A stretch of 56,009 nucleotides of DNA, the filler included, from Sphacelaria rigidula (taxonomy: Eukaryota): the NCBI GenBank assembly GCA_964200075.2. It is 5 parts of 5 records of this genome, joined end to end, with 100 filler letters (N's around TTAATTAATTAA, not from the genome) between each part and the next. Parts side by side here need not be neighbours in the genome. Positions count along the whole stretch, not along the records: positions 44,889 to 56,009 come from CAXNAA020005359.1; 4 more parts are not named here. One strand, given 5' to 3'. The notes under the pieces are model-generated. The model ran no database searches, was not told the DNA's origin, and was given only the letters and a program-made list of their open reading frames with translations. The position numbers and the translations under genes were made by a program. Below are positions 1-56,009 of this stretch, one piece after another (position 1 is the stretch's first letter; each line of letters begins with the position of its first letter).

Positions 1-599
1 GCCTGAACCTGAACGTCAGGCGCGATATGGCCATTTTTTTCGTGACACTTTCAGCTGGTTTTGGGGGGGGGCTATCGTAGAAAGTGTCTGGTGTGATCCT
101 GTCGGTCGCAGAACAAGATACGCGAAATCGTTGTAGCGTCCCCGGGCGTCTTGCTATGGTCTTCCTCGTCTACAATATCGCCATCCTCCCCGGGGCTGTA
201 AGGAGCAAACAGCAGACCGCAAGTGCTGAACGTTTGAAGCACCCCTGGACAGCTCAAAATGTCGATCTTCATCCTAGGGAGTACTGTTCTAATGCAGAAT
301 CGTCGCGCATATCATTAAACCGTGGTGTCGATTTAGAACCGACATAACTCGCGTAACCTGTGCGCTCCGAGCTACTGTGCACTGGTAGTACTTGAGTATC
401 GGAACCTCTAGCGATGTGCACTGTAGTCGTCGACAGCCGCAAAATTCACTATGGTCATGAGCAGCCTCCTCATCCTTGTTTCCACCCTGGCCCGTGGGTA
501 TTTAGATATAAAAAACTCTTTCTGACACACCTATTGTGTTGATGCCTAATTTACGTGGCACGCTATTGAGTTGGAGGATTTATCGCTTTGCCATCGCAC

Positions 600-756
600 C
601 TCGATCGCCGTGGGTCTGTCCGGCGAGGATTTGGATAGCAATTTGACCACTAATACGCGGGCCTGCTTCGTGCGGTGTGCCGGTGGCTCCACATCCCCAT
701 TCAGGATACTCAACTTCAATGTCTTCCCACATCCGGAAAAGGGTGGGCGGTCGGGG
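600..756 (-). CDS. Kinase exon, subdomains X-XI
   Basis: cag|C PDRPPFSGCGKTLKLSILNGDVEPPAHRTKQARVLVVKLLSKSSPDRPTAIE|gtgcg; phase 2 matches the upstream donor. Confidence 0.85.
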
Positions 757-3700
757 CTGCCAATGGAGGGGAGGAATGTGAGGGAAGGGGGGTAGGTGAG
801 AAGATGCGGGAATTACAGCGCTCATGTACCGACAATGCATGGTGGGAGCTTGAGAGATTGTTGGCTGGTTCATCGGCTGACTGTCTCACGACAAACGAGC
901 GATCTTCCGCGAGTCTTGCCGTGGTCTTACGGTAAACAAAAATAGTCAAGGTGACTGAACAGCAACAACACTCGTTCGATAATAAAACAAAATGACTAGG
1001 AACAGAGAGGAAGAGAGATAAATATGTGTTACACCTATAAACCCACAACATGGCCGACGAGAAACGGTGCACAGGGAAATCTCTACAAACCCCTAGCAGG
1101 GGCATAGGGATAGTTGCAACAGGCAAGGCAAGAGAGGAGGTTTACGACGTAAGTATGTGAGAACCGCAGGAGGCGAAAGGTTTCGAGCACTGAAGCTGAA
1201 GTGAAGACACGCAAGTAAACGTGCACGCTAAGAATATGTGGAAGAGAAGAACACACGGAAGAAGGAAGCGGGGAACCATAGTGAAAAGCCCGAATGAAAA
1301 GTGCAACAGACGATAGGGCACGGCAGTCATAGGTATCCTGGCATCCCTTAACCCATCCGTGCAAACAACCCAGTCAACGGCAAAGTAATTTACCCTCTTT
1401 GCCGTTCCCATGTTGTTTGGCTCTGAAAACGCAACGAAAAAGATTTTGAACGAGAGGTTTGCACACGGGCTTCACTTGCATACGCGATACGGCGCAGGTA
1501 GCTGACACGCGAAAGGGAAAACGAAAAAGAGCATCACTTGTTAATATTGAGGTATGGTGTAAAGCGATGAAGAGAGAAATGATACGGAAAAAGCGTTGTG
1601 TGATATTTTGCTGAGTTTTGGACACATCCCGAGGTCTATGCCGGTCTTGGCTTCCTGCGTTGTTGGAACGCATCCCAAGATTCTCTTCTACTCGTATCAC
1701 CACGATTACCCCACCTTGCGCCCCTCTCTTTTACAAACCACAGACGTACACCCCCATAGCTTTTGAACTATTCTGCTCACCAACCCAGCATCATAAAAAG
1801 GCATACACCCAGGCTCCAAACGTCGATGGGAGAACCATATCCGTTTCGACGCATCTTGACATCAACGATTTCTGGAGCTTGGTATATGGGTGTACCTGGT
1901 GAGATTTGGAACGATACCGTGCGAGTGACATTTTAGGATGAAACAAGTTGATACGACGAAACTTGTTGCCGTCAAGGCATTTCACGTGCAATCCAACCTC
2001 TCGAGTGGCCGTCTTTGATTCCGGTACACTCACGTGGTCATCGTTGCACAGAACGGCAATGGTGAAACCCTCACGTGAACAACTTAGAACCGAGTGCAAT
2101 TTTTGCATACTAAGTCTTCCGTGACCATCTTGGAGCCTCACGACAATTTCTCATGGCCATGTGAAAACTGAAAAGAGGTACGAGTCCTCCGGGTGTGCGG
2201 AGAGTACTGGAAATGTGAACTTCTTCGGCAACTGGAACAAACGTGTCCCGTACCGCAACGTGATCGTCTCCAAACAAAGGAAACGATCGGTGAACGGGTA
2301 CCTTTATCATCCCAAACGGAATAGTCTGTACCTGAACGACACGTTTTGCACTAGCAGGTTAGTTGTGGTTCGGCGACTCTGTTCAGTGGATTCACTGCAG
2401 CCTCGGCGCAGAAATACACACGATTGGTTCTCCCGAAACAAAACACACACATTTGGTCATAGTTTGAAACGCATGGCAAAAATCGAAGTTTCATACTCAT
2501 CCATCATGGTGTATAGTGCCCGTGGCACCTGAGACTTGCCGACAGGGGGTGCGATTGCGGTGCCTAAGAGGTGTCTATGGTACGTATCGGCGGCGCGTGT
2601 CATTATGGTGCCTGGGAGGTATCTATGGTACGTGGCACTGGCACCTCATGGGTCGGGAAATGTGGTGACAAGTAGCAAATGCAACGTTGAAAAACTGCCT
2701 GACAGTCCTGGAATGCGTGGGAGAACCGCGTGCTTAGGGGACCGCGTCGGAATTCGAACACCACTATCGTCATGGTTAGTGTTGGGTTAGTGTTGGGGAT
2801 CGGGTCAGGGGCGTGGTCCCTGCAGGGACTGGCTCGATCGGCTTTGAAAAATGTCGGTCCTGAGATGTTTTGAACTGCGATGCGGTTCCCCAAGCACGCG
2901 GTCCTCCCACGCATTTTGGTCCAAGGGTTTGGAGTTGTTTGGACTGGCGGTAGGTTGAGGGTTGGGTATAGAGATAACGAAACCTAGGCAGGTACCCGTG
3001 TAACGTGCCGTGGTACCTCAGATAATTGTGATAGGTGCCCATCGCCTCCTGAGGTGCCAGTGCGACGTCGTTCAAGATGCCAGTGGAACTATGCACGATG
3101 TAGGGCACCCCTTCGGACTCTTCAGAAGCACGGGCACGTGAAGGAGATTCCTGTAACAACGTTTCCTTCGTACTTTTATTTTCTTCTTTCAGTTTGTTTT
3201 ATCTTCATTTCATTTGCATCTTGCCCCTTTCTCCAGTTTCGGTGAGCGAGAACTTCCGTCTACTGCATTCACCTTGAGTACCCAAATCTTGTGACCACGA
3301 CTAAATTTGTGACGAATCCATTAACGCAGATCGTTTGAAATGTTCACTAGCACCGTGCACTGTAGTGGATGTCTGTGGGCGGTAACGTTACGTCCTTTTT
3401 GTGAATGGGCAACAGTTGGCCATACCTCACACTCGTCCATCGGGTTCTAACCTCGCCATATTGTCTCACATGCTTAGATTGCTATTTCGTACCCTCATCT
3501 CACTTAAACGGACAAACACGTCGATAACACCACATCCCGTCCGCTCCGTGAAGTGTAGGGGCGTTGGACCAGGCTAGTATTACGGTAGGGGTTCACATGG
3601 GGAGCGCAGGGGCTGTTCCTTCTACCGTGTGACCACGACCGGATCCGTGAGGAATCAGCTATAATAGTGCGACGATCAATTTACATATGGGTTTTTGGGA

Positions 3701-6593
3701 CGTCTCAGCGTAGAATGAATTGCGTAAGTGCTGCTCTGTCGCTAGGTAGAAAGCAATGGTTACTCACCACACCGAACGGTCTGAGGACGCGAAGATGTCC
3801 TGCTCTGGCCAAAATCAATAATTTTCACGCGAGTGCAGGTAGCATCCAGCACGGCGTTGGAGAGTTTCAAGTCGCCGTGGATCGTATCTTTGGCGTGCAT
3901 GTGCGCCACCTGCCGATTTGTCCGTGTAAGAGTAAATGGGTATCGATCGGATATTTTGAGCATGCAACCAGGCCCAACAGTGTATCGTCACTGAATCATT
4001 ATGATGCCACGCAGTGCGATTCTGCACGTTACCCACTTGTCGCCGTGCAAGGGGGCTTTGACTTCCCCAGAGATACGCACCCTACGCTCGACAATCGGTC
4101 AGGGGATGGGAGTACTTGTTCGACCTGCGCGTAACTGCTCGCAACACAGGACAATCGACTGGGAGCTCACACCCGTGTGTTCTGTTTCCCTTTTTCAGTA
4201 ATGCCCCTTTGCCTTGACACCTCAATCGTGAATATCACACAGCTGAAGAGTTCCGTGGCAGAAATAGACATCGTCGTTCCGCCATCTTCGTGTTACGTTG
4301 AACAGCCGGAGTACGCAAACGGGTGTTGATTCGCATGGCATACTCACTCCTCCTACGAGCTGCCGGAAGAGACTCTTGATTTTTCTCTCCGATACAAGCT
4401 CCCGCCTCTTGAAGAATCTCATCAGTGTGCCACCCGTGCCAAGTTCCATGACAATATGACACTGAAGTCCATCCTGGGGTGTATTTTCCTTTATAAAAGC
4501 GGGCACGTGCGTAGTGGAGACGACCGATGTGATGTCCTCGTCGCTACGTCGGGACACGACTTTGAAAGATGCCCTGAGCACACAATCTTTGCTCAAATCA
4601 TATCACTACTTTTTCACCAGATGCCTAGCGCACAGCAAATTTCGAAGAGAGTTTGAAACACAACCACTGCGAAGCTGTTGGTAACGTTGGTGGAAAGGTG
4701 AACATCTCCCCAGGAGAGTGAAATAAAAACATGTCATGAGATTGTTGTTTGCGGGAAATGCGGCATCAAGCATGATAAGGTGTTACGGTAGGGGTGCACA
4801 AATATTTTCTAAGGTTTGAAATGTTGGGAGCCCTGTATCTCATCCAAAAACACCACTTAAGAAATATGTGGGGGTACGCCAGGATTGCGTTTTCAGTATG
4901 GTAGAGATAATCCGAATGAAATTGCAAACGGGGATGCCCCGACCCATATTCTCGTACAACCTAGAATCGTTAGGAGCCCCTGAACCAGACAAGATTTCGC
5001 GCAAAAAGTGCACCCCTACCGTAGCACTGCTTCATGCCTCTACCAAAAGGATGTCGAAGTAAGTCCTTGTTTTGTAAGGAGAAGAGTTTTTATATTTCCA
5101 TGCGCCAATGCATGATACGCACAACAGATGATCGGAAGGAACGGACCCCGAGCGGAGAGCGGAGGGCGGCGAACCATCTGCTCAACTCGCATGCATCACC
5201 AATACGTCTAGGCTCGGTATCAACAACAGCACTGTGAAACTGTAGGACAAGACTCGATCTCGTCACCATGTTGAGTGAGGAGGAGATAGAGAAGCATGTA
5301 CGAGAAACAGTCGTAACAATCCCCTGGGTGTGGATCACTTGCATGTGCGACGTTAACGGCGAGTGTATACCTCAATGACCTCCGCAAAGCCAATGATGCT
5401 GGGGTGGGAGAGCGTCCTCATTATTTTCACCTCCTCTAGATCCCCCTTCTCATCGATCTGCCCGCGACGTGGTAGGCGGTCAGCGTTTGCACCAGGACAT
5501 AATGGTGGAGAAACGTTCGCACAGTTGTTGAAGGTTATGCGCTTGTCGGTCTCTGAGCTTAGGGTCTGAAACACCTCGAACATTTATGTTCACCAATTTT
5601 ACGGCCACGAGTGATGTGGATGATATTCCGGAAGGTATGTCGGTGCGATGGACACACGACTGCAGCAGTGCTTTGAGAGGGAAGGGTTTTGCTCGGAGCA
5701 TACCTTCTTCGGCTGATAATCTACTTGCTTCATCATCCGTGGGTGTGATTCGTCTGGATTTTGGAATACGAAGGTGCAACGCTTTACATGCTGCGCATAC
5801 CTCATATTCTTCTGCACATACTGTTTTGATGGCAACAAAGACGCCAGACTTGACATGCTTGGCTTTCTTTACCTATTAAGTGGTCAGATATGGACGCGAA
5901 AAAGAAGGTAAAAGGGAAGAGGGGTGCGGAAGAGATATTTTGAGGGTGCGCTTCTGTGATGTCTCGTGAATGTAGCGCATGCTTTTGGGATAAATATTTG
6001 TATGAGGATGCGCGAGATCAACCAGCTACGCAGCGTTTGGCAAACACCTAGCTATCGAGGTCGTTCAGTTCTTCTCAACAGTCCACCATGTAGACGAAAA
6101 GCTTAACACGAAATTGAACGCAAAGCTTCTAGCTCGTTACAATACTTACGTGTCCGAAGTCGCCCTTTCCCAAGATGATGTCCTCGATGGAGTATGACTC
6201 CAACTTCCCGGTCATGTGCGGCCTAAGGACGCCGAGGTTGGTAACAACCTATATGGTGGACCGAGAGCGATATCATGATATTGCGCGTTTTTGTGAGTAG
6301 TCGCTCTGATATCATCAGGGCGGTCAGTCTCACTCTAACGCTGACAAAACCGACCGTAGAAGGTCCACCCGTCTCGTCAGCATCAAGGCGCTTGCTGTTT
6401 CCAACGACGATTTGAAGAAGCCCTTCGTGGAGGACACCTCAGGTTCATGGGCAATCGCCGACTCGTCGCTTGTCGCCGCGCCCCTGGCTCCGCCAGCATT
6501 ACCATCAGACTGCTGCCGCGATAGCCCCCCCCCGAACCGGCCAAAAGAGTGCACGGAGGCGATGATCATGATTGCCTTCAGAGCTGCTTTCAT
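600..6593 (-). CDS. Multi-exon Ser/Thr protein kinase (CAMK-like, non-RD HGD type); first and last exons unresolved
   Basis: Hand-spliced GT-AG exons with consistent phases: 6593-6334, 6222-6150, 5872-5822, 5457-5371, 4473-4348, 3909-3768, 1895-1781, 756-600. The join gives LGKGDFGHV..VAIK..EEV..HPSI..IVME..HGDLKLSN..DFG..CGTPIYQAPE..DVWSLG..PPF..RPTA, i.e. kinase subdomains I-XI in order. Confidence 0.9.
1781..1895 (-). CDS. Kinase exon, APE and DxWSxG
   Basis: cag|GT TPIYQAPEIVDVKMRRNGYGSPIDVWSLGVCLFMMLG TG|gtgagc. Confidence 0.92.
2630..3068. mobile_element. Putative TIR element hosting telomere-MITE copy 1
   Basis: Inverted pair acgtggcactggcacctca (~2630-2648) and tgaggtgccagtgcgacgt (3050-3068). 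Confidence 0.45.
2712..2915 (+). mobile_element. Telomere-repeat-bearing MITE, copy 1
   Basis: TIR aatgcgtgggagaaccgcgtgctt / aagcacgcggtcctcccacgcatt; internal degenerate GGTTAG units and palindrome gtccctgcagggac. Confidence 0.85.
3768..3909 (-). CDS. Kinase exon, catalytic loop and DFG
   Basis: cag|VAHMHAKDTIHGDLKLSNAVLDATCTRVKIIDFGQSRTSSRPQTVRC G|gtgagt. Confidence 0.92.
4348..4473 (-). CDS. Kinase exon, hinge/subdomain V-VIa
   Basis: cag|DGLQCHIVMELGTGGTLMRFFKRRELVSERKIKSLFRQLVGG|gtgagt. Confidence 0.88.
4784..5023. mobile_element. TA-flanked MITE (Tc1/mariner-type) in a kinase intron
   Basis: Perfect inverted ends tacggtaggggtgcac / gtgcacccctaccgta including TA; a similar end occurs at 3581. 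Confidence 0.8.
5371..5457 (-). CDS. Kinase exon, alphaC/subdomain IV
   Basis: cag|IDEKGDLEEVKIMRTLSHPSIIGFAEVIE|gtata. Confidence 0.9.
5822..5872 (-). CDS. Kinase exon, VAIK lysine
   Basis: tag|VKKAKHVKSGVFVAIKT|gtatgt, 51 nt. Confidence 0.9.
6150..6222 (-). CDS. Kinase exon, Gly-rich loop
   Basis: tag|G PHMTGKLESYSIEDIILGKGDFGH|gtaagt. Confidence 0.9.
6334..6593 (-). CDS. Kinase N-terminal exon (5' boundary uncertain)
   Basis: ORF MKAALK..SAL ends GA|gtgag, and phase 2 matches the next exon. Could start at ATG 6593 or at the CAG acceptor 6597-6595. Confidence 0.6.
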
Positions 6594-7329
6594 GCTGCAC
6601 GACGGGACTCATTCGGGCGTTATCGCTGATTTCGGACTGCTACACGCCTCTCATGCGGGCGAAATTGCTGCAAACGAGCCCAAGAGTGGGATCGCAGCCG
6701 GTTTGTCGGACGGTCTCCGGTACACTTCGTGTGGGGGGCTATCTCGGCATTAGTCATCAGGCGACAGTTTCACCCTCATCATTCCGTCTTTTTGCGACAT
6801 TCTGTCGCCCGGTGCCTCATGTGATGCCTCCGTCTTCTGTGCCGATCGACGCGCCATAGGGTATATATTGATCGTGTTTACTTCCTCTAGCCCCTGTTGT
6901 GTAGAGGTAGGCGCCCCGTGAGCCAACACACTTGCTGTGAGCTCCTTTCATTGAGATCATCATGCTGCAGCTTACTCACTGTAAACCCTTGGGAAAAACA
7001 AGGGTATACGGCCGCTGGGTATGGCTTACGATGGCAAGCAAAAAAAGGGATACAGCTATGTGGGATGGGTTTCGGCACCGTACGCGAAAAGAGGGTACCC
7101 ATGAACTACACGAATAACTACACCGTTGAAACACAAATTTCTTGAACGTATAATTCCATCGCTTCGGCGGATGTAATGGGCACCTTCTCTCTCCTGCTAT
7201 CTTCCGTCAAGCGGTCAAGCTCCTCCTTCTCATCCACGCGGGACGAAACCATCGCGGGGGTCTCTACCGCGCCGGCAACGTCCCCCCTGGAACGGCAAAC
7301 GCGCAGGCGACACGTGGGAATAAATAATT

Positions 7330-7752
7330 TTTGTTAAACCGTTCTCCGAACAGCTGTGGTAGTCGTCTATGAGGCTGCCTGGGGTTGCTTTCTTGTTTTC
7401 GAGTTGAACCCGAACATGGTGGCCATGCTAATCTCCTTGTGCCACCTGCCTTTTCCTGTTTCGTCCTTTGTTACCTTCTCTCTTCCTTTCTTTCGGTGTA
7501 CATTTTTCACAGATCTGGCGTTTGTTGCTTGTGTGTCTGTTTGTTTTTCTTTCTTTCTTTTCTCTCCCCATTGAACTCGGGGGAGCTACTTCTCACCGGT
7601 TGTCGTGGCGTCTCTCTTCTTATTTTTATTTCCGGCAATGTGTCTTGTAAGGAGTAGCAGGAAACGGTATTGGAAAGACGAGCCTACGTCTGTGACCACG
7701 GGTTCGCGAGATCGGACTAATGTGCGGAAATAATAATAATAACAATAATATT
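7330..7752 (+). mobile_element. 5'-truncated non-LTR retroposon 3' end with (AAT)n tail
   Basis: T-rich tract, then GTGACCACG at 7692, then (aat)n. The 5' boundary is approximate. Confidence 0.6.
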
Positions 7753-7906
7753 AATCACAACTAGTGGTAAGCCCCGGCTGACGCGCGCGGCAGCGGTGCC
7801 ACAGGTTTCAAGGCCATGGGTTTCGCATGCGTGAAGGCTTTGAACAAAATGATGAAAGGTGACCCTGACATAGACCATCATTCATTATTATAGGGGTCGT
7901 CATTAA

Positions 7907-8005
7907 CCGTTAGAGGGCGAGAGTAGGTCATTTATAAAACCGGCGTCAATTTCACTTGAGAAAAGTATGCATGATCCATATGAACTACCCTGGGCGGTCT
8001 AAGGA
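7907..8005 (+). mobile_element. ~100-bp piggyBac-like MITE (degenerate)
   Basis: TTAA at 7903-7906; body aligns by eye to the copies at 10343, 10445, 11024 and 13469. Confidence 0.6.
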
Positions 8006-8187
8006 TCGATATTTTTTTCCCCATGTTTCTCATCCATTTTGATCCATGAAAACGGAGGCAAAATAAAATCCGGTATCAACGACCCTACAAGCAGGTCACG
8101 ACTTTGAACCGCACGGCTAAACGTGAGCATCACGAAAGAAAAGGGAAACCCTGACCGTGTTGGCGCTTGCCAGGCAACGCCGGATGT

Positions 8188-8273
8188 TGCTCCGTCTCGA
8201 AAGGGATGCGTGGTCAATGGTCAAATGACTAAGGCAAGCAACAAATGAGTACGCCCCCCCCCCCCCTCCCCCC
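8188..8273. repeat. Dispersed repeat end (gctccgtctcgaaagggatgcgtggtc..gagtac-polyC), copy A
   Basis: Near-identical to 20633-20720 and 22446-22530. Confidence 0.85.
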
Positions 8274-8679
8274 GACCGGATGTACAATAACGAAGTCTAA
8301 CGACATCGATTCCAGCTAGTCGATACTCGTCGGCAGTAGTGAGGTGTCGGCCGCCTGTATCGCATGGGCAACATGCTGGCTGTATACATCTACTCGAAAG
8401 CGAGGGTATTCGTTGAGAGCCATGATGGCTTTTTCCTGGCGCGTGTCGATGGCATTGCCGTTGGCGTTGAGAGTGATGCCTGCGTTGACATCGTACTGTT
8501 GCTATGAAACGCCTGGCGGTAGCCATTAGCGATGTTTTCGAACCCCGCTGGCCTGTCGTAACCATCATGATACTCCGGACAGACCCCTTTTTCACGTTAA
8601 TGTGTGGATATAGTCGACACAACCGGCCCTTGCACGGTCATGGTAAAATTCACGATGTGTAACCCATGTCGTCAGGCGC

Positions 8680-8979
8680 CACCTTTCCCCTTTCTGATAT
8701 CTCCTCAGTGCGTGTCTTTTACCAGTTATGTTGAGGTAACTTTTTATCAGGTCGTATTTTTTCCTTCCACCGCACTTTCAGTTTGTTTTATTTCGTATCG
8801 CGTCTGTGAATTTTCCGGGTCCGACCATATACATTTGTTTTCCATTTTTTCCCTTCATCATACCTTAGTTTGGGTAGTTCATGTGACCACGGAAGGCGTC
8901 CGTATCAAATGTGGAGAAGAGACTACTACTGCGCAGATATTGGAACAGTTTTCATGTGAAAACAAACACAACAACAACG
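8680..8979 (+). mobile_element. Non-LTR retroposon 3' end with (AAC)n tail
   Basis: T-rich tract, GTGACCACGGAAGGCGTCCG at 8883, gcgcagatattggaac, then caacaacaac; same family as 10778. Confidence 0.65.
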
Positions 8980-9445
8980 TACATTTGCGTAGGCGGGGTT
9001 ATATCGAAAGTGATACCACTTTTTGAATAGTCACTTTTGAATATTGATTGCCAACAACGACCAGTCTTCAGTCGTTTCATAAAGGGTCCTTGTCCAGATT
9101 AGGGTTGTACGCCAGCTATTAACCATATGAGGCCGGTTCTTATTTGGTCAGAAAACGGACTCTCTGAGGATTACCCTTTTTGAGCCTTTCATCTCGGATG
9201 GATATTCGGCGAAATACAGGCTTGGCGGATTGGGTCTCCTCTGACAGATTTGCTATGCTTTCCAAGAGAATTCTCGCGCATTTTCCCAATTTTTCGTCGC
9301 ACAGTTTGACATGATTCCCAATTTTGGGGCGACAGAAAAAATCGGGAATCCGGCCAGAAGTAAAGTGGGCGACGAAACGGGAATGTGCGCTGGAATCCTC
9401 TCATGGAAAGCATAACAAATCTGCCAGAGGAGGCCCAAATATTGC

Positions 9446-9737
9446 CCAAGGCCCCTATGCCGCCAAAATGCCGTTATGAAAGGCTCGAGAAGAGCAGCAA
9501 TCAGATAACCCGTTTTCTGACTGTGTGTGTGTATCGTCGTCCCATCTATTCTGGACGCCAGTCTACACCTTTCGGTACATGTGGGCACACCGCCAAGGCC
9601 CCTATGCCGCCAAAACGCCGTGATGAAAGGCTCAAGAAGAGCGGTAATCAGATAGCCCGTTTTCTGACTGTGTGTGTATTGTCGTCCCATCTATTCTGGA
9701 CGCCAGTCTACACCTTTCGGTATACGTGGGCGCACCA
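9446..9737. repeat. Tandem duplication of a ~146-bp unit (SINE 3' end plus flank)
   Basis: The unit ccaaggcccctatgccgcc...cacc occurs twice in tandem with high identity. Confidence 0.9.
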
Positions 9738-10007
9738 GCCGAGGTCGCTCAGGAGGAAGGTCAATACAGGAACTTCTTCTTTTTTGTTTGTATTTGATAC
9801 CCCACCTTCCTTCTGCGGTGCTTGCTTTTTTTTTATCGCGAGAGGGGTTCAGCAGGTCCTTTCCCTCTTTGACCGTTGAGTCAAATTGTGTGTACCCACG
9901 ACAAAGTCGCTCTCCACTGTTGGGCATGGTGTGAGAAAAAATCCCGGATTGCTCCGAGAATTGAACCCACGACCCAGCCGTCAGAAGATTTCGAGGTCAC
10001 CAACTGA
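9669..10007 (-). mobile_element. tRNA-derived SINE
   Basis: Minus-strand head ttcagttggtgacctcgaaatcttctgacggctgggtcgtgggttcaattctc (A/B-box-like); unrelated body; (CA)n tail at ~9670. Confidence 0.6.
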
Positions 10008-10342
10008 AGGGGATTTTGAAAAAGGGGAGAATCCCCTTTGATAAAAAGGGGCCTCATCTGTCACTACTCGTCGCGTGACCGATTTCCTTCCGTCCGCGTG
10101 TCTTCCAACCGCCAGCCCGAAAATAAAGAAGTGATCTCTATTGATTTTTTCAAATCTGAAAGTTGCTCGCTTACTTGTTCCCTTCTACTGTCTGTTTAGT
10201 CCACGCCGACAAATTTTGAAGGGAAAAGAGCTGCCGCGCTTTGTGTGTTGTACCAAGCGGCAAAGAGAACCCAGGTACAGGGCGTGGCGTGTACCGCAGT
10301 AGCAACATCATGGCGACTGCATTATGCTCTCCTGTCTGTTAA

Positions 10343-10546
10343 CCCCTTAACGGCGACGGTAGGTCACCTGCTGAATCGGCATCATTTTTACTTGAAAATA
10401 TGTGTGATCCAGATGTACTACCCGCATCACGGTCTAAGGGTGAACCCTTTGATCTCGAGGGTGGGTCACCGGCAGAATCGGCATCAATCTTCACTTGAAA
10501 AACATATAGGTGGTCCAAACGGACTACCCGCACCGGGGTCGAAGGG
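10343..10546 (+). mobile_element. Two tandem ~100-bp piggyBac-like MITEs
   Basis: TTAA|CCC..GGG|TGAA|CCC..GGG|TTAA; units 10343-10440 and 10445-10546 share gaatcggcatc..acttgaaaa. Confidence 0.8.
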
Positions 10547-10619
10547 TTAATCGTGTTGCGTCCATCGCTGTTCATTTCTATTTGGCGTCGCGCGTCGAGT
10601 TTCGAAGCCGGGTGCCACC

Positions 10620-10817
10620 CCCTGAAGTCCGAACAACTACGTGCGGCACCGGATCTTCTGAGGTTAGCCATATGTACTCTCTTTATTCTTCATCATTCAT
10701 CCCTGTTTGGCTTGCTTGTATCGCGTGTTGTGAGTTTGAATCTACGTTTATTTTGTCTTTTTGTTTTTTGCTAGCCTGTGACCACGGAAGGCGTCCGCAT
10801 CAGATGCCCAATACGAA

Positions 10818-10883
<66 letters not shown>

Positions 10884-11020
10884 CTTCAGATTAAAAAGTC
10901 GTTCCGGCATCTGCGCAGTGCTGTACTGGGCGTTTGACTCGGACGTCTTCCGTGGTCACAGGCTACTACTCTATGTTAGGGTAAAAGGACAATGTACAGC
11001 GCAGATATTGGAACGGTTTT
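10620..11020 (+). mobile_element. Non-LTR retroposon 3' end interrupted by an inverted copy of its own family
   Basis: Plus copy has GTGACCACGGAAGGCGTCCG at 10778; minus copy spans 10819-~10965; the plus copy resumes at ~10993 (cagcgcagatattggaac). Confidence 0.65.
10819..10881. repeat. (GTT)21 microsatellite, the (AAC)n tail of the minus-strand retroposon
   Basis: Direct reading. Confidence 0.95.
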
Positions 11021-11023
11021 TAA

Positions 11024-11121
11024 CCCCTGGACCGCGACATAAGTCTTTCTGGATCATGCATACTTTTTTTCACTTGAAATTAATGCCGATTCAACATACG
11101 ACTCACCTCGCCGTCCATGGG
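11024..11121 (-). mobile_element. ~100-bp piggyBac-like MITE
   Basis: TTAA|CCC...GGG|TT(gap); reverse complement of the 7907 copy. Confidence 0.7.
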
Positions 11122-11123
11122 TT

Positions 11124-11223
11124 NNNNNNNNNNNNNNNNNNNNNNNNNNNNNNNNNNNNNNNNNNNNTTAATTAATTAANNNNNNNNNNNNNNNNNNNNN
11201 NNNNNNNNNNNNNNNNNNNNNNN
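11124..11223. other. Artificial contig linker N44-TTAATTAATTAA-N44
   Basis: Identical 100-bp spacer at all four gaps; the core gives stops in six frames. Confidence 0.98.
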
Positions 11224-12406
11224 TTTTAGGCTGGCCCAGCTCGTAAGCTGCAGGGTTGCGGTGGTAGCTGAGAATGAGTTGGATGGTGTTTGCATGGTCC
11301 TGTGTACAGGTGTTTTTTGGCGTGGTGGTCTGTAAGACAGGAGTCAAGTGCCAATTCGTGCCTTTCGACTGCATGTTTTCGATCGAAAAAAAAACTTCTT
11401 CTCTCGTTGCGTTCTTCTCCGCACGCCGCTAATTATAATTCTGAGTTGAAGCCTTCGAGGAACATAAATGCGGTGGACGTATCAGATCTGCAAAAAAAAA
11501 ATCGACCGCACTTTTTCGATCGAAATAAAGAGGTGCTAAAAGACAGGCCCTTATATGGAGCGGCCTAAAGATCCAAATTCGATGTTCGATTTGCAATCAA
11601 GCAATAATATTCCGTGAAATTTCCAGTCTACCAAGTAGTTATATCTACGGCCCATGCGACTTTGAAATCTGAAAATCTGCCCGTCAGTCGCTGGGACAAC
11701 AACGGCTCATGTTTCAAACGACAGGAACGTCATTGTGTCTCACCTAGATTTTTTCATGGATAAAACCCCCACAGCTCGGTGCACACCTCTACGTGCCTGC
11801 CGAGTCGTAGATGAGCGTTTGAGCTGGCCACAGTTCGCCGCCGCCGCCTCTCCTGGCGAACCTGCAACTCCCCAGACTCCCTGGCTACATGTTGACGGGT
11901 GCAACATGAACGCGCTACACACCCGCAAGTCGTATGGTATTGTGGTCGTGAGCACAGTGGCTGCAGCAACAGCCAATCGGCGCAGAGACCTCGTACTTCT
12001 CTGCGGGGCAAATGCGCAGCCCATTGTGAATCGTTCGGTACTGTGTCACACACAGTTATATTTCTCATAGCCCAACACGCACCCCGGCCGGTGAAGATGG
12101 GCAGGAAGCAACGCTGTACACAAGTTTCATGCCATCATCTAGTTAAATAGCTACTAATTTTTGGATCATTATCCATGGTATCCCCGTTGGATCCAAACAG
12201 CCAGCAGCAGTCTGCAGCAGTAGACAGCGGCAGTCTACCTTCCTTATACACTGAGAGTTCTTCGTTGTCGAAGCCGGAAAATCAAAACTCACGGCATCGA
12301 TAGAAAGTCCTTCAACACTTGAGAACCGCCCGCAATGCTGTGCTGTACACCCTCGCAGTACCTCGCACCTTAGAAAACTGCATCGCACGGCGTTGACCAT
12401 ACTGTA

Positions 12407-12867
12407 GTGAGTGAACAGTGCACCACGACGGTCCGGCGGTACTTCACACGTCGTCGACTGATAATGCGAGGGCCAGCACGAAATCCGCCTCGGCCATCAT
12501 TACCTCTCACACCATTACCGACAACATCGGAACCCCGCCAAATGCCGCCAGATCATTCCCCAGCCGATTCGTTGCCGCTGCCGCTGTCTGTGTCGCTGGG
12601 GTTACCACGATCTGCGGGTAAGCGACCTAGAGCACCTTCAGTAGCTTTGTCCGCCGACGGCAGGTGGGCAACCAGCAACCTCTCTGTTACTGCTGCAGCA
12701 GGACAGGCTGAAGCCATCCGGGGGAGAAACACTGACGAGCGTAGTAACACGGCCGCAGGAGACTCAGGTGATGGCTGGGGAATCAGTGTATTGGACATCG
12801 GAACGGCGAAACGAGGAGGTGATACGAACAGTGGCGACAGCGTCGGGGAGATCCATCACACGGGCGT
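12407..12867 (+). CDS. Possible low-complexity (Pro/Ser/Gly-rich) exon of the WW-domain gene
   Basis: Open frame ending GGC|gtaagt. Acceptor and linkage to downstream exons not established. Confidence 0.35.
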
Positions 12868-13468
12868 AAGTGTGGGGGTGGCTTCGAATATTCGTTGACT
12901 CAGTCAGCAAGATTAAGCCCGGTGCTATTGGCAGTTGGTTATTGATTTATATGCTGAGTAGAAGACAGGCACTAGTTAATGCTTGGTTGGAATGCAACAT
13001 ATACATCCGAGGGCCGTAGTGTGACGTGTGCGGCGGAGTGGAGGCGGCCGTGGGTTCAGGTTAACAACAGAAGAGCGAAACAAGGGAGCAAAGTATTTGC
13101 ACTAAGCTTACCAGAGGGAGGAAGCGAAACAGAGAGGAGAGGGGCTTAATATGAATGCATATTTGGCACTCTGCTCGAAACATGAGGTTTCGGGTTGCGC
13201 ACGAAAGCTTGCTTACCATCGCACGTGGACATCCTCACTAACAGCCCGTTGGTCGATGCATATTTGATTTGCTCTTCACCTTTGGCGAAAACGCCTCCGC
13301 AAAGAGTATCCTTGCCAGGGCGACTGTAAACATAACAGAATAAAGCCGAACGCAGCACCCAAGTCGAGCGGAATCTTGCGGCGTTCCAAAATACGTAGGT
13401 ATGTACGTGTAACGATATCCATCGGCTTTTCTTCCAGATTTGGGTTTAAAATCTTGGCTCAACCTTAA

Positions 13469-13563
13469 CCCGTTGACCGCCAGGGTGGGGTCATCTGCGT
13501 CTTGGGTACATTTTCAAGTGGAGACGCTGCCGATTCGACAAATCTCCCATCGTGTTCAAAGGG
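13469..13563 (-). mobile_element. ~100-bp piggyBac-like MITE
   Basis: TTAA|CCC...GGG|TTAT; contains ttttcaagtggagacgctgccgattc, the reverse of the family core. Confidence 0.7.
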
Positions 13564-15248
13564 TTATCAGCACACCTTCTTCTGCTTGACCTCTGCGTCC
13601 ACAGCTGCATTTTGTTTCAATACCAAAATAAGTTCTTGAACATCCCTTAGGTACCAGAGCTCAGGAGTAACAAGTGGGTCGTGCAGGCTGTTGGCAAGTA
13701 AGTTGAGAAAAAAAGTGTTGATAGAACGGGTTTTGCCCTAAACTGAGCCTCACGAGCACCTCGAAATACAAGCCCTGGTCCCACAGTGGATGCAAACAAA
13801 GTCTAAGCTGATCTCAGGCGACGGGAGGAATAAATTATATTATGCAATACAAACGAGTAAGGCTTTACCCATATGCCGGGGCTCACCAGCGGGGACTCAG
13901 CAAGCCCATAAAAGAACGAGACGTTGTCCAAAGGTCGTCGCCTAGGTCGAAAAAAGGAGTGAGGGAGGGTGGTGGCCTCAACCCATCTCAGAAAAATCCA
14001 TCTGATACGTATTGTCATCTGCCACAGCTAGAACCATAAATATAACCCAAACATGCCTGGTAATATGCCCAAACCAAGGAACACTATGAAAGTCCGGTAC
14101 AGTCTCTGGTCGGTATATTCGCCTCTTACAACCTGCTGGGCACCGGTTGATGCTCTGCGGACGATGAAAAGTAAATATCCAAAACTTCATGAGGTAAGCC
14201 GACAGAATCAACCATGACTTACATCCGAAATCCGCTACTGCCCGAGTATATCTTACGTTTACATCCGTCCATTAGAACTACTAGTACTCATCGAGACCCG
14301 TTCCTCAAAATAGCATAACAAAATATTGTTCAAGCTTACCGGCGATGTGGCAAGCAAAGATCAGGCATGCTGTGGTGCGACGCTCGACTTCCTCGCGAGA
14401 GCGAAACGAGACGAAATTCTCAACCTTAAACTCGGGAACACCAATGCAGCCCACCCGTTTACAACACAAGCACTGCAATCGTCAATGTCTAGAGCATTCT
14501 TGCGAAAAATAAAGCTATTCGATGATTGATCGAAAACCATGGCTTACGTCATGAGAAATACGAAAAAGCAATGAATGCCACAACGGTGTACGTCTATTTA
14601 CCACGGCCACGAAAATCTGGTCATGGGTGAGTTCGCAAGCGGTACGGGCATAAGAAAGTCCAATAATATGGCCATTCGCGCCTCCTGGCCACCTCAATTG
14701 CGGGTAATGCGCCGATACCACTATATAGGTCGGCAAAACACACACTTTAGAGAACAAGACTGCCCAAGGCATCCACACGCGTATATTATGCGTTCCTCCC
14801 GGACAGAAAATATCCCAATTCCTTCACACGGAGAGGATGGGCCTTCCAAACACAGGCTGGCCCGCACCGACCATGGGCGTGATTGCACATAGTGGGAACG
14901 CCCTTCCAGCGCCATTTGAAGCATTGCTTCGCCGCCGAGGTCGGAGGAAAACTTGCACCACGAAAACATCGTCCCGAAATGGGTAATCCTAAACTAGTCG
15001 TCATGGATCCTTGAAACCTATTGAACAGTACTTGCCCTTTATCAGCAGTCAGTATAATTGAAAACAAACTGTAAAAGAGGGCTTAACATATTCCTCAACA
15101 TATCTGATGTGAGATCACCAACCCTCGCCTGTGAAATGCTGTTGGCAGACCAACACATCGCTGCATGACCGTCCCCCGCGAGTGCAATTGACGTCAATTC
15201 GGAGCTGGCACGGTGACGGTAGAGGATCCTATCCAAAAATAGAAGCAG

Positions 15249-18200
15249 TTTCATCTCACTTCCGACAATCGGTCTCGTCTGAACCCGAACGTCATAGCAG
15301 CAGAACTATGCCTGACGTGAATGCTGTGCTGCATACAACGGTCCGTCATCCCGCATCGAACAATCTAGGTGAGAATACTGGGTGCTACCACAGCATCATC
15401 GCCGACTAGGTACCTCTGATAGAACTCGATTTATGTCAACCATTGAATGTTGGAAAAAATAGCGCTATTCGATCACCATATGTTGCTCCAGTCGCAGATA
15501 TGCCAGGGAATCTCCAAGCGGCGTTTATCCGACTTTACAGGCTGTATAGTCCATATTTCCAATGCCGTTCACGCTTACCTCATGCACAGTCTCGTCTTCT
15601 GCGATACCTGCAATCAGCGGAACTCTCACGTTGTATCCTCCACATAAGGACAAGAGTGTGTCGGCTCTATCTAGTCTGAAATAGTTTGAACGCGAAGGCA
15701 ACAGGACGTACAAAACGGTTTTACAGGGTATATGAGTCACCTCTTTACACGTGATATTGCTGATGTCCATGACCCATCGTTACTGTAGTATCGCCGACTT
15801 CCTGCATCCAAGGTTGCGGGTATGCGTTGTACATGCTGACGCGTATAAGGGCCGCGCATGAGTAGACCAGTTGCTCGCCAGGATTTAATGAGATGCCGAA
15901 ACCATGCATCCTAAAGATCGGTGGGGAGCCTGTTCGAGTGTCCGTGGAACGTGTTCAAAGAGTCGTCGGCGAAACACAACACACACGAATCCCGATCTTT
16001 CCCGTGTATCGATGCAAACTCGCTCTCGATAACCGCTGCCGCGGTCATTATTTGCGGAGAGACACCGCCCTGGGTCCATGATCGACGGTGCCTTGGTCGA
16101 CAATAACACAAAATGTTTCGGCGTATTCATAGCTGGACTGCGAGCGTTGATCAGTGCATAAGCCTGGCGTGCATCTACATCTACTCTGCTGCCCTGAATC
16201 CGTGGGCTTTCTCCTCTTATTTTTTTCCCCCCAGTTTTTGTTCTTGTTTTAGATCGGGCATTCCTTTCTGTGCTTTCCTTTTGTTGACTTTTTTTCATGT
16301 TATCATGACTTTTTTTACGTCTCAGTCTACTCTGTCTCTCTCTTCGAATTTTTTATGTTCCTTCTTTTTCTTCAGCGAGTGTTTCCGTTTTCTTTTGCTT
16401 GGGTGCGTCTATTTTGTGACCACGGCCGGATCCCTGGGGGGTCAGTGAAAGTGCGACAATTAACGAATCAATGAATGAATCAATCAATTAATAGGCAACA
16501 CGTTCCTCGCGGACGACCAAAGGGAGGATCCACATGCTTCACAGGTAGGCGTTTGGGCACGCGCAGGCGAAGATTTCGATATCCCCTTCCATCGCATGTT
16601 TCGCCATATTTGTCGAAGGAAGGAACGTACAGATTCCACCACATAGCCGATAGCCATAATCGGTACGGAATCTCTACCTGGGATCCCTCTGCCGTGAGCT
16701 GCTCCAAACTTTTTCTCGTTGACTAAAGTTGTCCTGCTTCGTGCTAAAGATAGCGCCAACAATCGCGCGTGGAAGTAGTCACCGATGGTGCACCACCCCC
16801 ATAGTTCTGTAAGCTCCTGTATTTTCGTTTCTCTTGTTCCCGAATTTCAGCGAAACCTCCGCCGCCACGTGGTCCACCGCCTCCGCACATCTTGCTGGCG
16901 CAAAAGAGACGGCGGGAAATGGCAGCGCAGGTCAGTCACAACGAGCGCTCAGCCTTGACGCCAGACGAGACGCGTCGTCTGAGTGTCGTATTCCTAGGTC
17001 GGTATACCATTTGCGGCATATGATGATTTTGCGCGGGATATGACCAGAACTCGTGGTCTCACGAACGCTGACAGGTACAGCGGGAAGTAAAACAGGCGAT
17101 TTACCCTAATGTGCGTGTTTGGTACTGATGACGTTTTGGGGAATATTGATATGTTCGAAGCATTGTGAAAATGATATTTGATTTTACGTCCGTCCGCGGC
17201 GGTAACTGGGCACGTAAGGCGCAGAGATAGAGTGGGCATGAGAGTACGGTAGCCCTTGTATCTGAGGTCGATACACGGTTGCGCATGGGACGCCGGTACG
17301 CCTTCCAAACGGCAGGAAACAGACGACGCCACTTTGTGGTGTCGACACGCGATTTGTAGACGGAATCTTGTCATGTGCGAGGATACAAGAGGACTGCCCA
17401 TGAATTCCATTGTATTATACACATATACACGCTAAAATGATACACAGAACCGTAGTGTACTATATATGTACTATATATGTATTTAGGTGTGTAGCTTCAG
17501 TCGCATGATGTCACATGAGGCAGTGTACAGAGCGAAGTAATGCACTTGCCAGTATAACAATGACGCGCACACGTGGTAGACACAACAATCAACGAATCAC
17601 ACACGAACCAGTAGCCAGACAATATATCGAGATTCTTCCTGAGATAAAGAACGGTAGACCCAACATCTGAATATTTGGAACGACAGGCTGAGGCATCGGT
17701 GGTACTCCGAACTCCACCCGCGATACTGCACATGCTAGGCACTAACCATCTCGGAATGGTTCACTAATGTTTGTCTATGGTACCTACCCTCCAGCAATGG
17801 GCAGCCCCTTCATGTGACGGTCGGAAGTGCGTAGTTGGAACTCAATAACATTGTGGGCAGCTTTCATGGCGACTCATATGTATACTCTACCCACTCGATC
17901 ATATCTACGGCAACAGCAGCAACAACAAGCTCGAGGAGCCGGACTACCAAAACCATCCCAAGACGGAATGGACTCTGCCACTGTCCGGCGCCCCGCCAAC
18001 CAGCAGCGGCACGAGGGACATCGAACTGGAATTCAGCATCTCATGAATGCCGGCGCGAGCATACTTGGTTGTGGGGAGCGAAACAAATCGCTAGCAGCAG
18101 TACCATCATCATCAGTCGACAGCGCGGGTGGGAGAAATCAGCTGTCTCCAGGCAGACGAGTAGAGGGAGTACAGCCCGCCACTACCACGTCGCTTCCTCC

Positions 18201-18414
18201 GGCGGAAACCTTGACTACGGATAGGGGGGGTGGATTGGTGGTGGGGTCTGTGAATATGTCGGCGGGGGGCGCGGCGGACGGTGCTGTGGGGCGGGGGGAG
18301 GGATTGAGAATTATGTCAGATTGGGAAGAGTTTTGGGATGAAGAGGTGGAGGCTTCGTACTACTATAACTCGGTCACTCGTCAGGCACAGTGGGTTCGGC
18401 CGGACGGTTGGTAG
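15249..18414 (+). CDS. 3' exons of a low-complexity protein with a C-terminal WW domain
   Basis: Phase-consistent exons 15249-15368 (weaker acceptor), 16851-16930 and 17917-18414. The product ends SDWEEFWDEEVEASYYYNSVTRQAQWVRPDGW*, a W..YYYN..T..W.P WW signature. Confidence 0.75.
16200..16490 (+). mobile_element. Non-LTR retroposon 3' end with (AATC/AATG)n tail, intronic
   Basis: T-rich tract, GTGACCACGGCCGGATCC at 16416, then aatcaatgaatgaatcaatcaat. Confidence 0.65.
16851..16930 (+). CDS. Pro-rich internal exon of the WW-domain gene
   Basis: Strong polypyrimidine tract, ttcag|CG KPPPPRGPPPPHILLAQKRRREMAAQ|gtcagt. Confidence 0.75.
17917..18414 (+). CDS. Terminal exon with WW domain (~18316-18411)
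   Basis: caacag|QQQQARGAG...WW motif, TAG stop. Confidence 0.85.
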   Translation, partial: QQQQARGAGLPKPSQDGMDSATVRRPANQQRHEGHRTGIQHLMNAGASILGCGERNKSLAAVPSSSVDSAGGRNQLSPGRRVEGVQPATTTSLPPAETLTTDRGGGLVVGSVNMSAGGAADGAVGRGEGLRIMSDWEEFWDEEVEASYYYNSVTRQAQWVRPDGW

Positions 18415-19590
18415 TAGAGGTTTGCGTCCTTCTCCAAATGGAGTATATGATAGCCGGTGGAGCCCTACTAGTCCCGGCACAATAATTGACGACCTCCTCT
18501 GTGTTTGCGAGTATTATCCCCTCCGAAAAGATAACGTGTGTGTTGCGGTGCATGGCCCACGATTTAGTTCGTGTATGACTACACCAAAGCAATTTTTCTC
18601 CATATTTATAGAGACCCACCCGCCTAGGGTCCTTCCTTCACCTGTGGTATCCGGCGTACCATGAGGTTAAAAGTCGTTTATCACTATGCCCTTGCTGACC
18701 TGTGGATGTTGATTATCGATATTTCATATTGTAAGGATTTCAGGTATGATTAGACTTGACCAAAAGGCAAGTGTGATGAACTCTTATTGAGCTACCGGCC
18801 CCATGTAGCGTAAATACTCTCACGAGAAGCAATTGCTGGGAGCCACTCAACCCTGTGAGACGAGGGAATAAGCATTACACTAGCGATACGGGATAAACGA
18901 GGCCAGGAATCCTGTCAACCAAGAATATATTCAACCTACCTACTGTGCGAATAAAAATATATAAAGAAAAAGGGGTTATGCTGGTCTTTGCTGCTGAGAG
19001 ACAGCACGGTTGATCTGCACCGTTCCTGATACCCACCTGGGCTGCGACCGCAGGTGCAGCGTAACCCCACCACATTTGGCGTTTTTCTTTCGTGTCTACT
19101 CGATTCTCACGGACTGTTTTCCCTTCCTTTTGGTTAAAAATAGTTGATTCTTTATCAGCTGCACTGTTTTCCTTGTCCGCGACAGCCTGCGCTGCCTCAT
19201 TGTTGCCGCTTGCCATTTCATCTTATTCTTCCCCTTTCTGTAAGTCACTTGATTTTTTCTGCACGAGCAATGTTTAGGCCCGCCGTACGCATTGCTCGAT
19301 TTTTGCGGGCCTACCGTGCACGCTGTTGGGTTGTCTCACTGTCCATCCTGTGGCTCACGTCGTTCTGACCGAAGATAGCACTTCCGTCCAAACCGCATCC
19401 TTTGCTACTACTATATATTGCGGCGCTTGCGACCCTCCCCTTTCCGTTTCTATCTCCACATCCCCTTGGGATTTACCGCCACGTGCCCCACACGTATCTT
19501 GTAATCCGATATCGGGGGAACGCAACGACTCTGTTCTCGCGGTCCCCCCCCCCCCCAGCGTGGTCCGGCGAAAACCCGGCGGAAGATGTT

Positions 19591-19811
19591 GTAATGCGTG
19601 CGAGGACCGCGTGCTTAGATGACCGCATCGGAGTTTGAACATCCCTATGGTTAGGGTTAGGATTAGGGTTAGGGTTGGTGATACGGTTAGGGGTATGGTC
19701 AGGGGCGTGGTACCTCCAGGGAGTGACCCGATTGGTTTTGAAAAACGTCGATCCTGAGGTGTCTTGAACTACGGCGCGGTCCTCTAAGCACGCGATCCTC
19801 TCACGCAATAC
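19591..19811 (+). mobile_element. Telomere-repeat-bearing MITE, copy 2
   Basis: TIR gtaatgcgtgcgaggaccgcgtgcttaga / tctaagcacgcgatcctctcacgcaatac; internal ggttagggttaggattagggttagggtt. Confidence 0.9.
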
Positions 19812-20720
19812 TGGTGTTGAACTTGGCTTCAGGCTGGGCCCGTGTTGGAGGCATTATCTGGTGTCGGCGAGCCAGCAAAAGAACTAAGAGGCACCAGAAC
19901 CCCAACAAGTGCTAGGATTGAGACGTCCCAGTACGTTGACTACATCCCACCTATATACTCGAAACGAACAAGCTGGAGACTCTCTCGAAAAAGATCGAGA
20001 GATAGAGAGACCGTAAGGAAGGGCGGAGGGAGGAGTAAAGAGTGGACGGGTAAAGTTCTATTGGTGCTGGTATTCGGATTTCGTAACGATATGACGCGAA
20101 TAGAGTTTGAAAGAAAATGCAAGGGAGTTGAACCATAATGTTTGGCAAGAGGAAAAATAGAAAGGTAGGGAGAACACTTCCGATTCACGCTGAAACAGAG
20201 CGCGAGCACGGAGTGGGAAATAATAGAGACATGTAAGGTGTCGGCTTGGGTTAGAAGGGTAAGATGGAGAGTATGTATTGCTAATGGAACACCAAACCTA
20301 GGACGTACTCCACGGGTAAACGGAGAGAGAGAGAGGCAGGAACAGGTGAGTGCTCGGGAGGGGAAGGGGTGGGGACATAGCGGCTCGGAGCAAATAGACA
20401 AGGACCAACACAGACACGGGAAGAACAACCAAGAAAGGGAAAATAAAAGTAAAAGCGACAGGGAGAGAACAGTAGACAACACGAGAGCAGATAATGATAG
20501 ATATACTATGAGATAGATGGTGGCCACAGACGGCGAAACAGGACGGGGATAAAATGTGTCAAAGGTTTTTGTGCAATATATGCAAGAAACGTAATGATCA
20601 CCTAAATGTTGGAGGTGTATCTATCAGGAGTTGGAACGGTGCTCCGTCTCGAAAGGGATGCGTGGTCGATGGCCAAATGACAAACGCTAGCAACAAATGA
20701 GTACCCCCCCCGCCCCCCCT
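19812..20720. repeat. ~900-bp purine-skewed non-coding repeat ending in the copy-B motif
   Basis: The terminal ~90 bp match 8188-8273 and 22446-22530. The extent of the rest is inferred from composition. Confidence 0.5.
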
Positions 20721-21253
20721 TGCTTATTTACCAACCCCCTTCCACCTTTAGGCTGATTTCGCGAAAAATCGGCGTGTCCGTTCCGGCTTTGCAGGGGCGC
20801 ACCCCTATGGGGTTGGCGTCGGTTGGCGATGACGCTGTGAAACACGCCACTCGCTGCGTAAGCTAAGCAACCAGGTCACTAATTTGTTTTGGCGCGCTTG
20901 CGTTTGTTTTGAGGTGATCATGATAGTGGTCAAACCAGATCATATTGTGCGGGGTGGGAGAACCTCAACTCCGCGCAAAGAAGATGATGATACTACGTAG
21001 TGTTTTATTGATGAGATACCCACGAGGCAGTATGTATTAGCCGTGGCTGTCGCTGGAAGCGGTGATACCAGCAAATGAAGCAACGCATTGAAGGCTGTCA
21101 TCCGTATACAGGATAATCAGTACGCTTCGAGCCGAACAATTTCAGCAGGGTGCAGCTCACTGCGACTCGCCGAACACATCACGGCGCTTCACGCTTCATG
21201 ATTGATTGCCGCCCTGGTCCGGCGAAAACCCGGCGTGCTCCGTCCCGGCTTTG

Positions 21254-21685
21254 AACACGGGATTTAACAAATTGGGAATGGGTCTTTATTGGGGATGAAA
21301 ACTCGGAGAAGTAAACTCTGCGTATCTACACCAGATCTTCGAAGCATGCTTCCATTTTTTCACTTGCTGGTTGCTATTGGCAACTACCACACGACATACA
21401 AATTTGGACTTCGATAGCCGCAATGTTGGGGTCCTAGGTGAAAAACTAATTTTGGGGGACTTGAGGTATCCGATCGGATGCCAAAATCGGTTTTTCACCT
21501 AGGACCCCGACAGTTCGGTTATCGAAATTCAAATTAGTGTGGCGTGTAGTAGTTGTCAATAGCAATCAGCAAGTAAAGAAATGGAAGCATACTTCGAAGA
21601 CTTGGTGTGAATACGAAGATTTTGATTCTCCGGATTTTCATCCCCAACGAAAGACAACCATCCCCAATACGTTAAATCCCGTGTT
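21254..21685. mobile_element. Foldback (hairpin) MITE with ~195-bp arms and a TTTG target duplication
   Basis: aacacgggatttaac...cctaggtgaaaaac pairs with gtttttcacctagg...gttaaatcccgtgtt; tttg at 21250-21253 and 21686-21689. Confidence 0.9.
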
Positions 21686-22345
21686 TTTGTAGGAATGCGA
21701 AGTCAATGGTTATATGACTACGGAATGCAAGATTATGAGTCCCCCCCCCCCCCCCCCGTCCCATCCTGGCATGTTGTACAGCCCATCGATATCGTCTATT
21801 CATTGTGTGTGTCACATACCCCGCTGACTTGTCCCCACTTTAGTAGCTCTTTTTTTCTTCACACTCTCGTGCGGACTATTTGCAACACTGTACTCCACTT
21901 TTTTGCTGCTGCTCCTGGTTGTGACAGCATCTCTTTGCATCCGACAGGCCTCTGCTTCTACATGTGCACGTTCGCATTTCCGCGAGTCACCTGCTTGCCA
22001 CCTGCTATTTATAGCACTTAAACTCCTCTAGAGCAGAACCAGAACAGAGCCACCCCTGCGGACACCGTACACACGGCTATCAATAGTACCTATTGATAGC
22101 ACTCGCTTTTAATTGTCGCTTGTGTGCTCAGCTTTAAATTCCCGATATACTTTTTAGACCCAACGGTGCGTGACCGCGCTTTTTTTTGTTTTTCCTCTGT
22201 GCGGATTCCAACCTGTCTTGAAGCTTACCGCACGTCCTTTATACGATTTTCCTGGAGTTATTTCTGGTCTCCCCCCCCCCCCCCCCCCCCCCCCCGCCGA
22301 CGACGCCCAGTACGGACGGCAGGGAACACAGTCCAGGGCAGAGCA

Positions 22346-22445
22346 NNNNNNNNNNNNNNNNNNNNNNNNNNNNNNNNNNNNNNNNNNNNTTAATTAATTA
22401 ANNNNNNNNNNNNNNNNNNNNNNNNNNNNNNNNNNNNNNNNNNNN
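22346..22445. other. Artificial contig linker
   Basis: N44-TTAATTAATTAA-N44. Confidence 0.98.
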
Positions 22446-22530
22446 AGGAACGGTGCTCGGTCTCGAAAGGGATGCGTGGTCAATGGTCAAACGACCAAGA
22501 CAAGCAACAAGTGAGTACGCCCTCCCCCCT
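22446..22530. repeat. Dispersed repeat end, copy C (at contig edge)
   Basis: Matches 8188-8273 and 20633-20720. Confidence 0.85.
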
Positions 22531-25500
22531 GCGCCTTCCAAAGAGTACTCCCGCTCTAGAATGTGCAGTACGCTGTGTGACCAATGCTGTGATACGTACT
22601 GACAGCCCTCCTTCGCCACTGGGACGGCTGTGAGCGTACTACGCTGATTGTGCTGTAGACCCTATCTGGACGAATTATGGAGTGTATCAACTGCGAAAAT
22701 ATAAAACAAGATTTTCGCCAGGTGTCTGACTGTGGCGACCATTGGCGGCTTTGTTCCAGCAACAACCACGTAGAGCTTGAATTAAACGGGCAGTAAAGAA
22801 GCAGGTATCACGCGAAAACACGGAATACACAGCACACACTCTCCAACAGTGCAGCACGCGGCCATGCCGGGTATGGAGGGAAGAAATAGTCTGCGATCGA
22901 ATCGCACCGTTGCAGGTTATGTACGACTACCTCTCACTCGGTCAATCAAGCACTTGTACCAGGGTGTCGTATGTCGGACACGCCAACAGTTTATCTCCTC
23001 CGTACATATGGATACTCAAGATATGGCTTCGCAGGTGTCACAAGTACCCACTCCGGCGGCACTTTTGCAAAGTCCTGGACTCGCCCTTGCAAACGTGTTT
23101 CCCCCAGAGTTATCATGACCGTGGATGACGCTGGTAGGGTCTTCATGGGTCGTTCAGCCGGAAGTTAGAGTGACGACGTTGTACTTGGGTTTTTGCATGG
23201 GCGTACAGGCCAGGGTATACCCTGCTGGGGTGTACCTTGGCAGGGTGAGACTTGCTGAAACCCTGTTTTCACCACCCCGTCAAGGTCTCAAGGGTCCTGC
23301 GACATTGTCGATGTCGTATTTCTCATTCCTGTGTTGAACAGGGGTTTCGTCGCTATACGAAATAGAGCACCGTATACTCGATGTTTAATAAGTGCGGTGT
23401 AGATGAACGCGTTCTGGGAGACCACTGAAAACTTTAGTCAGTGCTGCACATAATTCCTGTCAGTACTCTTGATGTTGGCATCCAAGTACGAAGTATGTGA
23501 CTGAGGTGGGAGCCGGAGTGATCAACATGAGACCCTCGTTTGAACGTGTTGAGCGTTGCGGGGGTGCGCGGGCCTAATGCCGGATTTCTTCGTGCAAGAT
23601 GAACAGGCTGCGCTTTGGTGAAAACCTCCCCCGTAAGATGCCATTGAGGAGATTATAAGTATGTAACATACATTATCAAGCATCATGCACTCGCTGATGA
23701 ACGATTTTATCGTTCCGGCAACCTGCAAGTCATACCCATCCGGTTTGTCGTGTTTAGTGGCTGGTTGTTGTGCAGAGTGTGCAGCTGATTAAATCACCGA
23801 GTCAGTCCACGTGTGAGTGTATTCCAAGACTCCTACTGTGAAATGACTGGCTATCAATTTTCACACATCATTCGACCGAACCCACACGTGTGATAGCCTA
23901 CACAACGCATCCCGCGCTGTTCACGTTTTGAAACGACCCAGGTTATGGTGGGGCTGATAGCGGTTACACACAGAGGGCGCAGGGGTGCGTCCCTGTACAC
24001 ACCGCATCTCGCACAGATCACATGTTCTGGATCCGTGTGGCAGATACTTTTATTGTTTAATAGCGAGTTACAAGTCGTGTGTGTCGATCACGTAGAGGAT
24101 AGGTTAAGAACTTTGATGAGACAACCAAGTGCAGCTATCCATCCACACCGAAATTGTGGTAGATCAGGCATGACCGACGGACGTCATCGTAATGTCTTCG
24201 CATTGATTGATCGTGGCTCTAGGTGAGGACCGCAGCCGACATTGCATGGGGTCGGCAAGCGACACGAAACCATACTTATTGGAGGATTGAGGCGGGAAAT
24301 GGTTCCGAAATGGTCAAGGTGAAGAAGTACGACAAAATAAGCAAATTGCACAATGCCAGAGAGACCATAGTTAACATCTAGCTTGGGGTAGCGTCCATTA
24401 CAAGCTAACGTCTCGACGTTTTCCAAATCCGTCGTAGTCAACGCACGCTCATCATGCACACTCTACCCGTTGGTGGCGCGGCGTCCGTCACATGGTGCCT
24501 CTCTTGGGAGTCTATACGAAACGTGGGGGAGCTCGAGTATAGCCAGCGATCGTCGATCGTTGTTGATAATGACTCGATGACTCGAAGCATGTCACTGATT
24601 ACCAGCAAACACTTCATCGCTTGTGTGGGGTGCATTGGCGAATTGTAGTGATTCAGGTCAAGGCGGACAAACGCGAAGGGAATGGCTCTCGATTTGAAAA
24701 CGAAAGATGATATGATTCTGACGGAGTAAAACTTGTTGATAGTTTGAGCGCGATAGTAACCCTTCGCGTGGCCCAAAACAGAAACAAACACAACCGAACT
24801 CACACACATGTATCAACTGTATTGTTCAGACTCCTAGGCTCTGAATTCATCGTGTTAGGATAGTGGATAGTGTGTACAGAGATGAAGTCGTTCCGATGTC
24901 TATTCCCCAAGGTAACTATTTTGATGAGGTAAATAGCAAATGCTGGGTGCTCCACACTGTTTTACCACACTGGATGGACAATACTTGCAGGTTACCTAGA
25001 TATTCTCCTGTTGCAATCTTAGATGTAAAGGAAACGGTGCTAGGTTTCCTCTCAAGAAGTTCACGTACTACGTCTCATTCTAATGACGTCATCAATGACA
25101 CTTTGCCCACCTGCACCAAATTTGTAGTGTACTTGAACTGCGCATACCACCGTGCTGTAAATTGACAGTGTGCCTGCCTGTCTGTCTGTCCGCACTGTGT
25201 TGTAGGGCGCTCTATATTATAGAGGTGAGTGCATAGGGGCAAAAGTATGACTCGGATGTTTCCTTCCTTCGGTTTTCCATTTGTCTGTACTACGCAAATA
25301 CTAACACGTTTCTCTCCCATCATGCCGTGCTCTCCAAGGGAGTTGTCCAAGGAGTTTTTGCACAATTACATGCACGACACCTGAACGGCATATGCTCGAT
25401 ACATGCATACATCTATCAGCCATATATACATGCGGAGCCGTGATGCTTCGGGACCCGAGTGATCGAAATGCTTGCATGTCATTGACCAAAGAGGACACCA

Positions 25501-26405
25501 TGACATGCACACGATCAGCGCTGCATCGCCGCGCTCCATACCCTGATAGCCAGTGTTTGCATACACTGGGCATTTACGGCGACGTTAGAAGCTGTTCGCC
25601 TTTTCCAGTTTGGTATCATTGCTAACTAGTTGGTTTGAATGTGATGCCGCGCTTGATTGCAAGTGATTTCATCAAGTTATGGATGACCAAAAGTTGAGAT
25701 ATACTCCGGAAGGGTTGAGTCCGATATTCCAGTCTAAGGATTCCCTTGATCCCAGCTGTATTTATATCTCAGGTTGTTGACAAAGTAGAGAAAAATATTT
25801 TCCAGAAGTGGCTGATCGCAGCCATTCCTTAGGTCAGTGAATCACAAGTAGAGCCTCACGTGAAAATACATGGGCAAATTGTCAATTTGCCCTTCACCAC
25901 ATGTCAAGAGCTATTTCTACGGGATTTTCGTATGGGACCGAACTACTACCGCACACTGGTTTACAGTATTTCTGTATCCACTGCCCCCACGTACGCTTGT
26001 GCTATTGCCGAAACCTAAGTGGACGCGGTATCTCCAAGGGACACCCAGCACTGTCGCCCACATGAACTGTCGTGCATTCATCATATGCTGTGGGCTGCTG
26101 AACCGGCGCAATTTGAACACTGACGAGCGAGTAGCTGTCAGATTCCTCGATTCTTTCTCAAGGCGAGCGGACATTTATACAAAACTAGCAGCGAATGGGG
26201 GAAAATGTCATGGAGAACCTACGTCTTTCACAACAACGAACGCTGGAGGCGCAACAGAAGTGCTAACTACGGCCGCCCGCAGAACAAAAATTACTCCATC
26301 GAATGGAATAAAACTAACTAACCCCCCCGTGCGCGCGCCTCCCCTGCACTTCCGCTACCGCCGCTGCTCCTGCCCACTGTCGTTCCTTCCGGCAAAGAAG
26401 GAACT

Positions 26406-26764
26406 TTACTCTCCTCCCCCACCAATATATGCAATCGTTACTGTCGGCGGCACGTGTCGTCCACCGCCCCCCAGTGTTGCCAACGCCACACCCGGCTTAC
26501 TAATACTACCAATCGTCCCAGGACGATGGTTGCTATTGTTGTGATTTCCTCCCACCTGAGCGGTGTTGCTAGCCCCTCCCCCACTACTATTATTATTATT
26601 CCTGCCGTTACTGGTGGTTGCGCGCCCACCGTCCCGACTAGGAACTCCTCCGCGCTGCTGCTGCTGCTGCTGCTGGTCGTCGTCCCCGACCGGAACGCTC
26701 AAGAAGCTCATGGACGTGAGTTTTAGCGGTCGTTTCACGCCTACAGGCGAGGAGTGCATCGAAC
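26406..26764 (-). CDS. LRRC9: LRRC9-like probable terminal exon (polyQ/N/G)
   Basis: cag|GT SMHSSPVGVKRPLKL..QQQQQQQ..NNNN..GGGGE*. Confidence 0.65.
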
Positions 26765-29700
26765 CTGTACGAGGCACAGACATTGTATACGTGAAGACGA
26801 AAGCGGGCCGAGTGTATCTTCGCGAGACTGTGTGATGCTAGTGAATGGACGCCGCAAAACCGTGATATACGAATAAATAGGGTCAACAAGCTGGAGCACA
26901 TAGTCCTACATTTTGTCTTGGCAAACTGTTAACCGCCTCGCTTCCTCGGGACGAGTCCATGGCGTCAAGATATCAAACCGTCTTTGCAGGGCGCTACACT
27001 ACCTGTCAGCTACAGGACAGGAATGCTGGCTCTGCCCATCAAGGACCTTGTTCGTTGCGAAAGACACAACATACAAGTCCGTTGTGCAGAAATAGCAGTC
27101 CCTCACCTCCTGTGCTCAGCCGTCGAGCAGGGTTCGCATGCCCTCGACTATTGTGATGATGCTGCCCGCCTATTGCCACCGCGCCAGTGTCCCCCCCCGT
27201 CGCGCCAATTCCGCACGTGTGAGGGAAGGCTACTTTTTTGCAGTCGACCAATGTGGACTTCGCGTGCGCATGGCCTCTGCTACTGTGATGATGCTGTCCG
27301 CCTATCGTCACGGCGTTGTTGTTCCCCCCCGGTGCGCTACTTCCGTCATCGCCAGGCGCGAGCTGCATGCCAGGGGAAACAGGACTAGTTTTGCCGATTT
27401 TGAGGTTCATAGTTGGGATTGCAGTGTTGTTGTTGTTGTTGCTGTTCGTCTTATTTTCGCCTCCCCCCGACGGTCCGTTCTGCCCGCCTTTGTGTGCGAC
27501 TCCCCGATGATCGCTGGATGATGACCCTCCTCCACTGCTACGTTCGAGGACAGCAAGAGGCCAACTACTTGGCATGAGGAGTGTGGTGTCATTATATTCA
27601 AAGATGGCCTCACTTCAAATTCCACACCATGTTTCCAAACTGCCAATAATTTGTTTTTTGCACCATGATAACAACCGCCAGTGGTTGACGGTCGAACACA
27701 GTACGTTGCGGTTTGCAGTTGGACACAGCCGATGCTAGACCGCAATGAAACTATGACTCTGATAGGATGCTTACCGTGAAGAATCCGAAGTTGCTACGTT
27801 GGCATAAGGGAGGCCGTCTTGAGGTCTGAAGGGACTAAACGCACTGCTAGCTGCCCCCGCGGGGTACCTGGCCGGTAAACAAGGCACACGGGCGAGATTG
27901 ACGATGGCGTTGGGCAGCAGTGTAGGTTAAATCACAATTCATAGGGAGGATGCAAATAGTGTAGTGAAAATCACACGTGGGCTGCCACAGAAAACGACCT
28001 ATCGCACTGTGTCTCGGTGTTCCGTGGACGACACAACCTACGCAAGATGTGCCAGGTATATACTTCGTATATGAACATTTTGTTATTCTCTAAAACGTAT
28101 GGCTGTATCAACGTCAAATGTCGCGCAGTCGAGATTCTTGCACCCCAAGCGCCCCACTTCGTAACTCGCACGAGATAGTCAGCCGCCATCTCGCCTTCCA
28201 AAGCGTACAGCACACCTTTCAACAGCGCCCTACAATGGATCTTCAATGTCAACCTTAATGCCTATTGTCATCCGCACAATCTCGTTCAACAATGTACACC
28301 GAACAACACGACCATCCTCTGCAATACGCACGTTTGGCCAAAACACGAAGAGAAAATATATGCTGCTCGGAACACCATCAGAACAGCACCATTACCATCA
28401 CCCCACCCTCTCCCCGCTGCTCCCGAATCGCGCGCCCCAAGATATTTCTCACCCTCCACTCCCGCCTCCCTGTGTCGCCACTGGAGACGCCCGGGTTATG
28501 CTTCCTACACTTCCGATCGCCAAATAGTCTCGACGAGTTGCTCCTGCCCCCCCTCCTCCCCCGCTACCCCCGATTCCGCCGCCGCCCGCCACTCCCACCC
28601 CGACCCCTCCCCCGGCCCCGCCCCCCCCGCCGCCACCGCTGCCACCCATACCGCCGATGCCGGGCACGGCCGGGACCCATCCCCCGCGCGCACTGGAGTT
28701 GGCATGTATGCCTGTGCTTGAGCTACCTCCAGCTACTGTCTTTGCCAAGCGTTGTTCTTCTAGCGTTACATCCGTCGAATCTATCGCTGCCAAGGACGGA
28801 AACAAGGCCAGAAGAGATAACCTGCTGTACGGTCTTCTGTAACATTTTCGCAAGACCGGCGAGGGTAGCGGGAAGAGGGAAGCGGAACGCGGGAGGCGGC
28901 AGAGGTGGTGGCAGAAATAATAAGCATGTGTGCTTAAGATGACGAAACAGTGGTCTCGTCTTCATGTGTGTGTGTGAATGATCAGGCCGGCGCTTCGAGG
29001 TATGCAGTCTCGCTTAGGAGGGAGAACCCAGCTATACGGGAAAAGCCGTTTCGGACTAAATGCTGTGAAGAAAATTTGCAGATGGCAAGACCTCTACGAA
29101 GTTGTTTTCTGATGGCACGTTGTCCTGTCGCGGTGCCCCGGAGATCGAACTAATACACCAGGACTAATTTTGGCGGATTATGTGGGTTCGAATCCTGGCA
29201 GTAAAGGCCTACTTTCAATTGAAGCTCATGCTGCCCGAAAACGTAAGAACGAGAGGTTGCAAAATAACTAGCTCTATCCTCAGTGAACAACCACGCGAAA
29301 TTGACCACTGCGGTCATTGTGCACGCCAGAAGCACCTTCCAGCGAATGATCACATTGCGACTATTACTACCAAACCAACGTCCGCGAAGAACACCCTGTC
29401 GCATTACTGTTTAGTAGTTCCATACAAGTTTCTCCCACTACGATCAACTTGCCCCGCAGAAAAGTGCCGCGGTTCATGTCGACGTTTGATTATCGCAGAG
29501 AGCTACCGCGTTCATATGTCACGCCCAACTGGAGTTTGGAGATTGAGGCCACGCGAACTTATTTCCCGCAGGTTTGATCCTTGTCATGTATTTTCTTCTT
29601 GTATTCCGCAACAGTTTTGGACATGTTGATATTTTCCCGATTTCGATTCTTGCGAGGGAAAGCACCCAGGAAAAACCGAAGAATAATTTCAAGAGATTCG

Positions 29701-32700
29701 ACGCGATGCGGTAGTGCTGAAAGTCATCATCCACTGGTCGACACCAACATGCAAGTCAAGTACAGGGTTACAGACGGGTTGATCTCGTCGGACTACGGAT
29801 TCCTCCCTATGAACGGAGGGAGGGTTAAATAAAGCACGGCACGCAAACGATTCAAATCCCAAACGAGAGGGGAACAGGGGGGAAATGGGGTGTACTCATG
29901 ATCGGGGGGAGGGAGGGAGGGGGGAGGGGGGGGGGGGTATTTCACGTACAACAAAAGGAAACAAAAACTCACCAAGAAAAATCACATGGGAAAACTGACG
30001 GGGGCGCAAGGAAACGGGAAAGTACAGGACGCACACGATGGGCACCAAAATAAGACTAAACTTCAGTGACAATCTTCAATCTTCTGTTATTTTTCCTCGC
30101 CTGGCCATAGGATTCCCACCGAGACTGAGCTCCATGAGATTTGGCAGTGCCCCCAAACGGTCTATCTCAGCGGGGTCTGACAAACGGTTCTGGGCAAGAC
30201 TCAGACTGAGCAGCGCAGGGGTGGAGGCTCCCAAGCCGGCAGATAGGGTCCTGAGTCCGTTGTCTTCTAGGCGAAGCTTTCTGAGGCTTCCTAGACCGTG
30301 AAGCGCATTTGGTGGACCCAACTGACGGATCTTGTTCCCGTCTAGGTTGACTTCGACGAGGGTGCGGCAGCGATTCAAGCCCGCTACGTTACAAATTGCG
30401 TTGCCCTGCACATAGTGTAGTATAGGCAAACGTGTAGTTATTGGCGTATTGATTGCAACACAGATACGCCCCCGCCTTGAAGAAACAGTCAGGTGATTGA
30501 TCACGTGTCGAGGGTCGGACACGTCAACATATTCGGCCTAAGAAATGGAACTTAAACGTAATCACAGGAAAAGATACAGCCAAATCCTCGCCACAATAAA
30601 AAAAGAGAGAAGGCAATGACCGCTACACCGCCAAGCTTGATGGCTTTTTTATGGGTGGCACCACTGGCCTGTATGCATTCTGCGTCATGCTGTGTCATGG
30701 TAAATACACACTCCAAACTTGTTCACCGTTCAGTCGTGCATTGTGCTCGAACCAATCAGCGAAGCTGTGGATCCCACATTACTTTCGAGTATTTCCATCA
30801 TGTGCAGGAAAACAGCACAGCGTGGCATAATTTTCATGTACGAAGCGTTCACGAACGCGAAGATCCTTGGCACCGTAGCCGCGAGTGAAAATTGCCATAA
30901 AAGTATCCCCCTTCACCAGTGACTGCGAGTAGTACGTGGATATTCCTTTCATGAACATACGATGCATGTCTGAACAAGAACCCGACTTCAGCTCGAAACG
31001 AACCCCGTCACCGTGGTTTGTAAAAAACAACAAGGGGCGGAAGAGGTGGTGTGTGAAGGTTCGAGATGTGTCTACAGTATAGCAGAATAGCGTCGCGGAG
31101 AGCAACGAGTATTTGCGCTGATGTCAGGGACTGGTGAATGGTGCTGTAGTGGTGTGAGCCAACAACCTCGTCCAGAAACCTTGGTGACTAATAATGCACT
31201 GTACCGAATGGCTGCGCTGCTAGTAATCCAAAGTCCATTTACGAACTGTGGTACAGTAGCCATTCACTGGTGGAGCGAGCTACCACAGATCAAAACCGAT
31301 CAGCTGGAAAACGCGCACACAGCATTATGCATAGTTCGAATCACGTCCCTTGCAGCTTGAGCGCCTTGATACGCCTCCTTCCTAGGCGTGCAAGGCAGTT
31401 AAAACCACAGCCACGGCCTTCATATGAAGCAATGTCTGTTCGAACTTCTAATCGTACGTGAATAGCACCCCCTTTCAATCGAATTCCGACAGAATATCAA
31501 AATTACCAGTTAATCAGCAAAATTCACGACATACCCGATGAAGAAGATAAGCTTGCTGATTAGCGGGTGAAGCTGTCGTGCTTTCCAAGGTTTTCATCAC
31601 GAGGTATTTGTTTCACCTCTATGGTTTGGCAAACTCTCGAAACACGTCATCCTCCAGAGTATACCATTGATTCTCGGCGCACAACTTGTTTTCTCTCCAA
31701 GCATCGGCAAACTTTCCTCACAGCAATCGTGCGTGGACCCCCCCTCCCTCCCCCTCCCGAGAGCTGCGAGACCGGAAAGCATCGATAAGGACATTGTGAG
31801 TTGCCATCGTGATCTGCATCCTCGACGCTATCTATCGAGATGGATCACCTGGAGATCCACTGCCAGCAAGCGAGGCATGCGTTCCAAGCACAGCGCCGAA
31901 ATATCCGTTATTCGGTTGAATCCGAGATAGAGCACCTGTAATGTAAAGCGTTGATGTAAACCAAACATGCGAAGTCTTTCGTACGTCGGTGGACTGCTGG
32001 GACAGAGTGGGGATGGGGGGGGAAGGGGGACGTCTTAGCCAAACGGACTGGAGCTGGATCGGTGCGCGCGACACAGTTGACGGAATTAATCAACATCAGT
32101 GACAGTATTTTGTATGTCTTTAAATGAATCTTGACCGCTCACGCGATCGTTCCAACCTGCACATTAGTGTTGCGAAATCTGTGAAATAACGTTCCATTAG
32201 ATTCGACGCCAAAATCACAACCTCTGGAAATGCTGTGAGCAACGTATTTACACCTTAGCTGTCGTAGATCGCTCATCTATAACTAGAACTACTATTACAA
32301 TAACTACTCCTTGTGGAGACTGTGAGTTTTGACGCAGGGAAGTCCTCCGACGTGATCACAGCCAATACTCACACGCCGACCGTAAGTGTAGCCTTACGTA
32401 GCTGCTAAGATATGCTGAGATGTGAACGGCCGAGTACATGCTGCCGGTATGACCGTGTTACGACCTTGCTGCCAGTCTAGGTGTACAGTACCCTCTCACC
32501 CCGCTGAAAGCCAGTACAACATCCTTGCAGATGATGGGCTACTATAATACTGATAGCAGTACGTACGCACCCGCCGCGACCACTCGAGGGCAAGTTAGTC
32601 ACATTGCTTTCCATGGATGTTCCATGGATATTCCATGGATGCCACAACTGCGTCGGACTGATTCACTTATCACAAAACTTGAATATTGCTTACTTCAGGG

Positions 32701-33150
32701 CGAAGGTACACCGGCAGAACTTGAACTCAGCAGGAAATAGCATTCAACAGTTGTGCTCCAGGTGAGAAATGGTAGTGTTACCCAGTGCGTCGAGATGGAG
32801 AATTATTTGCACTTCGAGCCATCTGCGCCGAAGGCAAGATGGATGTAAAGTATCAGTCATCACACAGACTTTTTCCTGGCTTCCTTCAATAAGCTTATGT
32901 GGTGCCGAGACACACCATACACCATACACCGTACACCATTCGCACGTACGCCGAGCTCTCCACCTCTCCAAGTCTAGTGTTCGAGTGCACGCCACTTACG
33001 GCGAATATTCTCGTTTCCCGCGCATGGTGTTTTTGGTGTTATATGACGACTCACTTCCAGTCGAACGAAGATGCCAGGGCCGCTCTTGTCGTTGTTGACT
33101 TCGTCCGTTGCAGTACAGTCTGGTAATGCGTCATTCTCCAGCTCCCCGAT
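26406..33150 (-). CDS. LRRC9: Leucine-rich repeat protein, LRRC9-like C-terminal half (5' truncated by contig end)
   Basis: Phase-consistent exons 33150-33055, 31935-31849, 30405-30101, 28836-28453, 27564-27107, 26764-26406. RLEVLYLGFNRITDISALCLERMPRLLAVDLQGNAICNVAGL..LEDNGLRTL..LGGNPMARRPYSRLSLLALFPSLAAIDSTDVT follows the SDS22-like LRR plus LRRcap run I recall from the LRRC9 C-terminus. Orthology needs a reciprocal search. Confidence 0.8.
27107..27564 (-). CDS. LRRC9: LRRC9-like exon (low-complexity tail)
   Basis: tag|T WPLAVLER...RRLSTG G|gtgagg; phases match both neighbours. Confidence 0.7.
28453..28836 (-). CDS. LRRC9: LRRC9-like exon (LRRcap plus Gly-rich tract)
   Basis: cag|A RPYSRLSLLALFPSLAAIDSTDVTLEEQRLAK...GG|gtgaga. 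Confidence 0.85.
30101..30405 (-). CDS. LRRC9: LRRC9-like exon (four LRRs), GC donor
   Basis: cag|GNAICNVAGLNRCRTLVEVNLDGNKIRQL...LSLGGNPMA AG|gcgagg. Confidence 0.9.
31849..31935 (-). CDS. LRRC9: LRRC9-like exon (LRR)
   Basis: cag|VLYLGFNRITDISALCLERMPRLLAVDLQ|gtgat. Confidence 0.88.
33055..33150 (-). CDS. LRRC9: LRRC9-like exon
   Basis: cag|IGELENDALPDCTATDEVNNDKSGPGIFVRLE|gtgagt. Confidence 0.75.
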
Positions 33151-33503
33151 CTGCCAACCGTATCATGTATACCGCGCCGAAAGAAGATGAAGGCGACAAA
33201 CCACGGAGAAAATTGTCAATATCGGTCAAAACAACGCTACGAATACACACGGCCCAGACTTTTCTTCAACGGTGCGCGCATCCATTTTAGACTGCCATCG
33301 CCCTTTTGTACTCGATATGAGTACAACATGTCGGACGGAGGACACATAGAGTAATGTAAGCCATGAGCGTCAACGACGAAAAAGTAACGTCCAACGTTGT
33401 TGGCAAGCAAGGAGCAAGGAACAAACTCTCGGGAACGCAAAATATTGGCCCATGAGCCAAGGAGGCTTTCAAGATTAACTGTGTACATATAGTGTGCCGC
33501 CGC

Positions 33504-33567
33504 GCCCCGGTGGTGTAATGGTCCGACTGTCGCCATTAGGGTGGGGAGAACGGGGATTCGATTCCCG
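33504..33567 (+). mobile_element. tRNA-like SINE head or tRNA pseudogene, cut by the contig end
   Basis: A-box TGGTGTAATGG (33511-33521) and T-arm CGGGGATTCGATTCCCG; no convincing anticodon stem. Confidence 0.6.
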
Positions 33568-33667
33568 NNNNNNNNNNNNNNNNNNNNNNNNNNNNNNNNN
33601 NNNNNNNNNNNTTAATTAATTAANNNNNNNNNNNNNNNNNNNNNNNNNNNNNNNNNNNNNNNNNNNN
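33568..33667. other. Artificial contig linker
   Basis: N44-TTAATTAATTAA-N44. Confidence 0.98.
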
Positions 33668-34046
33668 GGCGGTATGGTTTGTGAGACAGCGCACAAAGCA
33701 TTTTTACGCCTGGGGGCGCATTTCGGAACTGTAACTGTTTCAGGCACTAATCTTTTTTTCCTGAAAGAGGGGATATTTTGTTGCAATGGACTGACTTGGT
33801 CGTTGCGATCAAGTGATGTGTCAAACTGATCGCGCAGGTGACAACTTTCATCGAAGCCACCGTTTCACCAGCTGGGCGCATTACTCCTCGAACTGTAGCG
33901 GTGTCAAAATTGACGGGAAAGTCAATTGTTTCGGTTCTCACCCTGAATCCGATGTTACGCTCTGAATCTCACGAATATAGTGTTGACTGTAGCGTGTGAA
34001 TGCCGCAGGTGGGACGAATCCTTTTCAAACCGACGCGTATTCCTTT

Positions 34047-34140
34047 ACGCTAGTTGTACAAGTGCTAAAGCCATGACGTCGGGAAAATGCGGGTTCGATT
34101 CCCGACAGATTCATCCGCGTTTTCTTGTAGTTTTTCTCGT
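34047..34140 (+). repeat. Degenerate tRNA-derived SINE head
   Basis: B-box GGGTTCGATTCCC near 34091 followed by T-rich sequence. Confidence 0.4.
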
Positions 34141-35214
34141 ATCCGTTCTTGAGAAGTTGAGGATTGAGAGTATAATATGCTGTTGTAGTGAACCAGTTTT
34201 TCTCAGGAGGCTCGAAGCGGTGCGTGAGTGTTGATCCAGCCCGCAGCACCTACATGAAAAGCGTGTGCCGGCGGAGAGATGGGTTGATACATTGAAACTA
34301 CGGACTCGTTCCGAGGAGGAGGGAGGGTTTAAACGGCACCGAGAAAAACGAATCCGCCATTTAGCCTAGCGTCCGGGAGCAGGCGTCACAACGAACGGAC
34401 GAAATATTACTATTTGCTGCTGGCTGAACTTTCCCGCCAAACAATGCGACTGAAGGGTATCAGAGTTACAACCTGCTTACACGGCCTCACCTGTTGTTTT
34501 ACCTCCTGTCTGGCGGGGGGCTGTCGCTGTTCCTCTCGAGATCATTCTCGTTCCGACGTCTCCGTGATTTCCATTCCGGCGCTTCCTTGTTTTCTTGCTC
34601 TTTCTGTTTCCCTCACCCGTGTAGTACTTTATCGAGTGAGTGCTTCAGCTGTTCCTGTTTTATTTTTGTTGTGAACATGTGTGAGCCTGGCAAGCCGAGA
34701 ACTCGGGAATTTGCCATCATCCCACGCGCGGCCCATTTCCTCGGGCTGGGATCTGAAATTTGGACATGCGATATGCAAGCTACTCGCCGACACATTTCGA
34801 TAGTCTTCAGTGACTGGTTGGTACATGGATCGATGGATGGAGGGATTGATTACAGCACATGAACTAATCCTGGAAATATCTTGTCGTGGTGACACGATTG
34901 ACGACCCAGAGCGAACAAAACGCTGACGAAACACAGGGTTGTTCAGAATTCCGTTGCGAGTGTCTTGTGGATCACGGTTCACGGTAGCAAGTCCCAACTT
35001 GAAATTTTGTGCTATGAATACCACGCGCAGTGCGGTGTTGAAAAACGTTTGCACCAAAATCGCTCTGTGTACAGTCTTACACAAAATATTGGGCTTCGGT
35101 CGAAACGTTCGGATGACGATGAGCCATGGAATGGATGAGACGTGTACCGCTTGTCCTCACGCTTGAAAAAAAGTTTGCCCAGCAAGCTTGAGCTATCCCA
35201 GGGTTGTGGTTTGA

Positions 35215-35560
35215 TGATAATTATTGGTTGATACATCGTCAGACATTGATTCATCTCCGAGGAATCCAGCTGTGGTCACCACGTGGACGTATCCGACGTA
35301 AATGGAATGAAACACCGCTAAAGGAAACTATTCAAGGACGAAGGCGAAGAAATGTATAGGCAAAAAAATGAGGGGTGGGGGGGAGGGGGGGGGCACATGA
35401 CGATCCCCAAACGTAAAATAAAACGATAGCAAGGATTATGAAAGAAGACACAAATAAAAAGAGGAAACAATGAACAAGCAGCGAAAAGCCAGCTCCTGCA
35501 ACGGGGCTTCAGGTCAAGGAGATCGTGCGAGAAACAAAAGGAGAAGAATGTCGAATCAGC
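35215..35560 (-). mobile_element. Non-LTR retroposon 3' end (GTGACCAC family), minus strand
   Basis: Reverse GTGACCACAGCTGGATTCC at 35279-35261, with a T-rich tract upstream on the minus strand. Confidence 0.55.
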
Positions 35561-35675
35561 TACATGGGAACCACACATCTTGGGTCTGAACTGCCACCCA
35601 CGACTGCTACCGGGGCGCGACCCGAACATCGCTGCTGTATAGTGAAAAGACAAAACCCAATGAAGAGAGAGGGGG

Positions 35676-35890
35676 GTAATGCGTGAGAGGACCGCGTGCT
35701 TAGAGGACCGCGTCGTATTTCGAACGTCCCTAGGGTTAGGGTTAGGATTAGGGTTAGGGTTAGTAATAGGGTTATGGTCAGGGGCGTGGTACCTGCAGGG
35801 ACTGACCCGATTGGTCTCGAAAAATATCGATCCTGAGGTGTTTTGAATTACGGCGCGATCCTTGAAGCACGCGGTCCTCTCAAGCATTAC
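35676..35890 (+). mobile_element. Telomere-repeat-bearing MITE, copy 3 (6-bp AGGGGG flanking duplication)
   Basis: TIR gtaatgcgtgagaggaccgcgtgctt / aagcacgcggtcctctcaagcattac; about five TTAGGG-like units; aggggg on both sides. Confidence 0.9.
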
Positions 35891-38618
35891 AGGGGGATAG
35901 AACAAGACAGAGAGATCGAAGAACAACCAGAGAACATGAATCCAGCATCATCATTAACCCTTTTGGAACCGTTGATGGAAAAGTGGTGATTTACATTTGA
36001 CGTTTTCTTGCGCAAGATATGGATGTTGGTTGTCTTTCTGCAACTGTTGATGATGCAGCCTACCAAGGCGGTGCACCACTCTAAGTGCAAGTATTTTGAT
36101 GGGACAGACTCGTGCACCCAGGTCGAAGTGACGTTTTCCCGGTGACGGAAGATCGCATATGGGAGTTTGTACTGTTTTTCGCGAGTTCCGAAAGCGTTAA
36201 CTAATTCAAATGGTGCAAGCGCAAACGATGCAACTATTACGACACCAGCCCGGAAAACTCTTCAGTTGCGTGACTCCACGTGATGTCTGGAACTAACAGA
36301 TTACAGCAATATGCTCACCTTACCGTGACTCTGTGCCGATGAAAATATACTCCAACCTTCTATACTTTGTCGTTTTGACCGGCCTAGCTAATGCTGTTTG
36401 CCCGCTGCTGGACTTTAGGTTGCTGATCACTGCCGGTGAGATTTTCAGATGGATCAAGTCAATCGATCCGCGACGGCTGTCTCAAGAATCAACACCCGAC
36501 GCAACGCGGATATCGAACAGGGTTCCGAGGAATCGCCCAATTATACTGAGAACCACATCACCACCGTTGGTGTGTGTATATTTCACCACCTGTAATGCGT
36601 TGGATCCTCGATCCGCTGCAGTGCATAGGCGACCCGATATTTCCAAATTGAGACACTTGTCCCCTCTCATCTGCCGCTTCTTCCGAGGATTGAGCAGTAG
36701 GTACCCATATCCTTGAACATTTCGAGTTGGTGGCCTTCGGACCACGCTTAGACCGCAGCAGTTGGCGGATGATTTGCGTTCTAGGCTGAAGTATATACCA
36801 CTAACTCGGTGGTCCGAAATCAAGTCAAAACTCGCTGCTGAGCGACACTGATTGGTTTCGGTTTGGTTTCGTGGAAAGTATTCGCTTCCTTTTCTGCAAA
36901 CATTGTCGCGCCTACACATCACGTGAGTTGGCCCGGCCTCCCGCAACTATGTGTGTAAGCAAACTTCGGGCACTTCCTCCGATAGGGGGCACGACAAAGT
37001 ATCCTGGTGGTGTGCCGTGAGTTTCGATGGAAAATTGCGCAAAGCAACAGCGCGTGATACATATCGCTTTCACTCCTACCGCCTAGATTGTTCAGCACTG
37101 AGTGAGTGTTTCTGTGTGTGTAAAATGTACATACATGCGCAAGTAATGCCGCGATAGCCCCTCCCCCCGGAAGAGTGGCTGGTTTGAGGAGGCAAAATAT
37201 TCATGTGACAACAATGACAAGAGCCAAGCACACCGAGTGGCTGAGAACTCCCATGCCTGCGGTCGTTTTTGCTAGTGATTGATCGATTGGTTATCGCACT
37301 TTAAGTGACCCCAGGGATCCAGCCTTGGCTAATGTCATTGTGCGTCGTGCTGTCCGAAACCAGCTATCGTGCGCCGTACCGCCATTTTCTTCGTGGCAGA
37401 TTTCGGGCTGTTTTCTTTTGGGCGGGAAGCATCACCACGTGTACTGAAGCTGGATGGTGCATGTCTACTTTGTACTTGGCGACCGCAGGTCTGCGAAGCA
37501 ACCATGTGATGAGTTCGAGAAAACGTTACGCGTACATGTTTACGAAACTGTATCACGCGACACCGCAAACCCAGATCCAAGAATCATAGCATTGGTCAGC
37601 TACAGCACATACGCGGTGGGCGTGAGGTCATTTCTTTGGCCCTGCTCAGAGAAGATGAACGAGACCACGCCCCCTACCCCAAAACCTACCCGCTGCGTAT
37701 TGTCGTAAACACACTCCGACAGGCGAGAGGACATCAAGTACTTGCGGGGCACGCGTAGATATTCGTCATTTCTTCGCGAGCACATGGTGAGAGCGGGTTG
37801 CCTTCTGGGTCTGGTCGTACTGTCCAGTGCTCAGTCCTCTGTCTATCCAAACATTTTCTCAACAAACGCGGCCAGCCGTACTTAAGGTCGCACTACCTGT
37901 TGAGACTTCCCCGGTGTTGACAACTTAATTTGAGCTGAATGTACGTGAACGCATTAAGTGACGATGATGAGCACTGCAACACGTGGTTGCTCTCGATCTT
38001 CCACGCACGCCTGCGAGATGGAATTCGATGAAGAATGGTGCAGAAGTCTACATTTGTTCGGAAGTATTTTTTGAGGTTGAAAATGCGGTGAAACACGACC
38101 AGTGTGATAACATGGGCCACAGCAACAATTACTCTATGGCGTGGTGGAATGCGCAGCTACCCGACAGCCCTTGGAGAAGCTGTGTCGTCTAGCGGGCGGA
38201 AGGCAGGGTGCCATTGCAGTTTAGCACGTGCGATACAAAGAAGAGTGCGCGTGTCACAAGAATCACGTATTGCAAAAACGAGCAACAGCAGAACGTCGGG
38301 GAAGCCCTCGTCCTCCAACAACACCTTTTCATTGTAGATACAAAATACGACGGGGCTCCTCCAGCGGCAAGCCTTACGTACGCGGCAAAAGACACGGCAA
38401 CAAATCAGTATCTTGAATACCCAGTGCAACAAAATAATAGTATCTTGAACACCCAGTGCAGTTTTATTCAGGCCGGATATGCACTGTTGTGCTAGGCCAT
38501 ATGCGGAAGCGGTAGCAACAGTATCGAAGTCTGGGTATTCGGTATATCCGATGACACCCCCTCGGGCAGCGGGGAAAAAACTGGCGCTACGCCCAAGGTC
38601 CATTTTTATTAGAGGTAT

Positions 38619-38710
38619 CTTAAACTCGGCTCCCGCTATCCTGTTTTGTCATATTTTTCAAGTGAAAGTGATCGCGATTCATAGAAGGACCTGACCTGGC
38701 GGTCATAGGG
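38619..38710 (-). mobile_element. Degenerate ~100-bp piggyBac-like MITE
   Basis: tttttcaagtgaaagtgatcgcgattc..ggcggtcataggg resembles the reversed family core. Confidence 0.4.
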
Positions 38711-38816
38711 TCTCATCATCCAAAATATAGCGGTCAATTTCACCTGAAAAAATAGAACAACACAAAGCAAGACAGAAGATCTTCGACAATAATAGGCCGT
38801 TAGAAGCCCTCTGTAA

Positions 38817-39020
38817 TAATGCGTGATGAGCGGACCGGGTGCTTCTTGAACCGCATCGGAATTCATACCACCCCGGAACCGGCACTTTTCAAGACCGCTT
38901 TGGCCAGTCCCTTCAGGGACCGCGCCCCTGACCCTAACCCTAGCCCTAAGTCTAACCCTAACCAGAGGGGTGTTGAAACTCCGATGCAGTCCAGAAAGCA
39001 CGCGGTCCGCTCACGCATTC
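38817..39020 (-). mobile_element. Telomere-repeat-bearing MITE, copy 4 (inverted)
   Basis: Same TIRs; internal ccctaaccctagccctaagtctaaccctaacc next to gtcccttcagggac. Confidence 0.88.
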
Positions 39021-39612
39021 AGACTACACTTCCCTAAATTTGAGACCTCATCATGCAGGGCTCATGCTGCGATCTTTCCACGGGGTTTTGTACAGTCGGT
39101 ATTTCATATGTGTAAGCTGCTGTATTTCGGGAGGGCCGGTCGATCACGCCCTCGCCTTCCCGACTTCCCCCCGTTTCGCAGAGAGGTTGCGAGAAAGATT
39201 TTTATCGCAGTTGTGAACTGCGTACACGCGCAGGCATCATCCTATATCCTTCATTTTGCGGGTAAAGGCAATCAAATGACCAGATCGGCACAATGTCTTC
39301 AAGACTATATCTTACGGCAGCTAATCCGTAATTATTTAATTGTTCGATACTTTCCACGTTATCCCCCCCCAAACATGTGGCTGGTTTGGGGAGGCAAAAT
39401 CTACACGTATATCGAAGTAAGAATAGCCGAGCACAACGAGCAGCTGGGGATTCCCACGCCTGAGTTTGTTTTCGCCAATGCTGCCCACATGAGGCGCTTC
39501 ATGCAGCCTGAAACCAAGCATCAGGTACGAGTGCTGTATGGCCGTCTTTTTGGCGATAGCCTTTAGCTGGTTTTGGGGGAGGGGGTGCCGTAGAAAGTGT
39601 TTTTTGTACAAG

Positions 39613-39899
39613 TATCAGCATTTCACCACGTCTACAGACGATTTTCTCACGTGGATTGATTTTTCGGACCCCAGTCGATTGAGCAATGTTTTTCGGATAG
39701 CTCTGAGGAAACCCCGATTCGGGGGAGATGCGGGAGTCTCCCGATCTGAGCAGAAAGGTGATGAGCCTAAAGTCAACGTCCAGAGAATTGGACAATTGAT
39801 CTTACTTATAGCTAGGCGAAAAACATTGCCCAACCGACTCGGGTCCGAGAAATCAATCCAAGGGAGAAAATCGTCTGTAGACGGGCTGAAATCCTCATA
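39613..39899. mobile_element. MITE with ~85-bp TIRs and probable TA target site
   Basis: cgtctacagacgattttctc..aatgtttttcg pairs with cgaaaaacattg..gagaaaatcgtctgtagacg. Confidence 0.85.
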
Positions 39900-40789
39900 T
39901 CTATAGAGATACAGAGTGGTTGCCATAAAAAGTGGTTCAAAGATATCCGACAGCAGCGCCAGATCTTCGATAATAATAGAGTCGTTGTCTCTGTACGGTG
40001 TAGGAATTACGAGACATGGGGTTTGATCAACGAGAAGATATTGGCCCAGACTCTTGAGCAGATGGGTATCTTCTCCTCGACCAGACGACTAATAAGATAT
40101 GCGGATCACGGCCCAATTCGTCTGTATCGATGAGTTATTGCTTTGAGAGCTCAAGTCCGCGCCCAAGCGGGCCCAGCTACTACAGTAATCAGCTACGAAA
40201 TGTAGATGGTTGAGGGTGACATGTGCGGCGGAATTAGACAAAAAAAAAACAGCCGAAAAAAATTTTCGGTCACAGTCGGCTATGCCGTGTGTTGCGATTG
40301 TACAACAACACATGTCGTCCTAGGCGCGTAGTGTCTAAGATTGCACGCAGATGCGTCCCCAAGCGCGCCAAGGCGTCTGGTTGTCGTGTGCGAACCGACA
40401 AACAGTTTGTGAAGATCTCTGTGCCGAGAGTAGAGGACGACGAGACAAAAGCGAAGTTCCGGCTGAGGTTGTTGTAGTCTACATTCAACGGCACGAAGGG
40501 CAAATCAAGAGGTCGAAGTGGGTCGCCTCTCGCAACGAGGCGGAAGAAGCTACAGAGTACTGACGACTGAGCCGAGGATACGGGTTTCGTGATGAGCTCC
40601 ACCTCCTTGACGACTTTGCTTCGAACTGTACACTCCAAGAGGAAGGCAGCAGCACCATCCGTCAGGCTCCCCCCAGGCGAGTTTTGAAAAGATGTGTATC
40701 CTGGCCCATCATTTTCGAACAGCATGCATCTTGGGTTTATTTCCGTGATGCTGGGGTCACGGTCACGTATGATCGCAGTACAAGCAGCA

Positions 40790-41580
40790 CAACACCGTAC
40801 ACTGCAGTGCACTTCACTGCACTGTCATGTACTGTACCTTACTGTACTGTGCCGCACGAATCTTGGATGCTTGCACAAGCATGCGCTGTACCAGTTCGGT
40901 AATGTGTACCGTACAAGTAGCTGACGGGGTATAACACCCCCGGTCCAAAGTTGTACATGCAGGTTGCAGCGATACGTAGCGCATACCTCACTATGCAGTA
41001 CGGCATCGTACGGTACTGCACGGTATGATGTGGTAAAAAATAGCATCACACCACACTTATATTGATTTACATCCCTGTGAAAGTACAAGTCGAACGAAAA
41101 TATCCGATGCTCGGCCGGGGTCGTGCAGTACAACACCGTACAGCACCATCAGTCACTACTGCACCGTTCTGTCCACTTTGAACAGTGTCGTGCAGTACAA
41201 GTACGTGTCCAGTACCGTGCATGTTGTACTGCTCTCTACTGTACCGTACAGGCTTTGGATGCTTGCACGAGCATGCGTTAGGTCAGTTTAGCAACGTGGA
41301 CCGTAGCTGACGGGGTACAACACCCCCCGATCCAAACTTGTGCATGCAATTCGAAGCGATGCGTAGTACGTACCGTGCTGTGCAGTACGGTACCGCACGT
41401 TCCTGCACGGTATAGGACGGTACAGTACAGCACCATAACGTACTTGTGTTGATTCGTATCCCCACCAAAGTACAAACCAATCAAAAATTTGCGATGCTTG
41501 GCCAGGTTAAACAACACCGTACCGAATCCTTCAGTCACGACTGCACCGTTCCGTCCGATTTGTACAGTGATTCACAGTAT
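40790..41580. repeat. Diverged tandem repeat, ~393-bp period, rich in CAGTAC/GTACTG
   Basis: ttggatgcttgcac(a/g)agcatgcg at ~40863 and ~41255; gtagctgacggggta and other blocks recur in the same order. Confidence 0.8.
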
Positions 41581-41899
41581 CGACAAGATGAGTACAGTAC
41601 ATCAGAGTACCGTGCAGTGCACATAATGTGCTGCGCGGCACGGTGACTCGGCCATCATCAGTGGACTTGTCAAACACAAATCGGCGGTGTGCACGAAATC
41701 AGTTGAGTGACGCGAATACCTCACGTGTCGGAGTTCAATACGCCCAGGTCAATATTTGACATGTAGATAACGACTCGTAGCGCATACCGAGCTATACGGT
41801 GTGGAACTGTACAGCGGGATCTTGTGCCTCATCTGCACCCTTCTTGATGTGTCCACGGAGGAATCATCGAGCGTTCCCGTAAATGTATCCTTTGTTGCC

Positions 41900-42426
41900 T
41901 CCTCCCTACCATCGCGTATGAAATCCGCAACCCACAGGTGGAGCAGGTTTGGTGGGAGCGTGTGCGGTGTCATGTGGATCACGCCAGAAGCCCCGGAGGA
42001 GCGAGGTTTTGATCCTGTCCTCCCCAACGTACGTGACGTCAAGCACGAGAGAACGGCTCCACAGCACACGGTGGAGAGTCGGGGCAACAACCTCCTCCTG
42101 TCGCCCGAATACCATCTGAACGTTGCGGGGGTGGGGATCGCATACCCTCGCAGTATTTCCAAGCCCAAGTTCCGGCGAGAGATCAACGATGAGGTGCCGA
42201 AGAATGTTCATGCAAACATGATGAAATCCATGTGCAAGGAAACCATCCCGACCACATGAAGGGTGCGCCGCTTTGCCCGCCGCGCGCGAGACCACTGCCG
42301 GGCATACTTTGCGGCAGCAGTTGGCAACGCGATGGGATCGAAGCATCTGATCGAGACGATGCGCAAGGTTTGCGAGGTGCACTGCAACACCCTGGACATG
42401 GAGCCATCTTGGATCGACAAGCGATA
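41900..42426 (+). pseudogene. C-terminal remnant of an IS630/Tc1-mariner-like DDE transposase
   Basis: QVWWER (shifted frame)..DVKHERTAPQHTVESRGNNLLLSPEYHLNVAGVGIAY..SKPKFRR..*RVRRFARRARDHCRAY resembles the motif series VLxERG..DF..E..RGH....PK(Y/F)H.E...IE..W..RRFARR..Y; the catalytic E is lost and there is a stop and a frameshift. Confidence 0.7.
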
Positions 42427-42589
42427 GTGTGGGGACCGACGACGGTGGGGGGCAGGGTTATAGTATATCGTGCAGAATCCTTTGTGGTTGTTTAACTTGA
42501 TGCGTTGTTCTATGTTTCTTTCCCGCTCGTTTCCCTCGACCGATGTGTTGTGACCACTTGTATTTTCGTACGATGGAGGCAACGTTTCA

Positions 42590-42920
42590 TTTGTGGCTTG
42601 GCTATCGTGACTGGTCGTGTGATTTTGGGAGTACTATTCTGTGACAGAGATATACTTGCCCTGGTTGAATTCAGTGGTGGCCTGATTTGCTCGACCTTGT
42701 CAAAAATACTTTCACCTTCTTGCCGTCGATTGTTCTGGTGTAACATACATAATATTTGAATGTTTGCGGCAGAGTATCATGTGTGGTTCGGCGGTTGTAG
42801 TTGTGTGATTGTGAGTACCATGGCGTGTCTGAGAAATCCTTGCGCTCGTTGTATTTAGTGGCGGCTTGATTTTCTCGACTTTCCTTGTGTTGGTATTCTC
42901 ACGCCGTTTTTGCCCGCACG
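42590..42920. repeat. Diverged direct repeat, ~190-bp period
   Basis: agtggtggcctgatttgctcgac at ~42674 versus agtggcggcttgattttctcgac at ~42857. Confidence 0.55.
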
Positions 42921-44350
42921 TGTAGAGTGAGTAATTGAGCAAGACTTGAACGAGTCGGCGGTGCTCACTTTTTGTCCCAGTTCACTAGCCCCGCGCCAAC
43001 GTTCGCGTGATATTGAGCTAACGATGATGCCTGCCGATTGATGACCCCCTTTGTCCAAACGTTTGTCCTGGCAACGGTCTGTTGTATTGGACGATATTTA
43101 TCGATATTTTTCTACCCCTGCTCCCGTAGAAGAGAATAAGTTTTGTTCAGGGTACGATATCTTCTGCGTGTGCTCGCACGTGGTCATCACCAGCCCTGAA
43201 CCCAATGAACTCTAGCATGGTTTTCGAGGCAATTTCGATGCGATATGCTGAACTCGTACAAGGATTTTGCCTATTTCCACACGGGAACCAATTTGTCGAT
43301 CGACGGCACAGATCGAATTCATCCACAGCTCGAATTCCAGCACGAATAAAAGTGGATGTGTATGACACTGATCGATTTTTTTCCATCTCAGCAAGAAGTT
43401 CAACAAACCAGAAGCACTCCCGCCTGAAGCCGTAGCGGATTTTGCTCGTATACCATATACCCATCAGGGAGTCTGTTTCGCACATCTTCATACAGGAACC
43501 GGCTTTCGACAGAAAAGCGGGATCGCGCTGCTCAATTTTGGGTCGTTTACTGTGAAATTTTGACACAATGTACATGAGGTATGTGCAAAGCCCCTATTTC
43601 CCCCCCATTTCCCCCTTTTGTTTCCCTTAGCACTCGAAAGTTCTACGGTCGATAGATATTGGGAAAAGAAGAAGGTCATGCTCAGGACAATCCTTAATGG
43701 GTGTTTTCAAATTGTTACGGGGCAAGTATCGCGTTTATCAGGCGGGTATTATCGACTGCCAATGATCTACAAACACACAATTTTCGGGTCTAGCACGATG
43801 ATTAGGCAAACATTGAGAAGAACCATTCCTTTTCACTCGTTCACGAGAACAATCAGGACTGCTTCAATCAAGCATGCGTACCCACGGCCAGAACCTGGGG
43901 TTGGGTAGTCGCGAGACCTCCGAAAATCGATCAGGCCGTTTGTCGTTCAATGTTGAGTGCGAAGGTGATTTTGAATCGGAATTTGGAGCGGATGCCTAGT
44001 GTGCCCCGATCCCCAAACTTTGGAATCGAACGTTCGTTGGGATAAGCGGTGGCATGCGAAAGCACTTTCGGAAAATGTCGACTACGAAAAAATTGCAAGA
44101 ATCCCTTATTTTGGCTGAGCACTACCGTACAACGAGGCTTTGCAATTTTTCCACCTCGGAAAGTCTTGCCGTATTTCCCGAAAGGATTCCGGCGCCCTTC
44201 CCGACGTTTTGTAGTGCACCGACTTCGACTTTTGGCCAAACGAAGCGATTTGTCAAACAGCTCACAGAAACGTTAGAGGTATACCCAAAAAACATATACC
44301 GACGATCTCAGACAACCATGGTATCGATAGTACCAGTGTAGTGCATGGGA

Positions 44351-44401
44351 GGCCAGTCCCTGCAGTGACCACGCCACTGACTCTAAGCCTAACACTAATC
44401 C
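44351..44401 (-). repeat. Telomere-cassette core without the MITE TIRs
   Basis: ggccagtccctgcagtgaccacgccactgactctaagcctaacactaatcc aligns to the interior of copy 4. Confidence 0.65.
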
Positions 44402-44788
44402 ATGCTACGAATGCTTTGAAAAAGACATGTTCAAGACTGATTGTACGTGAGCTTTGAACTTGTTCGGGGACGGTAGGGTATTTATCATATGTAGTACCTC
44501 CAGACAGCTTCATAACCCCCCCACCTACCGCTGCTGTCTCTTACCTGCTCCTCATGCTTCTGTGTTGCCACTTCAGCAGTGAAACGGCTTAAAAAATGTC
44601 ATCGGCTAGGCGTGGAGTAAAGCGGAAAGTTATTTCCGACCAAGCGCAGGCAACGGGCCGGGCAAACAAAGCGGAGGACGTACCAACGTAAGGAAGGAAA
44701 GTTTGGGGCCAGATAAACTTGCTGAACTCTTAACAACAAATTGTGAGAATTGAGGTTTAACTTCGAGATGAGGCTCAAGCCTAAAACA

Positions 44789-44888
44789 NNNNNNNNNNNN
44801 NNNNNNNNNNNNNNNNNNNNNNNNNNNNNNNNTTAATTAATTAANNNNNNNNNNNNNNNNNNNNNNNNNNNNNNNNNNNNNNNNNNNN
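44789..44888. other. Artificial contig linker
   Basis: N44-TTAATTAATTAA-N44. Confidence 0.98.
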
Positions 44889-45230
44889 TCTTTATCTTTT
44901 ATAAATCGTCATTGGGCTGAAGAGTGGTTCGTAGACCCGCAATCGCATCACCCTATAGCCTTCTATTCAGGGTCATCATCCACCCTGTAACACCCCAACC
45001 GTCCCCAAGCATCCAATCAGATAGTCCTAGCCAAAGGACATATTCTAGACTCTTGGCCCTCTCGCATCCACATCAACATCGTCTGTGCAATTCTCCTGCA
45101 TCAACCTGTGTGTATCAACCTCAAACCTGTGTGTATCAACCTCAAACCTGTCTGTGTCAACCCTCTACAGACTTGTCAAAGACTCCCCAGTGCGGTACTG
45201 CAGTCATATTCCACTATACCTCTGATAACA
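44889..45230 (-). repeat. Putative 3' LTR (partial), following a PPT at 45238-45231
   Basis: Minus strand reads aaaggggg|TGTTATC; contains a 21-bp tandem repeat (~45100-45162). No second LTR is present to confirm. Confidence 0.45.
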
Positions 45231-46189
45231 CCCCCTTTGACCCACATCACTGTATTTTGCCAGCTATGTTTCCATCTAGTGATCCACTGAAATCTGAGCT
45301 CACCACATCAGCCCATCCTGTGAACACAAAGTTTGATCATAGCCGGACCTCACTTTGTGCAAACAACATAGACCGGAACGAGCTCAGTTATTAACCCCCG
45401 ACCCGCTTGTTCGTACTTTCCCTGTAACTAACAAAGACACCCAACCCCGAACACCGACTGACTCCGGATATGTCCGCCTCCAAGGAGTGGGAAATCGACG
45501 GAGATGACGGCTCCGGCTCGATATCCAACTATGACGAAAAACTAAAACCAGCAGAAAACACTCGACGAGACTTCGGTATCACTGTCTAGATCCTACATGA
45601 GATATCACAAAACCAAGACAAAGACGAATGAAGACATTCCGAAAATTGAAGAAACATCTTATGTTGCTACGAGTTTCCAGAGCTACCGCCTCCGGACACA
45701 ACCGCTCGCAAGGAGTGGGGAAATCGGTAAAGCAGCGGTAGCTCCGGCTCCAAATTTCAATCCACCCAAGAGAAACTCCACGTGAAAACCACAAATGGAC
45801 ATGAGTCAAATTTTCTCCGAGCTCCAGCCATTACATCACTCATTCGCGTCGTCCTCCTGCTCGTTCTTGCATGCAGCTTCACGGCGCTCCAAACAGCTCT
45901 TGTCGCCGCGTTCCGGATAGCCCCCCCCTCCATGATTGCCCTTATCCCAACATCAAACTCGCACGTCCGCCACGTCTAGCTCCACCTCGATGTAATCCAG
46001 CCCTGTCATCCACATGCGCGGAATATTTGACGGTTCCGCCGCATGAGAATGTGCCCACCCCAGTTCCAGCACCAAACAAAATCCCTGCCCATTCACCAGC
46101 CATGCGCGAAATATTTAGCGGTTTTCCGCAGCATGTGAATGTGCTATCACTAGTCCCCCCGGTTGACCCCGGCTCTCATCGAGGGCGGC

Positions 46190-48168
46190 TCACTTCAGAT
46201 GTACCGCGTATTTACGCCCCAAATACATCATGCGGAGAGTGTGCGGACGCTCCCGCTGACCTGGGTTCTCCTCCAATCCCACCACCTCGGACAACTGCCA
46301 ACCTGCGGAAGCCGTTTTGAAATACACGTAAGCGCCCACAATGTCAGGGTTGTACACATCGAGCCCATCCTTCCGCCGTTCCGACACCTTATAACCCGGC
46401 GCCACGTAATATCCGCCCCGTTCGTGCGCTGATATGCGCCGCGGCAAGTGAATGCGGTATTTCCGGTATTGCGCATTGTCCCCTTCAACCTGCGTGGGTT
46501 CGCCCAACCAATACTTCGAAATTACCTGCCGGCCGTACTGTTCAAGGTCAGTTTCATGCTCCTACCTAGGAACACCCAAGCCGCCCCAATACGTCAGGTA
46601 TTGTACCGCTAGCTTACCACCCAAACCCCGCGACAACCTGTGTTTCACCAGTTTATCCGGCAAAATTCTGTGAGTATCCAACTCCATCGTGACGTCTCCC
46701 GCCGTGAGATGCAGAGGAGGCAACTGCTCAGAATATTTGTTCATCACATATTGACTGAGCCCCCAGGCAGAAATCTCAGTTTGTCCGGCCCCTCATGGGG
46801 GTTGTAACACCTCTTACACCTCGCCACTGACACCCCGGAATTCGTGTTTATCCCTGGCTCGTTTCGCCGAATCTCCAACAATAGTAGATTACTGCTCACC
46901 TGTTCACCCTCCGAGATTACCCCCGGTCCAACCAATAAAATTTTGTACGGCCCCGTCCAACACTGAGCCAGCCTCGCTGACAAAGCCGAAGACGTCCGGG
47001 CGGTACCCGACGTCACCTGCACCGCCTTACCCCCCGAGGCGATGGTGCTTCTGTCGTCATACACAAATGACCACTGCCCCGCTTACTATTTTGGCCGGCG
47101 GTTTGCCATTTCCTCAATACCCTGGTTCTTGGCTTCATGTTTTGCTTTGATAAAATAATCTTCTTGCCTCACCAACTCGTACGCCTCTACCTGTCGATAT
47201 CTCATCAGCTGGAGATAATCCAGCTGATCGGCCTTCAAACCCTGGTGCCCCCGCACCCCCCTACCCTCCAGAATGGTCATGGGCATGCGCAGGTAGCGTC
47301 CAATATGTACCTCATTTATTTGGAGGCAACCCGGTACCCCTACTGATGTTATTGTTGTGTGCTGAGATTGCATGCATTAGAGACTCATCCCAGTTGCTCT
47401 GATCGTCCACCACAAAAAATGACAGCATTTGACACGAGGTGTGATTCAACCGCTCCACCATCCCATTCGTCTGAGGGTGATACGAGCTTGTGAACCGCTT
47501 TACCGCACCCATCATTTTATACACCGACCTACACACCGCGGAAGTGAACTCCGCCCCTCGATCCGACAAGAAAGTGTGCGGGCAACCCCATCGTGGCACA
47601 TAGTCCCCCACTATGCCGCACACCCAGTAGCCGAGTGCTCTTCAAAGGTGATCGCGTGCCCCTCCGCGTGCCTACTAAACAGATCCACCATGAGGAAGAT
47701 GCGTCTGTTACCCCTCTTTATTTTTGGCAAAGGGCCCAGGAAATCAAAAGCTACCATTTACCCTGGCCGACTCGGTAGTGGTAGCGAGACTAAAGGCCAC
47801 CGCACCGTGTACCAATCAGATTTCTTGGCCTGGCATGAATAACAGCGTCGAATCCAGAATTTCACATTCTCTTTCATCCCTATCCACCAATAGTACCGTT
47901 GCAGAAGAGAGAGAGTCACTTTTGCCCCCAGATGCACCGCATCCTTTTGCGTTTGGGCCATTACCCAGGGCCTCAACAACAAGGGAACATAGGTTATCAC
48001 CGGTTCGTCTCCGGGGTATCGCTCAAAAATACCCGGGTTCCGATCCTCCCACCCCTCCGGCGCGACCGTCAGCTTTTTCACCAACAGTTTACCCCCGTCC
48101 GCCAACTCAAGCAACTCCCCTTGTTTTAACAACGCTCGGAGCTCCTTTTCGTCCATCCCGCTACCCAC
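46190..48168 (-). pseudogene. Gypsy integrase with chromodomain and extra C-terminal domain (disrupted)
   Basis: HLG..YYWW..CYSCQ zinc finger; DFLGP; LSDRGAEF; YHPQTNGMVERLN; WTGPYKI; QYLTYWGGLGVPR*EHETDLEQY. Confidence 0.9.
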
Positions 48169-49260
48169 CGCTTTCCCCTCGCCTTCGAGAGTGTGGTCTT
48201 TCCCTGCGAGAGATAGACGGCAGCCGTACGAGCGGTCAGATCAGTAAGTTGGATTTGCGCCCAGTCACTTGCGGACTTGGCACACAACCGCTCCCCAAAA
48301 TTACACGCTTCCGCCGCCTCTAGAGTGAGCGCCGGCGTACCTGAACCGTCCTCTTCGGTCGACCTCGCCTCCTCATCTGAGATCACAAAAACTTCCGAGC
48401 CCGCCGTCTCGTATAACAAATACTTACCCACTTCAGTAACGGGGCAAGCATGCAAGCACAAGCCCGGTTCCCACTGTCCACACACCACATCGGTAACACT
48501 CGGGGAGAGAAGCCGTGAGTCATCCTTCACCACTTCCGGTCCCTTCCAGCCCAGTGTAGAGCTTGATGACTTAAGTATTTCCTGAATCCGATTCCGTGTG
48601 GCATCTGCTATCTCTGACGACGTCAGTGGAGCAGCCGGATGTCCACTCCCCCGCCTCTGAAAATTACCCAGGGGAGCAAGCCCATCTAGGCTTGAAGCAC
48701 GGGGACCCGGCCTCACAGAGGGAAGCCCATCTAAGCTGGCAACATGGGAGGAACCAAAATCCCGCGGCGCCACCCCGCTAGCCCCGATAAAGTAAACATC
48801 TAAATCAGCAGGGTCAGAGATGCGAAAAAGACCACTTACATCTTCGTCGCTGTGAGCAAGAGGAAGGCGCGACAGCATGTCGGCGTTGGAGTTAGCCACC
48901 CCCAGCGTGTAGAAAATCTCATAGGTGTAAGCACTGAGAAAATCTTGCCAACGCTGGACCCTGGGCACCTTCTCCGCAAGACTGAACAAACTGCGCAACG
49001 GTTGATGGTCGCTGAAAATTTGGAACGGAATCCCGTGGAACAACGGGCGGTTTTTCTTGACAGCCCAAACAACCGCCCCCGCTTCCAATTCGGTGGCCGT
49101 CCAGTTACGCTCGTTAGGCAAAGTACTGCGGCGCAAAAAACATAGCGGCCACACGTCACCTTCCGCATTACGTTGCTCCACCACCGCCCCCAGACCATCC
49201 TTGCTCGCGTCCGTGACCAACATGAAAGGACGACCCCCCGACACCGCTCCACCGTAATCC
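48126..49260 (-). pseudogene. Gypsy RNase H plus long linker
   Basis: LVTDASKDGLGAV, ATELEAGAVVWAV, SDHQPL, NADMLSR; frameshifted from RT near 49260. Confidence 0.92.
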
Positions 49261-52200
49261 GGAAAAGCGGACCGGTCAACTCCCCCAGAATTTCGCGCAC
49301 CGTTTCCTCATGTTCCGGCGTGAGATGAAACTCAACCTCCTTCTTCAACATCCCGTTAATGGATTTAGTGCGAGCCGCCATTTTCGGGATGAATTTGCGG
49401 TAGTAACTCAACCCCCCCATAAGCGAACGCAACTCAGTCACGGAAGTAGGCATCGGCATGAGGCGCAGCGCATCTACCTTCGTAGAGTCAGGCGAAATTC
49501 CGTCCGCCGAGATGCGATGACCAAGGAAAGTAACCTCCCCCGCCCCCACGTGAGCCTTCTTCGGCGCCAATTTAAGGTTGGATTTTGTGAGGCGTTCCAA
49601 GAAGCCCGACAAATCACTCACATGTGCAGCCCCATTTGCACTGAACGTGCAAATATCATCGATGTACAGACGGCACCGCATCAAACCCTCACATACCCGA
49701 GTCATGATGTATTGAAACCACCCCGGGCTCCCACTGCATCCCATTGGCATCACCAACCATTCGTACAAGCCCGATTGAGTACACACCGCGGTCAGTGGAA
49801 TGGTGTCAGGGTGCAGGGAGATGTTAAAATAGCCCGACAGAATATCGAGGCAAGTGAAAACCTCGGCACCCCCGAGCTCATCCAACAGCTCGTCGATAGT
49901 CGGAATGGGCAAGACCGGGATTACAGTGGCGTCATTAAGCTTCCGACAATTGCAAGTCAACCGAATACCTCCATCCTTTTTGTTCACCACCACCAACGGA
50001 GAGCTCCAACTGGAGCCAGAACGTCGCAGGAGCCCCGCCGCTAACAACCGGTCAATTTCAACCTGCACCTTCTGTTGCGTGGACGGATTGTGCCGGTACG
50101 GCCGTTGTTTGATGGGGCTAGCCCCCGGCTTCAGCTCGATTTTGAACGGATCCACCGTACAGTACCCCAAGTCCATTTTATTCACCGATAATCTGTGAGA
50201 GAATTTGCACAGCACATCCGCCAAATTATCAATATCCTCCACCTGCCAGAACTTGTCCTGTAAACCGAAAGTGATGCTATGTAAGTGAGGAGGGATACGA
50301 CCCCACAATCGACGGAACGCGGCACGTTTCTCCATACATAGATCACCGAACATGGCCTCCGGCGGCTCCGGCAGTGCCGGCTCGACTGCAAAAACGGCAG
50401 TCGAAGCCGGGTCCGGCAACCTGGAAATTGTCGCATCATTCAGCGAGCAAGGTACCAACGGTTGCCCTGCTGACCCCAACTTCATCCCTGGTAAGACCAA
50501 CGCAGACTCTACATCTGTAAACCGCAACGGAATAACTGAATCCCCCGCCTCCACAACCATTTCTGACGGGGACCACCCCGCCTCGAAATACACATAATAA
50601 TCACCTTCAGGGGCAGCCCCTCCCTTTGTCGGACGCAGTGTGACGGGAACCCACGTCAACTCCTGCGTTACCGCCAACTCAGTTTCCCCTGAAAAAACCA
50701 CGACAACCTTCTCGTCAGACATCGTCGACTGTTCAATCATGCCCCCGGCGTTTTGGACCCAGCGATCAAACGGGGTGGGTCCAACAGCCATAGCCGGCCT
50801 TGCGAGCGACATGATAGTTTTATCCTCACTAACATCACGATACGAGCGCACCGGGAACTGAGCCAACCCATCGCGACCCAACAGCAAATCAAACGACATC
50901 GTACCCTCCGGGACAATATGTGCGTACATCGCGAAACATGCACTCGTGCCTGTTGTCCGACCTTTGCGTGAGCCGTCCACGAAACGGATGTTCAAACGCA
51001 CCTGTGAGCATGTTCTCAGAGGCACCCCATTAAACCCGCCCCACGATACGGGATTAATCTCCCGCATCACGTCACCAGATCCCGCCCCGTACGCGACCAT
51101 GGACAACCATACCTTCTCCAGGATAAATGTCGCCGGACTCCCACTGTCGAGCAAAGCCGAGCAATCCCACATGCGGGTCGCCTTAGGCCCGCCAATCACC
51201 CTCACCCCAGCCGTGTTCCGAGCGCGGTCGATGGATACATATCCGCCGGAGACCTCAGCTACTTCCGGTAAGAACGTCCCTTGAACCCCGCGCGGTACCT
51301 GGCAGGGGATGTGATCGGGGGTACGAGGCGGTGGATCTATACTATTCAAACGATTTCCCGACGGGTCTAGAACATAGATATGCTCTTCCACGCAAATCGG
51401 ACTACCTTCGTCCGACACTCCAGCGACGGATCGTGCAAGGTGAGCCGCCTCGGCTGTACCTGTGCAATGGGAGGGACTAAACGGTTTCACGTGGTTGGGT
51501 AAATCAACCACACTGCCAGGCACCGAGCCCGCAGTGATCCCCGCAGTGACCTCCTCCGAAAGTGTGTTCAGAGTGGTTGGCCTTTCCACTGAAGTCCTCC
51601 GCAAGGATGGTCACTCAAAGCCTGGGCCGCCCCCGGCTGGCACGGAGTCCGGGGGAGCAAGCCCCCACTTGGTAGCACATGAAACCGCCCCCTTCTGAGG
51701 GTAACGGCGCCGAGAACAACTTGAGCCCCGAGCACCGTGACGCGACACGCTTTCCTGACCCAGGACGAATTCACCTGTTGGGCTCTCCAAATCATGCGAC
51801 GGTACCGTCACACCAGGACCGTCCTTGTCCGTAGCGTCTGTCGGAGGTAAGCAACGCTCACCGCGACAGCAGGCCTGCACCAGTGACCCTTGTGTCCGCG
51901 CACCCACACCACTGTGGGAAGAAAGACCATCCGGGGCGCTACTCCGGGATTGGTCCCCTCCCCGTCGGTCGATGTCCACCCCGCGAGGCCGGCGCGCGGT
52001 AGACGTCGCACAAAGCGCCGGGGCTGCCTCCGTCTCGCAAGTATCCCTCAAAAGTTGATCAGACCCCGCGGCTACCTTCAACACAGAAACCCCCCCCCGC
52101 ACCGTTACCGACACCCCCAGGCAGACTGTACCCTGCCTCCTTGCCATTGTCCACGCTGTGCGGACGGGAGAGGACAGAAATTTCGCCACATACGGCAGAC

Positions 52201-52411
52201 GCAGCCTGCTGCGGAACCAATGACACAGCCTACCGACCTTGTTGAGCTCTCTGAGCATCATGTTGCACTGACCCTTGTGCTGCCGGTAAAGTGGCCAGAA
52301 CTTTACCGTCGCGCCCTCATTTCGTTTGAGGGTAATCGTCGATAAAGTAAGAGCGCAGGCGGCGCTGCCACCGCACCCATTTCTGGCGGACTTCCTCCGG
52401 CGTCCCCTCAC
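49261..52411 (-). pseudogene. Gypsy pol: aspartic protease and reverse transcriptase
   Basis: ALLDSGS (~51145), LLLGRD, WSSPLVVV, MPMG, YIDD (49666-49655), FLGH. The same frame extends up to 52411 through a TGA at 51613-51611. Confidence 0.93.
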
Positions 52412-55400
52412 CCATCGAGTGATGTATTAAACCCAATTTATGAATATACTCCTTCGGACACTATCGAGCCAAAGTGTGGTCGGCGCTGCCGCAGTTGAGA
52501 CAATACGGCCCAAATGCTTCCCGCGCTTTGTTCTTCAGCTCGCGGACCTGTCCGAATTAGCCCGCCCCACCATATACACATATTCCATCTCCCGATCCTC
52601 GAAGGGGAAATCGCGCATCTCCGTGATGCTCACCACGGTCCCGCTAAAAGACCTACCCTGACCCGACTTAGGCGGATAACGGCTCCGCGCCTCTCCCCCT
52701 CTAGTACCCTGCACGAGTCGCGGCGCGTGCGCCCGCATCGTGTTGGATCTGAACTGGTCCAACTTGCCCATCAGCGACTCGAGGGAGTCGAACGGCGTCG
52801 CACAATCATCGCGCCCCGCAAACACGTGGCCACTAATCCCGGGGAACTGGTCCTGAATGGCCATTTCAATTGCCGACTGCACTTGCGCCTGATCCAGAGT
52901 CATCTCGGCCCCCAGACACTGAAAATTGCTCACCAGAATCCGGAGGTCGCGCAAATAATCGGCGAACAAAGACCCTTCCGCTGCCCGGAAATTGATCAAC
53001 TCCCGGAGCACGGCGTCAAGTGTCAGATGGCTGAATTCACGGCTTAACAACCGCACCAGAAACGCCATAGCCTCTGGCCCAGAAGCCCCCTCCCCCTGCA
53101 AACGAGACACGTGAGCGATTACGTCCCCGATCCGAGCCACGATTCCCGGAGCGTCCGGTGCCACTGGCCGCACGGCACGCCGCAAGTGTTTTTGGAGGGT
53201 CTTTTCCCAACCCCGCGTCCAACGCGTGGGATGGGTGTCTCACAATGAGCCGCATTGCCGCTACCGAATCTTTTACTCCCTCCACTAACGCCACCAACTG
53301 CTGCATGTTGTGAGTGGACGATAACGGTAACTTCGGTAGGTCCGCCAACAAATCCAGTTTGAGTTTCGCATACCCCTGCGCAATATGCGCGGTATGCAAC
53401 GACGGGAACCCATCCCTCGAGTCGGCAGTCCCCAAGGACTCTCCCCCGCCCCGAAAACTCTCGTCGTTGGGTAGACCAGCGACAACACAACCCTGCAACA
53501 CCTCCCAGGCCCATCGGGTGCCACCCACCTCTTCGTTTCTCGGTGCTCCGGCCCACCCGACCGAAAACCCGGTTGACTGCGGGCACCCTCCGCAGGCGCC
53601 AGCGCCCCTCCACCTTGGGCGTCCTGAACCGCGAGTTGCGCCAACACGCCTCCCCCGCTCCGTAGCAGCTCCCGCTGCTCCTCCTCCCAAGACTGCAACG
53701 CCCGGTGAGGAGGATACGACCCCTTCAACGCCCGGCTCTGCCGGCAAAACCCCGGCGATGACACCCCCTAGGGACAGCGGGCGGCGCAGTACTTAAATTC
53801 CTCGTCCGAGAGGCGAGGCAGCGCAAGCACCCCGTCCGCCCCCCAGTCACCGGAGCCCCGAGGCGCCGCGAGGGACCCCCCACCCTGCGCCCCCACCGCG
53901 GGCGGAACCAGGGCACCACGCGACCCGTCAAACGCCGCCCGGGCAAACGAACCCCCCACGCCAGTGGCCGCCACGCCATCGGTCGGGCCAGAGATAGAAC
54001 TGGCTGCCTCCGCCGCCACCCCGCGAGCCGCAACCGATACAGCCGTATTAGAACGATCCGTCGCCGTCCCACCCGGTGGAGCGGCAGCCGACATTACCCC
54101 GCCGACCCCCGCCCCTTACGTGGGAACCAGCGGAGCCGCGGGCGGGACCATCGACGGTCCCGCTGCGACCAAGGCTCCCGACCCCAGCGCGACCCCCGGG
54201 GAAGAACCCCTTACCCCTATCACGGGCCGAGGGGCGGGCACGCAGTTAACCGCCGGCTCCGCGTCCCGCAGCAACTTCAGCTGCGGAGCCCACTTACCGA
54301 ACAAGGGCCCCACCTGCTGGGCGCACGCCAAGATCACCGCCTCACGGTGCGAACGCGCTTCCATGAAGTGCAAGGCTTCTTGCTCAACCTCTGCCCGCGT
54401 GGCGAGTTGGGCGGCCTCCGCCCGTTCCAACTCCGCGGCAGCCTCCGCGGCCTCCACGCCCGCGACCGCCACGTGACACACCGCGGTCTGGACGGCCAGT
54501 TCCGCCGCGTCATCCTTCGCGACGGCCCCGTCTAGACCCGCCTTCCGAGAAGCCGCGACCTCCGCCGCCCGGGTAATGTCGGCCATGGCCTCCGGTGAGG
54601 CACGAGACAATTTATCCGGAGTCGGATCGCGCAACACGTCAAACCGGCCCCCAGTCACCGCCGGACGGGACACACGGGACACATCCGCATACGACCGGGA
54701 ACCCGACACCCGCGTCCAACCGTTATCCCGTACCCCCGGCATTTTCTCCCCCGGCGAGCGGGAACCGCTCGCAAGTACTCTCCCTACAGTCCGAGAACCC
54801 ACTTACGACTGGGAGCCCGCCGGATTTCCACCCCGATCCTCATCCGCCTGCAACCGACGAGCGAAAAATTCGTCCGCCGCCAAGGCGTTACCCTCCGTTA
54901 ACCACCGTTCCTCCAGGGTCAACGTGGCCGACATCTTACATGCCTCCACCATCAACCCTAACCTCACCTCCTGCTCGTGTACCATCAACCGCGGCGGTGG
55001 TGACGGCGTCCGACGGTCGTCGTCCCCCATCACACGGCGGCCGCGCGGCGACGCGGGCCCCGCCGCGGCCTCCACCTCCGCCTCGGGGGCAGCGTTCTCC
55101 GTCTCTACCAACTCCTGATCCACATTGCCTGGTACGTGTGAGGTACGAACGGCAACGTGAGGACCAACAGGCGTGCTGCGGGGGACAGACGACACCTCAC
55201 TACCACCCTCCTAAACCGACACATCCGACGCAGAGGGCACGCCAGAACCCCCGCGAGACCCCGAGCGGCCACGTGCGATCAACAACGCACGCCGACCTAC
55301 CTCCCGCGGCGGAACCGCTACCGCATGCCCGAAACTACTCGAGCGGGAGGGACTTTCCCCTGCCTCGATCTGCGCAAAAAGCACCGCTTCAAGGCCGGGC

Positions 55401-55870
55401 GTTTCATCAATACTCGACTTTTCCGCCCCACGAGGCCTGAAGACTGAAAAACCACCGCGAGCATCAAGACCCTCCACCAGGGGGTCAGGGGCCGAAGCGA
55501 CCCCACCCCTACCCTTACCCCCGTTACCCCTACCCACAATGACCGTACCCACCCCACCCGTACCCAACGGGGACGACCCCGCCGCCCCCGCCGTACCCTC
55601 CGGCGACGGAGGGAAGTTCCCACTAGCATTCCCGGGGCGGATCTTACCCGCAGCAGCCCAAAGTTCCGAACGAGCCGGCGAACGAATAGCATGAGCACTA
55701 CGAATAGACGAATCAGAACCAGACTCACTACTCGCAGCACGCGCCGCGTGCGCAGCGAGCGAACTCGGAGGCACGGCCAGACGCGGGGCCGTAGCCGCCC
55801 GCTGTGATCGCGTGACCGCACCCCTCCCCCCACCCTTACCCTGAGTACCCGTCGTACCTGACATGACCAA
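52317..55870 (-). pseudogene. Very long disrupted ORF1/gag with capsid-like region and zinc knuckle
   Basis: ORFs 55870-55211, 55195-54803, 54802-54116, 54094-53768 and 53764-53285 are all in one frame, separated by single stops. Frameshifts lead into a helical capsid-like part (53185-52535) and CLNCGSADHTLAR*C (52502-52458). Confidence 0.75.
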
Positions 55871-56009
55871 CCACCCTCGAGCAGACAGCCGAAATCCCCA
55901 AGCAGAAAACGCAGCAGACCAGTCGTCGACGCCACTCTGAGGAACCTGAATTTCACTTTGGAGACACGGAGGTTCCCATTTCTCGCGTGTAGATTCTTGT
56001 ATCTGCGTT

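Follow-up and report, generated by a model that had tools for sequence, protein, structure and literature searches.

A divergent chromodomain, a basic linker and a conserved further domain at the integrase end of a brown-algal Ty3/gypsy family: a putative target-site tether

Chromodomains fused to integrases have been reported to steer integration (PMC6317226; PMC3605345; 10.1101/2021.11.30.470311). Nowhere is the choice of landing site by mobile elements clearer than in integrase-fused readers. Two types are distinguished in the accessible text of these sources: type I chromodomains, which keep a Y-W-Y cage, and type II chromodomains, which are without the first and third aromatic, with fused examples including MAGGY, Tf1 and the plant Tekay, Reina and Galadriel elements (PMC3605345; PMC6317226). 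The available descriptions of Ectocarpus include Gypsy lineages with a chromodomain (ECR-1, Gypsy-12_Ec32 and others) and one with a Tudor domain (Gypsy-10_Ec32; PMC12477816; PMC11541908), and the brown-algal chromodomain lineages are placed there outside the chromoviruses and unrelated to them (PMC12477816). Tudor-like barrels of the Royal family (clan CL0049) are described as five-strand SH3-folds with an aromatic cage (PMC5906684). Ectocarpus has been reported to be without H3K9me, H3K27me3 and 5mC (PMC12477816, as far as the available text goes), and the classic ligands may therefore not exist in this host group. An earlier note on the DNA analysed here had proposed a tandem reader module of a kind undescribed for LTR elements. 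This claim holds in part: single reader domains, including one Tudor, are in print, whereas the accessible text of the same source (PMC12477816) makes no mention of a further domain downstream of a chromodomain, and no report of an integrase chromodomain with a second domain behind it was found in the portions of the literature available.

The window, i.e., the whole stretch of DNA that was analysed, comprises 56,009 nucleotides from Sphacelaria rigidula, and the element lies on the minus strand of its last 11.1-kb piece. Pfam identified reverse transcriptase, RNase H, the integrase zinc domain and rve in the order expected for Ty3/gypsy, and the full pol order of protease, reverse transcriptase, RNase H and integrase, with DSG and YIDD motifs located, is that of Ty3/gypsy elements (Metaviridae). 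By tblastn the element is collinear with an intact relative, P0135, which has a 2057-aa Gag-Pol. The protease and reverse transcriptase are open in frame -2 (49268..51412; Pfam RVT_1, 2.8e-23) and match P0135 residues 282-998 at 46% identity with 0 stops; this match contains the aspartic protease active-site motif LLDSGS (51137..51154) and the YIDDI box (49666-49652). RNase H and a conserved spacer of approximately 300 aa before the integrase follow in frame -1 (48201..49268; Pfam RT_RNaseH, 7.2e-28), with 49% identity to P0135 residues 1002-1355 and again 0 stops (tblastn); the spacer is without a Pfam or PDB match. The integrase (46936..48177) consists of an H2C2 zinc domain (Pfam Integrase_H2C2, 3.2e-13), a broken DDE core with an rve match of only 0.0026 and a GPY module with its GPYKIL motif at 46953-46936. 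Compared with P0095, the integrase core holds 8 stops and a garbled stretch at approximately 47380-47640, and the frame of the window pol changes near 49268, 48190 and 46770. The whole window copy is a dead, decayed pol and makes no protein. Neither a NADAR domain nor a CCHC knuckle was found upstream. From 46093 to beyond 56009 the element covers over 9.9 kb. No direct repeat pair that would mark flanking LTRs was detected across 38000-56009; the 11.1-kb piece ends at 56009, before a 5' LTR could appear.

Behind the GPY module lies a divergent chromodomain (46508..46672, minus strand), whose first part belongs to an ORF (46562-46792) that closes with TAG at 46564-46562. The chromodomain and tail strings quoted in the earlier note are all present on the minus strand (ORFs 46562-46792 and 46190-46561), and its placement of the TAG at the conserved Trp is borne out by the alignment, where this column is Trp in 36/36 relatives. 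As a chromodomain, the assignment is marginal and weakly supported. Pfam returned 0 matches for Chromo (PF00385) in the window read-through; relatives score 17.3-17.9 bits, below the gathering cut-off of 25.1, and Chromo was matched at E<=10 in 7 of 75 rows, 13 of the 75 covering the whole range. The best three PDB profile matches are all chromodomains (2m2l, Swi6 2rso and CHD5 6guu), at E-values of only 0.044-0.11, and the nearest Atlas feature clusters of one relative (P0084) are Chromo clusters with a score of 0.80, which serves as a lead only. In a crude profile call, the Trp motif falls in a predicted strand and the second Trp is followed by a predicted helix. The middle Trp of the cage is kept in 35/35 sequences, while the third site is Leu in 16, Val in 6 and Ile in 3 of 34 (aromatic or His in 3) and the first is aliphatic in both HMMER alignments. 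One of the three aromatics of the HP1-type Y-W-Y cage is thus retained, and methyl-lysine reading by this chromodomain is doubtful because the other two are absent.

The chromodomain is followed by a basic linker (46406..46507, minus strand), predicted by a crude helix call to be partly helical, with a mean net charge of +5.0 over 33 residues (40 rows) and an identity of 58-76% inside the main clade. The tail comes next, its core open in the window (46196..46405, minus strand; putatively a beta barrel) and its C-terminal end decayed (46093..46195, minus strand). The ORF at 46190-46561 continues in the frame of the preceding ORF for 123 codons, from EHETDL to YAVHLK, and then meets TGA. The earlier note was therefore right that the frame runs on past the chromodomain, but AVHLK is not the natural end: in intact relatives another stretch of approximately 34 residues leads up to a G-x-W-C-W-H motif that is conserved. 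The window still contains this extension in broken form: it is interrupted by the TGA (46192-46190), its frame shifts by one base near 46155-46160, and the W-C-W columns are taken up by three stops (46152-46144); the natural stop of the family lies at 46095-46093. Altogether, the flagged region holds five stops and one frameshift, and at each of them contigs from four public runs read differently from the window, with a sense codon at the position of the TAG (46564-46562). The breaks in the tail are thus private to the window copy, and the family is open there. There are 20 further differences between window and run contigs in this region, 10 of them synonymous. A RIP-like mutation bias was considered for the window copy and rejected, because its differences from the run contigs are symmetric transitions. 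A decayed duplicate of the last approximately 57 nt of pol is located at 46013..46067 (minus strand), 88-90 nt downstream of the original and 76-87% identical to it, and joints that skip 55 or 77 nt occur in public-run contigs.

The 123-aa tail searched alone against 1.84 billion representatives gave 73 matches at E<=1e-3, 22 at <=1e-10 and 3 at <=1e-30, with the best E-values down to 3e-36. In intact relatives the tail is in frame and 33-59% identical to the window, which settles the conservation check proposed in the earlier note and rules out one of the two objections named there, a lack of conservation of the segment in intact copies. Twenty more relatives of P0007 were found. Named members come from two brown algae only, Pylaiella and Laminaria; a scan of metagenome contigs with a single protein recovered one locus (L001), and viral contigs contained no related locus. 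The match of a 1116-aa repeat protein (P0075; E 8.7e-4) was taken as chance. No RNA runs carrying the family are listed, the 'RNA?' label on four runs being a guess.

P0135 ends in the chromodomain and tail, in one frame with the integrase. All 7/7 rows with more than 150 residues upstream have integrase, chromodomain and barrel (6/7 reach the C-terminal end), and chromodomain and barrel are spanned unbroken in 24/58 alignment rows. Main-clade identity is 58-73% for the barrel, 57-69% for the chromodomain and 70-80% for the integrase core; against the distant clade the values are 36-40%, 44-46% and 64-68%, respectively. By these identities the tail is roughly as conserved as the chromodomain. 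A tree of 32 of the 58 rows contains three groups more than one change per column apart: a 6-row clade (support 100/100), a 4-row group holding the window (95/87) and a 22-row group (87/76), which is drawn open and is therefore not well supported. The domain order is conserved across these deep family splits, and intact copies carry it in frame. Conserved residues of the tail include the Trp of a G-W-Q motif (47/48), a Gly (45/49), an Asp (41/49), an Asn (36/46) and a C-terminal Cys (39/40), and aromatics at five columns are kept in all three groups. The longer proteins with a tail carry integrase domains in 4/4 cases; no tail was found on a non-TE protein, which is weak evidence since only 8000 word-sharing candidates were scored, with 4 matches.

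The fold of this tail, its ligand and its role in target choice are what we infer from these data. Tudor-like families (clan CL0049) were matched in 0/75 rows even at E<=10 (Pfam), a PDB profile search with the tail only returned just noise (E 0.27-1.1), and an Atlas feature search that skipped Chromo clusters gave no usable match to it. No sequence method ties the tail to any reader family; it belongs to no known Pfam family and has been seen so far only on these integrases. The one positive hint comes from a profile-averaged secondary-structure guess, which is crude and weak and uses Chou-Fasman numbers; it suggests a helix and then five short strands. A small barrel with an SH3-like fold, of the chromo/Tudor type, is the most likely, though putative, structure of the tail. 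An origin as a duplicate of the chromodomain (hhalign 0.1-0.2%) or as a copy of the integrase GPY region (hhalign probability 1.3%) was rejected, as was a zinc site, because the His residues are not retained in the distant clade.

Taken together, the flagged stretch is read as the broken 3' end of pol of a dead Ty3/gypsy element from a brown-algal family in which a conserved chromodomain, linker and tail would act as a target-site tether, a reading to which we give middling confidence. In intact members the integrase (zinc domain, DDE core and GPY-type CTD) is extended by the divergent chromodomain, the basic linker of approximately 33 residues and a domain of approximately 105 residues, predicted to be beta-rich and closed by the C-terminal W-C-W strand. 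Together the three pieces would tether the integration complex to chromatin, where the tail would make a second contact beside the weak chromodomain, possibly to a histone tail, nucleosomal DNA or a chromatin protein. An extra conserved domain behind a cage-poor chromodomain suggests a different or second contact, and the tail probably helps to choose the insertion site. If it is a reader, it would be a candidate recogniser of brown-algal silent chromatin and a compact module for histone-peptide tests. Whatever its role, the domain is not in Pfam, and annotation pipelines would overlook it. A bolder version, which we consider improbable, is a two-part tether in which the cage-poor chromodomain is joined to an orphan chromo/Tudor barrel with its own aromatic cage that reads an unusual repressive mark of brown algae (H4K20me3 or H3K79me2) and steers new copies into already silent chromatin. 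Were it true, these marks would take the place of the missing H3K9me, H3K27me and 5mC in brown algae, the family would be the first with two different reader domains in tandem on a retroelement integrase, and a handle would be gained on how brown-algal silent chromatin is recognised.

Other explanations of the tail differ in what it would contact, or in whether it is new. It may be the Tudor domain already reported for Ectocarpus Gypsy-10_Ec32, a claim of identity that is compatible with the tether reading and that we hold to be possible, with the balance clearly against it; if so, the chromodomain before it would be the sole addition to what is in print. That element, a brown-algal Gypsy 11,528 bp long, has a 'C-terminal TUDOR domain' assigned by InterProScan or HHpred according to the available text (PMC12477816), and the size of the window element would fit because it exceeds 9.9 kb without a 5' LTR. 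The comparison was made by description and table entry. Against identity, the accessible source lists several other Ec32 Gypsy families that are as long or longer (12-14.5 kb), Pfam finds no Tudor in any of the 75 rows, and the same text separates the Tudor lineage from three chromodomain lineages (PMC12477816). Chromodomain and tail could instead dock on a host protein or DNA and read no histone mark, as the cage-less yeast Ty3 chromodomain does with Brf1 and target DNA, which we regard as rather unlikely. The Ty3 chromodomain is described as binding both independently of histones (PMC8632968, available portion), and the single retained cage aromatic and the strongly basic linker (+5.0) of the present family would suit such docking, as would a host group reported, in the accessible text, to be without the classic repressive marks (PMC12477816; PMC13076208). 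Against it, the tail aromatics, Asp and Asn kept in three groups would suit a methyl-lysine or methyl-arginine cage.

A further alternative, to which we assign a somewhat smaller chance than to docking, is that the tail serves the integration complex itself: like an additional integrase CTD, it could drive oligomerisation or bind DNA or RNA of the element. For retroviral integrase CTDs, which are small barrels, binding of DNA and histone tails and a driving role in oligomerisation are described (PMC6468294, available portion), and the confinement of the tail to integrases among the longer matches agrees with such a role, while in hhalign the tail shows no likeness to the GPY-type C-terminal region of the family's integrase, which speaks against it. 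If the tail were a docking or assembly domain, it would add to the stacking of small barrels described for the end of the Ty3 integrase. The last alternative, that the tail has no function and is either a frame left open by chance or the read-through of one copy into sequence that is not translated, would sit well with a dead window copy and a blank Pfam result. It is refuted by the tail matches, by the intact in-frame relatives and by conservation equal to that of the chromodomain; the family also has sense codons wherever the window copy breaks, and we give this alternative virtually no credence.

Set beside the known systems, the tether proposed for this family resembles chromoviral-type integrases in having a chromodomain directly behind a GPY-type C-terminus. 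The state of its cage matches that of type II chromodomains, with only the middle Trp kept throughout and Leu, Val or Ile at the third site in 25/34 (PMC3605345; PMC6317226); in the accessible text, type II had previously been reported from plants only, whereas the present family is brown-algal, and chromoviral integrases, as described, stop at or close to the chromodomain, whereas here the basic linker and the domain of approximately 105 aa follow. The Ectocarpus Gypsy lineages share the host group, a reader fused to the integrase C-terminus and long elements, but one reader domain per lineage is described in the available text and they were compared by description only (PMC12477816; PMC11541908). 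ECR-1 is reported there to have all three cage aromatics (PMC11541908), of which the present family keeps one, and no NADAR domain was found in the present family. Among PDB entries, yeast Ty3 integrase (PDB 7q5b) matches the integrase core best (E 3e-12). It likewise has a cage-poor chromodomain behind its CTD, and the two are described as tandem small beta-barrels that dock on the target and set the integration site (PMC8632968, available portion). Ty3 ends with the chromodomain, whereas here there is one domain more, and only the catalytic core aligns by sequence with the family integrase.

The order of chromodomain, basic linker or hinge and second small domain is also that of HP1/Swi6, whose Swi6 chromodomain gave one of the best three PDB matches. 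In contrast to HP1/Swi6, the tail has neither a chromoshadow nor a Chromo HMM match and no likeness to the chromodomain by hhalign. The chromoshadow dimer uses two helices, whereas the crude prediction ends the tail in strands. Compared with the Royal family, the tail is without an HMM or PDB sequence match and its fold and any aromatic cage are putative, but it is of similar size, with five predicted strand segments and a conserved aromatic cluster accompanied by Asp and Asn.

By sequence comparison, the tail that follows the chromodomain of the Ty3/gypsy integrase is a constrained, family-wide domain without a match to any known family. The window is built of five pieces of ~11.1 kb joined by spacers (N44-TTAATTAATTAA-N44) at 11124-11223, 22346-22445, 33568-33667 and 44789-44888, and features across a joint are not necessarily genomic neighbours. 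The last piece (44889-56009) holds most of one Ty3/gypsy element on the minus strand, with Pfam matches to RT (RVT_1, 2.8e-23), RNase H (7.2e-28), the integrase zinc domain (3.2e-13) and, weakly, rve (0.0026); no LTR pair was found within this piece. Between RNase H and the zinc domain lies a conserved stretch of ~300 residues (window ~48200-49000, minus strand; ~1116-1426 in the intact polyprotein P0135), with motifs at 48452-48438 and 48299-48282 and without Pfam or PDB match. The upstream region (52000-56009) has a G+C content of 61-66%, and more than one of its reading frames contains long open stretches; it gave no Pfam hit, no CCHC knuckle and no likeness to the P0135 N-terminus, and no gag was identified for the window copy. 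Downstream of pol, a 21-nt tandem repeat (45103-45162; 2.9 copies, 94% matches) possibly lies within the 3' LTR. Elsewhere in the window, an open frame at 17818-18414 (+) ends in a WW domain match (Pfam PF00397, E 1.6e-07) and probably represents a host-gene exon, and an 81-nt direct repeat occurs at 40833-40913 and 41225-41305 (72% identical, 392 nt apart).

The stretch named in the earlier note, a chromodomain cut by TAG and continued in frame, is present as described: the TAG closes an ORF at 46562-46792, and the same frame stays open over the next 123 codons (46561-46193) until a TGA (46192-46190), minus strand. Intact relatives extend ~34 residues past the window's '...VHLK', through a conserved G-x-W-C-W-H-x-H motif, and finish with a short basic stretch. 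This C-terminal part is still in the window, but broken by the premature TGA (46192-46190) and a one-base frame shift near 46155-46160; in the shifted frame stops occupy all three W-C-W columns, and the natural stop of the family stands at 46095-46093, all on the minus strand. The remainder of this copy is likewise dead: eight stops and a garbled segment interrupt the integrase core, and the reading frame changes near 49268, 48190 and 46770. The breaks are private to the window copy. Logan contigs from four public runs, of which three are labelled organism A and the fourth 'algae metagenome', were compared with 46000-47200; at the five stop positions every covering contig has another letter, and a one-base difference also occurs at 46155. 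The 25 differences listed inside 46096-46792, with 56 further ones in the 1.2 kb outside that list, were classified by script as five 'window stop, others sense', 10 synonymous and 10 nonsynonymous. The last ~57 nt of pol (46101-46157) recur, decayed, at 46013-46067 (76-87% identity, 88-90 nt downstream). Joints in the run contigs skip 55 or 77 nt at this duplication; therefore, family copies differ in it.

Searches of protein databases indicate that the tail is more than chance. The window read-through, with X in place of the TAG, aligned to P0002, an intact integrase fragment of 556 aa that has Trp at the X (E 2e-56; 49% identity across 95% of the query). Searched alone with phmmer against 1.84 billion representatives, the 123-aa tail matched 73 proteins at E<=1e-3, of which 22 reached <=1e-10 and three <=1e-30. 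One of the 73, a 1116-aa repeat protein (E 8.7e-4), was taken as chance after inspection of its sequence, and the remaining 72 align as one family; a search with another relative, P0007, recovered 20 relatives among 186 candidates. The intact polyprotein P0135 (2057 aa) comprises RT (760-917), RNase H (980-1115), the ~300 residues without known family, the integrase zinc domain (1427-1482), rve (1498-1598), GPY (~1770), the chromodomain (~1867-1920), a basic linker and the tail, which runs to the last residue. In a 58-row family alignment, 34 rows cover the chromodomain, 46 the putative barrel at the core of the tail, 24 both and 38 the C-end, and in all seven rows that extend more than 150 residues upstream, the integrase, chromodomain and barrel occur together. 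The tail frame proposed earlier is thus real and conserved, being in frame with integrase and chromodomain in intact relatives. A profile search for longer tail-bearing proteins found four, all with integrase domains, and no proteins from outside transposable elements; this absence is weak evidence because only 8000 word-sharing candidates were scored. The two members named to organism are both brown algae (Pylaiella littoralis and Laminaria digitata). In an intact metagenome relative (locus L001, 1265-1300), a purine-rich run directly after the pol stop is a candidate polypurine tract, so the tail is encoded entirely within the element rather than in the LTR.

Identities among intact members show that the tail is about as tightly conserved as the chromodomain. 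Within the main clade these are 70-80% for the integrase core, 57-69% for the chromodomain, 58-76% for the linker, 58-73% for the barrel and 52-64% for the C-end, whereas against the distant clade they are 64-68% (core), 44-46% (chromodomain) and 36-40% (barrel). A maximum-likelihood tree of linker and barrel (32 of 58 rows, each covering at least 90% of the region) separated a distant clade of six rows (support 100/100) and a group of four including the window (95/87); the other 22 rows (87/76) make up a large group that is drawn open in the tree and so is not well supported. The G-W-Q motif of the tail is well kept (Trp 47/48, Gly 45/49, Gln 42/47), as are an Asp (41/49), a Gly (44/52) and an Asn (36/46), and several aromatics persist in all three groups. 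A C-terminal Cys between two aromatic residues is kept in 39/40 rows. A zinc site was considered and dropped because the His residues are not conserved in the distant clade. Averaged over 40 rows, the 33-residue linker has a net charge of +5.0.

The first domain, called a chromodomain in the earlier note, is probably one, but divergent: Pfam Chromo did not match the window read-through and in 3/7 relatives stayed below threshold (17.3-17.9 bits vs 25.1; E 0.003-0.005). It matched seven rows of a 75-row alignment, in which 13 rows cover the whole range. The profile of that alignment, searched against PDB sequences, placed three chromodomains on top (2m2l, 0.044; Swi6, 0.089; CHD5, 0.11), the fourth match at 1.3 being noise. 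An Atlas feature search with the relative P0084 ranked Chromo clusters first (score 0.80), by the tool's figures only a lead. One of three cage aromatics is retained: the middle Trp is kept in 35/35 rows, whereas L, V or I occupies the third site in 25/34 and both HMMER alignments place an aliphatic residue at the first.

The Tudor label given to the tail is plausible but unproven, a prediction that the sequence-level tests all failed to support. Neither a Tudor-like nor any other recurring Pfam family appeared in the 75 rows at E<=10, the tail-only and larger profiles found no PDB match for the tail, and hhalign gave no likeness to the family's own chromodomain (0.1-0.2%) or GPY-type C-terminal region (1.3%). 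The L-D-x-G turn of the tail may resemble the Tudor D-Y-G turn. A crude, profile-averaged Chou-Fasman call gave a weak positive, predicting a linker helix followed by five short strand segments, of which the W-C-W stretch forms the last. This strand number and the tail size would be compatible with a small SH3-like barrel. By definition, Chromo-like and Tudor-like domains have five strands and an aromatic cage, and a capping helix is often present (PMC5906684).

The favoured mechanism is a target-site tether, in which the integrase C-terminal domain, cage-poor chromodomain, basic helix and tail would jointly hold the integration complex on chromatin, with the tail supplying a second contact. 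Two precedents support this proposal: integrase chromodomains steer integration (PMC6317226, 10.1101/2021.11.30.470311), and the Ty3 CTD pairs with a cage-less chromodomain as a 'tandem small beta-barrel' that docks on Brf1 and DNA without histones (PMC8632968). Classic H3K9me reading by the tether is unlikely because Ectocarpus is reported to lack H3K9me1/2/3, as well as 5mC and H3K27me3; H3K79me2 and H4K20me3 are linked to repression and repeats (PMC12477816, PMC13076208). The two main alternatives are that the tether reads a new mark or that it docks independently of histones.

Reader domains on brown-algal Gypsy integrases are already in print as a general idea. Four Ectocarpus Gypsy lineages all carry them (PMC12477816, Genome Biol 2025); three have putative C-terminal chromodomains and are reported as unrelated to chromoviruses and oomycete Chronos elements, and the fourth, Gypsy-10_Ec32, has a C-terminal Tudor and is called the first TE with such a domain (PMC12477816). 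The suggestion that a tandem reader module was undescribed for LTR elements therefore needs narrowing; the accessible text of PMC12477816 has no mention of a chromodomain followed by a second domain. By description, the level at which they were compared, the window family may be one of these lineages and may even be Gypsy-10_Ec32, with the tail as its Tudor, in which case the novelty falls to an unnoted chromodomain in front of it. The ECR elements carry a full cage (10.64898/2025.12.07.692804, a 2025 preprint; PMC11541908), whereas the window family keeps only the middle Trp. This is the cage state of 'type II' chromodomains, which have lost the first site and usually also the last, and whose partner is unknown (PMC3605345, PMC6317226). 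Ty3 integrase sets a cage-less chromodomain beside its CTD (PMC8632968), whereas the window family has a cage-poor chromodomain plus the basic linker and tail.
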